Origin: Mytilus californianus
Lineage: Eukaryota
Length of the DNA stretch: 64,000 bases
Reading direction: 5' to 3'
NCBI RefSeq assembly: GCF_021869535.1
Contig: NW_026262679.1
Span: 118,420,001 to 118,484,000, forward strand
Each line of letters begins with the position of its first letter. Positions within the stretch are counted from its first letter, which is position 1. The notes under the pieces were generated by a model that was not told the origin of the DNA, searched no databases, and worked only from the letters and a program-made list of their open reading frames with translations. Of this stretch, positions 1-64,000 are shown piece after piece. A program made the position numbers and the translations under genes.

Positions 1-1
1 T

Positions 2-556
2 ATACTGAAATGTAAATCTCAAATGAACGGTCCTGTAAAAGACACAATGTCTGACAAAAGCAGTTTGAATGGCAGTCTGACTAGGAATACTAGCTATGTT
101 TTTAAGTTGGGAAAATATTATGATGACATTAATGCAGACATTTTTTCTGATGAGCCTTCTCCTATTTTAAATCCAATAATTGGTGAATCTGTGATAAAAC
201 TGTGGAGCCAGTGTTACCTAAGATGGCAGACCCCGGCACAGATTGTAGGGGGAGGTAACCCCGCTCAGTATTTTCAACAATGTATCATGATGGAAGAAAT
301 TATCCACCTCCAACATAGACTGTCGTCACTGAATTCCAAGTGTCATCAACGTAGACCGAGTAGTAATCTTATTTTTAGTTCAGACAAACCGAAGGACCAA
401 CATGATAATATGTTGGACAGTACTTATTTGACTTCATCATTTCCATTTTCTTCGGGTCCGAGAGCACAGAACAAACCATCGTTAATTTTTACACCTATAA
501 GTGTCTACTTACAGAACAGTGCGATCGACAATGATTACAGAGATTCTGAAGATTAA
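2..556 (+). CDS. Terminal coding exon of a myotubularin-related protein of the MTMR10/11/12 group (3-PAP-type C-terminus); 5' part lies outside the window
   Basis: Frame is open from base 2 (ILKCKSQM...) to TAA 554-556. The segment ILNPIIGESVIKLWSQCYLRWQTPAQIVGGGNPAQYFQQCIMMEEIIHLQHRL...SSFPFS resembles the recalled MTMR12/MTMR10 C-terminus (IKVWAQRYLRWIPEAQILGGG...MMEEVQSLQEKI...SSLFPF). A long AT-rich 3'UTR-like tract follows. Confidence 0.75.
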   Translation: MLKCKSQMNGPVKDTMSDKSSLNGSLTRNTSYVFKLGKYYDDINADIFSDEPSPILNPIIGESVIKLWSQCYLRWQTPAQIVGGGNPAQYFQQCIMMEEIIHLQHRLSSLNSKCHQRRPSSNLIFSSDKPKDQHDNMLDSTYLTSSFPFSSGPRAQNKPSLIFTPISVYLQNSAIDNDYRDSED

Positions 557-625
557 ACTGTACTAATTATCTCCTCTTGATTGCAGAGATTCTGAAGATT
601 AAAAAAGTACTAATTATCTCCCCTT
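533..625 (+). repeat. 46-bp tandem duplication spanning the MTMR stop codon
   Basis: gattacagagattctgaagattaaactgtactaattatctcctctt at 533 recurs as gattgcagagattctgaagattaaaaaagtactaattatctcccctt at 579. Confidence 0.85.
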
Positions 626-1422
626 TCATAGATTTTATTCAGTAGGACTTTTGTAGCAAAATAATGTATTTAGTGGGAGGATATGATTTTCATTTTGTTT
701 GCAAAACATGCAAATTGGATACCGGTATATTTTGATATTTTAAAGGGACATTATATTAAACAAACATTCATTATTTTCAACAGCTCTCTAAGAGTTAATT
801 CTGGGTATAAAATTTTTGTCAGACATATTGAATTTCAAATTTTATTGAAATAGGCAAACTTTAGTGGTGAAATACAGTTCATTTTCATTGAAATCGATAT
901 TGTCTGATCTTATACCTTTGTTCTGTATACCAATATAGAGAAAGTTTTGATTTATTTAAAGATTTGTAGAATCTGGTGGAAAGGGGGAGTAACTACAATT
1001 ATTTCATTTTACAATTGATTGTTGTAGACAGTTACATATTAAGGTATACAGAATTATTAAAAAAAGTTTTAAGAAAATGCTATTTCAAAATTCAGTTATC
1101 CTTTCTTTTTTCTTTTCACATAATGATAATTTTTGATTTACCAATGAATTCCTAACAAAATGAGTTAACTTTGCATAAATATGAGCTTTAAAACAAATTT
1201 ATATTTTTATAACAACTTTTTTTAGCAAAATTTGTAAGCAAATTTATAATTTTTGTTTAGAAGCTGAGGTGCATGAAACTTAGGTCAAAGTGATTGTAGG
1301 CATCCAGAATCATGGATAGATAAGTGAGAAATCCCATTTACACAGATTTTTGTACTAAATATAGTACACTTTCTACCATCCAGGTCCTTTAAAAAATATT
1401 CATACATTTTAAAACCTCATAT

Positions 1423-1637
1423 TACAAAGGGAGGTATGATAAAACCCCCTTTTTCTCTCAGATATTAGTATTTATATTTTGAATTTTGTCTTACAGATTA
1501 GCATTAGGGCTTCAAAATTCTTACATTTATTGCAAAACATCATGAACTGCCAAAGTAGCCTTATTTGAGATCTTGTCATATCATTTTTGTAATTTCAGGG
1601 GTCAAAAAATAGTTCTTATCATACCTCATCCTTTGTA
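1423..1637. mobile_element. Small MITE-like element with imperfect TIRs and TA ends
   Basis: Left tacaaagggaggtatgataaaac; right end reverse-complements to tacaaaggatgaggtatgataagaac. Confidence 0.5.
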
Positions 1638-2557
1638 GCCAAGATGAAAAAAAATTAACTCACACATTCCAATTGTAGTTTTTATATTTTTGAACAGAAT
1701 GATTCAAAAGAATGATAAAAAATACACTGTTTTATCCAAATCAAGCTCAAAATTGATTGGATGAATCTGTTCAGGCTGTTTGAGTTTACTATGCTTGTTT
1801 TCCCTCCAGACAATTCCATAAAATCAGGAATTAGTTTGAAATTTGCAAATTTATATTAATATTGTTTGTTTCAAGGTTCATTGTTACATCATAAACATTT
1901 TGCATCATAAATTAAAGTGAAGATGTCATGTAATTAATTGATCCCCATATTATCAGTATATGTGGATTGAACAATGTACGACATGCATACAGTTATTCTT
2001 TTGATTGTTCAAAGTGTGTTATTTTCTAGTACATTGTGAAACAATCTTTCTTTATTCTAGTTGAATATAGAAAAAAAGTCATGTTATTATTCTGTAATCG
2101 TTTGCAGTTATTTCATTTTATGGGATTTTTTTTATTTAAAAGTTACAAGTCACATATGTAAGCAAGAATTAGAATATTTCCACTATGTTCAGTATAGTTC
2201 AGTTGTAGACCATGTTTCTTTTACACTAGGGGTTCATCTTAAAGGATTTGAATAGCTGATATTAAAAAACTAATCTCTTCTTAAATGTACTCATTGGATC
2301 TAAGTTAAACTGTTATGGTTTTCTATCTTATGTGTAGTTATGTATTGTCCACAATGGATTCTACAAAACAGGTTTAAGATGAAAATGTAAAATGGCTGTA
2401 ATAGAACCAACCCACTAATTATGCTTTCAAAAATAAGGTCAGGGTGATACCCTACAATGGATACTTAGTCTTTCTGGTAACAGTTTGCTTGAAATAACTC
2501 AACAGCATTTTATTCTACCTGCATTGCTATTGTTAGATGGGACAGTCTGAAACTTAA

Positions 2558-3250
2558 AGGGGCATTAGCTACGAGATATAAAAAACTAAACTATTATTTT
2601 TTTTTGTTCAATCATTTAAGAAAGTGAAATAATGAAATAATAATTCGCTTTTAACAACCAGATTGGTTCAGTTTCGTCAAAATAAGCAAAGAAACATCGC
2701 TAATGATATATATTCACTTGCAAGTGAATAAGTCGACCTCGTTGAATCCGTATTCATGTGAACTTTAATTGATCCCTATAGCTAGAGATAGGTTACACAT
2801 AAACTAGGCGTGTTCAGCTATTAAATGGAAAAGAGTGTAAACATTGAAAGTGAAACAAGGGTAAACCATTTGGTTGACTGATTTGATCTCGCAAAACTCA
2901 TTCTTATACAGGTAGAAATGATTATTAACATATTTATTTATCCTATAATATGAAATCACACAGACCTAAAAAAATCCAATTGCATGAGTTCGCAATTTAT
3001 TTATATCTATGTTTATGTTTATATCAGGTTATATGACTGTCAGCAGTCTACAAAGGTCACCTTGATGGTTAATTAGAAAGCATCTAGACTAAAATACACA
3101 CAAAATGCTGATACATACTATCGAGTCTATGCATCGTAAATTGATTATTTTAGACTTTTTATAATTTGAATATCCGTTTAAGTATGTTATGAGTCGAATA
3201 TGAGAATTTGAGTCAAATCGGTGAACATAAATTTGACAGCTAATGCCCCT
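2558..3250. mobile_element. Non-autonomous DNA transposon with TTAA target duplication (Kolobok-like AG...CT termini)
   Basis: ttaa|aggggcattagct ... agctaatgcccct|ttaa: 13-bp perfect TIR, TTAA at 2554-2557 and 3251-3254, no ORF inside. Confidence 0.8.
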
Positions 3251-3869
3251 TTAAGTGATTGAAATAATTGTTTTGAGCACTGAGCCAATTTATCATTTTG
3301 ATATTTATTTCCATTTATGTTTGTTTAGGTGCTATTAGATATCCTTAGTTATTTTAGTGATGATTTAGTTTATTTAAGTGTATTGTATTTGGAGAATGTA
3401 AATAACCCTGTTAAAATATTTTGTTATTCAAGAGTACCGGGTACTAAAACATCCCTATTTTAAATTTACATTGACCCATGGAAAATGTAATCGCTGGGTA
3501 TTAAATTTTAGTGATTTTTTTCTCCTATATGACTTTGGGTATAAACCATATGATAAAATAAAGATGTTTATAAAGGTGTTATGCATTAGTATTTATACAA
3601 TGAAAATGGTCATATTTTCACATTTTAAATGTAAGCACATTGTGTATTATTATTTATAATCATGTACATGTTTATGATAAAACAATAATATATTTTATAT
3701 TTTGTTTCTGTTGATCAGTTACTTATTCTCATTTAAAGTTAATTATTTATGTAAAAAAATAAACCATTTTTGTGGTATGATAAATAAAAAAATATAATGA
3801 AATTGTGGACAATTTAAGTTCCCAGGCTATGTTCAATTTTTGCATCATATAGTATCCATCGTATAGTAC

Positions 3870-5152
3870 CTGAGAAAGAAATGTAACCTTGGAAACTTAA
3901 CATTAACAAATGAACAATGAATATGAGGACAAGGTCAAATGAACCCTGTCAGACAGACATGTACACCAAACTATCTGTCCATACACCAAATAAAGTGGCC
4001 CTATTGCTTATAGTATCTGAGAAATAGACCCAACCACAAAAACTTTGTCCAATGAACCAAGAAAAAGGACAAGGTCAAATGAAACCTGCTAGACCGACAT
4101 GTGCACCCTAAAATCAAACCATACACCAAATACAGCTGATTTATTGCTTATGGTGTAACACCACTAATTCGGGCCCGGCCAGAAAGCACATACCAGAAAG
4201 TAGTACATATTTAACACAAAATAGTTCCTACGCATGAGTGTAACTTTCAAAATATGTAGAATATTTAGGCATTTTTGGTATGGAATGAAAGCTGAATGAC
4301 TGGTGATCATTGTAGAACACTTTTTGACTTATAATTTTGAATCTTAAAAAAACTGCATCAAATTTAAAAAAGAGGGTACATTTTGCCCGTTTGTCAGATC
4401 TGAAGTACCTGTTTTGGTACATCCGAAGGTCCGGGAACCAGTTCTTTCTTATATGCCATTAAAGGTATGTTGATTTTTTCAGTACAAGGCACCATGAAGT
4501 GTTGCTTTGACATGCAATGATTGTCACTTTATTTGAACTTAAAAGAGCTGTGCCTGCTTGAAATTGAGGAATTTAACATAGAAAGCAATGGGGCCATGAA
4601 TTAGTGGTGTACTTCCTTATAGTATCTGAGAAATAGACCAAACCACAAAAACTTAACATGGACCTTTAACCATAAAAATGAGGTCAAGGTCAGTTGAAAC
4701 CTGACAGACAGACACATTCATTTTACAATCATCCCATACACCAAATATAGTTGAGCTACTAGTATTGCTTTTAGTATCAGAGACACAGACAAGAACACAA
4801 ACCCTTAACCTTGATCACTAATCCATTAAATGAGGTCACATTCAGGTGAACCCTATTAGATGGACATGTAGACTCTGCAAAGATTCCATCTATATAGTTA
4901 CTCAAAATAAGTTAGAAATTCAGGTTAAAAAACAACTATACAGTTTTTAAGCAGGCGCTGAACCATGAATATGAGGTCAAGCACAATGGACATGACAGAC
5001 TGAAACTATATAAGGCATTTGTATAAGAGGTATGAAGTAGCCAGGTATTCTACCTTCTGAAATATAAAACTTTATACAAATATAAGTAACGCTACCTTGG
5101 GATTAGCATCCCGTTGTCTAGCATTCTGGGACTTTTGTCACAGGCGAAAAAA
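3870..5152 (-). mobile_element. HINE-like (Helentron-associated) element with ~145-bp internal tandem units, interrupted by a MITE
   Basis: Repeated aatgaggtcaaggtca...gacagacatgtacac...caccaaatatag...ctattgct units, the reverse complement of the 55.4-59.2 kb array. Boundaries approximate. Confidence 0.7.
4158..4610. mobile_element. MITE inserted into the HINE array
   Basis: 13-bp TIR acaccactaattc (4158) / gaattagtggtgt (4598-4610); the array motif ttattgctta...tagtatctgag resumes after it. Confidence 0.65.
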
Positions 5153-7340
5153 ACAGATTGATGAATAACTGCCAGAGATAACTTGCATGCATCTAGAATT
5201 GTAATGAGGGGTATAAACCTTGAATTGTCATATTTAGCATGTTAGTAATTAAAAGATTGGGTTTCTTCCGTGTTTGTATGAACTAAAGTTTGTGTTTGGT
5301 TATACTTAAATGAGACATCAGTTTCTATACAACATGTTAAACACCAGACTTACTAATAAACAAACATCATTTAGGTATAAATAAGGTCAACCTTGACTAG
5401 ATTCTTGATTTGGGATAGACGCATGAACATGACCCAGTATTGTGGCTGGATTTAACTTTATTCCTGAGCGCTCAACCCTCGACTGCTTTAGTTCTCGATA
5501 AGTTGAATAACAAAGGGTACATAATAGAAGTTTCCAAAAAGATTACCCAACCTTTTAATGACTTAACGAATACACAGGTACATGGAAAACAATTTAAATA
5601 ATACCTATTAAAAACTTGCAAAAAGCAAATCAAAATACTATTCAACTAGTATTGAAATCACACCGGTCTTTCTCTAATATCAGTGACTGTACCTGGAGTT
5701 AATTTCGTGCAAATCGTAATTAACATTGCAGGTAGAAACGATCATTTGCAGTGTCCAAAATTGACTTTTGTACAGCATTTAAATACAGAAAAAAATCAAA
5801 TGAAAGTAGCATTTTATTGTTGTTTCTCACTATAAATATGCATATTGATATACTTCTAAAAACAAAAAAACAAGACGCAATCGTTTGACAGTAGTAGCGT
5901 AATTGAAATCTTGATCAATAAATCTATAAGAATAAAAAAAAACCTTGCAAATCGGAACCATATCGGAAGCATATATACTCCATAACGAAGGAGACAACTG
6001 AACACCAGTGACATCAAGGAAAAGAAAACTAATAATAGGAAAGTAAAAGTCGTCCCGTGTGTCATGAATTTTAGTTGTAGGATAATCTTAAGAAATTTTA
6101 TCATCGAGGTCTAAAAACGGCAACCACCACTTTTTACGTTGCATTTAGTAAGAATAAGTTCAGTTAGGCAAATGTCAATAGTATATTCAGAAAAATCTAG
6201 AACGAGCGATTACATGTAAGTTGTCTTAACGTCTGTGGGTATTGTTGAAAATATCTATCGAGCTGTGTTTCGTTTGACATTTCTGAGATTTAACAAAACA
6301 AAACTTTTGCAATTGATATTACTGAGATGCAGAGTGAGTCTATATTGCAATACCAAACACTTACAGGAATGCTTCATAAAAAACGAAAATGAATATCACC
6401 AAACAAAATTGAAGTGGCTTTGCTAGTGTGAACGGGGTCTTAGATTCATCATTTAACAAGGCGTTGTTATGACAAAATATAGATACGTCAAGATTTATCT
6501 TAAGACTATTATTTCATTAAGTATGAAAATGTCTGTGTAATATTATGTGGAAGTGTTGTTTGAGTGGATACATCAAAACAATGGAGACCAACTGGCCATC
6601 AGAGAAACGTAGCTTACCCAAGACCTCAAACGAATTTGTAGCACTCTAGAAATAGTTAATATACCGCTGTTAACGTAAGCTTTGTAAACAAATTGTTGAT
6701 GAGTTCCTTAACATCTGTAAGAGCACTAGTCAGAAGAACTTAAAAGACTTATTGCTGGTCGAACATTTAATGGATGCATACATAACTCGAAATTTGTCAG
6801 GTTTCTTTTTTTAATTTCGGACGCCTATACATAGTGGATATCTTGTAATGTTACGTCTTGGCTTGCAGTTTAGATGTAGTCGACCTTTTCTATAAAAAGA
6901 AAATGTTACTGAGGCGCACTTCCCTGAAAATACTAAGATTATAAAAGGAATAGGATATATGGTTGCCATCTTAGATGATGAATAGTCTTGCTATTAACGA
7001 TTGGAAGGTGAGCAAATGCTGAATTTGCTGTCAATAATAAAAACTACTAATCAACAATATTATAGATGAAATGTTCAATTTTCATAATCACTTTCATATT
7101 AAAGTAAATTTTGGTGGCAATTTTTTCTTGTTTTCGTATTCAGTTTTCTTGTTTGGTCTTAATAATAATAATAATGATGATGATTTATTTTATTATAATA
7201 AGTTTATAAACAGTCAACACATTTACTTACCATGCATTCTTCATAAGCACGCGTCTTATAATAACCGTTTCACAGATGATATCGAATATGTTCCTTATGT
7301 CGTAACTACAACACCCTTCCCTTTTCACGAATGTGAACTA

Positions 7341-7610
7341 CCGAATTAGACTATTTACCGGATTTGTAATAACATAAGCAACACGACGGGTGCCACATGT
7401 GGAGCAGGATCTGCTTATCCTTCCGGAGCACCTGAGATCACCCCCAGTTTTTGGTGGGGTTCGTGTTGCCTAGTCTTTAGTTTTCTATGTTGTGTCATCT
7501 GTACTATTATTTGTCTGTTTGTCTTTTTATTTTTGGCCATGGCGTTGTCAGTTTGTTTTCGATCTATGAGTTTGACTGTCCCTCTGGTATCTTTCGTCCC
7601 TCTTTTATAG
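7341..7610 (+). repeat. Abundant interspersed repeat family A (further copies ~39320-39550 + and ~52690-52945 -)
   Basis: Core ggagcaggatctgcttatccttccggagcacctgagatcacccccagtttttggtggggttcgtgttgc occurs three times in the window in both orientations. Confidence 0.85.
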
Positions 7611-7928
7611 AAGCACTGCTCTTGAAACTGAAGATTTTGGCAATAAGTTTTTGATAAAAAGTTCAACAAAGTCTTGAAGGCAAATACGAAAAACAAATGT
7701 CTTCGGATTGTCTCCCATTACAAATTATTTTCACTTGACGTCCCCAAAAATTTTGTTCATGTTCAACAACCATAACTGTATCGATCGTTGAAACGAAAAC
7801 ACATGACTAATATTTAGGTCTTTAAAGTTTTGAAAATTTAAATTTAAATGTTCAACATGTAGGTGTTAGTTAAGGATTGCCTAATCATACATATATAGTG
7901 AATTCTGACATACTAGTTCAGAAGAATA

Positions 7929-7983
7929 ATGTCGTGGAGGTATACCTATAGTTCTGGGATAGAACCTCGATCCTCATTAACAG
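7929..7983 (+). CDS. Candidate first coding exon of the TPR gene (MSWRYTYSSGIEPRSSLT, phase 1)
   Basis: ATG at 7929, 18 codons plus 1 nt, ending at a consensus donor CAG|GTAAGT (7983/7984). Phase 1 matches the 19211 acceptor (G|AT = Asp), giving a continuous frame. Support is by phase only. Confidence 0.45.
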
Positions 7984-8291
7984 GTAAGTAATACGTTTCT
8001 CATTGATTGACCAAAAATGTGTTACTTTTATTATGAATAGATTGTACTTTGATAATGCTTTGTACATTTATGTACTATCAAATTGTTTGTATGTCATTGT
8101 ACATGTGTTAAGGTATTTTCGTGTTATCAATTGTTCTATAAATACTCAATAGAGTTCCTATTCATAAACTACACTTTGAATAGCAAAAAGCTTTTTGCAT
8201 TTAACACCCCCATCATTTTTGTTTGGAACTATAATATTATTAGTCCTGCGTTGGTTTTATTCAACATGTTCAAATATTGAAAGTGATCTCC

Positions 8292-9571
8292 TATCTCCTA
8301 CTTTTTATATTCAGCACATACACTATTCCTGTCAAGTTCAACCAGACATCCTAATGAACTTAAGATTTAACTTTATTAATCTTAAAGCTTTAACCAAAGT
8401 CCTTCTAGATGCAACGCAACGGTTATAACTTGCAATTCCAAACTTCATACAATCGACAAGACTTAAATGTAAGTTCTTTATAAGTGCTCACAGATAGCCT
8501 GAACCGACTTGAATGTAAACACTAGCATATCAGACACCCTTACACTCCTTGCATGGTTATATGTGACGGTGGTGATATTTCATACCAGCATGAGGATACC
8601 CCAAGAACAGTTTGATATGCACACTAATAGACGAATACTAAGCACCAAAAAGTCACTCTCATTAATTTTATTTCCACATTGTTCTTTCAAGAAAACCTTT
8701 ACACACAAGGATATGTTTACAGTCAGACAAGCAAGCATTTACTAGAATTAAAACCACGTGACACAACCTCTATCAGTCGACTTGTTCTAAAACAGGTTTA
8801 ATGACAATAATTACATTAACGGGATCATAAAATATGTAACAATTTTCAAAATAATTTTTCTTCGTTTCCTGATGACCAATAGTCCACGACAATTTTAACT
8901 TCCATCAGCCCCGCACAACCAAACCAACGTATCCGGATGTCACGAATATATTTGTATATTCCCAAAGTTATATCAGAGATATGGATCACATAAAACAATA
9001 TCAAGAGCATAACACCTATTCTGGAACAGGTATCATAAGAACTCCCTTTTAATGGGAGATTTTCTGACTAAAAAAGTGTGATCTTTGCTATCAAGTCTCG
9101 TTATTCAGTTGAACTAAATTCCCCTATCTGAATAACTATGAACTATATTGCCTAAGCGATTGTATTCCTACCAAGATGTGACAGGTCCAATTTTCCGGAA
9201 AGAGATGAAGACTGAACTATCTAACAAAGTGCGGAAAAAACCTCGATAGCAGTCTGGTGTTTCAAGGAGCGAAATTAGAAACTTTCACTATGCCTTTCAC
9301 TTGTCTAGAAGTTTCGAAGATAGAATATAATTTTTTAAACAGGAACTCATTAAGCCATTTTAGGATATGCTATCAGTACTTCGTCGAATGTTCGGTTCAA
9401 TAGATTACAGAGAACATAATAGAATTTATCAAACAAACTTGGTTGTATGAAGTCTGAAGTTCTTTGGTCTATAGAGTATAGTTATCTTATTGGCAATCAT
9501 TCCGTATCTCCTAATTTTTATATTCAGCACATACACTATTCCTGCCAAGTTCAACCAGACATCCTACTGAA
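8292..9571 (+). repeat. Pair of 67-bp direct repeats (8292-8358 and 9505-9571), 1213 bp apart
   Basis: tatctcctac/atttttatattcagcacatacactattcctgt/ccaagttcaaccagacatccta a/c tgaa; 3 mismatches in 67 bp. Confidence 0.85.
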
Positions 9572-10953
9572 TCTTAGTAAAAAAAAATTATACTTTGCAG
9601 TCAATATTTTGATTTGGACGATATCGTTGGATGGTAACCTTTGAACTATTATTTTAACGAAACAATCGTTGTTATGTTTGACTGCATTTATGTGTTTTTA
9701 TTTATATTTTATTTCGTCTATACATGGTCATCATTTCACCTGTAGAAATGTTTGTTATACAAAAACATTAAAATAATAATAAAAAATAATATTAAACCAA
9801 ATCCAGATATATATTAAACATTATCGAAAACCGATTGGTCCCTTCAAATACATTACATATACATTTCATGCTCAAATAGTATTTATAGTATATATAGTTG
9901 CTGTGGGGAATAACTTGACATTATAAAGGAATGAATTACGTACAGGATGATGAGTAACTTACTTTAATAATCTCCATAATTATTTTACAAAAAAATTTGT
10001 GGGAATATATTAATGGAGAAGTATTTTCATAATAAAAAAACAAGTGGAAAACTACTACTGTTCTAATAAAAAACTGTGCACGAAAAAGAATGAAATGAAA
10101 CACGGATCATTCCTTTAACCTTTAATTCGGATTATTATGAAATAAAATTAAAGACCTGCTTAGGAATGTATGCTTAAAAACCTCTTACTTGTGCATGGGA
10201 ATGTAAGGATTTTGTAAAGTAAAAATAACTAATAAGTGACTACAGAATATAGTATTGTGAATAAGAAACATGGATAAGTAGTGATTTGTTTGATACACGT
10301 TCTAATTGGACAAGTTTTATGCGTTTTCCTTTGATGTGATTTTATAAGAGCTTACGGGAGATAATTTAACCATTGACCCGATCAAGTGATGCTTTTAATT
10401 TTGGCTTTAATCCATACCTGAACCTAATGATTGAAATTTATGGAGCATGACTTAAAAAAAATATATGAATTTCTGTGGCCATTAAAGGTTTACTATAATT
10501 ATGAGAGACTGAAAATATTATAAGGCTTTTTCAAGAGCAGACTCTTATGTGATAAGATTTCGAGTGATTTTGCCGAATCTAAATGTCTTCATCAAAAAGA
10601 AATACTAGTTTTACAAACGTGACAAACTTTTCTCGAAATAAAATTGGCTACTGTGTCCAGTTATACAACATTGCCTTCAGATATAACGTTGACAGTTATA
10701 TTTTATTTTCTTAGTGTGCTATTGAAAATCTGAAAAATACAGAGATAAAGAAATATTTAATGGTTTATGTAGCCTAAGTTTGTATTTACAACATAGAAAG
10801 GATTGTGTGTGCACAGACATAAAATTTATGGATGTTTTCGATAATATCCCAATTTTTATAGTCAAATAAGTGTAAGATGAAATGAACATGGCTGACCTAT
10901 ATTATTTTCTCTGATAATGGCGTAACCGAAGTTATAAGTGATCTTGACACAAC

Positions 10954-12357
10954 ATGGGAGATAACTCACTTGACAGAGACAATTCTGAAAATCAAGACAT
11001 TTTTGACAGCAGTGAGGAAGAGGTTATCATAGAGGAATATGAAACCTTCTACGTCCCTCAACATTTACTAACCGAAGATCAGAATTACTCTGAAAAATGT
11101 GACGTGAAATCATCAGCAACTCATCTGGAACAATCTGAACGAAACAAATATGACTGTGATTTAAGAAAAGAGAAAGAGACTTCAAAAATAAAAACCATTA
11201 CCAGAATTGACGAGGAAACAGAAAATGTAGTTATTTTAATACGACCAAGAAGGAGATCTGTGTCTCCAACTGAAGACAAAACCAAAAGTTTTGGAAATAT
11301 TTCTGAATCTTGTGGATGGACAGACAGTGATGTACCAGAAAGCCAAACTTTAAAAAGGGATTTATGCACGACTTCTTCAGGAGAATGTAAATTTAATGTT
11401 CAAGATGATAACACGATTTCCTCTCAAACTTTAGAAAATTATAAAAATGAGAAAAATTCACAGAAAGAAACATACTGTGATAGAAATATTAATGCCAATA
11501 CAGGACCAAACGGCAGCAATTGTTCGAATGGCAACTCAGAAACACCAGAAAATTCCACCTTTTCAACATTTGAGGAAAATTCTCTCCAAGTATCAGTGTT
11601 AAGTGATTTAAATGGAAATGACATTATTACAAGTACTGAAGAAAATTTACCTGACGACGAACTAACATCTAAATATGAGAACCAAGGAGCAAGACCTAAA
11701 ACTATAGCCAACCTGGCAGCTTTAAAAGAAGACACTATTGTGGTTGGAGAAAACGAGGTACAGTGTACAGTTATGAGCAAGTCCTCTTCTAAACCTGGAA
11801 TTTCTAAAGAGGCAAATGAAAAGGTGAAAAAGCTTAAAGAAAATGGACACTATGACATTCTGGTAAAAAACTGTAACGTTCCTGACAAGAAAGGAGTAGT
11901 TAATGATATGGTGAATAGATTGAACATTGATAATTCAAATCAAGAAATAGACGAGGATGACGTCCTTATATGGCAATTAATGAAATCATTAAAAGAAAGG
12001 TCAAACAAAAGTGAAAGTAGACACGATATAAATCAGGATATAAACCCGTCAGATTCGAGTCCTGAAGATAAATGTGACTGGTCATATGAAAAGGCTACGC
12101 TAAGTAAAGACAAATATTTATCAAGGCGTTTACAAACAAAAGAAATTGGACAAGTGAAAGTAATAACTTTTATGTCTCCTGCAAAAGAGAAAGGACATGT
12201 TAAAATTACTCCATTGAAAGTTTCAAGGACACTCCCGTTTAATGTCAAAAATATTTTTCAGCAAAAAATGGAGGAATTGAAAAACAAAAGACGCGTTTGC
12301 TTGACTGGAGGAAAAGAACTCATTTTTACCACAGTAAATATTGATGATCCTTGTTAA
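10954..12357 (+). CDS. Intronless 467-aa protein of unknown function, mostly acidic and Ser/Asn/Thr-rich (probably disordered)
   Basis: 1404-nt open frame in AT-rich DNA where random ORFs are short. In-frame TGA at 10945-10947 fixes the start. No recognisable domain or transposon motif. Confidence 0.7.
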   Translation: MGDNSLDRDNSENQDIFDSSEEEVIIEEYETFYVPQHLLTEDQNYSEKCDVKSSATHLEQSERNKYDCDLRKEKETSKIKTITRIDEETENVVILIRPRRRSVSPTEDKTKSFGNISESCGWTDSDVPESQTLKRDLCTTSSGECKFNVQDDNTISSQTLENYKNEKNSQKETYCDRNINANTGPNGSNCSNGNSETPENSTFSTFEENSLQVSVLSDLNGNDIITSTEENLPDDELTSKYENQGARPKTIANLAALKEDTIVVGENEVQCTVMSKSSSKPGISKEANEKVKKLKENGHYDILVKNCNVPDKKGVVNDMVNRLNIDNSNQEIDEDDVLIWQLMKSLKERSNKSESRHDINQDINPSDSSPEDKCDWSYEKATLSKDKYLSRRLQTKEIGQVKVITFMSPAKEKGHVKITPLKVSRTLPFNVKNIFQQKMEELKNKRRVCLTGGKELIFTTVNIDDPC

Positions 12358-15300
12358 GAAGGTCAGATTTGAAATAACACAAAATTTAAAATGTCTGATA
12401 CTAAATACAACAATACCTCTACCACAGACAAAATGACTTCAATAAATCATTTGAAAACTAGAACGATTCGGTTTATATACTCAGTAATGTCAGTTTGCAA
12501 TATCAAGGCCATGCCACCCTATGCACGATCTATTAATAAACATTTTGTCATTTGTGATCTTTTACATTATATAAAGCTGAATTATTCCTGACCTTGACCT
12601 TGCAGATAAATATCCCGATCTAATTAGCAAAATATCTCCTAGTGTAGTAGGGACCTTCAACAAGCAACAATTAACCATAGTGTAGCCACAATTTTACAAA
12701 ACACACCTCTGTTATTGGGCAACAATTTTACTAAATATTTCCTTCCAAACATTCATTTGTTCTAAGCTCAGATATGATCAGACTATGGAGTATATAAAGC
12801 TGAACTATGTTTGTGAACTTAACTCTGACCTTCAGAACATTAAAAAGTTCTATCCTGAAAACAGCTTGTACAGACGGACAAATGGACTTGGATTGAGTTT
12901 TGTTTTGTTTTGTATTTTTGCTTTTTCATTAATGTTTAACCTAAATCTCCTCTTAGACAGACAGACAGACAGTATCACAGCTTGTATAATGAAAGATTTT
13001 AGAAGTATCATTCTAAGAACAATTTAAGTTAAATGCACAGCGATCATAACAACTATGACGATAATAAAAACAGATATATGCCTTTGTTCAAGAGGTTTTG
13101 TCATTCATAAATATTTCAAATATGCGAAAAGTTACCAACTGATCTGAAATGTTTTTAAACATAAAATTCTGTATGCATTTGAAATATACATTCCTAAATA
13201 ATTAAAGGAATAACCCTCCAATCAAGTATATAAATTTTAGCAAGAATAAATTCAGTTGTATGTTGGAATCTGTGCTGGTGTTGCTATAACATTAAAAATA
13301 GCAGCACAATGTTTTAGAGGCTTACTTTTACTGGTAGAGTACACTACAATATATAAAATAGGAATTTTAAATATCTTAAAGTACCACTATCATGCATGCT
13401 TAAAAAAAATAATAATCTATTATAAAACCTAAAGAGAAAACAATTGTTACATTAATTTGCATGCACATCAAAGAACAAAGAATCAATAATGTCATTTATA
13501 GATAATTCAAATTACATAACCATGTGATAAAAAAACTAATAAAAAAGTTTAATGACCTTGACAAAATGAGAAGACAATTGATGACATTATTGCAACAAGC
13601 ATTCAAATACATTGCAAAATATGTAAATAATCAGATCTAAGATGTATTCAGGAAGCTTAAAGCTAATATTTTATTCACCAATACTCTTTATTTGTGCAAC
13701 TAGAAAGCAGACGGATCAATAAACTGGAATGTTTTCTGATATTGATTGTACAATGTTTAGAATATTATGGTGGAATACATTAAATTGCATGGACGTTTAC
13801 AATGGTTTCCTCAACAGAAAATTCAGAGAATTATCTTTGGGATGACAGGCCAAAATGTCTTATGGTCTTGCAAGGTATTGAAACATTTTCTTGTTTTATA
13901 ATACTTTTGGTCATCTTGACCGTGAAGATGTCTAATTTGATCAGGGCGTTAGGTTGCATAATATATAATCATTAATTACAGTCATTACTTTGAAGATTGT
14001 ACAAAGTTGCTGAGTTTGCAGTTATATTTCCACAAATGTACATAGTATTTTAAAAGGAAAAAATAAATGGTTTTCAGTTTTGAATATAAATTTAATTGAA
14101 TCAGAAATGTTAAAACAGAATTAAATCCATTCCACAAGCAATTTACTTATAAAAACATTCCAATGGACACAGCATAAAATGCATAGTTTTCCTTTTAACT
14201 CAAAATACTTTTTAGAATGCATCTAGTTTTTAATATGTATTATTTTCTATTATATAATATATTTCATGGTTAAAAATTTATATACCATGAAGACATGAAT
14301 GATCCTTTGGGCAGACTATAAATATGAAGAAAAAGAGGTTTAGGATAGACATAGACAAAAACCAGCCACAAAAAATATCAAGATATCTAAATTTTGTAAT
14401 ATGGTTTTCAACAGTTGAAAAGTGTCCATATGTCAGGTTCTGAATCTCCATGGATACATTGTTATTTGCTCTTGTCACTGTGCCAACATTGCTTTATTTA
14501 CAGTTGATATTTTATGCAGATATATGTTTACTCAGCTCAGCTGCTCTCTTCACATGAAACAGAATAACTATTTATTGGGTCTGTAGTTAACCTGTTGCAT
14601 GGTTATATTCTGTACACACCCAATATTATCTCTTTCTCCTTTGGTTGTTAATATTTCCTGCATTAAAACTGGTTGATCCTCTGCATAACCTTTGTCATTG
14701 TCTCGAATATGCATGAAATACTTGCCACTGGATATTAATCAAATCTTATTGAGACATTGAACTTCTTTTGACTTTTCATCGACATTTAAAAACGCTGAAA
14801 TTTCTGTAAAATTGTATGTTTCTCAAAATGTGTATGACATATTTTATGCTCAATGGGATTCACTAGACTATCCTTTTTTACATACAACAAAATATGCACA
14901 TTTATCAATGTTATGAATCACATATTTGTATTATTATGTAAATCATAAAGTGATAATAAAATTACACTTCATTCATAAAGTTTGGAAATTTACGTTCACA
15001 TCATTACAAGTATTTAAATCTAACACCTCCACATACAAGTATCTTAAATGAGTGAATAAATCTCTTTAAAAAGAGATAAATAAAACATTTCTCTCAACTA
15101 TTCTAATTAAAGGTCTAAAATTCTCAGGGTTAGACTACCTACAATCATTACTAACAGCCAGACACTATACAGTAATTCAACAGTCTTACAGTTCAGTGGA
15201 GTACAACTAATATGAGGCTCTAAGTATATAATAAATGTTTCCAACAGTAAAACTACCTTTAAAGTGCATGTAGTATAAATTATAGCAAGATACCTGCGTT

Positions 15301-16309
15301 TCAAAAAAAGATTTTTTGTTGTAAAAAAGGAAAAGAGTGTACAAAATGTGTTGTTCCATGTGTCACTGGTAGTTACCCTGATTACCATTTAAAAGTATAC
15401 ATAAAATAATATTTAAATTAGGTTTTGTATTTTTTAGTATTGAGGTACCTTTAAAGATAACCTTTCATAAACTGTGAAATTTCATCATTACACCTCCAAT
15501 ATATGACTTACAAATGGCCAAAATATGTTGGTTTGATAAATTGTACTTCTATGGATATACATGTATTGGTAATAAAAAAATTAAGTTCTAATCAATCGGT
15601 CATAAAAGTTTTTTTCCCCAAGTTGAAAATGAATATTGTTATCTTTTTTACATTGTGAATGTTGGGACAGATAGGGGAGGGAATCCATATAAAAATCGAG
15701 ACAATCGATGAATATTTTCATTTTGGCCTAATATTATCTGGTACATGTATTTTTATCTTTTATGAACTAATTTGAAACACAGTATGTCCTTCATGGTGTG
15801 TTCCATTGATAAAGTATACAATAAACAGGTAAACCATAAACATATTATAATACTGATAGCCTTAAGTCCATTTTGATTAAATATTTTGAACAAAAAATAT
15901 GACCTATTTTTGAATTTAGCACACCTGGTAAATCTGACCTTCAATATTTTGGTTAACATGCAGGAATCAGGTATGTAAACTGGAGATTGATTATATATCA
16001 TTATTTTCTTATATTTTATTTAAGATTGCTAATATTAAAAATCAGTATTTGAATCTGATTTCCCATGAAAAGTTCTACAAATATGTCAATAAGTTAAACA
16101 ATTTCTCAATGGAATAAGTGCTGTCTAGCTAGTTTGATAGGGCAATTACAGTCCAATATGCCTTCTTTACAGCAACAAGAAAAAAAATAAAGCAATTTAC
16201 TAATAATACACCTGAAAATGATCATAACGAACCGAGTGAGTTAACATTATATACGTAACTTTCTCTTGTAATACAAAATTCATATGTCAAAACTTTTTAA
16301 AGTATTCAT

Positions 16310-16530
16310 ATAAAAAGAAGATGTGTTATGATTGCCAATGAGACAACTCTCCACAAGAGACCAAATGACACAGAAATTAATAACTATAGGTCACTGTATG
16401 GCCCCCAACAATGAGCAAAGCCCATACCGCATAGACAGCTATAAAAGGCCCCGAAATGAGAAATGTAAAACAATTCAGACGAGAAAACTAATGGCCTAAT
16501 TTATGTACAAAATAATGAACAAAAAACAAA
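16310..16530 (+). repeat. Interspersed repeat family B (further copies ~28085-28230 -, ~47630-48130 +, ~61830-62240 -)
   Basis: Shared head aagaagatgtggtatgattgccaatgagacaactctcc...aactataggtca...gcctt...ataaaaggccc in four copies. Confidence 0.85.
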
Positions 16531-17549
16531 TATTTTACACATGTCTGCATTCTTCAATAAACACATCCCTAGTGACGTTCAAATAGAATATACATGTAAA
16601 ACTTGAAAAGGTCAAAAGAGTTATTCATAACAAGATAAGTACTTTCATATACACTAATGTTTACATAAAAGAAAACTGCCTGAAGTGTAACATATACTAT
16701 AATCTGTCATTTTTATAACATTATTTCACTGTACAATAGACTTCTTCAGATCATTCATTTCTGGAAGAATTATCAGTAATGATTTAGATGGGGGTGTAGA
16801 GGACTTGTGCCCCTTCCCCATTTTTTGTTGGGAAAAAATCTCTTTTTTTGGCATATAATTGTCAATTGTTTTACTTTGCTACGTTCAGTGCTACTTTTAC
16901 TATTATAGATAATACATTGAACCCTGGATCGGCCCCTGATTATTAACAAAGAAAACTTTATTGAAGTGCTTTTGTTTTTAATGGTAACGCCTTTCTTAAC
17001 TTTCTTTATATGCAACTAAATGTACAAATGTATGTACTTTTTTCTTTATATCCAACTACATGTACAAATGTATGTACTAAGACTTCATCCAAAATTAGCT
17101 TCTGTGGCTCTATTCGTAAAAAATATAACCATTAAAATTGATTGTAAATTATACTTTAATGTTCATGATTTTACTGTATTAATCCCAGTAAGATTTTTAG
17201 AGAAAATAGTTGCTAATTCTGTACACATTATAAACATCATGATACAAAACTGAAGCATGACTCTGTATAAAATTTTACAAAAAAAAAAAGGAAAAAATAT
17301 GAATTTACCATACAACAATGAACCATGATAGCCAGGTTTGGGGGAAAATTATCATTTTCAGCATCTTATAATTCTTTAGAAAAAAAGACATACCAATAAA
17401 TTTATTTTATGATGTTATAATGAAATATATATATAAAAACACTGCATAATACATAAGTTTCTTACCTATTTGTAAAAAATTTTAATGAAAATTAACCATT
17501 TAATCTATCAAATCAAATCAACTGTGAAATGAAAATGACAAAAACAGAA

Positions 17550-17838
17550 CAAGAATGTGTCCGTAGTACATGGATGCCCCACTCACACTATCATTTACTA
17601 TGTTCAGTGGACCATGAAATTGGGGTAAAAACTCTAATTTGACATTAAAATTAGAAAGATCATATCATAGGGAACATGTGTCCTAAGTTTCAAGTTGATT
17701 GGACTTCAACTTCATCAAAAACTACCTTGACCAAAAACTTTAACCTGAAGCGGGACAGACGGACAGACGGACGGACGAACAGACCCACAGACCAGAAGAC
17801 ATAATGCCCCTACTACTATCGTAGGTGGGGCATATAAA
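17550..17838 (-). mobile_element. Short HINE-like element with GACR microsatellite (copies ~19955-20168 and ~36403-36683)
   Basis: aacaagaatgtgtcc...ggatgccccact...ggacagacggacggac...cataatgcccctactactatcgtaggtggggcataaaaa; three near-identical copies with terminal hairpin and A/T-run flanks. Confidence 0.8.
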
Positions 17839-19210
17839 AAACCTTTGTACATCTTCAATAAATAATTTTGATGTTGTAGAGTTGAAAAAAAACATTTTCC
17901 TGACAAATTAAAAACTAATTTAATTTTTACATCAATCTACAATATGATTTATAAGTTAGCAGAACACAACCTCATATCAATGAACACTACAGTCTTTATT
18001 ATTGAAAGTAATTTAACAAAATTCACATCTTTGATGAGATTATTATCTCAATATCTCATTAAACTTTGTTTTTGAGGTAAGTAGTGTTTTATGTTTTGAT
18101 CATAAACCAGTGAAAGATGTCATTTACACAAAGTGATGCAATCATAAAATTAGGTACACCTTTGGTAAACATTGTGAAAATGAAAAGAATCTAGATTAAT
18201 AACTGTAGGAAATGTAATTTGTAGGCCTGTAATTTAAAAAAAGCTTCCAGCATAAAAACTGTCAGAAAAGTTAGCTAGAGAATGATGTATCTATAGGCAG
18301 ACAAATAAGAATATAGCCTTTGGATAGAGGTGTCTCCATATCTACCATCACAGAGGCATAAAAAGACAGAACTTAGAATATTGATCTTCCTTCTACTGTT
18401 ATGCTACATGTCTAATTTAATAAAAGGAATTTTGATCATTTATATTCCTTTTTCAAAAGACAAACATTTTTCTGATAATAAAAATACAACATTGGAGGCC
18501 AAATATCATTGGTGAACTATCTAGACATCATTGAGATGGGAGCCATCTCTGTGGGCCCCGCTGTGAATAATGTGTGGTAAAAAATTTCTATCTTTACCAT
18601 AGGACATGGGGTTGTCAACTGAACCAAAGTTTTTGACCTTGACCTTTGACCTAGGAAGTTGTACAAACATTATGACACACCCTCTGGTGTTGTTTAATAT
18701 ACATGTAAAGTATAAAGTATGAAATGATAACGGTTCTCTAGATATAGAGCAGACAGACTGATCACTATAGGGCGACCCGCCATTCTAATTATATAACAGT
18801 AGTTTACATCATACCCAGTTGTATTTAGATCCATTTCACAGTGAACAAAGACATCAAAGGTCTTTGTTTCCATTACTTATTAGATTGATGGTATGTAGTA
18901 AATCTGTAACCAGCATTTTTGGAAAATATACTGAATTTTGTATTACTTTCAATGTGACAAATAAATTTCTGCCTAATGACCTGAGGCATGGGAATCAAGG
19001 ACAGGGTCAGTATAATACAATGAAAGCTGATCAAAAAAATTTTGTTTTATTCACATAGTTACAGTTGTTACGACCTCACCCTTCAGATTTAGAAAAGATT
19101 AGTTGAAAATAAAGAGTGACCGCAAAATAACAAAATGTCGTTGATAGCAATCTATATCGAATGATCAATATCAACATTTACAAATTGTTTTTTTTTTAAA
19201 TTTTTTACAG

Positions 19211-19515
19211 ATGTACCCCTTCACGAATCAAAGACATACCAGATGTCATCATCCAATGTGGTCTTTCCAAGACATGATTTGATTGGTTCATCTAAGTCTT
19301 CATCATCCAGTAGTAGTTCTACTATTGGTTCATACAGATCATCTTCCAGCTCTGGATCATACAAGTCTTCATTAAGTAGTGGCTCAGTAGTAGGCTCGTC
19401 TAAATCTTCCTCAACCGACGATGGATCAGTGACCTATAAGTTATCTGGTAGTGATTCCACTGTAGATAATGACAGCAAAGAATTTGATACCAATGCTAAT
19501 CTAAAGGACAGCAAT
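19211..19515 (+). CDS. Ser-rich exon of the TPR gene
   Basis: Strong acceptor tttttttttaaattttttacag|; open frame xAT GTA CCC...; ends AGC AAT|gtaagt in phase 0, matching the phase-0 acceptor at 21625. An in-frame ATG is also present at 19243. Confidence 0.75.
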
Positions 19516-21624
19516 GTAAGTATAATCCTATTTTTACACATTTACATTATATTATACACACATGTACTGAAACATGAAACAACTTTAAAAGATGAATAAG
19601 TTCAACATGAATCCTGTCACCTACATCCAAGGGCAGTAACTCCATCAGAAGTACATTGTTGTATATCAACATGAACAAAACATTATATGGAAATGTATAT
19701 ATAGAATTAGGACAAGTAGTTTTCCATATACGACTGTGGATATGGATATACACATGGACTCCAAAGTTACTTTAATATTTCCTCTACTTTGTTGAAGTGA
19801 ACTAAAAATACCATTGACATTGACAATGTAACTAGTTTATTCTCTTCATCACTTGTTCTTGCAGTAAAATTGAATGTGGTTATGTATATTGTCTATAATT
19901 AATTCAACAAAACATAAAATGAAGGTTGATACCTGTCAATCTATAACAGTCAATAACAAGAATGTGTCCATAGTACAGGATGCCCCACTCGCACTATCAT
20001 TTTCTATGTTCAGTGGACTGTGAAATTGGGGGTCAAAACTCTAATTTGGCATTATAATTAGAAAGATCATATCATAGGGAACATGTGAACTAAGTTTCAA
20101 GTTTCAAGTTTCAACGCACAGACCAGAAAACATAATGCCCCTACTACTATCGTAGGTGGGGCATAAAAATTCATTCTATCTTACCACAATAGGTCAATAG
20201 TAAAAACACAACTACTGATATATAATTAGATGAACTTTATTTTGAACTGTGGTGTAACTGAATATTTAGTTTCAATGAATTTGGTTATTCATTTCTGCTA
20301 GCCAAAAGTCAAAGTCACAATCATACCAAACTTCCAAGAAGATGTCTTTTTATCATTTGTTTATTGGGTTGCTGTCTTATTCTCTATCAGATCTACTAAT
20401 TTTGGATAATGAAATCTATTCCTGTCACATGATATTTACTTCAATAATGTTGTTGGTCTATTTAATTCTAAATAAATATTTAACTTTTAAAGTTAATTGT
20501 ACTTATACTTCTACATAAAAGAAAACAAAATAAGTCTTTTCATTTGATGCCCTATTTTATCTTTTGACTGTACACATGAAAGAGTTTGTGTTTTTTCTTC
20601 CTTGTAAATTGTCATTACTAAAGATTTAAACTTATAATATTAATTTTCTCTACATGGAATAAATTCTCCATACAATTTTTTGCCTATTAGATCGTGTTTT
20701 GCTTGTTTGGAAATCTGAAATAATAGTGAAGATATAAATGAAAGGAAGTATGGAGTATCTTAGGGCAACCGGACAAACCATAAATCCCAATAAAAAGAAG
20801 TTTACAGAGGCTTTTGAGTAAATCATTTGAATCCATGAAGTAGACTTTTTTTAGCCCCCCTTTAAATAAACAATCAAAAAGTATTACAAAGCTATCAAGT
20901 AATATACTTCAGATGTTCACAAGATATTCAACTGTTACATATCAGTATCTACATTTAAAAAATTTGTCTTGCATATTTGCTTTAGGACTTCAAACTCATT
21001 GCATCAAAGCAAATTTGCAAATTAACCTCATTTTGAGACCATGTCAATTACATCTAGATTTAAGTCACAACCTTACTTAAAAAGATTTTGCTACAAGATA
21101 TCTTAAAGAAAGATGTTAATTCAGATAAAAATATCTTTTGGGTAAGGTTGTGGCTCATTTCTAATTTTGTCAAAACTATAAAGAAGATAAATTTAGATCA
21201 AATGTGTCAATTTTAACATGCCAATGACATTTCTACACTAAATTATTCAGATAATATCAACCTATTTTTTAATCAATAAATTGACAACTATGTAAGGATT
21301 GAAAATTTTTCATTTTATTTGCAATTTAAGGGGCCAGACTTGGTAATTCGACAGAACTTCAAAAGTTTCCTCCCAAAGATTCAATTAAGTCGAACTTAAA
21401 AGCCAATATTTGTTTCGTAATAAGATAAGTATTGCTTCAGGGAACTTAACCATAAATTAACACCACCAAAGACATTCTAATGATTTTTAAACCTGCTTCG
21501 CTAAAATCAAAATAAATCTGACAACTTGCAAGAGAAAAAGTTAAATGTATGAAATTTTGGATGTAGAACATAAAATCCTTCACTTACATGATAAATACAA
21601 AATTACGTATCTTTGTTTTTTCAG

Positions 21625-24600
21625 ATGGTTGAGCAGACGAGTCAAAATGAGTCAACCACATCCAGTGGCAGTTTGTCTGACTCCTATGACATAGCTGTCA
21701 AAATGCTTAGCTCATCACAGATTGATGAGGCAGAGAAGCAATTTCTTTTTCTCTATCAACAAATGCAGGAAAAATCAGAAGATACAACACAGATTCTTGT
21801 TCAAACATTGAATGGGCTTGCTGATGTCTGCACCCGAAGAAGTCGTATGTGCCGGTCCAATCCGATGGAATGGCAGTGGCTTTGTATGCATGCAATTGCT
21901 CTCCTTCAATATACAATGGAAATTTGTGATTCTGAATTAGAAACAGAAATGGAAAATGATACAATTGAATGGTACACAGAACAAAAGCACGATCTTGAAC
22001 AGAAATGTAAGCCTTTAGAAGACAGTCTAAATAGAGCTTTATATAATTGTATGAAACATGAAGCAAGAAAATATTTGGACCCTTTTCGTTCATTTTCTCT
22101 CCCCAATACTCCTGGAACACCATCAAGAAGTATGTTTCCTTTATCTACTGGAAACAAATTCACACTATATTCAACCATGCATTCTCAAATCATTAGTAAA
22201 ACCAATGAAAACCAAAGTGCTGATGATAGCCATTCTGGCCTGTCATGGCTATCCAAATTCCATCAGTACTGTAATGACAGACTTCAAACCAAAAATATAG
22301 GGACTATTTTCAATAGACTTTTTCTTAAAAGGCAGAATCATTCCAAGCATGAAAATGATGATACAGAAAGTGTGGTATCAGGAGGTTCTTTAGATTGGGA
22401 TCATAGTGATTTAGATAGGGAAATTTGTAACGGTCATCCACCGGACGAGGAATCAGAGTCTCCTGTCAAAGAACATTCACTTGGTTTTGAACTTGCTGCA
22501 AGTGACATAAACAATGAAGGATGGGATTTCTTCTTAGGGGATCGCAAGAACTGTACTTTTGAAAGTGTAGTACAAGTAGCGTCAAATCCACATCATACAA
22601 ATGGACCTTCGAAAAAAGACATTATTGACATTCAAAGAAGAGAAAGCATTAAAGAAAAAGAAGTTGTCTCCCCCTTACATGATCATAGTATTAAACTGAC
22701 TTTGACAAAATGTTATGCTAAGTTAGCAGATAAACTAATGACAGAGGAAGAATATGCAAATGCAGAAGTCATCTATGAACAAGTGTTAGAAATTGTCGAT
22801 GAAATTCAAGATGGTACTGCTGGCATGCTTAGATTTTATGCTAGACTTCTCAAGAATTGTGGAACTGCAAAATCAAAACAAGGAAAAATGTCTCAGGGGT
22901 TAAAATTACTGAACAAAGCGCTTGAGACCTATCGTGACTTACAAGATGATGAGGCTAATTTTGAAATAGCTCTTGCTTTATTGGAACTAGGAAATGGTTA
23001 TGTTACTGGTCGAGATAAAGACAATGCTGTGTTCAGTTATGCTATAGGTGCCATTTGTGAATTCTTCGAAAAAGACGGATCTGATGATGTTACAAGCTCT
23101 ACATCAAGTTCAAAATCTGAGTTTTCTTCACCTGAGAAAATTGAGGAAGAGCAGAATATTGATGATGCAATACAGTGTTACAAAGAAGCTTTACACCTCC
23201 TGCGTAATCATGAAAGTCAAAGTGAGGGAAAGCAATCAGATTTGGTTGCAAGATCGACTAGAAGATTAGCGGACTGTTACTTTATGCAAAAAGAATATGA
23301 TAAGGCACTTGATTGCTATGAAAAATCTTTATCCATGTTAAAGAATACTCAATCAGTAGGACGAGATCTTGTCTTAGAAAATGCTCATGTGTTGTGTATG
23401 CTTGGTGTCTCTAGTTTTATGCTGCTAATGTTTCCAAGAGCTGCATCAACCTTTGAACTGGCTTTACACATGGTAAAGTATGCCTTTTCGCTTAAAAGTA
23501 CATTTTTCCATGGACTTTTACTGGCCTTAATGGGAATTACATTCTATAAAATGAGAAATTATCATCGTTGTGTATCAATGTGTTTTCAGGCTTTCGAAAT
23601 ATTTTGTGCCCTACATGGTGATAAGTTACCAGAATTACCAAAGCATAAATTCTGGCTTGTTTGCCAAGTTCTCTATGTCATGGGAAATTCTTACAATAAT
23701 CTGAACTTGCATCAGAAAGCAATCAAATATCTTTCAGTGGCAAGATCAGTATTAATGGCATCTAAAAATAGAGATCGTCGACAGTTCATGAGAGTATTGC
23801 AAATTTTAGGAGATTGTTATTTTGCTCAGTACGATTATAAATCAGCTTTACAATTCTACAATGAAGCCCTGGAGTATGGAGATTGTGAAAGTCAGATTTC
23901 CTTCAACGAAGTTTTTGATGCAAATGCCAATTCTGATGAAATGTCAATGCACAACCAGCTTGTTAGCAAATCTGCAGAGGCTCACATTAGCATGCAACAA
24001 TATCAAAATGCAGTACACTATCTGGAACAAGCTCATGACATGCAAGAAACGATGGGAGATGATATTAAAGGAGACTTGGCCGCTACTCTTCATTCTCTTG
24101 GACAAATGTACTGTGGAGCAGGAGATGTGGATAAAGCAATTGATTCGTATAATGAAAGCTTAGAGGTCTACAGAGAAATTCATAATGGAAATTTAGGGCC
24201 CGAAGTCGTTTCAACATTAGGAGATCTTGCAGCAATGTGTTATGTAAAAGCCTGTCTTTGTGATGACGTCGATAGCGAGTTGGAAATGATTGTGGCCACT
24301 GAAAAATACTTCCAGGAAGCTCTAGCTCTTGGGAAAAACCCAGTAATAACTATTCGTTATGCAAATTTTTTATTTAGCCAAAATAATTATGTTGATGCTG
24401 TTAAACATTTGAAAACTGTTCTAGAGATAGAGGACATTGAAACAGCACAAGATCTGGTGTATGGTGGTTTAGAAAAAGTCACTCTACCAGATGTCCTACA
24501 AGATGAAGTGGACTGTCAAGAAGAAGTCGTACTCCCACCATCCTCCCTTGCCAGATATTTATTGATATTATCCCATATAAACTTGGGCCATACAAAACTT

Positions 24601-24918
24601 GCCGAGGACAATCTAATCGATCTCCTTATGGAAACATTAGATTATGATATTCCAATTTTATACTCAGTGCTTGGATATTCAATGATGGAGATGGGAGTTA
24701 TTGAAGAGGCAATTTGGTGCTTTGGAACAGCAGTATCTCTGGAAAATGACTATCGACTTGCAATAGATAATTTCTGTACATGTGTCTGTATTTGGGTTTT
24801 ACAAACTTTAGAAAGAGCTGTTGAAGTAATATGTACTTATTATGGAATATCTGTTAGTCCCATGTACTTGTCCACTACAAGTGAGAGCTCTTTTTCTTAT
24901 TCAAACTACCTTTTCTGA
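21625..24918 (+). CDS. 3.3-kb terminal exon of a large tetratricopeptide-repeat protein
   Basis: Acceptor ctttgttttttcag|ATG; 1097 codons plus stop. Many TPR-like units, e.g. TRRLADCYFMQKEYDKALDCYEKSLSM, LQILGDCYFAQYDYKSALQFYNEALEY, LHSLGQMYCGAGDVDKAIDSYNESLEVYREI. Confidence 0.92.
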   Translation: MVEQTSQNESTTSSGSLSDSYDIAVKMLSSSQIDEAEKQFLFLYQQMQEKSEDTTQILVQTLNGLADVCTRRSRMCRSNPMEWQWLCMHAIALLQYTMEICDSELETEMENDTIEWYTEQKHDLEQKCKPLEDSLNRALYNCMKHEARKYLDPFRSFSLPNTPGTPSRSMFPLSTGNKFTLYSTMHSQIISKTNENQSADDSHSGLSWLSKFHQYCNDRLQTKNIGTIFNRLFLKRQNHSKHENDDTESVVSGGSLDWDHSDLDREICNGHPPDEESESPVKEHSLGFELAASDINNEGWDFFLGDRKNCTFESVVQVASNPHHTNGPSKKDIIDIQRRESIKEKEVVSPLHDHSIKLTLTKCYAKLADKLMTEEEYANAEVIYEQVLEIVDEIQDGTAGMLRFYARLLKNCGTAKSKQGKMSQGLKLLNKALETYRDLQDDEANFEIALALLELGNGYVTGRDKDNAVFSYAIGAICEFFEKDGSDDVTSSTSSSKSEFSSPEKIEEEQNIDDAIQCYKEALHLLRNHESQSEGKQSDLVARSTRRLADCYFMQKEYDKALDCYEKSLSMLKNTQSVGRDLVLENAHVLCMLGVSSFMLLMFPRAASTFELALHMVKYAFSLKSTFFHGLLLALMGITFYKMRNYHRCVSMCFQAFEIFCALHGDKLPELPKHKFWLVCQVLYVMGNSYNNLNLHQKAIKYLSVARSVLMASKNRDRRQFMRVLQILGDCYFAQYDYKSALQFYNEALEYGDCESQISFNEVFDANANSDEMSMHNQLVSKSAEAHISMQQYQNAVHYLEQAHDMQETMGDDIKGDLAATLHSLGQMYCGAGDVDKAIDSYNESLEVYREIHNGNLGPEVVSTLGDLAAMCYVKACLCDDVDSELEMIVATEKYFQEALALGKNPVITIRYANFLFSQNNYVDAVKHLKTVLEIEDIETAQDLVYGGLEKVTLPDVLQDEVDCQEEVVLPPSSLARYLLILSHINLGHTKLAEDNLIDLLMETLDYDIPILYSVLGYSMMEMGVIEEAIWCFGTAVSLENDYRLAIDNFCTCVCIWVLQTLERAVEVICTYYGISVSPMYLSTTSESSFSYSNYLF

Positions 24919-27900
24919 TAAGTTTCAAGAACATCAACCCTATAAAATCCAAACACTATAGAAGTTGTGGTATGACAATTAAAAAAGACAAGGTAAAAAT
25001 TTTCTTTAACCTACAGACCAAAATGTTAGTGTTACAAACATAATGTTGGGATGAAAGATTGCGTTAAAATAAATTTTCAGTGAAATCCAAATATCAACCA
25101 AATCAGAAACAATTGGTAAAATTATAAATGCTCAGGTACAATCTTCTTAACAATAATTTACAAATCTTGACCTTTTATCTCCTTATAATGGGGCTATATA
25201 TACATACCTTATCAGATTATTTGACAGATAACATAGTCCGTAAAAACTTTATCATTCAGATTTCTGAGTGCATGTTTCTGGAATAACCTTCATCATAGAA
25301 TGCTTGAGACCCCATGTTTGGACAGTCAAAATATGAACTTTTAAAAGCTGAAAAACTAAAAGGTCAAAGCGATATTTGTAGATTTTTTGGCATGTTAGTA
25401 TCAAAATATTAATGATTTTTAGCTATAGTAGGTATAATAAATAAATTTAAAAAAACTGTTCTGATAAAAATTTATATTGCTGAGAAGACAATCAGTTAGG
25501 TGATGAAAGGGAGATTACTCTTTTTTATCATTATCAATTGTGTAACATTCAAAATGTTGTAAAATGTGAATAAACTGCCTATAACAGTGACTTTTAAATA
25601 ATGTTTTTTTTGGTTTTTTTCATTTTAAGAAAAATGAATTCTTAAATATAATAATGTATGACAAAAATAAAATACCTTCTAAAATTAAGATACTTTGGCA
25701 TCATGACAATATAAAATAACTAATTTGAATGGCATAGACTATTTTTACTGAATCAAAATAACCAAATCAAAACAAGTTACATAAACTTACATCTGATAAT
25801 GTTTTGTAAACAAATTAATAAAATTCCTGTTTACAGATACAATATTTTTATATTGCTTGTACAATATATGCATAAAAAATACATGTATTATATTATATAG
25901 TATACTCAGTAATAAGTACAAGCGTAAATACACCATGTTTAACAATTGCTATAATCATATAGTGTATTGGCTATTCTATTTAATGTAGAGATAATTTTTA
26001 AAAACTTCTATTTGTCCAGTAAAGAGTAAAGACTGAAGCTTTCATTAATCAAATTTCGTTTCTTATTAATATTGGTAGTTACAAATATTTAAAAATGTGA
26101 TTTTTCCAGTATAATAATGCAGTCCGTTCCATTCTTGTTTTCTAGTATTAGTGTGTGGCTTGTAAATCCTTATTTTGATATCTAACTCATTTCAGTATGA
26201 AAGCAATTTTTCTTGTCGGTATGATTGTCTGTAACTATACTAACATTGATATATCTATAGGGTCATATCTATAGGGTCATGATGAAGTTTGAGAGTATTT
26301 GCTAACGTCACAGTACCTAAATTTCACCTATTCAACACAAATTGCTGCAGAAATCTTACAATTTTTCTTTGAGACTAGATAATTTGTATTTTTATGATTT
26401 GACATTATATACGTCTATCAACAAAGGCAAATATATCTAAATATACACAAAACGTTCACAGTACATATCAACAGATTAAGCATTCACTGGAAAAAGTTCA
26501 CAAAAAGTCATCTTTTAAAAATGAGCAAATTAAATATGTTACAAGCATTCAATTCTTAAAAAATGAATAGTAAGCATGGACTAATGTCAAATTGTTCTAA
26601 ATATTTGAAGAAATAAAACAAAACATCTGTTATTCGATTTTTAAGGATGTGAATTTAAGCATGGTTGCAATTTAGGTACTCCTCATTACAGAATCATGGA
26701 TCGTTTGGAGGTCGGTTCAAACCCACTTTTCTATGATTCAATATAGATACAAAATTATATTGGTGGAACCATATAGTAAATAATGACACATCTACAAAAT
26801 AAACACAGAATGGAAAGTTTTGCCTGGGTCATAAATAAAAGTAGGTGAAAAAACTGTCAAATAGGTGCAATTTGGGTATCGTCACGTTAACTGTGAATAA
26901 AGATATCTATCTTTGATTCTGAAAACAAGAGAGGGAGTTTTCCAGCTACAATCTCATCGAAGGGTAATAGCCTGAGATGAGTTGAAGCTAAGAAACTTCC
27001 TCACTTTGAAGACCAAAAGATAATCTGTTTATTGATATTTTCCCAAGTAACATCAATGACATCATCTTCAATCTATTGTAAATTCAGAAATTATTGTGAA
27101 AAATGCAACAGTATAAGGTTCACAAAAATAAATACCTGCATTCATAATTTCAAAAGGGATTTTTCTAAAAAAATATTTTGCAATCACATTAATTAGAATT
27201 TGCATTTTTGCCAGAAGTCAAGGATTTGCAATAATAAATGGACACATTAATTTCTGAAATAACAGTTATTTACTGTTATAAAACCATTCTCAGTCCAATA
27301 GCTAGGGGTTGAAAATTATCACACAGAAAGATCAAAGGAAAGTTTTAAGAAAATTGAGTTAAAAAGTAGTGTCATTCCGGCCTTATTTTCATATCATAGA
27401 ATGGCTGGTAAATAAGCTAAGTGTTTATAATCAAAATATATTAATTAATAATTAATATGCTACATCAAGTGCCATTATTTGTGGTTTTTATTGTTATACA
27501 CATACAAACAAAAAACATCTTGTTCTTTGGATATTTTAAGTGTAACTTTTCTTTTTTCTTTCTTTCTCTCTCTCTGATTTGTGTTGTTACAATTGCATTT
27601 TTAAGAACTTTGAATATTTCGGCCAAAGAATATGTGTGTTAAACCGGTGACTTATTATTTATGAACAACTTAACTTTAAATCTCTTTACTTTTCTTTCAC
27701 TTGATACAAAACAAATATATATATGTAATATACCCACATATATGAAACTTAAATAATTCAGGGAAAAAGTCCAATGTAGATATGCAAATTTCAAATTTAA
27801 GAAATAATACAAATATTAAAAGAACAAGATTTTTTCTGTGTTATCTGATATTTAGTTGTAATTTGTTACTTTTTCTAGTTTATAGTAATTGTTAATTATT

Positions 27901-28312
27901 TCACATTATTAAAATGTTATAAAATATTTTGGATTTACATTTCCCATGATAATAACAAATCTTAGTTTAAGATGGATGAAGTAAGAGTTGGCCTTTAATT
28001 CCAGTACATGTACCAGCTTTTGGAGGCACAACTAGGAGGAGAACAAAGTTTATCATCTTTAAATATCATGAATAGATATCAATGCATATAGGCCTTTAAA
28101 AGTTGACTATACTGTATAGGTTTTTCTCATTATTGAAGGCTTACGGTGACCTATAATTGCTTATATCCATGTCATTTAAGCTCTGGTGGATAGTTGTCTC
28201 ATTGGCAATCATACCACATCTTATTTATATATCAACTGTTAGTCACCTCGACTTGTAGACAGTTACTACAGCTGTATTTCAACATACATCTATAGTTCAA
28301 GACAATATTACA

Positions 28313-28893
28313 ACAAGAGTGCACACGCTGAAATGTCTCGCCTGCTTTACTGACCATTGATTTTATGTTGAAAGTCTTAAAGATAATGGTATTACTAAAT
28401 GCATTACAGAAACTTAACATTTTTAAAGATCTATGACAATGAGGTGAAGGTCAGATAAATCATGTCAGACAGACATATATAGTTGACCTATTGCTATGCT
28501 ATTTGAAAAATAGACCAAAACACAAAAACTTAGCATTGACCAATGAACCATGAAAATGAGGTCAAGGTATGATTATACCTGCCAGACAGACATGTGCAAC
28601 TTACAATTATTACATACACCAAATATAGCTTAAACATAATAAGTCAGAAATTCACATGACAAAAAACTAAAAAAAATTTTCAAACAGTCGCTGAACCATG
28701 AAAATGAGGTCAAGGACAATGAACATATGGTTGATGGAAACTTCGTAACATAAATTATCTGCATACAAGATATGAAGCATCAAGGTCTTCTACCTTCTGA
28801 AATATAAAGCTTTAAACAAATAGTTTACACTGCTGCCGGATAGTAATACCTATGTCTCGCATAGTGCGACTTTCGTCGCAAGCGAGACGAAAA
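28313..28893 (-). mobile_element. HINE-like element, same family as 57660-59200
   Basis: Begins aacaagagtgcacacgctgaaatgtctcgcc (reverse complement of the ends at ~58750 and ~59170); internal tandem units; ends tatgtctcgc...gcgagacgaaaa. Confidence 0.75.
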
Positions 28894-29257
28894 CAAGAAA
28901 CTGTGTCCATAGGACACCATGCTTTGCTCACATATTTCCTTGATCAGTGTACCATGAAATGGGGGACAAAAGCCTAATTTAAAAGTTCACATTATAATGA
29001 ACATGTGTGCCAAGTTTCAAGTTGATCTAATTACCTTGACTAAAAACCTTAACATGATACAGGACAGATGAACAAACTGACTGACAGATGCACAGACTGA
29101 AAAACATAAAACTACGCAGGGCATACAATGAAAAACAATATTCTAGGTCATTTAGGAGCTATCAAAATATACTGAGCTAGAAACAATAGATAAACAACAG
29201 CTATAGTGATTCCAAAATTATTTTTTTGCATTATTATATAAATAATTTAACAAAGGA

Positions 29258-29826
29258 GTAGGGGCATTAAGGCCCGGTTTTGGCCCAAGAAAATGAAATG
29301 TTTGACAACTATTTTAATTTGGCACATAATGTTTGAAAATGCATAGGGTCAAGCAATTTAAATGAAAAACATCAAGATTTTTATCTGATGACATCACAAT
29401 TACGTCATAATATATACCTTTTTCACAAAAACGATGAAAAAAAAGAATTTATGCAGTTTTCTAACATTATTTGTAGTGTGGAAACATCGTGCGCAGCCAA
29501 GAAACAACAAAATAATTTAAGAGAAGCTTTATTATAACTATTGACATATTCTCACCAAATATAAAGTTGTTTCTTGGGTGCGCAAATACTTTTCCAATCT
29601 AAAATATACTTAAAATTTGATGAAAAACAAGGAAAATCAAGTAATTTTACAAAATATGCAAATTTAGTCATGGTTTGTTGCCATGGTAACTCGTTCAACC
29701 TGAAATTGGTTTTTATTTTCTGAATATCTTGTAGCTTAGTCTAGTTTGGACAAATTTAAGAATATGTATGATAACTTTCAAATTTGCAGTAATATTTGGG
29801 CCAAATAAGGGCCTTATTGCCCCTAC
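29258..29826. mobile_element. MITE with ~25-bp imperfect TIRs, superfamily not assigned
   Basis: gtaggggcattaaggcccggtttggcccaa ... ttgggccaaataagggccttattgcccctac. Confidence 0.75.
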
Positions 29827-31202
29827 ATCTTTCAGTGTTATTTGTATTGGGATACAATACTAAAGGTATATTAGAATAAGGTTAAAACAACAAACCAAAG
29901 AAATTAAGGTCTTTTATTTCATTTCCAAAATCTCAAAAAACATAAACATTTATTTAATTTAAGTTTGGTCTTTTTTCTTCAAAGTTCGAAATAAAAGAAA
30001 TGTTGACAGATCAAATTTCAGTAAAATAACAAGTCCAAGTCTTCCTCAAAACATACGCTTTATAAGTATTGTATTTATAAACTAGTTAATTTGTGCTTAA
30101 AATGCACCAATAATATACATGTAGTGAAAAAAATTCTTCAACTTCATGAATTACAACATTGTGCAGAAATTTCTAAAAGATCTGTTAAAATAATTGGACG
30201 GGCGGACACATGCCTGGTATTTCCATGTCCCCGGCAACACGTTATGTAGGGGACAATAAAAATTTACATCTCAAAGGGACATATTTCCTGTACAAATATT
30301 TCATTGATACTGATTTTCTAAATCACAAAAGACATTAAATGATATAAACCTTTGATATAAATTTTATCTAAATCTGACAAGAAATGTAGGCTCGAGAGTC
30401 CTTACAATGCAATTTTCAATATAATTTATATTTCCAAAAGGCATTACTCATTAAAAAAACAATTGATTGGTATTGATTTTCAAACTTGTCGAAGACATAT
30501 CTGATATAAACCTGTTACATAAATTTCATAAAAGTCTGGCAAGAACTGTAGTTGTGAGAATTCTTTCAAGGCTGTCCCCTGCACTGCAATGTTATGGGGT
30601 CAACAACTCAGAAGTCAAATTCAAGAAGGAAAATAACTGAAATCAGTCAACTATTAAAATATCTTATCTGCTAGTTAAAGTCACATAACTCCAAAATTAT
30701 TTAAATAATAGTGAAAGTTGAAATGAAGCTTAGTTCAATTAACTTTACACTGTATTAAGAATACATGAAAATTGCTCATAGCAAGGCCATCCTTAACAAA
30801 TTCTTTGTTTGATGTTGTCTATTCATGCCTTGTATGGTTGGGTAGGAAGGTAGGGATTTTATTTTTTTTTGCCAACAACTTAAGTTACATGTTATAAACG
30901 TTGGAGCAAAAAAAAACTTTTCATCTACCAAGACTTAATGTTCATGTATAGTTTGAAACTTTAGGCAGAATCAACAGTCATTGAAAGCTCAATGCAACAA
31001 TGGACTGTTTATCCTTCAAATTATTGGCAAAATATGTTTCACTACAGAAAGTGACAAAATCTAAAACTGAAATGGGTGCTGTTCTTTAGAAAATTCTCTG
31101 TATTCTTTACTTACATATATGATTACAAAAAAAGATCAGATATGTTCCCTTGCTTAATTTTTTAGTTACAATTATACAGTCCTTAAAGTACTACACTTTG
31201 TT

Positions 31203-31297
31203 TCATGACTTTGCCACTACTTCAAATCCATTTTGTCCAGGTATGAGATCTTCCATTTCACTTGTTACTTTGGGTAAATCATCAATGCAGAAGAAAT
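31203..31297 (-). CDS. TERB2: TERB2 coding exon 6 (terminal; putative MAJIN-binding segment) DFFCIDDLPKVTSEMEDLIPGQNGFEVVAKS*
   Basis: Acceptor ttttttttcag|; 2+93 nt; TGA at 31205-31203. Resembles recalled human GYISIDAMKKFLGELHDFIPGTSGY. Confidence 0.85.
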
Positions 31298-31310
31298 CTG
31301 AAAAAAAAAC

Positions 31311-31431
31311 CCAAAGAACATCATCTTATCCACACATACACTATAAAAAAAAACCAAAGAACATCATTTTATCCACACATACACTATAAAAAAAAAACCA
31401 ACAAACATCATTTTATCCACACATACACTAT
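31311..31431. repeat. 43-44-bp VNTR (~2.8 copies) abutting the TERB2 terminal-exon acceptor
   Basis: ccaaagaacatcatyttatccacacatacactataaaaaaaaa units start at 31311, 31354 and 31398. Confidence 0.9.
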
Positions 31432-32062
31432 CAAATATTAATGTTTATTTCATACTTTGAATATGGAATTTTTTGCTTAAATATTTCACAATCAGATAAA
31501 CTGCTTGAAAAATACCCTGCTAGAATAGTTAATAAATATTAACAATATGTGAAGGGAACACTTGTCATATGATGTAAGAATTATGTGAAAAGATCATATA
31601 TTGAAATTTGGACCCACATTCACAGTAGGTCAACTTGTCTTGTGATTTGCACCTTCTGTTTTCTACTTTATATTTTAGTTATGTGTTGTTTATGGTCTTC
31701 TGCTCATATTATTTGAGTCACTGTTATTATAAAAATATTGGAGTGAAATACACATAAAAAGTGTACATTATAAATATGTAATCACAAGGCCTTCAACAAT
31801 TAGCACTAGTGTGCTCTATGGAAAACTGTCTTGAGACAACTATTTTTTTTTTTCCTTTATGAGGTTATATCATTACATTCAGTGGTTCAATTCTTACAAT
31901 TAGTCAGATGCGTTGTGAGGGGCACAATATCCAAAGACATTTTTGCATTCAATATCACACTATATCATTTGAAAATTATAATTATGCACAATCAATAACC
32001 ATCAACAAATTTTCTGTTTTATTTGGGATTACCACTAGAAGACACTGATAAATAAAGAATAC

Positions 32063-32489
32063 CTTGATTATGTTGACTCTTGGTCTGACTAGAATGTCCA
32101 TTTGTATTGACATGTGAGTCCATTGTACCTTTATCAGTGTTATCTAGTACAATATCACCAACATCAATATATGGTAAATCACTGTAATTTTTTGGAGTTC
32201 TTTTGCGGAAACTGTAATTTTGCACATCTTCATTTGATTTTCTTTTATCACTACTAGTATTTGATTTTGGTTTATGTAGTTGAGAATCATTTTGTCTTTT
32301 TGAATTTTCCTTTGGTGAATTAGCTAACAATGAAGCATTTTGTCTTTTTTTAGATGGTGTTGCCTTTGGGTCTGTCTTCCCATCAAGTCTTTGTCCATCA
32401 CTTTTCTTTCTATCATTGTCTTTATTAGATTTTAACCCTGTATGCTGTGTATCTTCACCAATATGAACACCAACTGTTTTTTCATCATC
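32063..32489 (-). CDS. TERB2: TERB2 coding exon 5 (142 aa, low complexity, K/S/D/N-rich)
   Basis: Acceptor ttactaattag|GAT GAT, donor CAA G|gtattc; 427 nt, phase 0 to 1, open throughout and phase-compatible with both neighbours. Confidence 0.8.
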
Positions 32490-33200
32490 CTAATTAGTAA
32501 AATCAAAGCTATAAAGCTGTAACATAGAAGATCTCAACTAATTCATTATTTTTCATTCAATATTGAATTTTGTTAATGTTAGTCTTTTGTCATATGCTAA
32601 TAAGCTTTTGTAATTTAGAGGTATATGATGTTGATGGCAGATCTATGATAGTCATTTTAAATATATTAGCCTTTTTTTATAGACTTGAAGCAATTTAGAG
32701 CACCTATCTATTTTTGAAGACCATTTGCTGACCTCTAGATGTCTTTTGGTTATTTGTGTGTTTTTAGTTTGCTGTCTCATTGAAGTATACCACACACCTC
32801 CTCTTAATCACAACTTTTTTTCTAATGGTCTAAGAACCGAACTAGACAACAAAATGTATGTTTACAAATGCTTGCAAATGTCAAGTCCCCTTTTTGCTTT
32901 TGAATACTTTAAAAAAATGAAACTGTTAGGTGTAACTAACATCGATCAAGTTTAGTATCCTGTACAGATCTTGCTTACAAAATTATGTTTTAAGAAAATA
33001 TTATATAAAGATTTGCATTTTTCTAGAAGTATATATATTTTTTTCAAGTCAGAAGTATTTCCTTCCTATTACTATATTTTATATCACACATTAAAAAAAC
33101 ATTTGCAAAAAATTTGTTAGGCTGTATTTCATACATTAAAGCGTTCACAGTTATATTTGCCATTAAACAATGCACTTGAGATGTAACAATTTGTACAAAC

Positions 33201-33262
33201 CTCCTCACTAGATACTCCACTGTCTGTATCATCCCAGATATACTTCATCTGTTTCCTTACCA
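33201..33262 (-). CDS. TERB2: TERB2 coding exon 4 (LVRKQMKYIWDDTDSGVSSEE)
   Basis: attttcag|...GAG|gtttgt; 62 nt. Resembles recalled human EIRRKIGSFIWEQD. Confidence 0.85.
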
Positions 33263-33892
33263 CTGAAAATATATATAGTCAAATATAGAATTAATTTTAC
33301 CTGGGATGAAAATCATGTCCTCCCCATAGCACCAAATTATGTAGTTTTTGTGGGAGTAGCTGAGGCCTTATTTATCTTCTGATTTTATTTTTTTTTTGGT
33401 GCCGTCTGTCCTGTCTATACTTCTGATTTTTTATCTGTCCTTGAAGTATACAAGAGTGCGAAGTGGGAAAACTAGTTAACTTAATCATAAAGTATTTCTG
33501 AAAAATTGACCTGAATGCAAAACCACAGTCACTAATAGACATAAGTGGCACCCAATTGTTGCTGAATTATGTTATTTTATAGTTGTTACTTCTCAGTGAT
33601 ACATTGCTTATCACAACTTAATTTTTAGAAAAGATACTGTTAAAAGTAAAACTGGAAGAAAAACATCAAAATTATAATTTTTCTAATAACATATTACAAT
33701 GAATAAATTATGGTCATGATACTTTTAAAATTTTGATTACTGGTGTTTCATGTGTCAAAAAATTGTCATTTTAAAGATAAGTTAGATGTGTGGTTTTTTG
33801 TTATTTCAGTTTGTGCTATATTCAAACCAAATAAGTCCCTAAATACAGTAGTCGTTACGCTTTTTTTTAAATGCTATAAAATAATACATTAC

Positions 33893-34029
33893 AATTCTGT
33901 ATTTCTTTTGGAGGCAAGAAGTATTTTCCAACTGGTATTTTCTGGGTAGGCACTTTTGTAGAATCAGAAATATACTTTGCATGGAATACAGCAAGGTGTT
34001 CATCTCTATATGCACTACTCTGAAATATT
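33893..34029 (-). CDS. TERB2: TERB2 coding exon 3 (IFQSSAYRDEHLAVFHAKYISDSTKVPTQKIPVGKYFLPPKEIQN)
   Basis: ttttatag|...T|gtaatg; 137 nt. Resembles recalled human IYQSLDYIEDNATVFHAYYLSAV...VALGHFILPP. Confidence 0.9.
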
Positions 34030-35221
34030 CTATAAAACAAAAAAAATGAATAAACTGTAGTCTTTCATTGCACTTCATAGAAATCAAATTGTTGTGTAAA
34101 ATTATTGTCAGAAAAAGCATCTTCAATAAACTCAAATGTAAAATTTAACAACTGTAATATTGAAATATGACAATACAAGTCATGATTAAATTCATTTTTA
34201 TTTTCCATTTTTAAAGGTACATAACTTGAGAACTGTAAAATTAGAACTTGATCTGTATTAGGTGGTAATATGCATTGTGTATAAGTTTCATAATATTTGG
34301 TTCAGGCAAAGTAAAATTAGAGGGCAGAAACAGCAAATTCAGCATTTTTTCCATTTAAAAGGGACATAATGATACCTTGAAGAATGGTGAAAGTGATGCA
34401 CCCAAATTCGATCTTGATCTGTGTTTGAAGGTAATAATCATTGTGTGTTAAGTTTCATAACATTTGGTTGAGGCAAACTAAAGTTAAAGAACAGAAACCA
34501 ATTTCGGGATGTACAGACAAGGGTGAAACTTAATGTCCCTGTCGCCTAGCGGCAGGTCCATAAAAATATAATTCATAGCATGAGTTATCATGGTTATGGT
34601 TACCACATTGCAATATTGCAGAAATTTGAGAGTTAAGACAGAAATCTATATAAACCAGGTCAATTTGTTTTTCAAATTTTTTTCATACAGAGTACTGTGG
34701 ATTAATTTATTTTCATGGATACCAATTTTTGTGGATTGAGTAAACTTATAATATTATGGATATGCCAAAGAAAATGTAAACTTCGTTGAACATTCAAATT
34801 CTTGGTTTACCTATATAGCCACGAAATCCAAGAACAATAATAAGTCCATGTTAGTACATACTTTTTTCCCTTCCTTTGTATCTTTATTCGCAGTAACGGT
34901 CCCTGAGCTTCAACTTTCGCTACGTGAAACAGTTATAAAGCTTTCAAAAACTGGTGGTCAGGGGTTTATTTCATGTATATGTAAAGGGGGTGCAGCACTT
35001 CTTTATGTTAATGTAAAATTCAAAAGATATTGTGCAATTCGCAATGCCATAATTCACTCACATGCTCAAACAAATGATATAGAACTATTTTTTGTATTTT
35101 GTAAATAAGGTTAATTGTGTGGTCATTAAATAAAAAAAATATAATGTGTATCAATGCTTTTTTATAACAAAATCAATACTATTAATTATTGTACAAGTTA
35201 TAAGTGAATTTTAGTCAAATG

Positions 35222-35350
35222 TTGTACAAATTGTAATTTGTACAAGCACTTTTTGTACAAATTACAATTTGTACAAAGTCAAAATACAATTATAATTTGT
35301 ACAATTTTTTTGTACAAATTATAATTTGTAAAAAATGATAACTTGTACAC
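35222..35350. repeat. Cluster of 24-bp near-palindromic units TTGTACAAATTRYAATTTGTACAA in a TERB2 intron
   Basis: Units at 35222, 35253, ~35285 (partial) and 35310. Units 1 and 2 are exact reverse complements of each other. Confidence 0.85.
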
Positions 35351-36979
35351 AACATATTTATATTATCAGGATGGTTTTGTTAGTCAGTTACAGACATATA
35401 GCTGAATTTATATTCACTTCTTATGTATAAAGAAACATGTGGAGTCTTACAGCAAAAGAATATTCCAAGGGCAAACAATAAAATAGTGTTAACCCATTAA
35501 ATTCAATACTCACAGGCTTTAACCAGACATAATTTAATCTACTTTTTCATAATCTTCTTATTTTTGGAGAAAAAGAAATTGCTTAAAGCTGTTCCAGAAT
35601 TTATTGTGTTGGGGGGTCAAAGGCAGTTTTATAAAATTTAATGAGTGGTGAATATTTTAGAAAGTTTGGTTGTACAATTAGAGAAAAAAATCGCTTAAAA
35701 ATTTCATGCATGGCAAGGTCAACTGTAAAAAAAAAAATATATATAGGGTTCAACAGAACCATGTGTCTCATCTGCTATTGCTGTCGTCAATATATTGTTG
35801 GCTGTGAAGTCCATTTATCAGTAAAGTAGTGATGTATTTTTTAATGGTACTTTTCTTTTAAAGATGCTATTTCTTGATCTTTCATAAATTTCTTTCCAAG
35901 TTTAATAACATGTCATGAAAGTTAAACAAAGTTATCGATTTCTAAATTTGTTTTATCCAAGCCTGAATGTAAATGTTTAATCGGTCACATATATGGAATA
36001 AAGAGCTGCGCCAAGAGCGCATGATACGCCAGTTGCTTTTTCAAAGAATAAAGTTCCATAACTCCTCGATGTCATACCAGAAATGTATAAAAAAACTAAA
36101 GGGAGGTTATTTTGATAGATATAAAACAGTCACCAAAGTTTCATGAAAACTGCTCAAAGCATTTTTGAGTTATTGTCTGAAACTTGACATATGGACGGAA
36201 GGACAGACGGACAGACAATGGTATACCATAATACGTCCTGTAAATGGGCGTATAAAAATGAAGACGTTATAACTTAATCATAAAAAATCCTCTTTCCAAG
36301 TTTTGTAAAATTCTATGAAGGTTTGACAAGTTATAAATGTTTGGAAACTTTAGGCTGTACCTTAATGTGATAACCAATTTTTTCCAGTAAAAAACATAAT
36401 AAACAAGAATGTGTCCATAGTACATGGATGCCCCACTGGCACTATCATTTTCTATGTTCAGTGGACTGTGAAATTGGGGGTCAAAACTCTAATTTGGCAT
36501 TAAAATTAGAAAGATCATATCATAGGGAACATGTGTACTAATTTTCAAGTTGATTGGACTTCAACTTCATCAAAAACTACCTTGACCAAAAACTTTAATC
36601 TGAAGCGGGACAGACGGACAAACGGACAGACGCGTAGACAGAAAAACATAATGCCCCTCTACTATCGTAGGTGGGGCATAAAAATGGAAGAAAATGTTTT
36701 CAATATTTTGCTCTTGGTAGTGTCTTTTGATCATACCAAAGCTTCTGTGATTGTCCAAGTTTCTTAACCATTGTTATCATGCCAAGGAGGTTTAACTAAG
36801 TTATTGATGTCTAAAAAAACTTTAACCACAAACTGAACCTAATTGTTGACAATCCAGACTAGACCAGAATGTATGATTACTATGTCTTGTTTCAGGCTTG
36901 ACAAAAATTCCTTCAGACACCTCCCCCATACATTAATTTTTAAAACAGCCCTTACAATTTTCTGATGAAAAGAGCTTAC

Positions 36980-37061
36980 TGTTTTGTATCTTTACTGTCA
37001 GCATTTTCACTGAATATAAATTGTGCTGAGTCATAATCAGCTTGTTTTCCTCCTTGTTCCT
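36980..37061 (-). CDS. TERB2: TERB2 coding exon 2 (KEQGGKQADYDSAQFIFSENADSKDTKQ)
   Basis: ttgttttag|...CA|gtaagc; 82 nt. Resembles recalled human AEGGTISDPRAADFLFSCDASHPDT. Confidence 0.9.
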
Positions 37062-38697
37062 CTAAAACAAAAACAAATATGATCAACTTTTTAATTAAGA
37101 GAATTATCCTCTTTAACTTAAACAAATATGAATACTTAAAATGACAGAAATATCCTCTAAAACAAAATGATTCTTTTTATTTATAGCATTATTCTCTATT
37201 AACAACAAGAATCATGTGTAGTGCTAAGCATATCCCCACTCATAACCTAAAGTACTGTAAAACTGGAAGAAGGTGTTTAACAGATCTCAAAAAGGCATAC
37301 ACATTACAAATGATCATCCCTGTTGATTTTGTTTACCTCCATTAAGGTAGCACAATACAAAGATTTTTTCAACCACAATCAGACAACTTTAAACTGATGT
37401 AATTTCTTTCATCCAACTCTAAAATTCATAAATGAGGAACCAAAAGAAAGAAGAAAGATTTATCTTTCAAATGGTGATAATTTCATTATTACAAAATTAT
37501 TACAAGTTTGCAACCTTATTTCGTAAGAAATCACCCAATTTAATTGGGTATAAAATTTGTTCTATTGATGTTTTTGGAAATCTTAGACACGGTTTTGGAG
37601 ATAACTGGTCAAGGAACAACATGTGGTAAAATCAGGCATATAGGGGCATCTGTATAGGAGCTAATTTCATTTAAAATAACATTTTCATGACAAAAATGTA
37701 TGTGTCACAATTGAATAAATAAGGATTTTCCTATTAGAACCCCATTAACTTCAATATCATTCACACATGTACCATGGGGATACTTCAGGATCATAAATCA
37801 ATTAGGTTTTGACCAGTAAGTAAGCATTCCATTTCAGCAATTCTAAATATATAAAGAAAATGCACATCATATGCATCAAAAACCAGATCTGGCGAGAGAA
37901 GTTATATTATATTTGACCTTGCTGTAAGTCAGTTGCTACTGATATGGTCAAAACTCCACCCACCTTGCACTTGCTTTTTTCAATATGGATTTTTTTATTC
38001 AATTAGAACATGAAACAATATATTTTGTTTTAACATTTTCCCAAAAAGTAGTACATAAAATCATCAGTTGGTCAGTCTAGAGGATTCTTATGGGGGATTT
38101 CTAGAATTATAATTGTATACAATGAAAATATATAATTTTACACAAAGTAGAATTTTCTTATTTTTGTAGTTGGAAAATAAAATGTTTAATTTTGTGTTTT
38201 CTTTTAAATAGAATTCATATTACACATTCTCCTCAAGAAAATCTGATATAACCATCAGCATTAACATAAGCAACATTAATTGCTGTACATTTATATTTGA
38301 TTCTCTCTATAGCTCCAAATTATTTTTTTGTTTTTTTCTCCTGGCAGCTCCAATACAGAAATGTATTTTTATTTGTATTTCATTATCTTCTTTTTTCTAA
38401 AAACCCTGAATTCAACCTCTTTTCTATGACTGTTATTTTTATAGCTGGTCAGTGGTCATAAAGCTATCAAATGATTCTATTATAAACCACAAAGTACTGC
38501 ACACATGTTCCTATTTGTATCAGTCAGACACATGCATTTGTTTATAAAACTAAATATCATCAAAACTCATAAACAGTGCAAGATATGGAAACTTATTTTT
38601 CTTCTGAGGTTTAGTAATATTAAAAAGTAACAAAAACAGCTGAAAATGAAATTTTGATAAAATTTAGTTGCTTTTGTATTGTGTTACCTTAAACAAG

Positions 38698-38935
38698 GGC
38701 CTCAGTGGCCGTGTGGTCTAAGTGGATCATTTTCTGTATTACCATCCTGATGTTATGAATTCAAACCTAGCACATGACAGGTGAATTTCACTCCTATCTT
38801 AATAGGACAAGCATTGTCAGTTTTCCTGCCAAAGTTGGTGGTTTTCTATGGCTTCCTCCACCAATAAAAACTGACCACCATGATTTAACCAATAATACAC
38901 AAAGTGGCATAAAACACCAACAATCAATCAATCAT
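38698..38935 (+). mobile_element. tRNA-derived SINE
   Basis: A-box-like tggccgtgtggtctaag, degenerate B-box gaattcaaacc, and a 3' tail aataaaaactgaccaccatgattt...aagtggcataaaacacc ending in caat repeats. Confidence 0.7.
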
Positions 38936-39642
38936 TTAACCAAATTTATCAGCAAACAGGAACTAGGTATCTGACAGATCTGAAAAATGCTCACACACTA
39001 CAAATCGCCACGGTCAAGTTGCTAACCAGATATGAAGCCATTTTGTTGAACTGACAGACAGACAAGGTAATTGCAATAAAACATTTAGGAGTGGGAGTAT
39101 AAGACTAGTCTTTTAATAAGATTCTAGGTATTATTAGAAATAGTTGGTCCAATTTGTTACTGTGTTGACCTTTTATCTGCACTCACTGTTGCGAATTATG
39201 TATAGACATTCGGAAAGCTATATTTAACATTTAATGCCCTTGACAGACAAGAAATAACAGTATAAAGAGCTGCAAATTTCATGCAATGTAATAAGTACCT
39301 GGTAATTTAAACCATTTTTAAATAACAAGACGGGTGTCTCATGTGGAGCAGAATCTGCTAACCCTTCCAGATCACCTAAGATCACCCCTGGTGTTTGGTG
39401 GGGTTTGTGTTGCTCAGTCTTTAGTTTTCTATGTTGTGTTTTGTATACTGTTGTTTGTCTTTTGATCATTTTTCATTTTTGGCCATGGCATTCTAGGTTT
39501 GTTTTGATTTATCAGATTGAATGTCCCTTTGATATCTTTCGTCTCCCTTTTGTGTTAAATGTCACAAAAATATTACCCAAGTCATACATGAATTATAAAT
39601 GTTATTAATTACAAATATTATCAAATTATTTTTAATAATTAC

Positions 39643-39727
39643 TCCATTTTGTCTTTCTTTCAGTTGAAACACTATCAGAAAACCATGCAGTCAGATCTTG
39701 AAATATTGGCATATTCTCCGACATCAT
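39643..39727 (-). CDS. TERB2: TERB2 coding exon 1 (MMSENMPIFQDLTAWFSDSVSTERKTKW)
   Basis: Acceptor at 39735 (tgtatccttttttcag|), in-frame TGA directly before ATG 39727, donor TGG A|gtaatt. Resembles recalled human MFQGQRGWFCGSVSQDLRQFW. Joined CDS 85+82+137+62+427+95 = 888 nt = 295 aa plus stop. Confidence 0.9.
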
Positions 39728-40439
39728 TCAGTTTCTGAAAAAAGGATACATAAATTATCTCCTCGACAGGAACAATAGGACACATTCCTTAAAATAAAAA
39801 AACTTAAAATTTAGGCATATTATTTTATAGAATTAATTTAAATCAAATACAAATATTATGATACATGAGATTGCATTTATAAATAGCACTGGAACTCAGT
39901 ATACTGCATCAGAATATAAAGGAGTTACTTATTTGAAGGTCAAACAACATTTTTTCAGCAAAATAGGGAATAAAAGAATATTCAGTCTGTATATCCCCAT
40001 CATTTTATCATTCATTTTTTTAGGCTAAAACTTATTTTTCTTATAAAAATGTGTTCGATAACTGCACGAGTCTAGGTAGACCCATCTGGACACATTATAA
40101 TGACTTCAAGCTATTAAATGTACCAGAATATGCTCATGCACCAATACAAGTTATAATTTCAAATAGCTCTAATTGTAAAGTGTTTTGGTTTCAACCTGGC
40201 TGGGAACTGAATTCATGACACTCTCACCCCTACTCACGAAAAGTAATAATCAAGGACATTTAAAACCATGAAATATATCTTTATTTTTCATATCTCTGCG
40301 TTTAAAAAAAAAAACTCCTCTTCATATATATATACAATCCCTTATTTCTATCATCAATTTCTTAAGGTATTCATGTAGAGAAGGGAAAACCATCCCATGT
40401 AACAAATTATCAGCCAGCTTCTCTGCATATGTTAAAACT

Positions 40440-40605
40440 ACCTTGGTGGTCTCCTGGTAGCATGTTCCCCTCGAGGGAGGTTATGGGTTTTAACCCGGGC
40501 CAGGTCAAACCAGACTTCAAAATTTGTGTATTTGCTGCTTCTTCGATAAGCACACACCATTGAGAAGTAAGAGCAAAGACAGGTCTTGAGTTTAGAATAA
40601 TCATA
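40440..40605 (+). mobile_element. Degenerate tRNA-derived SINE (CORE-type body)
   Basis: gggttttaacccgggccaggtcaaaccagacttcaaaatttgtgtatttgctgcttcttcgataagcacac...agtaagagcaaagac follows the recalled mollusc SINE head/body pattern. Confidence 0.6.
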
Positions 40606-41039
40606 TCAATCATATTCTATTGTATCGATCGTTTATGGGTTCATCAATTTAATCAACTGTCTCATCTGGTTTTCAAGGTCCAGGTTCATATTAAATTGTT
40701 ACAATATCATCTTTAGAATTGATCAATTCAATCAACTAACTGCCTTTTCTCGGTTTCAAAGGGTCATGATTGTATTCAATTGTGATCAATCATATCTATC
40801 ATTACAATCAAGGGGTTTGTGAATTTTACTGCGTTGATACATGTACTTGGTAATCAATCATATTTATTGTAAATTAATGATTGAGGGTTTTCAATTTTTA
40901 ATGAGTTGATTTAGATGATAGCTGGTTATCAATTGTGACCAAGAGTTGATTGAGTTGAAATTTGCAGTTCAATCAATGTTTATAATGTGTAAATTTGTAA
41001 CTATCTTTGCTGCATCGAATTTGTCAGTATGTTTGTTCG

Positions 41040-42600
41040 TGGTTAGACCTGGTGTTTGCTTTTCTTTTAATTAGTATGTCAGTATATGGTATGGCAATTT
41101 TGTTGTTGGTGATTCTATGGAACATATTTGATCGGCTTTTAAGTCTTCTTTCTTATGATGGCCAGTGAAGTGTGTTTAGCATGTTTGTTACACTTTCAGT
41201 ATATTGGTATTAAGAACATACGTATCTTGCTGCACGTCTTTGGACTTTTTCTATGGAGTTTATGTTCTCAGTTGTGTAAGAGACCCAGATAGTGCAGCAG
41301 TATTCTAGTTTTAGCCTGATAAGGGCTTGGTATGCTTGGTCTTTAATGGTTACCGAGTTTATTTTTAGATTTTTTCTGATGAATGCAATGGTCTTGTTTG
41401 CATTTGATGTCATGTTCTGAATGTGTTTGTTCCACTTTAAATTTGATGATGTTATTACGCCGAGATATTTTGCATTTTCAACTGAATCAAGAATGTGTCC
41501 ATGCATATCATAATAAAAATGAATAGGTGTTTTCTTTGTGGTCACTCGAAGTATGTTCCATTTGTCAGGATGGAACTGCATTAGTCATGCGCAGTCTTGT
41601 TCCCACTTGATTGCCCCTTCTAGGTTTTCTTGGAGTTTTAGGCAATCTCATGTTGATTTTATCTGTTGGTAAATGATACTGTCATCAGCAAAGAGCCTGA
41701 TTTGACTGTGATGTAAATAGTCAGGTAAGTCATTGATGTATATTAAAATAGTATTTGACCTAATTTAGCGCCCTGAGGAACACCTGATGTAACTGGTATA
41801 TCGTCAGAGGAATGGTTTTCTAGTATGACTGTTTTTGTACAATTAGATAGGAAAGATTTCATCCAGTTTGTAGCTAATGTTCTGATACACAAAAAAATTT
41901 AAGTTGATAAAGTAATCGGTTGTGTGGAACTTTATCAAAGGCTTTTAAAATATACAAACCGATCTAATCATCATGGATTTCACTAAATTAGTGAAATCCA
42001 TGATGATTAGATCGGTTTGTATATTTTTATCGTTATTTGAACTTCAAGATAGCTGGTAAATCAGTGAAATTATCTGGGATTCCCTAGACCTACTTGCCCT
42101 GAAGCCGTGTTGCAAGTCATAAAGTATGTTGTTCGATTCAATCAAGGTGTGTCATGATGTTGCTTGCAAGTATGTGCTCTAATAATTTACAGGAAATACA
42201 TTGAGATTGGTCTATAGTTCCCAGGATGATGTCCGTCTCCTTTTTTGAAAACAGGTGTTACTTTGGGTGATTCCAATCATATTTCCTGTAAAAATTAGAG
42301 TGAGTATGTTTGTGCATGTGTTAATGTTTTCTTTTAGCACTATTCAGGTGAGTGAGTATTCCAGTTATGAATGTTATCTGGTCCTGTTGCTTTTTTACTT
42401 TTTAGGATTTATATTTTTAATTAATTTATAGATGCCTTCCTGTTGATGTCTATGTTGTCCATTATTGGATGTGTTGATGGACCTTTGTCAGGGATTACTG
42501 TATTAGTCTCAGATGTAAATGCTGATTTAAATTGTTCGTTTAAGATATTTGCTTTTTTCAAGGGATCTGTATGACTGTGGACACCCTGGACCATCGTTTA
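41040..42600 (-). pseudogene. Decayed 5'-truncated LINE (CR1/L2-type reverse transcriptase) in TERB2 intron 1
   Basis: Minus-strand motifs QTDLIIMDFT/KAFDKVPH, TSGVPQG, YINDLPD...IRLFADD, QFHPDK...YLGV, KVQRRAARYV, with frameshifts. Ends approximate. Confidence 0.9.
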
Positions 42601-42765
42601 ATTGATCAATTAAAAAGGTACCTATTTTGTTTCAGATCTTTTTTAACTGTCTAATGCTTAGCGAGACAATGACATGATATCTCACATCTAAATTTATTAC
42701 CAAACGCAAATGATGTTTGTCAAGTTGAATTTCCCGGACTTTTCGTCTGCAATAAATATTCTTAC

Positions 42766-42995
42766 GCCTCGTTAGCAAACAACCACTCTTCGTAAATGCT
42801 ACAATATCAAAACAGATACACCGACATGATCGAATTATTTTTTACTTAACATCCAATTTAAAAAAAATAAATTCATTTTAGCGGGAAAACTCTCATAAAA
42901 AATGTCTTCTATTTTTATGCGCGAAAATAACCGGTTAAGTAATTCGGTTGACTTCCGGTTCCCATCTTGAAAGCTTCTTATCTTTCTTTTAAAGA
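42766..42995. promoter_or_regulatory. Putative bidirectional promoter of TERB2 (-) and MBD2/3 (+), including the TERB2 non-coding exon 1
   Basis: Minus-strand donor gaggc|gtaaga at 42766/42765; E2F-type GCGGGAAA (42881-42888) and GCGCGAAA (42919-42926); ETS-type ACTTCCGGT (42951-42959); locally CpG-richer; MBD ATG at 42996. Confidence 0.7.
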
Positions 42996-43108
42996 ATGGA
43001 ACTAAAGAGACAGTCAGACTGTCCATCATTACCTCCTGGTTGGAGAAGAGAAGAAGTTGTGAGACAATCTGGTTTATCTGCAGGCAAAACAGATGTTTAT
43101 TACTATAG
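42996..43108 (+). CDS. MBD2/3: MBD2/3 exon 1 (MELKRQSDCPSLPPGWRREEVVRQSGLSAGKTDVYYY)
   Basis: Classic methyl-CpG-binding domain start; ends TAT AG|gtataa (phase 2). Confidence 0.95.
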
Positions 43109-44170
43109 GTATAAAGTGTTGATTGCTTTCAGTCGCCGATTTGACTCCACACTATGAGTATGACAGCATCAAGAATGGTACCATCAAGAGTAGGAAATAT
43201 TTGCCTTTGATGTGTCCACCCTGATAACTGCTCGTTTCGTCATAGTTCCTTTTCCTACTGGTTCCATTCAACATGATACCTGTTTGCCAGTCGTCTGTTC
43301 ACCTTACTTTATTTTGTTGTCTTGTTGAATATTAATATCAAGGATTTGTATAGTAAGAGAACTAAGACTATCTTTTGCTGTAATAATCCTTGTTAATATT
43401 TAATATACTATTTGAATAGATATAACATATATCTATGCAGGACGCGACGTCAATGAAACATCATAGGCTAGCCACATAGGAAACACAGAAATTCTGACAG
43501 TACTTTTAATAATCAGCCTGGGATATAACTCTATAGGGTTATTAGAGAAAATATCATACATGTGTTATTGTGGACTAAAAAATCCAAAATCGTGATAACA
43601 TATGTTTCAAAGGGGCGATATACATCCTTTGTTTTGTTAAAATGTATACAAGTTCTATTGATTTATTATTATTGTCTGAATGTATACTAAACTTTAGAAA
43701 GATATAATAGTTCATAGTTTGCCAATCATTCATAGTACACTTATGTTATCACAGAAAAATATGCCTGTAATAACTATAGGGTGTTATTACAGCTTCTGTA
43801 CATCACTTCAAAGCCTTTGCTCAGACATATATCATGCTTAATCACAATGTATTTTAATTTATTGTATGAAATAATGAGCAGAGCATGTAATGAGGTTCTG
43901 CGCAATCTTCCAAGTAATTCCCAAGTGTAAATCAAAAAAGACATGCTGAAGCTTTGCCATTACCACAAAAAAGGCATGACACAATGACATGCTATTTTGC
44001 GTTTAGATAAAATACATGTACTAGATGCATATTTCTTCATTTTTATGCACAAAAATTTACCTGATAACCAATCATATAATTCATGGTTAAAAAAGGATAA
44101 TACATGGAAAAAGTATCCAAATACATTTTGATAATAACCTTAAATTGACATGAATGAATATCTTTTTTAG

Positions 44171-44328
44171 TCCTGATGGGAAGAAGGTCAGAAGCAAACC
44201 AATGATGGCAAGATATCTAGGAGAAGGGTTTGATTTATCTGCCTTTGATTTTCGCACTGGTAAAATAAATCATTCATCAATCAGAAAAAGTAAGCGTCCA
44301 AACAGTGGTCCTTATGACTTTGCTAGAG
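44171..44328 (+). CDS. MBD2/3: MBD2/3 exon 2 (SPDGKKVRSKPMMARYLGEGFDLSAFDFRTGK...)
   Basis: tcttttttag|T...AGA G|gtttgt; 158 nt; second half of the MBD. Confidence 0.95.
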
Positions 44329-45976
44329 GTTTGTCATTTTTTTGTTTTCAACTTTGATTTCATTGGTGAAGGCACATTCATTTACAAATTTACAAATGTT
44401 TGATCATATGTTGTAGTATATAGATCAAAATTTTAAGAACTTGAGAAAGAGTTTTTGTATAGGTCAAAGGTCAATACGTATACAGTGTAAAAGATTTCTG
44501 ACACCAAGGAAGGATAAACCTTATATGTATGTAGACATACATAATCAAAGAAGACATTTGTATATTTTACTTTGCATCTTCTAAAGAAATTACACAAACA
44601 TATATATAATATCTTGTTGGATATAATGACTTATAGTTCTGTTTGTTTTAAAGCTGTCAACAAAAATGGTTGGATTTGCTTATTTCTCAATATTTCCTGC
44701 CAATTTTGGAATAGTTATTTAATTTGATATCAGATTAGTTTAAATGGTGAAATCTGACAGTATCACTGAGTATTGTGCTGTCAATTGTTGTTCATATGCA
44801 AACCAGATCATACCTGTTTTAAATTGTTCAGATAAAGAGATAAAATCTTGCAGATTTTTTGACCTCTGTGAGATTGTTTCTGTTAAGCAACATGTTGTAA
44901 AAGTGTGTGCTTCTCCATGACTGGTCAATGATCAAACATTTGTAGACTCAAAACAGTTTTAGATCCAGTTATCACAAATTAATCCATCATAACCTGATAA
45001 TATTCCTTAGTCACTGTAGCTATTAACTACATCATCTACATGTATATACAGGTACACGTACATATGTATAACTTTCACATGAATTCAGTTTCAGAATCTA
45101 ATGCTTTATGGGTAAAGAAAATGTTAAAAATCACCAAAACATTGTGATAAATTAACAACATTGTAAGCAATAATTACCTATCTTATTAGACAATGTGTAT
45201 AAACAAAGTCCTTAACATTCTGAAACAACAAAATTCAAATTGTGATGTGTATGATGGCGTTGATCCTAGCCAACTCAATGTATACTGTAGCCATAGATCC
45301 TAGTATCATGTAAATGTAGCAATTTCCATGGCATTTTATTTTCACCATAGACTGTTTTCTTTCCAGACTGTGCATAGGAAATTTATTTTAGATAACATCT
45401 TGAGGCTGAAATATTTAAAAAAAAAAAAAAGTATTAGGGAAATATATTTTTGAGACCCAAGGAAAATATTCTACTAAGACATTTACAAGTGTCACATTAT
45501 TGTGCATTTTTAAAGATGTTTAATTTATATCAGTTAAATTGATTGTAGTCAAAATGATATCTATCATTATAAAATAGAAAATGGGAATTATGGTAAGCCT
45601 CACTAGGCAATTGCAGAGAATGGTCTGTAGATAATTTATCTTTCATACAAAATGGATGATATATTTTTTACTATTTAAGTGTGAAAACAGTTCAACTTCC
45701 TGTTTTTAATTTCACTTCTCAAGACATGTAAACTTGTACACACCAGTTTACATATATGTATGTGTTTTAATTGTAATTCATTTCAAATTTAACAAAAACG
45801 GTTAAATACATACATTGACATACAAAAATTGGTTACCATTGCATTGATTCTAAAAAAAACTGTAATAAGATTCTTTGGGATTTTCTGTGAAGTAAATGGA
45901 GAGCTGGAGTTGAGAATGCAGTGGTTTGATTTGACACTCCGACAAAGATGATTTTTTATATGTAACTGTTTTATAG

Positions 45977-46125
45977 GAATAAGGCAAGATTCCAGTTTAT
46001 CTTTACCTATCAGACAGACAGCTTCAATCTTCAAACAGCCAGTTACAGTAAAGCGAATTAGAGAAGACACAGACAGTAAAACAAAGACAGATTTAAAACA
46101 TGGTCCACAGGATCCTCCTAAACAG
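45977..46125 (+). CDS. MBD2/3: MBD2/3 exon 3 (...LPIRQTASIFKQPVT...PPKQ)
   Basis: ttttatag|GA...CAG|gtctgt; 149 nt; LPIRQTASIFKQPVT hallmark of MBD2/MBD3. Confidence 0.95.
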
Positions 46126-46358
46126 GTCTGTACAAAGTATCAAGTCTGCAGGACCAGTTTAGGATTTGTACCAGTCCTTGAAAAGCCATGGATTTTTATT
46201 TGGAATAAAAAATTATGAAAAAGAAATTTAATATCCTTCCAACTTTAAAGAGTACAATGACAATGTTAGTGTTAAACTAAAAAAATTATTTGTTTCTTCA
46301 ACATGTTCAAAATTCTTGTAAAAATATGCAACTGAATCTGGTTCTGTACCCTAGTCCA

Positions 46359-46897
46359 CATCTTCGCTAGCCAAGGGTTACGATCCAGTCCCCTCCTCTC
46401 CACCCTTGGTGGATTAAGAAAATATCGGATCCACGAGGTAATGATTCCCATTGGTCGCAGTTGTAGCCGGCTGCATCCAATCAAAAAGTGCCTTTAAGAT
46501 GATCACAAAGATCATGATGATGTAAATGTAGAAAATGTAAATAAATAATTGCCACATGCTGATTGTGCATTTACCCCCAAATCATAGGACGATATTTAGT
46601 GACAATTTTAATGAACTAATTTGAATTCCTGTGTATATTTCTCGCGAAAATGTTGGAATGCCAACAAATGTTTTCTGTTTCTGCTTCACGAATTTTGTAA
46701 ACACTTGACACAACCTTTTTTACACCTCCACAGTGAAGAGAGTTCAAGAGCTACCATTGTTCAAGAATGATGTAGTAGGAATGGGTGTGACCTTTATCTA
46801 CCGGTAGATGGGGCAGCATTGTAATCACAAATGTTGGCTTAATCTGCCAAGGGTGGAGAGCAGGGGACTGGATCGTAACCATTGGCTAGCGAAGATG
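46359..46897. mobile_element. Non-autonomous element with ~60-bp terminal inverted repeats, in MBD2/3 intron 3
   Basis: 46359-46418 catcttcgctagccaagggttacgatccagtcccctcctctccacccttggtggattaag versus the reverse complement of 46838-46897 (4 mismatches). Confidence 0.8.
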
Positions 46898-48344
46898 CCT
46901 GGTCCAGTTTCTTCATGTTCATTGTACAGCTACTGAAAGATTGGAAAATGTGCTTTTGAATACTAAAGATGCCAGGCAACTGCCACTTTTGCCTGAGATG
47001 GCTGAAAAACCTTAATTACAAAAAATAACTTGTACTGGGTAGCAGCAAAGCAAAAAACCAAGCCAAAACATCTAAAACATTTCCTTAGGATGTTCTGTTT
47101 AAGTTGGGTCGTGAGATCAATTATAGTTTTAAATGTAGTAAATTTATTTAAATTAAAAAGGCAATTCTTGTAGACCATGTTCAAATGCAAATCTGTTTAG
47201 ACAGCTACTGTAAGATGGTCCATAGGACCAACATTTTTAATTCGTCAAAGATTTGGTCCTAAGTTCCAACTTAAAAAAGTGTGTACAAAAAACTGTACAT
47301 ATATATGCAGGACCAACTAAACCAGTTTGTATTTCAGGAACAAAATTTTAAATAAAAAAACCAAATGCTAGTCAAGTTTGAATTTGTTAACTTTGATTGA
47401 AAGAAATATGCTTTAAAAGTAACTTTGCTTGCAGATTTTCTATTAGGATAAACAATTTGTAAAGCTGAAACTTATTTTCAAATTGTAGCAATTTGATGGT
47501 ATAAATGCAGTTAGGCTAATAGACTTTGTTGAGCAGTAGCTTTATATAACTAAGTCCATTGTGGCATTTTCAAACATAAGGCTAAATCTTATCTTTTGAA
47601 GAAATGATCTGTCTTTATATTTATAAAGATATAAGAAGATGTGGTATGAGTGCCAATGAGACAACTCTCTATCCAAGTCAAAATTTATAAAAGTAAACCA
47701 TTATAGGTCAAAGTACGGTCTTCAACACGGAGCCTTGGCTCACACCGAACAGCAAGCTATAAAGGGCCCTAAAAATTACTAGTGTAAAACTATTCAAACG
47801 GAAAAACCAACGGTCTAATCTATATAAATAACGAGAAACGAGAAACACTAGTGAACCACATCAACAAACGACACTACTGAACATCAGATTCCTGACTTAG
47901 GACGGATGCAAACAATTGCAGCGGGTTTAAACGTTTTAATGGTACCAAACCTTCACCCTTATCTGAAACAATAGTGTAACATCACAACATAGAAAGACAC
48001 ACTATAAAATATCAATTGAAATGGCTTAACTCAATCAAAAGACATATTAACACCAGTGAACATACACTGAACAAATAAGTTTGATCTATGATACAATGTA
48101 AATACAAAATAAATAAACTAAGGGAAGAATAATTAAAGTAACATGTTATACCGCTGTGAAATGTTCTACTCCATCAAAATATTGTCTGCTGGTTTCAATT
48201 AAACCAGTTTGCATGTTGTTTGTATACGATCAACCAGAACAAGTTTGTAAATTACATCTCAAACATGGTGAACGAAAGTAACCCAAGTGCTAATTTTTAA
48301 AGGTATACCCACCTTCAATATACTTCAGATTAGACACTGTTAAT

Positions 48345-50500
48345 TTTAATACAAACGCAAAAATATTTTGCGGTCGTATATTGGTATGACGTTGGCGTCG
48401 GCGTCCGAAGACGCATCGGTTTTCACACTCTAAATTTGGTTAAAGTGAATGGATCTCTATGAAATTTAACCATAAGGGTCAATACCACAAAAGGAAGGTT
48501 GGGATTGATTTTGGGGGTTATTATACCAACAGTTAAGGAATTGGGGGCCAATAATAAGCATTTTTGTCGAGCCTTCCACTTTAGTCGAAAAAGCGAGACA
48601 TAGCGATCCTACATTCCGTCGGCGTCGTCGTTGTCGTCTGCGGCGTCCACAAATATTCACTCAGTGGTTAAAGTTTTTGAAATTTTAATAACTTTCTTAA
48701 ACTATCCTGGATTTCTACCAAACTTGGACAGAAGCTTGTTTATGATCATAAGATAGTATCCAGAAGTAAATTTTGTAAAAATAAAATTCCTTTTTTCCCG
48801 TATTTTACTTGTAAATGGACTTAGTTTTTCTGCCTGGAAACATTACATTCACTCTGTGGTAAAAGTTTTTAAAATTTTTTATAACTTTCTTAAACTATCC
48901 TGGATTTCTACCAAACTTGGACAGAAGCTTGTTTATGATCATAAGATAGTATCCAGAAGTAAATTTGTTAAAAAAAAAATTTCATTTTTTCCGTATTTTA
49001 CTTATAAATGGACTTAGTTTTTCTGCCAGGAAACAAAACATTCACTCTGTGGTTAAAGTTTTTAAAATTTTAATAACTTTCTTAAACTATCCTGGATTTG
49101 TACAAAACTTGGACAGAAGCTTGTTTATGATCAAAAGCTAGTATCTAGAAGGAAATTTTGTTAAAATTTTGTACCTGTTTATCCGTATTTTACTGATAAA
49201 TGGACTTAGTTTTTCTTCCAGTTAACATTAAATACAGTCTGCAGTTAAAGTTTTTAAAACATTTATTAGATTCATAAACTATCCTTGATTTATACCAAAC
49301 TTTGACAGAAGCTTCTTACAATCAAAAGATAGTATCTAAAGGAATATTTTTATTGATTTTTTTCCTCATTTTTGTTGAGCCTGTGATTAACAGCAAAAGT
49401 AGGCGAGACAATGGGTTCTGCAGAACCCTTACGAATTTTTGTAACTTCCAGACATAACTTGTGTGTTATTGTATGGATCTCTCTGACATTGTACCACAAG
49501 GTTCCATATCACAAAGGGAATGCTTGGATGGATTTTGGGGGTAATTGCCTCAAAATTTTAGGAATTAGGGGCCAAAAAAGGGGCAGTAAACAAGCATTTT
49601 TCTAGTTTCATGACAATAACTTGTGTGTAAGTGTATGGATCTTTCTAAAATTGTTCTGCAAGGTTCCATATCACAAAGGGAAAGCTGGAATTGAGTTTGG
49701 GGGTAATTGTCCAAAACGTTTTGGAATAATGGGCCAAAAATAAGCATTTTTCTAGTTTCCAGACAATAACTTGTGTTCAAGTGTATGGATCTCTCTGAAA
49801 TTGTACTGCAAGCTACCATACCACAAAGGGAAGGCTGGGATTGATTTTGGGGGTAAATGCCTCAAAATTGTAGGAATTGAGGGCCATAAAGGGGCAAAAA
49901 ACAAGCATTTTTCTAGTTTCAGGACAATAACTTGTGTGTAAGTGTATGGATCTTTATGAAATTGTACTACAAGGTTCCATATCTCAAAGGAATAGCTCGG
50001 TTTGAGTTTGGGGGTAATTGCCCTTAACGTTTAGGAATTTGGGGCCAAAAAGGGGCCAAAAAACAAGCATTTTTCTAGTTTCCAGACAATAACTTGTGTT
50101 CAGGTGTATGGATCTCTCTGAAATTGTACTGCAAGGTACCATACCACAGAAGGGAAGGCTGGGATTGAGTTTGGGGGTGACGAATCATAAGGGTTTCAAA
50201 AAATTGGGGGGGGGGGGATTTTTGTTTCCTTTTTTTTCTTTAAAATTTTCCATTTTAAATTGGTTATTTTTGATTTATATATAATTGCAAATAATAATGA
50301 TATGGTTTGAATAAGTAAATTAAAATTTTTTAAGTTCTTAGACCACATTCATTCTGTGTCAGAAATCTATGCTGTGTCAAATATTTAATCACAATCCAAA
50401 TTCAGTGCTGTATCAAGCTTGAATGTTGTGTCCATACTTGCCCAAACATTTCAGGGTTCAACCTATGCGGTCGTATCAAGCTGTGCCCAGCGGAGCATTT
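48345..50500 (+). mobile_element. Outer HINE-like element with ~150-162-bp tandem units, split by a nested element
   Basis: gcggtcgtat near both ends; the anchor gtatggatct recurs at ~49471, 49633, 49783, 49944 and 50106; first unit at ~48440. Confidence 0.75.
48561..49440 (+). mobile_element. Inner HINE-like element with ~192-bp tandem array (~3.8 copies)
   Basis: Starts tttttgtcgagcc...gcgagacatagcgatcc with a GTC microsatellite; units at 48656, 48848, 49041 and ~49233; ends gcgagacaat + perfect palindrome gggttctgcagaaccc (49413-49428) + T-run. Confidence 0.85.
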
Positions 50501-50701
50501 TATTGTTATTGATTTCTTGCCAGAATTTTAGCCCCCACCTCAGTAAAATAGAAAAATGCATTAAACATGAAATGACATAATATGTAATTAGGGTCTACCC
50601 CAAACTGGATTGGCATATTTTCATATTACCATGGAATGATTTGCTTCAGTAATGCATAGAAGCCACTTAGTCAGTAGATAACTGATAAAACTTCCTGTAA
50701 G

Positions 50702-50962
50702 TAATTCCCCCGAATAATTCAGTCCCTCCTTGTAATCGATCTCTCCTACTCCAGGCTACTTGTGAGGGCCTGAATTCTTATCAAGCTAAAAACTCTTCAT
50801 GAATCCTGGATTTTGATTGGTGCCCTGTAGGAGAGGTGACCAATCAGCAGTGAGCGCAATTTTATCAAGATGGGACGATATTTCATTGTCTATGCATTCA
50901 GGCTTTAATGAAGTAATTGTAGATCAGGGGAATATAACGACTGAATTATACGGGTTAGTAAG
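50702..50962. mobile_element. Small MITE-like element
   Basis: cccgaataattcagtc (50709-50724) and gactgaattatacggg (50939-50954) are inverted with 1 mismatch. Confidence 0.6.
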
Positions 50963-51061
50963 TATTTGGGTTATTATATATTTATAGAATGTTATACATG
51001 TAGAAGTTTCTTGCTATATATAGTGGAATGCTAAACCAGGCTTATGTTTGTTGTTTTACAG

Positions 51062-51152
51062 TTATTTTGGGAGAAGCGTCTTCAAGGTTTCCATGCAGTA
51101 GACAGTAGTGAAGATATTCTAAAGGCGTTAGATTTACCAAGAAATGTACAAG
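51062..51152 (+). CDS. MBD2/3: MBD2/3 exon 4 (LFWEKRLQGFHAVDSSEDILKALDLPRNVQ)
   Basis: ttttacag|TTA...CAA G|gtattt; 91 nt; LFWEKRLQG motif. Confidence 0.95.
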
Positions 51153-52240
51153 GTATTTGGTTGCTGCACCCAGAGTAATGCATAATGAATTTTTAAAAAT
51201 GCCATTTATTAAGTTAGATTAAATCACTGGCATCAGTTTGCCAAATGTTTATTTAATGCTATTGCCCTTAAGTGTTTCAATATAGAATGTGTAAAGGTTA
51301 TATAGCACTCTCGTGGAAATATATCTATATTTTATATGACAAACATATGTTACACTTTGTTTGTCTGTCTATGCATGTCTAGTAAAAATTCAAGTTATAT
51401 ATATCCACAATGACTTATTTTTGTCTTGCCTCGAAGCAAGACTAAGGCTTGCTGTTTTCTGGCAGCAGTGTTGGCATCAACAATGTATTAATTTATGATT
51501 GTCAGTTTATGGGGAACCACTAGGGGTATGTAAATGATATTTGGTATGCAGTTTTGTTAACATTGGCACATATCATTTCCATCGACATTGTTTGTCCACA
51601 CCCAATCAGTCATGGTGTATCAACTTGAAAACTTTGATATAGTTTTCATATTAAAGTTTTTAATTAGGTTAGTTTATGATGAACCTCTAAAGGTAAGTCA
51701 ATGTTTTGTATGCAGTTGTATTAGCATTTGCATATCTTATTCCAATTTGTATATTTTATTCCATTAATTATTATATGGCCTGGCCACCTCATTATGGTTC
51801 ATTGACTTTGACACTTTTGCATAGTTGATATGTAATAGTTTGAGTTAAGGTAAGTTTAAAGACAACCACTTATGATAAGTCAATGGTATTTAGTTGCAGT
51901 TGTATAAGAATTGGCATTTCTCATATCACAGAGGTTATTTGGTCATGTACCTTCAATCATTGACTTTGAATGTTTTGCATACTTTACATGCTAAAATGTT
52001 GGCATTTTAATTTCAACATTTGCATTATGTTATCAAAATAAAGGTGAGACATATCTCTGTGTCAACAGTTGATTACATAATTTTTGGTTTTACAAATACA
52101 AATGCCATGGAACTTGCATTGTTTAAAATTGAAAACTTCAGTTGTAAACTGAAAGAAAAATAAATCAGTGTAATGATTTTCAGGTTGCAAAAATTACAAA
52201 AAATTTCCATTTTATGATTTGAACTTTGATATTGTTTTAG

Positions 52241-52395
52241 GTGTTGGACCAGAGCTAAGCACAGAGAACATTCTACAAAGTATTTCAGCAGCATTACACA
52301 TGAATAATGGTCCAGTTATGGGACAGACAAATAATAAACAAGCTCTGTCTAAAAACCCTGGTGCTAATATAGATGCAAATCAACCTCACATTCAA
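52241..52395 (+). CDS. MBD2/3: MBD2/3 exon 5 (GVGPELSTENILQSISAALH...NPG...QPHIQ)
   Basis: ttgttttag|GT...CAA|gtaaga; 155 nt. Confidence 0.95.
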
Positions 52396-53485
52396 GTAAG
52401 AGTTCTATTTAATTTTTGATTGGTGCACATCATCAGTTTTTATAAAGTTAGATATTTAGCAGTAGTATGAATTAAAACTATAAATGGAAATACCAACTGA
52501 ATAGTTTAATAATGCCGATGCAACATACTGGACATGTTTGATATGAATAAAAGGAGATCTAAGGTATACAACAATAAGACAGCAAACCCAACAATGCAAC
52601 AAACCACTAGACATCTAGAGGGCACCACATAGACTTAAACCACAAATAATTGCCTATTTATTATAAGTCCAGCTCTTAATCATCCATAGTTTAAAAGAGA
52701 GGCAAAAGATACCAAAAGAACATTCAAACTCACAAGTGGAAAATAAACTGACAATGCTATGGCAAAAAAAGAAAATTGCCAACAGACAAACAACAGTTCA
52801 CAAAACACAACATAGAAAAGCAAAGACTGAGCAACACGAACCCCATCAAAAACGGGGGGTGATCTCAGGTGCTCCAGAAGGGTAGGCAGATCCTGTCTTG
52901 TTGCTCATGTTAGTACAAACCTGGTGATAAGTCTAATTCGATAGGTCGTTTTAAAAAAGTTATAAATTTAACAATCAAAGATGTGCCAACAACCAGAACT
53001 TCCCTAAATAATAAAAAAAAAAAAACATTACCAGTAAGAATTGTGTAATGACAACAAATGACATGGTTCATAACTTGTTCATAAACATCTGACAGTGTAA
53101 AACTAGTATTTCTCACATTCAGTCTTGCATATGTGGGTTGTTCATGACCTCATTTCAAGAACATTTATTATATAAACAATTCATCATAAATATAAAGAAT
53201 GCCCTTGTCAACAGATTGTTTCATGTGATTTTTACATGAGCAACACCTGATATTTTTAAAAACAGCTCTTCATTAATAGATTCAGATAGAATTGTCCAGC
53301 TGCAAGATAAGTAGTTAATACAGATGGAAACTTTTCCAGTAACAAAATAAAAAAATATTCATTTGATAACCATTTTGCAAAAATCAATTAAATTGCTTAT
53401 TATGACTTGAATATTTTTCATAAATCTTGATAATCTTTGACATGTATTTAATTCTGTTTGACATAAGTTTTTTCCTTCTTTTTAG

Positions 53486-53581
53486 CAAACAATGATTACA
53501 GAAGAAGATATAAAACGACAAGAGATGAAAGTCATCGAGGCCAGAAGACGATTAGAAGAAGCTATGAAAGGATTATTGTGA
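53486..53581 (+). CDS. MBD2/3: MBD2/3 exon 6 (QTMITEEDIKRQEMKVIEARRRLEEAMKGLL*; GATAD2/p66-binding coiled coil)
   Basis: ttccttctttttag|CAA...TGA; 96 nt. Joined CDS 762 nt = 253 aa plus stop. Confidence 0.95.
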   Translation, partial: QTMITEEDIKRQEMKVIEARRRLEEAMKGLL

Positions 53582-55399
53582 TGATCAATATTCACTCAAA
53601 ACTCATTTTGTTGCATGCAGCGGGATTTATTCGAAGTAGAGTAATGGATGTGGCTTGCTAAAAGCCTAAATGAAAGGTGTTTTTATAACATTAGCCACAG
53701 TCCCATGGTTGAGAAATGGACAGAAGAAGAAATGTAACTGTTGAGAATTATGAAGTGTGATTTAATGTACATATTTCAAAACATTTTTTTTTCAATTAAT
53801 GGCAGCTTCTGATGAATTGTATCTTGTTGAGAAAAATTGTTTCAGGTTTATGAATCTAATGATTTGATTGATATTCTGTAAACTGTATAATAAGCCTGTT
53901 TATCAATTGCATGATAATTCATACTAGCTACACTTTCATTTTGAATGTCTTCTTGGTTTAATAATACCTAGAAAGAAGAAATTAACACTTAGTGTTTTGG
54001 ATGTAATCCACTCAACATATTTTTCTTCTGGTTTTCCCCATAGCCCAAATAGCAATGCTGTTGCCATCTCTTGTCTTATAATATCCTCCTCATCAAACTG
54101 CAAACTTTTCTTACCTAGTATGAAGCAAAGTGATCTCCTTTTTATTCACCTGTCCCAAAGGCCTAGTGTGAGCTATTGCCATCATATAGTATCGGTTGTC
54201 CTTTGATTTAAAAATATCTTCTCTGAAACTTCTTGGTCAATCAGAACATAACATAGCCATAATCATCCTTTGAGTTTCAAAAAGTGTCTGACATGTCCAC
54301 CATGGCTAAAAATAAAACATTGGGTTGAAAGGCAAGTATTGTCTAATATCTATAAAACTGCTATAGATAGAGATTTCTGGTGGGACATAAATGTTCAGAA
54401 TGTCAAGATTTAAGAACTATCCATTTGGATGAAATTATTAGATTCCTTATATGAGTTATTATTCATCACTTTCCAAAATACATCCCAGATTCTTACCTCA
54501 TAAATTTCTTATTCTCTGGTACATTTTCACCAGTGTTTTATCGTAACTTGAACCTAAAAGACCTTTATAATGTTACCCTTGTAGTAAATATCACTTATCA
54601 ATAGGGTAAGATAAGGGAAAGGAAAAGCAGCCTCTGATGTGTACGTGTATAATTTTTACAAAAAAATCATATTTAAAGGAATTGATAAAATGAAGCAATA
54701 AATAACGTAATAGTTTTTATTTCAATCTTTTTATATTTTCTTTAACTTTATTTATTTTATTTTGTATCAGTTTTTCTCATTAGCCTTTCTATTTTGTTAG
54801 ATGTAACTTCCTAATGGACAAGTTCTCTGTGATGGTAAAACAGAATCTGCTCTCTTATTTACCAGAAGAATTTGAACAAGAATCATGATTTTTTTATACA
54901 AGTTGTATATTTCATAAAATGCATTCTGTCATCTTTTTTTTATAAAATAAAACTTTACAATGCACTTGTTTATTACTCAGACATTTCAAGTTTTTAATTC
55001 ATTACATTGTACAAGCAAAATCATTGGATAATATTGTCGATTTAAAATTTTTCTCTGAGATTTGGAATATTTTCACGAATGATTATCTTCAATCATCCAA
55101 CTTGTCTGGACTTTTTTCATGTGACTAGAGATATTTGAGTTAATTTTGTGATTATTTGTTTATAAGTGTATTACAATAAGTTATAAATTTAGATTATATT
55201 TAGTGTTGGATGACTTCCTTTTCACAGAGTTACAACCCTTTGACTTAAGGCAAAGGCAATTTGTGTCATTCCACCATTTCTAGTTTTTCCATTAACTCAA
55301 TTGAGAAACAAATTGGGCAAAAACGAAGTTTAAAATAATTTCATAAGGAAAATCAACCTTTCATCTTTTGTGTGTGTATGGGTATGGGGTATGAATAAG

Positions 55400-58300
55400 G
55401 TTATCCGACTTCGACCTCATTTTCTTGTTCTATTGCTCAAATCTACATATCTACATTTTCACGGTTAAGTCAGTTTTTCAAAAACTTCAAGCAATAGGTC
55501 AACTATATTTGGTGTATGGAATGATTGTTAGGTATTCATGTAGATATGGCAGGGTTCATTTGTCCTTCCATCTCATTTTTGTCTCTCCTGCGACAACAGT
55601 CCAGGAAAGTGAAACACAGGTATTGCTTTTCCAGCATCTTTGGATGGAGGAGGAGGCATCAACAATTGCTAAGTTTTCTGCCTAATTTAGTTTGATAGGA
55701 ACTACTTGTGACAGATCAATGATATTTTCTATAAAGTTGCATTGCTATCAGTACATATCAGTTTTACTGCTATTTCGAGGCCCTGCCTCGTAGGTCAAGG
55801 TCCAGTGACTTTCAATTAATATGCAGTTTTTAATGTTAAGTTTTCTGCCTAATTTATTTTGATAGGAACTACTCGTGATAGATCAATGATATATGCTATA
55901 AAGTTGCATTACTATCAGTACAAATCAGTCTGATGGCTATTTCAAGGTCCTGCCCCCTAGATCATGGTCCAACAACTTTGCATTGATGACATAGGGATTA
56001 CAATCGGGCAGCGACAGAGTGAACTATTTGTTTAAAGCTTTATATTTCAGAAGGTAGAAGACCTGGATGATTAACACCTTGTATGCAGATGCCTCATGAT
56101 TAGAAGTTTCCATGAGTCATGTGTCCATTGTCCTTGACCTCTTTTTCATGGTTCAGCAACAGCTTGAAATTTTTTTTATCTTTTTTATGCCCCCGCCGTA
56201 GGGGAGGGGGCATTAAGTTTTACCCTTGTCCGTCTGTACGTACGTACGTCCGTCCCAAAATTGGTTTCTGTTCCCTAACTTTAGTTTGCCTCAACCAAAT
56301 GTTATGAAACTTATACACAATGCTTATTACCACAAAACACAGATCAAGTTTGAATTTTGGTGGCGTCACTTTTACCGTTCTAGAGTTATGCCCCTTTACA
56401 AATGGAAAAATTGCTGAATTTTTCGTTTCCTTTCTCTAACTTTAGTTTGTCTCAACCAAATGTTATCATTATACACAACCGTTCTAGAGTTATGCTTGCT
56501 TACAAATAGAAAAATTGCTGAATTTTTAGTTTCTGTTCTCAACCAAATGTTATGAGACTTACACACAATGCTTATTACCACAAAACTCAGTTTAAGTTCA
56601 AATTTGGGTAGCGTCATTTTTACCGTTCTTCAGTTATGTCCCTTTATAACTATATGATATGTAAGCGGGGGCATCATCTGTGTCCACATGTGGACACTAT
56701 CCACATTTATTTTGTCATGTGAACTTCTCACTTATTATGAGTAATAATTTGTTATATGGGTTCATTGCAAGGTCTACTGTCCTTCAGATATGGTTCACGA
56801 GACCTGGATCTCATTTTATGGATCAGCGATATCAGTTTATGTGGTCAAGTCTGTATCTCGGATATTATAAGCAAAGGTCAACTATAATTTTGGTATGGAA
56901 TGATTGTAATTTGTGCATGTATAACTGGCAGGTTTCATCTTACCTTGGCCTCATTTTCATGGTTCATTGGTCAATCTTACTTTTTATCTGATTTAATTTA
57001 TTTTTCAGATGCCATAAGCAATAGGTTAACTATATTTGGAATATAGAAGGATTGTAACATGTACATATCCATCAGACAGAATTCATATGACTTTGACCTC
57101 ATTTTCATGGTTCATTGGTCAATGTTAAGTTTTCGTTGATTTGTCTCTTAATCAAATACTACAAGCAGTAGGTCAACTATATTTGGTGAATGGATGTTGT
57201 CCGACATGGTTCATTGGTCAATGTTAAATTTTCATAATTAGGTCTGTTTCTCTGATACCATAAGCAATTAGGTCATCTCTATTTGGTGTGTGGTTTGATT
57301 TTAAGGTGTACATGTCTGTCTGGCAGGATTCATCTGACCTTTACCTCATTTAAATTGATCATTGATAATGTTAATTTTATTTGAAATTTATAGTAAAACC
57401 TTCATATTACATACTTTCAAATTAAATTCAATCATTGTTTTTTAATACATGTATCTTGTTTTTGTTTGTTTTCTTAGTGAGAAATGCTAGCATGAACAGA
57501 ATGTTTTACTATGCATATTTTATTCATTTATAATACATGTACCATTTTGCTAAAATATTTTTTCAAAATTGCACTTTGAATTCATCTCTTCAAACTGGTT
57601 AAAAATTTTAGCACATTGCTAGTACATGTTTGGTAGGGTTCATATGATCTTGACCTCATTTTTGTCGAGCCTGCGCCTTTTGTCGAAGAAAGCTCGACAT
57701 AGGGATAGTGATCCGGCAACAGCGGCAGCCTTAGCTAACTTCTTAAAAGCTTTATATTTTAGAAGGTGGAAAACCTGGATGCTTCATACTTTGTATATAG
57801 ATGCCTTATGTTATGAAGTTTCTGTCTGTCACATGACCATTGTCCTTGACCTCATTTTCATGGTTCAGTGACTACTTGAAAAAAAAGTTAAGATTTTTTG
57901 TAATGTTAATTTCTCTCTTATTATGAGTAATAGGATAACTATATTTGGTATGTGCGTACCTTGCAAGGTCCTCATGCCCGTCAAAACAGTTTTCACTTGA
58001 CCTCATTTCATGGATCATTGAACAAGTTTAAGTTTTGGCGGTCAAGTCCATATCTGAGATACTATAAGCAATAGGTCTAGTATATTTGGTGTATGGAAGG
58101 ATTGTATGGTGTACATGTCCAACTGGCAGGTGTTATCTGACCTTGACCTCATTTTCATGGTTCAGTGGTCAAAGTTCAGTTTTTGTGTTTTGGTCTGATT
58201 TTCTCATACTGTATGCAATAGGTCTATATTTGGTGTATGGAAAGATTGTAAGGTGTACATATCCAACTGGCAGGTGTCATCTGACCTTGACCTCATACTA

Positions 58301-59200
58301 TATTTGGTGTATGGAAATATTTTATGATGAACATGTCAGTCTTGCAGGTTTTATATGACCTTGACCTCATTTTCACGGTTCATTGCTCAGTATTAAGTTT
58401 GTGTTTTGGTCTGTTTTTCTTAAATTATAAGCAATAGGTCAACTATATTTGTTGTATGGAAGGATTGTAAGCTGTACATGTCTGCCTGTCATGGTTCATC
58501 TGACTTTGACCTAATTTTCATGGTTCATTGGTCAATGTTTAGTTTTTCTTGGTTAAGTCTGTCTCTTAAACTATAAGCAATAGGTCAACTATATTTAGTG
58601 TATTGAATGATTGTAAGGTGTACATGTATTTCTTCTTCGTTTATATGACCTTGACCTCATTTTCCTAGATCATGTTAAGTTTATATGATAGTTGTAGTAA
58701 AGCTTTATATTTAGGACAATCAACATAATATAAATGGTTAGTAAAGAAGGTGAGACATTTCAGCGTGTGCACTCTTGTTTATCATATATATGGTTCATTG
58801 GTCAATGCCAAGTTTTCTTTGCTTTTGTCAGTTTATCAGATACTTTGAGCAATGGGTCAAATATAATTGGTGCATGGAATTATTGTAAATGTACAGGTCA
58901 GTCTGGCAAGGTTCATATGATCTTGACCTCATTTTCATGCTTTCATCAGTCAATACAAGGCTTTTTGTGGTTTGGTCTATCAGGTACTATAAGCAATAAG
59001 GCCACTATATTTGGTGTATGGAATGATTTAAGTGTACATGTGAGTCTGGCAAGGTTCATCTGACCTTGACCTCATTTTCATGGATTATTGACAATGTCAA
59101 GTGTATACGATACTTGTAGTAAAGCCTTCATATTAAAAAAATTTCAACATATATTTAATTATAAGTAAAGCAGGCGATACATTTCAGTGTGTGCACTCTT
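55400..59200 (+). repeat. Cluster of HINE-like elements with ~145-bp satellite-like units and other elements inserted at ~55585, ~56184 and ~57660
   Basis: Recurring ctgaccttgacctcattttcatggttca...caataggtcaactatatttggtgtatgg; anchors 58359/58504/58649 spaced 145 bp; terminal block gacatttcagcgtgtgcactctt at ~58755 and ~59177. Confidence 0.85.
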
Positions 59201-59275
59201 ATTCTTGTCATATGGTTTTGATTGGCCCCTTGGTTTCCTTTCAATATTTGTTCATAAACACTCAACAGACAGCTA

Positions 59276-60183
59276 CCGTAGAAAGGCTTGTATAGTCCGC
59301 AGTTTTATTCTCCAAAATTGGACCTTCCAGACGGGGGGCGGACTATAGAGTACAATAAGCAAGAAATAAGAGAAAAATTTCAATTTCGCGGGCGAGGTGG
59401 TTTGTTTACGTTCCGCCATCTTTGTTATTTATATTGTAGAGGGCGCTCTTATCTTTTTTCAAACTAATAATTTTAACTCATCCATATTAATAAGTTATTT
59501 CTATTCAATATCAAATTAATACTGATAAATATAAAAACTAAATCTTTCATTACAAATTTCTCGTTTCTTTTCAATGCATTGGTTGAAATAAATTGGTATC
59601 TGCTTGATTGAAACGATACAAACATAGTGAAAAAGACAACCGTAAACCAGCTTAGAATTTGTAAACTACAAAACGTAATCGGTTATTGTTCGTTCCGTTT
59701 TGGTGTTTCATACTGACTTATATGGTTTGTATTAGCTTAAGACCCTTCAAACATTAATGTGATAGATATATTAAAGACTGTTTTACAAAAGGATGGAACT
59801 GTTTTACTTTCAAAGTCGTATTATAGTGATATCTGTTATGTACGGATTTCGACTCTCACCGGTTAATTTCTTCTTTTACACGTGCTTTTTAAACTTCCTG
59901 TTTAAACATACACAAGTTTCTAAATTGTTTTTAAAGTGAATTAAACTTATTTTAACAATTATGAAGCGTTCTAGAATCATTTACAAGCAGTTTCAGCTTC
60001 TGTTTGATGATGGAAAACAGGTTTTTCCAAGAAAATACCGCAAACGACCGCACAGGATTTGAAATTACCGGAGTTTCATTAGACCTTTTCTAACAGTTAC
60101 AAAAAGTTTTTTTACCTAAAATTTCGTGGGGAGAAGGGGGTGCGGACTATGTACCAGTGCGAACTATACAAGCCTTTCTACGG
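59276..60183. mobile_element. Tc1/mariner-superfamily MITE (Tc2/pogo-like CCGTA termini, TA TSD)
   Basis: ta|ccgtagaaaggcttgtatagtccgca ... tgcgaactatacaagcctttctacgg|ta: 26-bp TIR with 1 mismatch; subterminal gcggactat repeats. Confidence 0.85.
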
Positions 60184-61424
60184 TATCTATTTAACCAGAT
60201 CTACATTTCACGTTTAATGACTTTTTAGTGATTGTGTATAGGTTCAGTTCACAATGGCTATGGTGATAGTTCAATATAGTCTATTTTTATGTGCTTGAAC
60301 AATATTGATATATATCACAAGTTCCTAGCCTATGTGTCAGGACAATGTACAAGGTTTGTGCACCAATAAAGAAACAGATATATCGTCCAAACATAGTTCA
60401 GTTTAGATAAAGCACAATTCAAAATTGGTCACACTGTATCTTCACCTCGAGATGTCTTCATATTTTTTTGTTTTCAAGAATTAGATACCATGTCTCAAAA
60501 ACATTTATCACAAGGGAAACAAGAACATAAGTATTTGTAAAAATAACCTTTGAAAATCATGAAATATTATAATAATTTGTCATTGTGTCTTTGTAACTTC
60601 AATAAGTGACAACTCTACAAATATGTAATAAACTTTTATTTCCACCTTTCATAAATACACTATTCAATGGACCCAAGACATGCGTACTTCTAACAAATGA
60701 CAAGTTTTCTGCATCAATGCACCAATATATATATATATATTAATTCTCTTAACATTCAATAACAAGTATACTGATTAAAATATTCAGTAAGGTTTGATTG
60801 TTCTTGTGGAAGAAAAATTCTAATATTATTTAACAAATACTGAATTTATTCATACATCCATGCCCTCAAAAGGGGGCATGTGTAAATTCAATGAAGAGTT
60901 CAGAACTGTTATTGTAAAAGTAAAGAAAATTCTAGATAGAAACAGAATAAAAGTATAAATACAATTATTGATTAGCTATCAAAAACAAAATAGTGAAGAT
61001 TGCATTAGGAAAAATGACAATTTGAACTGGAAACATAATTTTCATCATTGTTTCTAAATATCCATAAAAAACAGTTCTATGGTATCAAATGTGTGCCTGC
61101 AAAGACATCATTGAAAACATGTATGCAATTATTGCAGTTGTCAACCACTCAGTTCCAACCGAATTACACCTATAGTCCTGTCAATCATCATATCAACATC
61201 CCTGTTGTAGCATGAATCAAACAATAAATTATAAATCACAGCTTAAGTTTATTTGGTGTAAAAGTAGAGTGAACTAAGTAGAAAAAGAATACCATTAATG
61301 AGATGTTCCCACAAAAATGATCAGTTAAAATATACAATTTACAAGACATAAAACAGTTACTCTAATCCATTCATAAGTCCATTCAGTCACTCAGACATCA
61401 GCATATATACACCATCTCTCAGGT

Positions 61425-61541
61425 TTACAATTCTGTTTTAGATTTCTTTGACTTCTTCTTTTTCTTTTCTCCTTCATATTTTAGACCATCTGTAGATTCT
61501 TTTTTCAAATATTCTAGAAAATCAGCAACCTCTCGTCCACC
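61425..61541 (-). CDS. PDIA3: PDIA3/ERp57 last exon (GGREVADFLEYLKKESTDGLKYEGEKKKKKSKKSKTEL*)
   Basis: gtttttcag|GGT...TAA; 117 nt; basic tail and KTEL retrieval signal. Confidence 0.92.
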   Translation of the reverse strand, partial: GGREVADFLEYLKKESTDGLKYEGEKKKKKSKKSKTEL

Positions 61542-61603
61542 CTGAAAAACATTCACGATGGGGTGATTAAGTATTTTAAATCATGCATTTTTTCTAAAAT
61601 AAA

Positions 61604-61713
61604 GCAAATATTTTTCCATTGTATGATCTTTTTTTCTTACTTTTTTAAAAGGATGTGAGCAAATATTTTTTTCCATTGTATTATCTTTTTTCATACTTTT
61701 TTAAAAGGATGTG
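61604..61713. repeat. 55-bp tandem duplication in a PDIA3 intron
   Basis: gcaaatatttttccattgtatgatctttttttcttacttttttaaaaggatgtg at 61604 recurs at 61659. Confidence 0.85.
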
Positions 61714-62416
61714 TTAATGTTATACAAATAGTAATGATTGATGTCTGCTTAACATCCAGCTGTAAATAATACATGCATATTCAGGATAACAAAACCCTGC
61801 TTTGCACTGTACTGAAATGCGGAGTTAGGTTGTTTTTTGCGCTTTGTTCAGATCTGGTAAGCCATACCATTTCCAACTGATTTTTAAAATTTATTCTTAT
61901 TTGAACTGTTACAACATAGCCCCAGGTAAGGGGAAGGGTTGAGCGCTCACAAACATATGTTTACATTCTTTACATGCCTGTCCCAAGTCAGGAGCTTGTA
62001 ATTCATTGTTTGTCATTGGTTGCTGTCTGTTATATCTGTTTTTTGTTTATAAATCAGGCCATTTTTTTCGTTTGAATTGTTTCACATTTTGCCATGTCAC
62101 TGTCTAATAAAGCTGACTATATATATGTGTATGGGTTTTGCTCATTGTTAAAAGCCATCTGATGACCTCAAATTGTTTATATCCATTTTATTTGGACTCT
62201 CTTGGATAGTTGTCTCATTGGCAATCATACCACATCTCATTATTTAAAATATTGTGGGGAAAGGTCTTTTACCCAACCGTACATTATTGTTTTTTTTTGT
62301 AGCCATTGTACCTGATGACAGATTTTTTGAAATCTTCCCCACTTTTCAAATTTGACCTCAAGTGCTAACAGATCCCTACATGCAAAAACAGCCTATTTAT
62401 AAAGAATGATACTTAC

Positions 62417-62474
62417 GTTATATTTTTTAGGATTATTTTTGGAATTCTTTGGTTTATAATAAATAGTTGGGAAT
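62417..62474 (-). CDS. PDIA3: PDIA3 exon (FPTIYYKPKNSKNNPKKYN)
   Basis: ttttctactttcag|A TTC...AAC|gtaagt; 58 nt. Confidence 0.92.
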
Positions 62475-63213
62475 CTGAAAGTAGAAAATGACAAGTAATG
62501 AAGTATGACAAACCAATATAATAATTATAAGTAATCTATATCTTGAACAATTGTTTTCATTCATATTATCTATTTACTATATATTTTTTCACTTAAAATC
62601 ACCTTTGCTATTTACTATTAAACTATCAATCAAATAAACAAATCAAAATTGCTCAGTAACTCATGGCTCAAATTTCCTTTAACAAATTAGCTTTCAGTGA
62701 AAGAACTTAATGTCTTTAAAAGACATTATCAACTGACTGCCCCAAGTGCTCTTATATTGATCATGAGGCCAATTTTCTATAACTCTCTATGGACAATTGA
62801 AAATAATCATTCTAAAATCACAGCAAGTGATCTTTCAAAAATAATAAACTTTAATAATCAGAATAAATTAACCTGGTGTGAGTGAGGCAGGTATTTCAAA
62901 CAGGTAAAACTTCCTGTTTTGTATTTCAATAAAAACATTGATGATTTGTTATTGGTGCTATTAAAATTGGGAGGGCATTTCAAAAGGTTAATGATGATGA
63001 AATAAGAAGCATGTTTATTAGATAATTTCATTAATAATTTTGATATGCAAGAATTGACTTATTTATAATCATAATTCAAGGATTATGAAATGTGATGCAT
63101 GGCTGGACAAAGATTGGGAGTCTTGTCATACATTAATTTGAACAAATAATTGATGCCAGCATAGTTTCTGGTGACAATGTTTCATGCTTGATTTACATGT
63201 CCAGTGTACTTAC

Positions 63214-63293
63214 CCTTGAACTTCATATGGTTTAGGTACATCATTTGCTGTAGCATCCATTTTAGCTATAGTTACTCCAGTTTCTTCCTTTAA
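63214..63293 (-). CDS. PDIA3: PDIA3 exon (LKEETGVTIAKMDATANDVPKPYEVQG)
   Basis: gttaacag|TTA...GG|gtaagt; 80 nt; AKMDATANDVP motif. Confidence 0.95.
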
Positions 63294-63824
63294 CTGTTAA
63301 CAAAACATAACAGATTAACACATTGTTCATACCTATGGTCAGAAGTGTGATGATCAACTCATAGAAAATGTGCAGATATTATTTTGTGGTGCATACATTT
63401 ATAACAATACAGGTAAATACTATTCATACAGTCTTAACCTTACAATTGACAAATACAACCAATGTAGATTGATCAAACAAAAATAAAACCATTTAATTTA
63501 GGAGTGTGTAGGAAATTTGATAAACAGTCTCTGTAACCAGCAGTATTTTTAGTTTGTTTACACAGTATTTTGAGTATTTTGTGAGACTAGTTTGTCATGT
63601 GTATCCTTTATAAGCCTCCTTAGGATTGTGTGGTTTTTGTTTAAATATACAACTATTCGTTTAAGATTTGATAACTTGTGATCCAATATCAGTGTTCAGT
63701 TCAAACAAGTCTCAGGTTAATCCAGTATTTAATTTTCCCTGCACAAGCAGTACATTATGCTATTGAAATTAAACTACAAATTTAGCACAAGTATACATGT
63801 TTAATCTGAAGTAAAAGTATTTAC

Positions 63825-63953
63825 CATTTCTCCTAATTCTGCAAATTTAGGTTCTAATGATTTACAATGTCCACACCATGGAGCATAAAATTCTATCAAT
63901 ACGTCTCTACTGTCATCATTTACAATTTCATCAAAATTCTTAGCAACAACAGT
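63825..63953 (-). CDS. PDIA3: PDIA3 exon with the a' active site ([43 protein letters not shown]); gene continues beyond the window
   Basis: ttttcag|ACT...ATG|gtaaat; 129 nt; WCGHC thioredoxin motif. The downstream text (PYEV-GFPTIY, PKKY-GGRE) fits ERp57 better than ERp72. Confidence 0.95.
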
Positions 63954-64000
63954 CTGAAAAAATATGATAAAGACAATGGTTTATTGTGTTTTATATGCAT

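Follow-up and report, generated by a model that had tools for sequence, protein, structure and literature searches.

The question raised by this locus of the mussel Mytilus californianus is whether six short exons, scattered along the minus strand, together encode the meiotic telomere protein TERB2, and if so, whether the gene is intact. The window considered here is the whole stretch of 64,000 nucleotides that was analysed, and positions are counted from its first letter. Almost certainly, the locus is an intact, functional TERB2 gene, encoding the 295-aa protein XP_052102383.1, which by homology would serve as a meiotic telomere adaptor. The gene is already known: RefSeq contains the same model, correctly named (XP_052102383.1/XP_052102385.1, 'telomere repeats-binding bouquet formation protein 2-like [Mytilus californianus]', 295 aa). 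Since NCBI already annotates the identical protein under the TERB2 name, the finding is correct but ordinary, and with the RefSeq entry in existence and molluscan TERB2 published in 2020, the locus itself is of little import. What it does illustrate is that raw sequence suffices, without tools, to recover all six exons of a fast-evolving gene correctly.

Structure of the gene

The six coding exons, with borders read from the sequence, have GT-AG at every border and phases that agree (0/1/2/1/0/1 at the starts of the first to the sixth), and they total 888 nt, which encodes 295 aa. A pyrimidine-rich tract lies ahead of the AG of each intron, and split codons at the exon joins encode K29, Q56, L102, and D265. 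All exons are on the minus strand. Coding exon 1 (39643..39734, of which 39727-39643, 85 nt, is coding) provides residues 1-28 and one base of codon 29, including the block WFSDSV. Exon 2 (36980..37061, 82 nt) provides residues 29-56, with the block FIFSENAD, and exon 3 (33893..34029, 137 nt) provides residues 56-102, which form the core of the TERB1-binding domain and include Y63 and YFLPP. Exon 4 (33201..33262, 62 nt), which matches RefSeq residues 103-122 exactly, aligns to human SFIWE. Exon 5 (32063..32489, 427 nt) encodes residues 123-265, a linker rich in K, S, N, and D, and exon 6 (31203..31297, 95 nt including the TGA stop) encodes residues 265-295, within which lies the putative MAJIN-binding motif DLPKVTSEMEDLIPG. 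The six motif blocks cited in the original prediction all occur at the minus-strand places given for them. As it also remarked, the list of open reading frames catches a fragment of one exon, a 103-aa piece of exon 5 (32019-32330), at the default cut-off of 60 aa.

The predicted coding structure agrees to the base with the RefSeq protein. The translation of each of the six exons occurs unchanged in XP_052102383.1 (residues 1-28, 30-55, 57-101, 103-122, 123-264, and 266-295), and the four residues from split codons are also identical. The annotated coding sequence spans 8,525 bp of chromosome record JAKFGE010000003.1 in GCA_021869535.1, corresponding to 31203-39727, and the genomic locus is base-for-base equal to the window. 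There is thus no difference between the database protein and the model, and the existing annotation was re-derived from raw sequence. All full-length analyses made use of XP_052102383.1, its identity to the model having been established exon by exon. It was reached by way of exon 3, a search with which led to full-length mollusc proteins, and from these, through the orthologue in M. edulis, to the M. californianus entry.

Splicing was examined through a Logan transcript contig from a close relative, a congener (run SRR13891810). Aligned to the window, the contig is interrupted at each of the five coding junctions, and once more at a junction in the untranslated region. Its blocks include 39736-39643, 37061-36980 (exact), 34029-33893 (exact), and 33262-33200. 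For M. californianus, the use of these junctions and the expression of the gene are probable on the basis of the RefSeq model and the congener's contig. The contig also bears on the extent of the gene. Its first 29 nt align to 42622..42650 on the minus strand and then jump to 39734, which confirms that the upper limit of the original prediction is the acceptor site of coding exon 1. The 29 nt belong to the 3' end of a 5' exon without coding sequence, whose donor GT lies at 42621-42620 (the genomic sequence reads ATAG up to the border and GTACCT beyond it) and whose start is farther upstream, toward a promoter shared with MBD2/3. At the other end, the contig is collinear to 30630, giving a 3' UTR of at least 30630..31202 (minus strand), inside which a hexamer scan found AATAAA at 30863. 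The gene consists of six coding exons preceded by at least one non-coding exon; the coding part of the earlier model holds, and to it are added the non-coding exon that ends at 42622 and a 3' UTR down to at least 30630.

Might the model nonetheless be wrong in detail, either in the donor of exon 5 or in lacking coding exons? A second in-phase GT is available at 32128 (GTACAA), and an exon 5 ending at 32129 would give an 822-nt coding sequence and a protein of 274 aa; moreover, one more upstream exon does exist, albeit non-coding. But XP_052102383.1, the M. edulis orthologue, and the congener transcript all use 32063, so the shorter form was rejected as the main one. Regarding missing coding exons, just 7 nt of 5' UTR separate the acceptor at 39734 from the ATG at 39727, which is directly preceded by an in-frame TGA. 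An error of either kind is very improbable, and the six-exon model of 295 aa is retained.

Membership in the TERB2 family

The exons were searched singly against Pfam. The sole family matched by exons 2, 3, and 6 was TERB2 (PF15101), and the matches fall in profile order: exon 2 at 23-47 (20.2 bits), exon 3 at 49-94 (29.8 bits, the gathering score being 27), and exon 6 at 178-205 (16 bits). Exons 1, 4, and 5 gave no match in the same searches. The full-length protein matches PF15101 with 108.3 bits (E 6.6e-31) over positions 1-204 of the 207 in the profile. The profile HMM search that the original prediction had suggested as a check thus gave scores above the gathering score both for exon 3 alone and for the whole RefSeq protein.

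Against the PDB, exon 3 matched only 6J07_A, human TERB2. Exon 6 matched only C-terminal chains of human TERB2 (6J08_D, 6GNY_B, and 6GNX_B), weakly when taken alone (E 0.33-0.84). Exon 2 by itself (26 aa, too short) found nothing in the PDB, but the alignment of XP_052102383.1 with 6J07_A (E 4.8e-14) runs through it. Exon 5 alone found no match in a word search limited to proteins of 78-248 aa, an effect of the length window rather than a sign of absence. Because three separate exons match one Pfam family in profile order and the protein is identical to the RefSeq entry, the identification is far beyond chance. The locus had been called a probable mollusc orthologue of TERB2, and the Pfam family, the PDB chains, and the identical RefSeq protein bear this out.

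Bivalve TERB2 proteins, including that of the scallop Mizuhopecten (XP_021360479), were listed by da Cruz, Brochier-Armanet & Benavente 2020 (PMC7227075), in a survey whose taxa did not include Mytilus. The bivalve and gastropod proteins they describe belong to the same family and have the same N- and C-terminal conserved blocks as the mussel protein. The scallop protein is a direct match of mussel exon 3 (64% identity, E 8.5e-9). Three other mussels, M. edulis (XP_071170246.1), M. trossulus (XP_063434095.1), and M. galloprovincialis (XP_076105158.1), have orthologues of 294 aa that are 84-86% identical to the M. californianus protein, with the same residues at the junctions. NCBI labels these three 'uncharacterized protein', while the precomputed Pfam domain of the cluster representative is PF15101. 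They can confidently be renamed TERB2-like.

Key residues, the linker, and the proposed role

Structures of human or mouse TERB2 exist with TERB1 (6J07) and with MAJIN (6J08, 6GNX, and 6GNY), and functional tests come only from mammals. The TERB1-binding N-terminal domain (human residues 1-116) is conserved in the mussel in both sequence and fold. Mussel Y63 aligns to human Y56, a hot spot for TERB1 binding where the mutation Y56E abolishes that binding and sterilises mice (PMC6361898); the residue is invariant in 27 mollusc sequences. YFLPP, at mussel residues 92-96, aligns to human FILPP, and in the same 27 sequences Y92 and P96 never vary and P95 hardly does. Two other human residues differ: in place of D55 and Q110 the mussel has A62 and D115.

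The C-terminal MAJIN-binding motif (human 168-202) is recognizable by sequence in exon 6 and is conserved across molluscs, with one exception of note. At the hot spot of MAJIN binding, human F192 (mouse F188), the mussel has L282 in place of Phe. Leu occupies this position in all Mytilus sequences and Val in one mollusc sequence (P0004), while most other molluscs, the scallop among them, have Phe. The change to L282 appears conservative, retaining a hydrophobic side chain, and the motif would not be lost by it.

Between the conserved ends lies the linker of exon 5, predicted to be disordered (pLDDT < 50). Human and mouse TERB2 have about 220 aa compared with 295 in the mussel, and the mussel protein is longer because of its much longer linker, approximately three times the length of the mammalian one. 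The scallop protein, at 186 aa, has a short linker. In the comparison with the congener (dS approximately 0.06-0.2), the linker evolves fast: its dN/dS is 0.61, while exons 1-4 have 0.05. In exon 6 the two species agree at 30 of 30 residues.

A fast linker and the Leu at the F192 position might be expected of a decaying relic, a pseudogene whose reading frame has survived by chance. However, the same Leu is common to all Mytilus sequences, and low dN/dS in the N-terminal domain together with an unchanged C-terminal motif speaks for constraint at both ends of the protein. The frame of 295 codons runs unbroken over six exons whose splice sites are canonical. Four other Mytilus lineages have orthologues of equal length, and a relative produces a spliced transcript. 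The intact frame, the constraint, and the transcript led us to reject non-functionality, which is extremely improbable, and the locus is taken as a working TERB2 gene.

By homology with mouse and human, mussel TERB2 would stand in the middle of the meiotic telomere complex as its adaptor. The folded domain at its N-terminus (approximately residues 10-112, encoded by exons 1-4) would hold the helix-turn-helix through which TERB1 binds TERB2, TERB1 itself being expected to sit on telomeric shelterin. After this domain and the long linker, the short hydrophobic motif at the C-terminus would wrap around the N-terminal domain of MAJIN, an inner-nuclear-membrane protein, and the contacts together would fasten telomeres to the nuclear envelope so that chromosomes can be moved in prophase I. 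It is from such homology that we infer partner binding, germline expression, and a meiotic role for the mussel protein.

The N-terminal domain and the BRCT fold

The N-terminal domain of TERB2 looks like a divergent form of the alpha/beta fold of BRCT domains. One could imagine a generic protein of this fold, with a function unrelated to TERB2, in which the shared short blocks reflect the common fold and nothing else. This is exceedingly unlikely, and it was rejected in favor of TERB2.

The fold nevertheless raises a point about the TERB2 family, rather than about this locus, and the only one that may be of specialist interest. In the publication of the 6J07 structure the fold is given no name, and a search of the literature found no paper naming TERB2 together with BRCT. 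Mussel TERB2 did not match BRCT sequence profiles, while 7 of 27 mollusc orthologues gave sub-threshold matches to BRCT_2, the best with 23.6 bits against a threshold of 27.3 (E 6.3e-5, profile positions 4-80 of 86). On this structural and weak profile evidence, the TERB1-binding domain may, family-wide, be a BRCT domain, cryptic because highly divergent, that has found a second use as a constitutive adaptor between proteins, a tentative reading to which we give slightly less than an even chance. If it is true, the domain would link the adaptor of meiotic telomeres in metazoans with the superfamily of DNA-damage and repair scaffolds and hint at the origin of the complex.

Gene structure and existing annotation

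The original prediction named six peptide blocks, and all of them lie on the minus strand at the positions it gave; the sequence surrounding them was used to set the exon borders. Counted from the ATG, the coding exons occupy 39727-39643 (85 nt), 37061-36980 (82 nt), 34029-33893 (137 nt), 33262-33201 (62 nt), 32489-32063 (427 nt), and 31297-31203 (95 nt, including the TGA stop). Every intron has GT at its 5' end and, behind a pyrimidine-rich tract, AG at its 3' end; the exons start in phases 0/1/2/1/0/1, splitting the codons for K, Q, L, and D; and together they amount to 888 nt (295 codons). The ATG has an in-frame TGA immediately before it. With borders, phases, and sum thus re-derived, the six-exon GT-AG model first proposed (888 nt, 295 aa) proved correct in every detail. 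So did the remark that the ORF list exposes just a fragment of one exon, a 103-aa piece of exon 5 at a cut-off of 60 aa.

The locus is a known, already annotated gene, correctly read from the sequence. An exhaustive representative search with exon 3 returned 35 proteins, the top one being the 294-aa M. edulis protein XP_071170246.1, where exon 3 covers residues 57-101, the very position expected from the model. (A word search with exon 5 found no match, owing to the length window of that search.) Searching with the M. edulis protein led to a 295-aa protein of M. californianus itself, XP_052102383.1/XP_052102385.1. Each of the six exon translations is contained in this protein without a mismatch (residues 1-28, 30-55, 57-101, 103-122, 123-264, and 266-295), and the residues left over, K29, Q56, L102, and D265, are the split codons derived from the model. 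The RefSeq gene lies on JAKFGE010000003.1 of GCA_021869535.1, its CDS spanning 8,525 bp that correspond to 31203-39727, and the locus is identical to the window, base for base.

The expectation that pipelines might label the gene uncharacterized failed for M. californianus, where the NCBI name is TERB2-like, but held for three sister species. The 294-aa orthologues of M. edulis, M. trossulus, and M. galloprovincialis (XP_071170246.1, XP_063434095.1, and XP_076105158.1, the latter two sharing the cluster of the first) are called "uncharacterized protein" by NCBI. With the named M. californianus protein they share 84-86% identity, and that of M. edulis matches the Pfam family TERB2 (PF15101) with 107 bits. 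The sole gain for annotation is that these three could be renamed; scallop and abalone matches of exon 3 already carry TERB2-like names. Also, three shorter database "proteins", P0001 (137 aa) and P0041/P0042 (134 aa), are single Mytilus TERB2 exons (exon 3, exon 5) read through into adjoining introns, illustrating how TERB2 is broken up when genomic contigs undergo prokaryote-style gene calling.

Evidence for the splice junctions comes from a 1,447-nt Logan contig (run SRR13891810) from a relative, encoding an unbroken 292-aa TERB2 with 91% identity to the M. californianus protein. The contig lacks any intron and therefore derives from spliced RNA, and its source is probably a congener, given the 87-98% nucleotide identity of its aligned blocks. 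Those blocks (one ending at 39643, then 37061-36980, 34029-33893, 33262-33200, ~32489 to ~32063, and ~31297 onward) have ends that coincide with the predicted exon borders. The alignment also places a non-coding 5' exon that ends at 42622 (donor GT at 42621) and joins an acceptor at 39734, the upper coordinate of the original prediction, as well as a 3' UTR extending to at least 30630.

Family identity

The model was searched exon by exon rather than as one joined query. In each of three cases the sole Pfam match was TERB2 (PF15101): exon 2 at profile positions 23-47 (20.2 bits), exon 3 at 49-94 (29.8 bits, exceeding the family's gathering score of 27), and exon 6 at 178-205 (16 bits), so that the matches run in profile order. 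Among the 177,635 distinct sequences of the PDB, exon 3 matched one chain, human TERB2 in 6J07, and the matches of exon 6 were confined to the MAJIN-bound TERB2 peptides of 6J08, 6GNY, and 6GNX; exon 2 alone, too short a query, had no PDB match. At full length, the M. californianus protein matches PF15101 with 108.3 bits (E 6.6e-31, profile 1-204 of 207) and the N-terminal domain of human TERB2 with E 4.8e-14 over residues 14-113. The first five of the blocks said to line up with human TERB2 are paired in the latter alignment.

Homologues of TERB1, TERB2, and MAJIN in Mollusca were published in 2020 for oysters, scallop, Aplysia, Lottia, and Elysia (PMC7227075), a survey from which Mytilus is absent; its scallop protein XP_021360479 is among the matches of exon 3 (P0005). 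The searched literature makes no mention of TERB2 together with Mytilus. Nor does it contain a paper joining TERB2 with BRCT, the fold that the N-terminal domain resembles in divergent form, and BRCT is absent from the paper that solved 6J07. The BRCT reading bears on the TERB2 family, not on the mussel locus. TERB2 has been described as single-copy (da Cruz et al., PMC7227075). Solemya velum has two TERB2-like proteins (KAL5018381.1 and KAL5003929.1) on two contigs and in one 90% cluster, which may reflect either a duplication or a haplotype retained in the assembly.

Constraint and proposed mechanism

AlphaFold2 modeling from 27 mollusc sequences gives a confident fold for the N-terminal domain (residues 10-112, pLDDT 92-97), disorder for residues 116-264 (pLDDT < 50), and moderate confidence for the C-terminal tail. 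In human and mouse, Y56 is a central residue of the interface with TERB1; the mutation Y56E abolishes binding to TERB1 and leaves mice sterile, and F192 (mouse F188) plays the same part in binding MAJIN (PMC6361898). The mussel counterpart of Y56, Y63, is invariant in 27 of 27 mollusc sequences, as is E66 (human D59) across molluscs, and the [F/Y]xLxP motif pointed out by da Cruz et al. (PMC7227075) occurs in mussel as YFLPP (residues 92-96). The F192 position differs: all Mytilus sequences have Leu (L282), whereas most other molluscs have Phe, a change that looks conservative.

Codons were compared, exon by exon, between M. californianus and the congener. Exons 1-4 have a dN/dS of 0.05 (dS 0.21), and exon 6 is identical in 30 of 30 residues (dS 0.06), while exon 5, which encodes the linker, has a dN/dS of 0.61 (dS 0.13). 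Both predicted binding ends are strongly constrained by purifying selection and the linker is nearly free. The possibility that the locus is a pseudogene is disfavored because of this selection on both ends of the protein.

By analogy, the mechanism is most likely that of mammals: the N-terminal domain would hold TERB1, the C-terminal tail would wrap MAJIN, and the flexible linker would bridge the telomere to the inner nuclear membrane. The same analogy predicts partner binding, germline expression, and a meiotic role for the mussel protein.

Neighboring features

On its upstream side TERB2 has an MBD-domain gene, which lies on the opposite strand, and on its downstream side a TPR-repeat gene. 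The former, of the MBD2/3 type (Pfam MBD, MBDa, and MBD_C), begins at ~42996 on the plus strand, close to the TERB2 5' exon that ends at 42622; the two are therefore a divergent pair with one short promoter region. Convergent with TERB2 is a TPR-rich ORF of 1,101 aa (21613-24918, plus strand; TPR_12, 124.6 bits). It belongs to a protein annotated with 1,223 aa and is uncommonly long as a single exon in an intron-rich genome. A 177-aa ORF at 23-556 (plus strand) matches the 3-PAP (myotubularin-associated protein) domain with E 8.3e-10 and is probably an exon of an adjoining gene. Within the first TERB2 intron, a 123-aa ORF (41210-41581, minus strand) has no Pfam match at E <= 0.01 and, judged by eye, resembles the end portion of a reverse transcriptase from a retroelement.

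What the first reader, a model, noticed from the sequence alone, without database searches (positions are those of the whole stretch)
42766..42995. TERB2 and MBD2/3 head-to-head across ~230 bp with twin E2F sites and an ETS site
Seen: the TERB2 ATG exon has a strong acceptor and an in-frame stop just before the ATG, so a non-coding exon 1 must lie upstream. The best donor I found (gaggc|gtaaga, 42766) is 230 bp from the MBD2/3 ATG. The gap holds GCGGGAAA, GCGCGAAA and ACTTCCGGT. Established: E2F-family complexes (DREAM, E2F6/PRC1.6) and CpG methylation silence germline genes in vertebrate soma, and MBD2/3-NuRD reads methyl-CpG. Inference: a meiosis-restricted gene may share a promoter with a broadly expressed methylation reader, which raises the question of how directionality is controlled and whether MBD2/3 feeds back on its neighbour. 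I do not know of a description of this pairing. This is the most system-like lead in the window.
Basis: partly seen in the sequence, partly recalled or inferred. Interest (0 to 1): 0.72.

Follow-up and report, generated by a model that had tools for sequence, protein, structure and literature searches.

The report
Ancient TERB2–MBD2/3 divergent gene pair
In the California mussel, a meiosis gene (TERB2) and a chromatin-reader gene (MBD2/3) are transcribed in opposite directions from one promoter patch of about 240 bp, and the same back-to-back pairing occurs in an oyster, a limpet and an acorn worm, so it probably predates the protostome-deuterostome split and appears to be undescribed.

Summary

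- **Identity of the window.** Window 32996-63581 is 100% identical to Mytilus californianus JAKFGE010000003.1.
- **MBD2/3 (+ strand).** Exon 1 has its ATG at 42996. The RNA contig 5' end is at 42952, inside the ETS site.
- **TERB2 (- strand).** It does have a non-coding first exon next to MBD2/3. One spliced RNA contig covers 42715 to 42622, then joins 39734 (GT..AG, 2887-nt intron holding the LINE fragment).
- **The gap.** The mapped 5' ends lie at most 236 bp apart. This stretch holds the window's only two GCGSSAAA sites, its only ACTTCCGG and its only CCGGGAAA. CpG o/e there is 1.3-1.9, against 0.40 for the window.
- **Conservation (new here).** A TERB2 (-) / MBD2/3 (+) head-to-head pair is also annotated in Crassostrea virginica, Patella vulgata and the hemichordate Ptychodera flava. 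The arrangement therefore most likely predates the protostome-deuterostome split.
- **Motifs.** The twin E2F sites are specific to mytilids. Only the ETS core recurs in all four lineages.
E2F/DREAM silencing plus MBD2/3 feedback has no support here.

Verdict: a new member of a known kind, namely a conserved bidirectional-promoter pair.

The parts
42622..42715 (-). TERB2 non-coding exon 1, the part seen in RNA; the true 5' end may lie further right
   Evidence: Run X13, contig 14, positions 1-94 lie here. The contig then joins 39734 with GT..AG on the minus strand.
39735..42621 (-). TERB2 intron 1 (2887 nt), containing a degraded reverse-transcriptase/LINE fragment at about 41200-42594
   Evidence: The joint skips 2887 nt with ends CT..AC on the + strand. 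Weak RVT_1 hit on 41746-41892 (E 0.0064).
39643..39734 (-). TERB2 exon 2, the first coding exon: ATG at 39727, TGA just before it, donor TGGA|GTAATT
   Evidence: Contig positions 95-186. Pfam PF15101 profile positions 1-22. The TAWFSxSV...W motif and the donor phase are conserved in oyster, limpet and acorn worm.
36980..37061 (-). TERB2 exon 3
   Evidence: Pfam PF15101 profile positions 21-47 (E 0.0012). The acceptor and donor fit the reading frame. Homologous exons are found in L006, L015, L016 and L017.
31203..31297 (-). TERB2 last coding exon with stop codon; C-terminal DDLPK...IPGxNG motif
   Evidence: Pfam PF15101 profile positions 175-205 (E 0.0029). tblastn hits in L015, L016 and L017. 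Weak hits to human TERB2 C-terminal chains 6GNY, 6J08 and 6GNX (E 0.35-0.6). The middle exons between 31298 and 36979 were not resolved.
42716..42951 (.). Shared divergent promoter region between the two transcript contig 5' ends (at most 236 bp)
   Evidence: Contig ends at 42715 and 42952. CpG o/e 1.3-1.86 against 0.40 for the window. 77-83% identity to a related mytilid contig, against 55-63% in introns.
42730..42737 (-). CCGGGAAA, an E2F-like element one base off the consensus, just upstream of the TERB2 contig 5' end in TERB2 sense
   Evidence: Only match in the window. It lies in a block at about 42728-42752 that is identical in L002.
42881..42888 (+). GCGGGAAA, a consensus match to the E2F site
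   Evidence: Changed to GGCGGAAAA in L002.
42919..42926 (+). GCGCGAAA, a consensus match to the E2F site
   Evidence: Identical in L002. No strict E2F consensus is found in the orthologous intergenic regions of L006, L015, L016 or L017.
42951..42959 (+). ACTTCCGGT, an ETS/GABP-type site at the MBD2/3 transcript 5' end
   Evidence: The X7 contig starts at 42952. The ETS core is the only 7-mer shared by all four lineages within 400 bp of the MBD2/3 ATG. It sits at -34 in the same orientation in Patella.
42952..43108 (+). MBD2/3 exon 1: 5' UTR from 42952 or further left, ATG at 42996, donor AG|GTATAA
   Evidence: X7 contig 23 and X13 contig 15. Stranded raw reads of X6 reach depth 12, all in the sense of the + strand. 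Pfam MBD.
44171..44328 (+). MBD2/3 exon 2, second half of the MBD domain; ends approximate
   Evidence: The loose end after 43108 reads on into this exon. Pfam MBD.
61428..64000 (-). 3' part of the downstream neighbour, a PDIA3-like protein disulfide isomerase; part of the conserved block, not of the promoter
   Evidence: The best PDB matches are PDIA3 chains. A thioredoxin-domain gene in the same position and strand is the neighbour in C. virginica.

Best explanation
The stretch is the shared divergent promoter of an ancient head-to-head gene pair in Mytilus californianus.

Shown:
- MBD2/3 (+ strand) transcripts begin at about 42952, within an ETS-type site.
- TERB2 (- strand) transcripts begin at 42715 or further right. 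They give a non-coding first exon of at least 94 nt, spliced across a 2.9-kb LINE-bearing intron to the ATG exon.
- The patch has kept its CpGs in an otherwise CpG-depleted region.
- The pair, its orientation and the TERB2 exon-phase structure are conserved in oyster, limpet and acorn worm.

Inferred:
- Both genes depend on one nucleosome-free, germline-unmethylated promoter patch. A break between them would damage both, and that is why the pair has stayed together since before the protostome-deuterostome split.
- An ETS (GABP-like) factor is the common driver, as at human bidirectional promoters.
- The E2F-like sites are a mytilid-lineage addition that tunes proliferation- or germline-linked output. 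They probably act mainly on MBD2/3, since they lie 33 and 71 bp upstream of its 5' end.
- TERB2's restricted expression would then need a further direction-specific input that has not been identified.
For: - Spliced contig joining 42715-42622 to 39734-39643 with GT..AG. MBD2/3 contig starts at 42952. Stranded reads cover exon 1.
- Motifs are unique to this stretch within 64 kb.
- CpG o/e 1.3-1.86 against 0.40.
- Footprint against a related mytilid: promoter blocks 77-95% identical, introns 55-63%.
- Window 32996-63581 is identical to M. californianus. The annotated upstream gene there carries PF15101 TERB2.
- The same neighbours in the same orientation in C. virginica, P. vulgata and P. flava. 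I confirmed these with tblastn of three collinear TERB2 exons.
- Strong acceptors lie 7-10 nt before the TERB2 ATG in three bivalve sequences. In the oyster sequences CpG o/e near that exon is low (0.14-0.26) and is highest beside MBD2/3.
- In P. flava the ATG-to-ATG gap is only 717 bp and retains CpG over most of its length (o/e 0.71-1.56 against 0.50 for the locus).
- The ETS core recurs in all four lineages.
- GABP and E2F4/6 are over-represented at human head-to-head pairs (PMC4089025). Conserved 5'-5' pairs are explained by shared regulation in PMC3514665.
Against: - The TERB2 first exon rests on a single assembled contig of depth 4.6. Contig ends are not start sites, and no CAGE or 5'RACE was available.
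- The donor GT at 42621-20 reads GA in the related mytilid contig L002.
- TERB2 was absent from two of three RNA data sets that contain MBD2/3, so co-expression is not shown. The tissues are unknown.
- Factor binding is inferred from motifs only.
- The ETS core count (1 shared 7-mer against 0.62 in shuffles) is not significant by itself.
- Conservation was sampled in four lineages only. An unidentified 89-kb contig (L001) shows no TERB2 within 10 kb upstream of its MBD exon.
Confidence: 0.72

Rival explanations
1. The twin E2F sites recruit a DREAM-like or E2F6-like repressor that, together with CpG methylation read by MBD2/3-NuRD, silences TERB2 in somatic tissue. MBD2/3 thereby feeds back on its neighbour.
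For: The E2F-consensus sites cluster only here in 64 kb. GCGCGAAA is fully conserved in a related mytilid. A third E2F-like element sits at the TERB2 end. From established knowledge, E2F/DREAM complexes repress germline genes in worm and mammalian soma.
Against: - The strict E2F consensus is absent from the orthologous intergenic regions of oysters, limpet and acorn worm, where the pairing persists.
- One of the twin sites is altered in the close relative.
- No CHR element (TTYGAA) lies in the gap; the nearest is 752 bp from the ATG.
- The twin sites are 33 and 71 bp from the MBD2/3 5' end, but at least 166 bp from the TERB2 contig end.
- CpG o/e of 1.3-1.9 shows no germline methylation, and there is no somatic methylation data.
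- From memory: E2F6 is a vertebrate paralogue, and bivalve methylation is mainly in gene bodies.
Confidence: 0.1
2. Two separate promoters that merely abut. The TERB2 first exon reflects upstream antisense transcription from the MBD2/3 promoter that happens to splice into TERB2. Adjacency persists only because so short a gap is rarely hit by breakpoints.
For: Only one low-depth contig supports exon 1. The donor is not conserved in L002. MBD2/3 is seen without TERB2 in two runs. Apart from the ETS core, the promoter sequence is not alignable between phyla.
Against: - Head-to-head adjacency is kept in four lineages spanning protostomes and deuterostomes.
- A strong acceptor lies just before the ATG in three bivalve sequences, and there is no CpG-retaining patch at the ATG exon. 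This argues that the distal first exon is the normal structure in bivalves.
- The TERB2-side block at about 42728-42752 is identical in the relative, which suggests its own constrained elements.
Confidence: 0.13
3. The main meiotic TERB2 start lies elsewhere, directly upstream of the ATG exon or inside the LINE fragment, and the contig shows a minor isoform.
For: Limpet and acorn worm have no obvious acceptor before the TERB2 ATG, so a proximal start is the likely state in those lineages. No gonad-specific RNA data could be examined.
Against: The only transcript evidence uses the acceptor at 39734. No reads or contigs cover 39750-42600 as an exon. CpG o/e near the ATG exon is low in the two oyster sequences, and in Mytilus the retaining patch lies at 42600-43000, about 3 kb from the ATG exon.
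Confidence: 0.05

Closest known systems
Conserved ancestral microsyntenic pairs in 5'-5' orientation (Irimia et al. 2012, PMC3514665), e.g. HSPD1-HSPE1
   Same: Two unrelated genes are kept head-to-head with a short intergenic region across phyla. The proposed cause is a shared bidirectional promoter that breakpoints would disrupt.
   Different: The classic examples are co-expressed housekeeping partners with related functions. Here one partner is a meiotic telomere adaptor and the other a broadly used NuRD subunit. The pair is not retained in human. I could not see that paper's supplementary list, so I cannot exclude that the pair is listed there under an old gene name.
Human GABP/ETS- and E2F-bound bidirectional promoters (Collins et al. 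2007, cited in PMC4089025)
   Same: The start sites are less than 1 kb apart, the promoter retains CpGs and I saw no TATA box. An ETS consensus sits at the start of one gene and E2F consensus sites lie between the two.
   Different: Binding was not tested. G+C is not raised (30-33%); only CpG retention marks the patch. The E2F sites are lineage-specific.
E2F6/PRC1.6- and DREAM-repressed germline gene promoters
   Same: A meiotic gene with E2F-consensus sites near its promoter.
   Different: There is no CHR element and no E-box in the gap, the E2F sites are not conserved where the pairing is, and there is no evidence of repression. This is a resemblance only.
Vertebrate TERB2, MBD2 and MBD3 loci
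   Same: Orthologous genes. Human TERB2 (15q21.1) still lies in the band next to PDIA3 (15q15), and a PDIA3-like gene is the third member of the mollusc block.
   Different: In human the MBD genes lie on 18q21 (MBD2) and 19p13.3 (MBD3; from memory), not next to TERB2, so the pairing is broken.

Membership tests
Bidirectional (divergent) promoter gene pair | Two genes on opposite strands, 5' ends facing each other | tested here: met
   TERB2 on the minus strand, MBD2/3 on the plus strand.
Bidirectional (divergent) promoter gene pair | Transcription start sites less than 1 kb apart | tested here: met
   RNA contig 5' ends at 42715 and 42952, so at most 236 bp apart. These are contig ends, not mapped start sites.
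Bidirectional (divergent) promoter gene pair | Transcription in both directions from the shared region | tested here: met
   A spliced minus-strand contig and plus-strand contigs plus stranded reads.
Bidirectional (divergent) promoter gene pair | Correlated expression, or dependence of both genes on shared elements | tested here: inconclusive
   Both genes appear in run X13. Only MBD2/3 appears in X6 and X7. The tissues are unknown and there is no reporter data.
Conserved ancestral microsyntenic pair | Orthologues adjacent in distantly related phyla | tested here: met
   Mytilus, Crassostrea, Patella (Mollusca) and Ptychodera (Hemichordata).
Conserved ancestral microsyntenic pair | Orientation conserved | tested here: met
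   TERB2 (-) upstream of MBD2/3 (+) in all four, with ATG-to-ATG gaps of 717 to 3268 bp.
TERB2 (Pfam PF15101) | Match to the family profile, including the N-terminal and C-terminal conserved segments | tested here: met
   Three collinear pieces hit profile positions 1-22, 21-47 and 175-205, each below the curated cut-off on its own. The annotated 295-aa product carries PF15101 without a weak mark. Only weak hits to human TERB2 C-terminal chains.
MBD2/3 | MBD domain plus the MBDa and MBD_C domains | tested here: met
   Pfam MBD on exons 1 and 2. PF01429, PF16564 and PF14048 on the annotated 253-aa product P0185.
E2F/DREAM (CDE-CHR type) repressed promoter | E2F or CDE site paired with a CHR element (TTYGAA) near the start site | tested here: not met
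   E2F consensus sites are present, but no TTYGAA lies in the gap; the nearest is 752 bp from the MBD2/3 ATG.
E2F/DREAM (CDE-CHR type) repressed promoter | Sites conserved in orthologous promoters | tested here: not met
   The strict consensus is absent from the L006, L015, L016 and L017 intergenic regions. It is conserved only in part in the related mytilid L002.
E2F/DREAM (CDE-CHR type) repressed promoter | Occupancy by E2F/DREAM and derepression on its loss | not testable with these tools
   This needs ChIP or CUT&RUN and knock-down in mussel tissue.

The most novel reading that the evidence does not exclude
TERB2-MBD2/3, with PDIA3 nearby, is an urbilaterian linkage held together for more than half a billion years by one bidirectional promoter. 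The promoter couples a meiotic telomere-attachment gene to the germline-active promoter of a NuRD subunit. In vertebrates the pair was split by differential loss of duplicates after the two whole-genome duplications: TERB2 and PDIA3 stayed on the 15q15-q21 segment, and the MBD copies survived on the 18q21 and 19p13.3 segments.
Probability: 0.4. Interest if true: 0.7.

Novelty: new member of a known kind. Interest (0 to 1): 0.56.

Why it matters
Deeply conserved head-to-head pairs are few, and most link co-expressed housekeeping partners. A pair that joins a gene needed only in meiotic prophase to a broadly expressed chromatin reader, kept from molluscs to hemichordates, is a natural test case for two questions. 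One is how a single short promoter gives different expression in its two directions. The other is why such linkages resist rearrangement. The pairing also gives a simple positional marker for finding the fast-evolving TERB2 gene in invertebrate genomes: look upstream of MBD2/3. It further yields a testable account of how the vertebrate loci came apart.

Tried and rejected
- **Word search with the 156-aa stop-free TERB2 stretch 32022-32489.** It found nothing.
- **Brute-force enumeration of the TERB2 middle exons to match the annotated 295 aa.** It gave many equally valid chains, so exons between 31298 and 36979 are left unresolved.
- **tblastn of TERB2 exons on L001, an unidentified 89-kb contig.** Only chance-level hits. 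The best looked like the tail of a retroelement ORF (my reading, not tested).
- **Look-ups of P0009, P0010 and P0012.** They gave no record, no DNA, or contigs too short to be useful.
- **The bacterial-type promoter scan.** It does not apply to an animal genome and was ignored.
- **PDB sequence search with TERB2 exon 3.** It found nothing relevant.
- **Motifs looked for in the gap and not found:** E-box CACGTG, NRF1 and GC-box.
- **Irimia et al. 2012 supplement.** It is not held, so I could not check their pair list.
- **Middle of the window.** I first suspected that the LINE fragment might supply the TERB2 start. The spliced contig rules this out for the transcript seen.

Full report
**What is in the sequence.**

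The stretch 42766-42995 lies just upstream of an ATG at 42996. That ATG opens an exon encoding the first half of a methyl-CpG-binding domain (Pfam MBD, E 2.4e-11). The second half is encoded from about 44171.

- GCGGGAAA at 42881-88
- GCGCGAAA at 42919-26
- ACTTCCGGT at 42951-59

The pattern GCGSSAAA occurs only at these two places in the whole 64-kb window on both strands, where 0.99 matches are expected for the whole window. ACTTCCGG also occurs only once. A third E2F-like element, CCGGGAAA, is likewise unique to this stretch, at 42730-37 on the minus strand.

CpG observed/expected is 1.3-1.86 across 42600-43000, against 0.40 for the window. G+C is not raised.

**The upstream gene is TERB2.**

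Three stop-free pieces on the minus strand hit Pfam PF15101 in collinear order:
- 39635-39727, profile positions 1-22
- 36979-37176, profile positions 21-47
- 31206-31325, profile positions 175-205

Each piece on its own scores below the curated cut-off.

Window 32996-63581 is 100% identical to Mytilus californianus JAKFGE010000003.1:118452996-118483581. In that record the upstream minus-strand gene has a 295-aa product that carries PF15101. [quoted passage not shown]

I could not resolve the TERB2 middle exons.

**Where TERB2 starts.**

The RNA evidence comes from one call on window 37150-43149.

An assembled contig of run X13 (363 nt, depth 4.6, minus strand) lies on 42715 down to 42622. It then skips 39735-42621, whose ends read GT..AG on the minus strand, and continues on 39734-39643 and beyond. 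This shows three things:
- TERB2 has a non-coding first exon beside MBD2/3.
- Its intron 1 contains the degraded reverse-transcriptase fragment (weak RVT_1 hit).
- The donor used is at 42622, not at 42766.

The contig does not reach 42766, so use of that donor in other isoforms is not excluded.

For MBD2/3, a 978-nt contig of run X7 starts at 42952, inside the ETS site. The stranded raw reads of X6 cover 42950-43149 at depth 12 in the sense of the plus strand, with none in 42750-42949.

The two 5' ends are therefore at most 236 bp apart. Contig ends are not mapped start sites.

TERB2 was seen in one of three RNA data sets and MBD2/3 in all three. The tissues are not known to me.

**Close-range conservation.**

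A 956-bp contig from a related mytilid (L002) aligns over 42580-43144. Identity by region:

| Region | Identity |
|---|---|
| Introns | 55-63% |
| TERB2 exon 1 | 69% |
| 42716-42800 | 77% |
| E2F/ETS block | 83% |
| MBD2/3 5' UTR and coding part | 95% |

- GCGCGAAA and the ETS site with its flank are identical in L002.
- GCGGGAAA reads GGCGGAAAA in L002.
- A block at about 42728-42752, containing the CCGGGAAA element, is identical in L002.
- The donor GT used in Mytilus reads GA in L002.

**Deep conservation of the pair.**

Using MBD2/3 proteins found, I looked up the genomic neighbourhood in annotated genomes. The gene immediately upstream of MBD2/3, on the opposite strand, carries PF15101 in all three:

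| Species | TERB2 position | Gap to the MBD2/3 ATG at 10001 |
|---|---|---|
| Crassostrea virginica | 3857-8740 (-) | 1260 bp |
| Patella vulgata | 842-7961 (-) | 2039 bp |
| Ptychodera flava (hemichordate) | 4796-9283 (-) | 717 bp |

I confirmed each case by tblastn with three Mytilus TERB2 exons, which hit collinearly on the minus strand. An oyster-like Logan contig (L006/L007) shows the same layout.

The splice phase after the conserved tryptophan of the first coding exon is the same in all.

Three bivalve sequences have a strong acceptor 7-10 nt before the TERB2 ATG. In the two oyster sequences CpG o/e near that exon is low and is highest next to MBD2/3. This fits a distal non-coding first exon as the bivalve norm. 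In Ptychodera the 717-bp gap retains CpG over most of its length (o/e 0.71-1.56 against 0.50 for the locus).

The pairing is thus shared by protostomes and a deuterostome, and most simply predates their split.

**What is and is not conserved in the promoter.**

The strict E2F consensus is found only in Mytilus and in part in L002. It is absent from the intergenic regions of the oyster sequences, the limpet and the acorn worm.

Within 400 bp of the MBD2/3 ATG, the only 7-mer present in all four lineages is the ETS core ACTTCCG/CGGAAGT:
- -45 in Mytilus
- -34 in Patella, same orientation as in Mytilus
- -268 in L006
- -131 in Ptychodera

One shared 7-mer is not significant as a count (0.62 expected), but it is the motif known to direct bidirectional transcription in human (PMC4089025, citing Collins et al. 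2007).

No CHR element, E-box, NRF1 site or GC-box lies in the Mytilus gap.

**Interpretation.**

The best reading is a bidirectional promoter of an ancient microsyntenic pair, of the kind surveyed by Irimia et al. 2012 (PMC3514665).

It was wrong in the splice site.

The regulatory model is not supported. That model combines E2F/DREAM, methylation silencing and MBD2/3 feedback. Three points count against it:
- The E2F sites are lineage-specific.
- They lie much closer to the MBD2/3 start than to the TERB2 start.
- CpG retention argues against germline methylation.

Somatic methylation and factor binding could not be tested.

**Wider context.**

The downstream neighbour on the minus strand (61428 onward) best matches PDIA3 among solved structures. 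A thioredoxin-domain gene holds the same position in the oyster. A TPR-repeat gene at about 23243-24320 matches the oyster's upstream neighbour.

Human map positions:
- TERB2: 15q21.1 (PMC8004677)
- PDIA3: 15q15 (PMC3500226)
- MBD2: 18q21 (reference title in PMC2361113)
- MBD3: 19p13.3 (from memory)

From memory, these three regions are duplicated segments of the vertebrate genome, for example TCF12/TCF4/TCF3 and ONECUT1/2/3. This suggests that the pair was split by differential loss of duplicates. I did not test this.

**Novelty.**

TERB2 in molluscs is already reported (PMC7227075), and the adjacency is visible in public annotations.

In the library searched, only one paper names both TERB2 and an MBD gene, and it is unrelated. 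None of the eight papers with both TERB2 and 'bidirectional' concerns this locus, judging by their titles and abstracts. The scan's own notes hold nothing on the pairing.

Noticed in passing
window 61428-64000 (-): The downstream neighbour is a PDIA3-like disulfide isomerase with a lysine-rich tail ending in KTEL. A thioredoxin-domain gene in the same position follows MBD2/3 in C. virginica. Human PDIA3 (15q15) and TERB2 (15q21.1) lie in adjacent bands, which hints at an older three-gene block.
   Followed up: partly
window 38750-38950 and 39350-39550: Two short stretches in TERB2 intron 2 reach summed contig word depths in the thousands (up to about 284,000 in the 39350-39550 stretch in run X1) in RNA-type contig sets of two organisms, with many variant joints. 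They are probably dispersed SINE-like repeats.
   Followed up: no
window 41200-42594 (-): A degraded reverse-transcriptase (LINE-like) fragment lies inside TERB2 intron 1, in the same orientation as the gene. It accounts for much of the larger ATG-to-ATG distance in Mytilus (3268 bp, against 717-2039 bp elsewhere).
   Followed up: partly
window 48400-50200 (+), MBD2/3 intron: Several copies of a 160-190 bp unit at 80-87% identity give staggered self-matches in the blastn of L013 against the window, indicating a tandem array in an intron.
   Followed up: no
L017 1-2946 (-), Ptychodera flava: The next gene beyond TERB2 in the acorn worm is CTC1, another telomere-maintenance gene. This may well be coincidence.
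   Followed up: no
window 23243-24320 (+): 71% nucleotide identity to the TPR-repeat gene that precedes TERB2 in C. virginica. The conserved block between mussel and oyster therefore spans at least four genes.
   Followed up: partly
L010 (hydrothermal vent metagenome contig, PRJEB15554): It carries an MBD2/3 exon 2 identical in protein to the Mytilus exon. It is presumably host DNA of a vent mussel in a symbiont metagenome.
   Followed up: no
L001 8384-8524 (-): In an unidentified 89-kb metagenome contig with an MBD2/3 exon, no TERB2 was found within 10 kb upstream. The region holds microsatellites and what looks like the tail of a retroelement ORF (my reading, not tested).
   Followed up: partly
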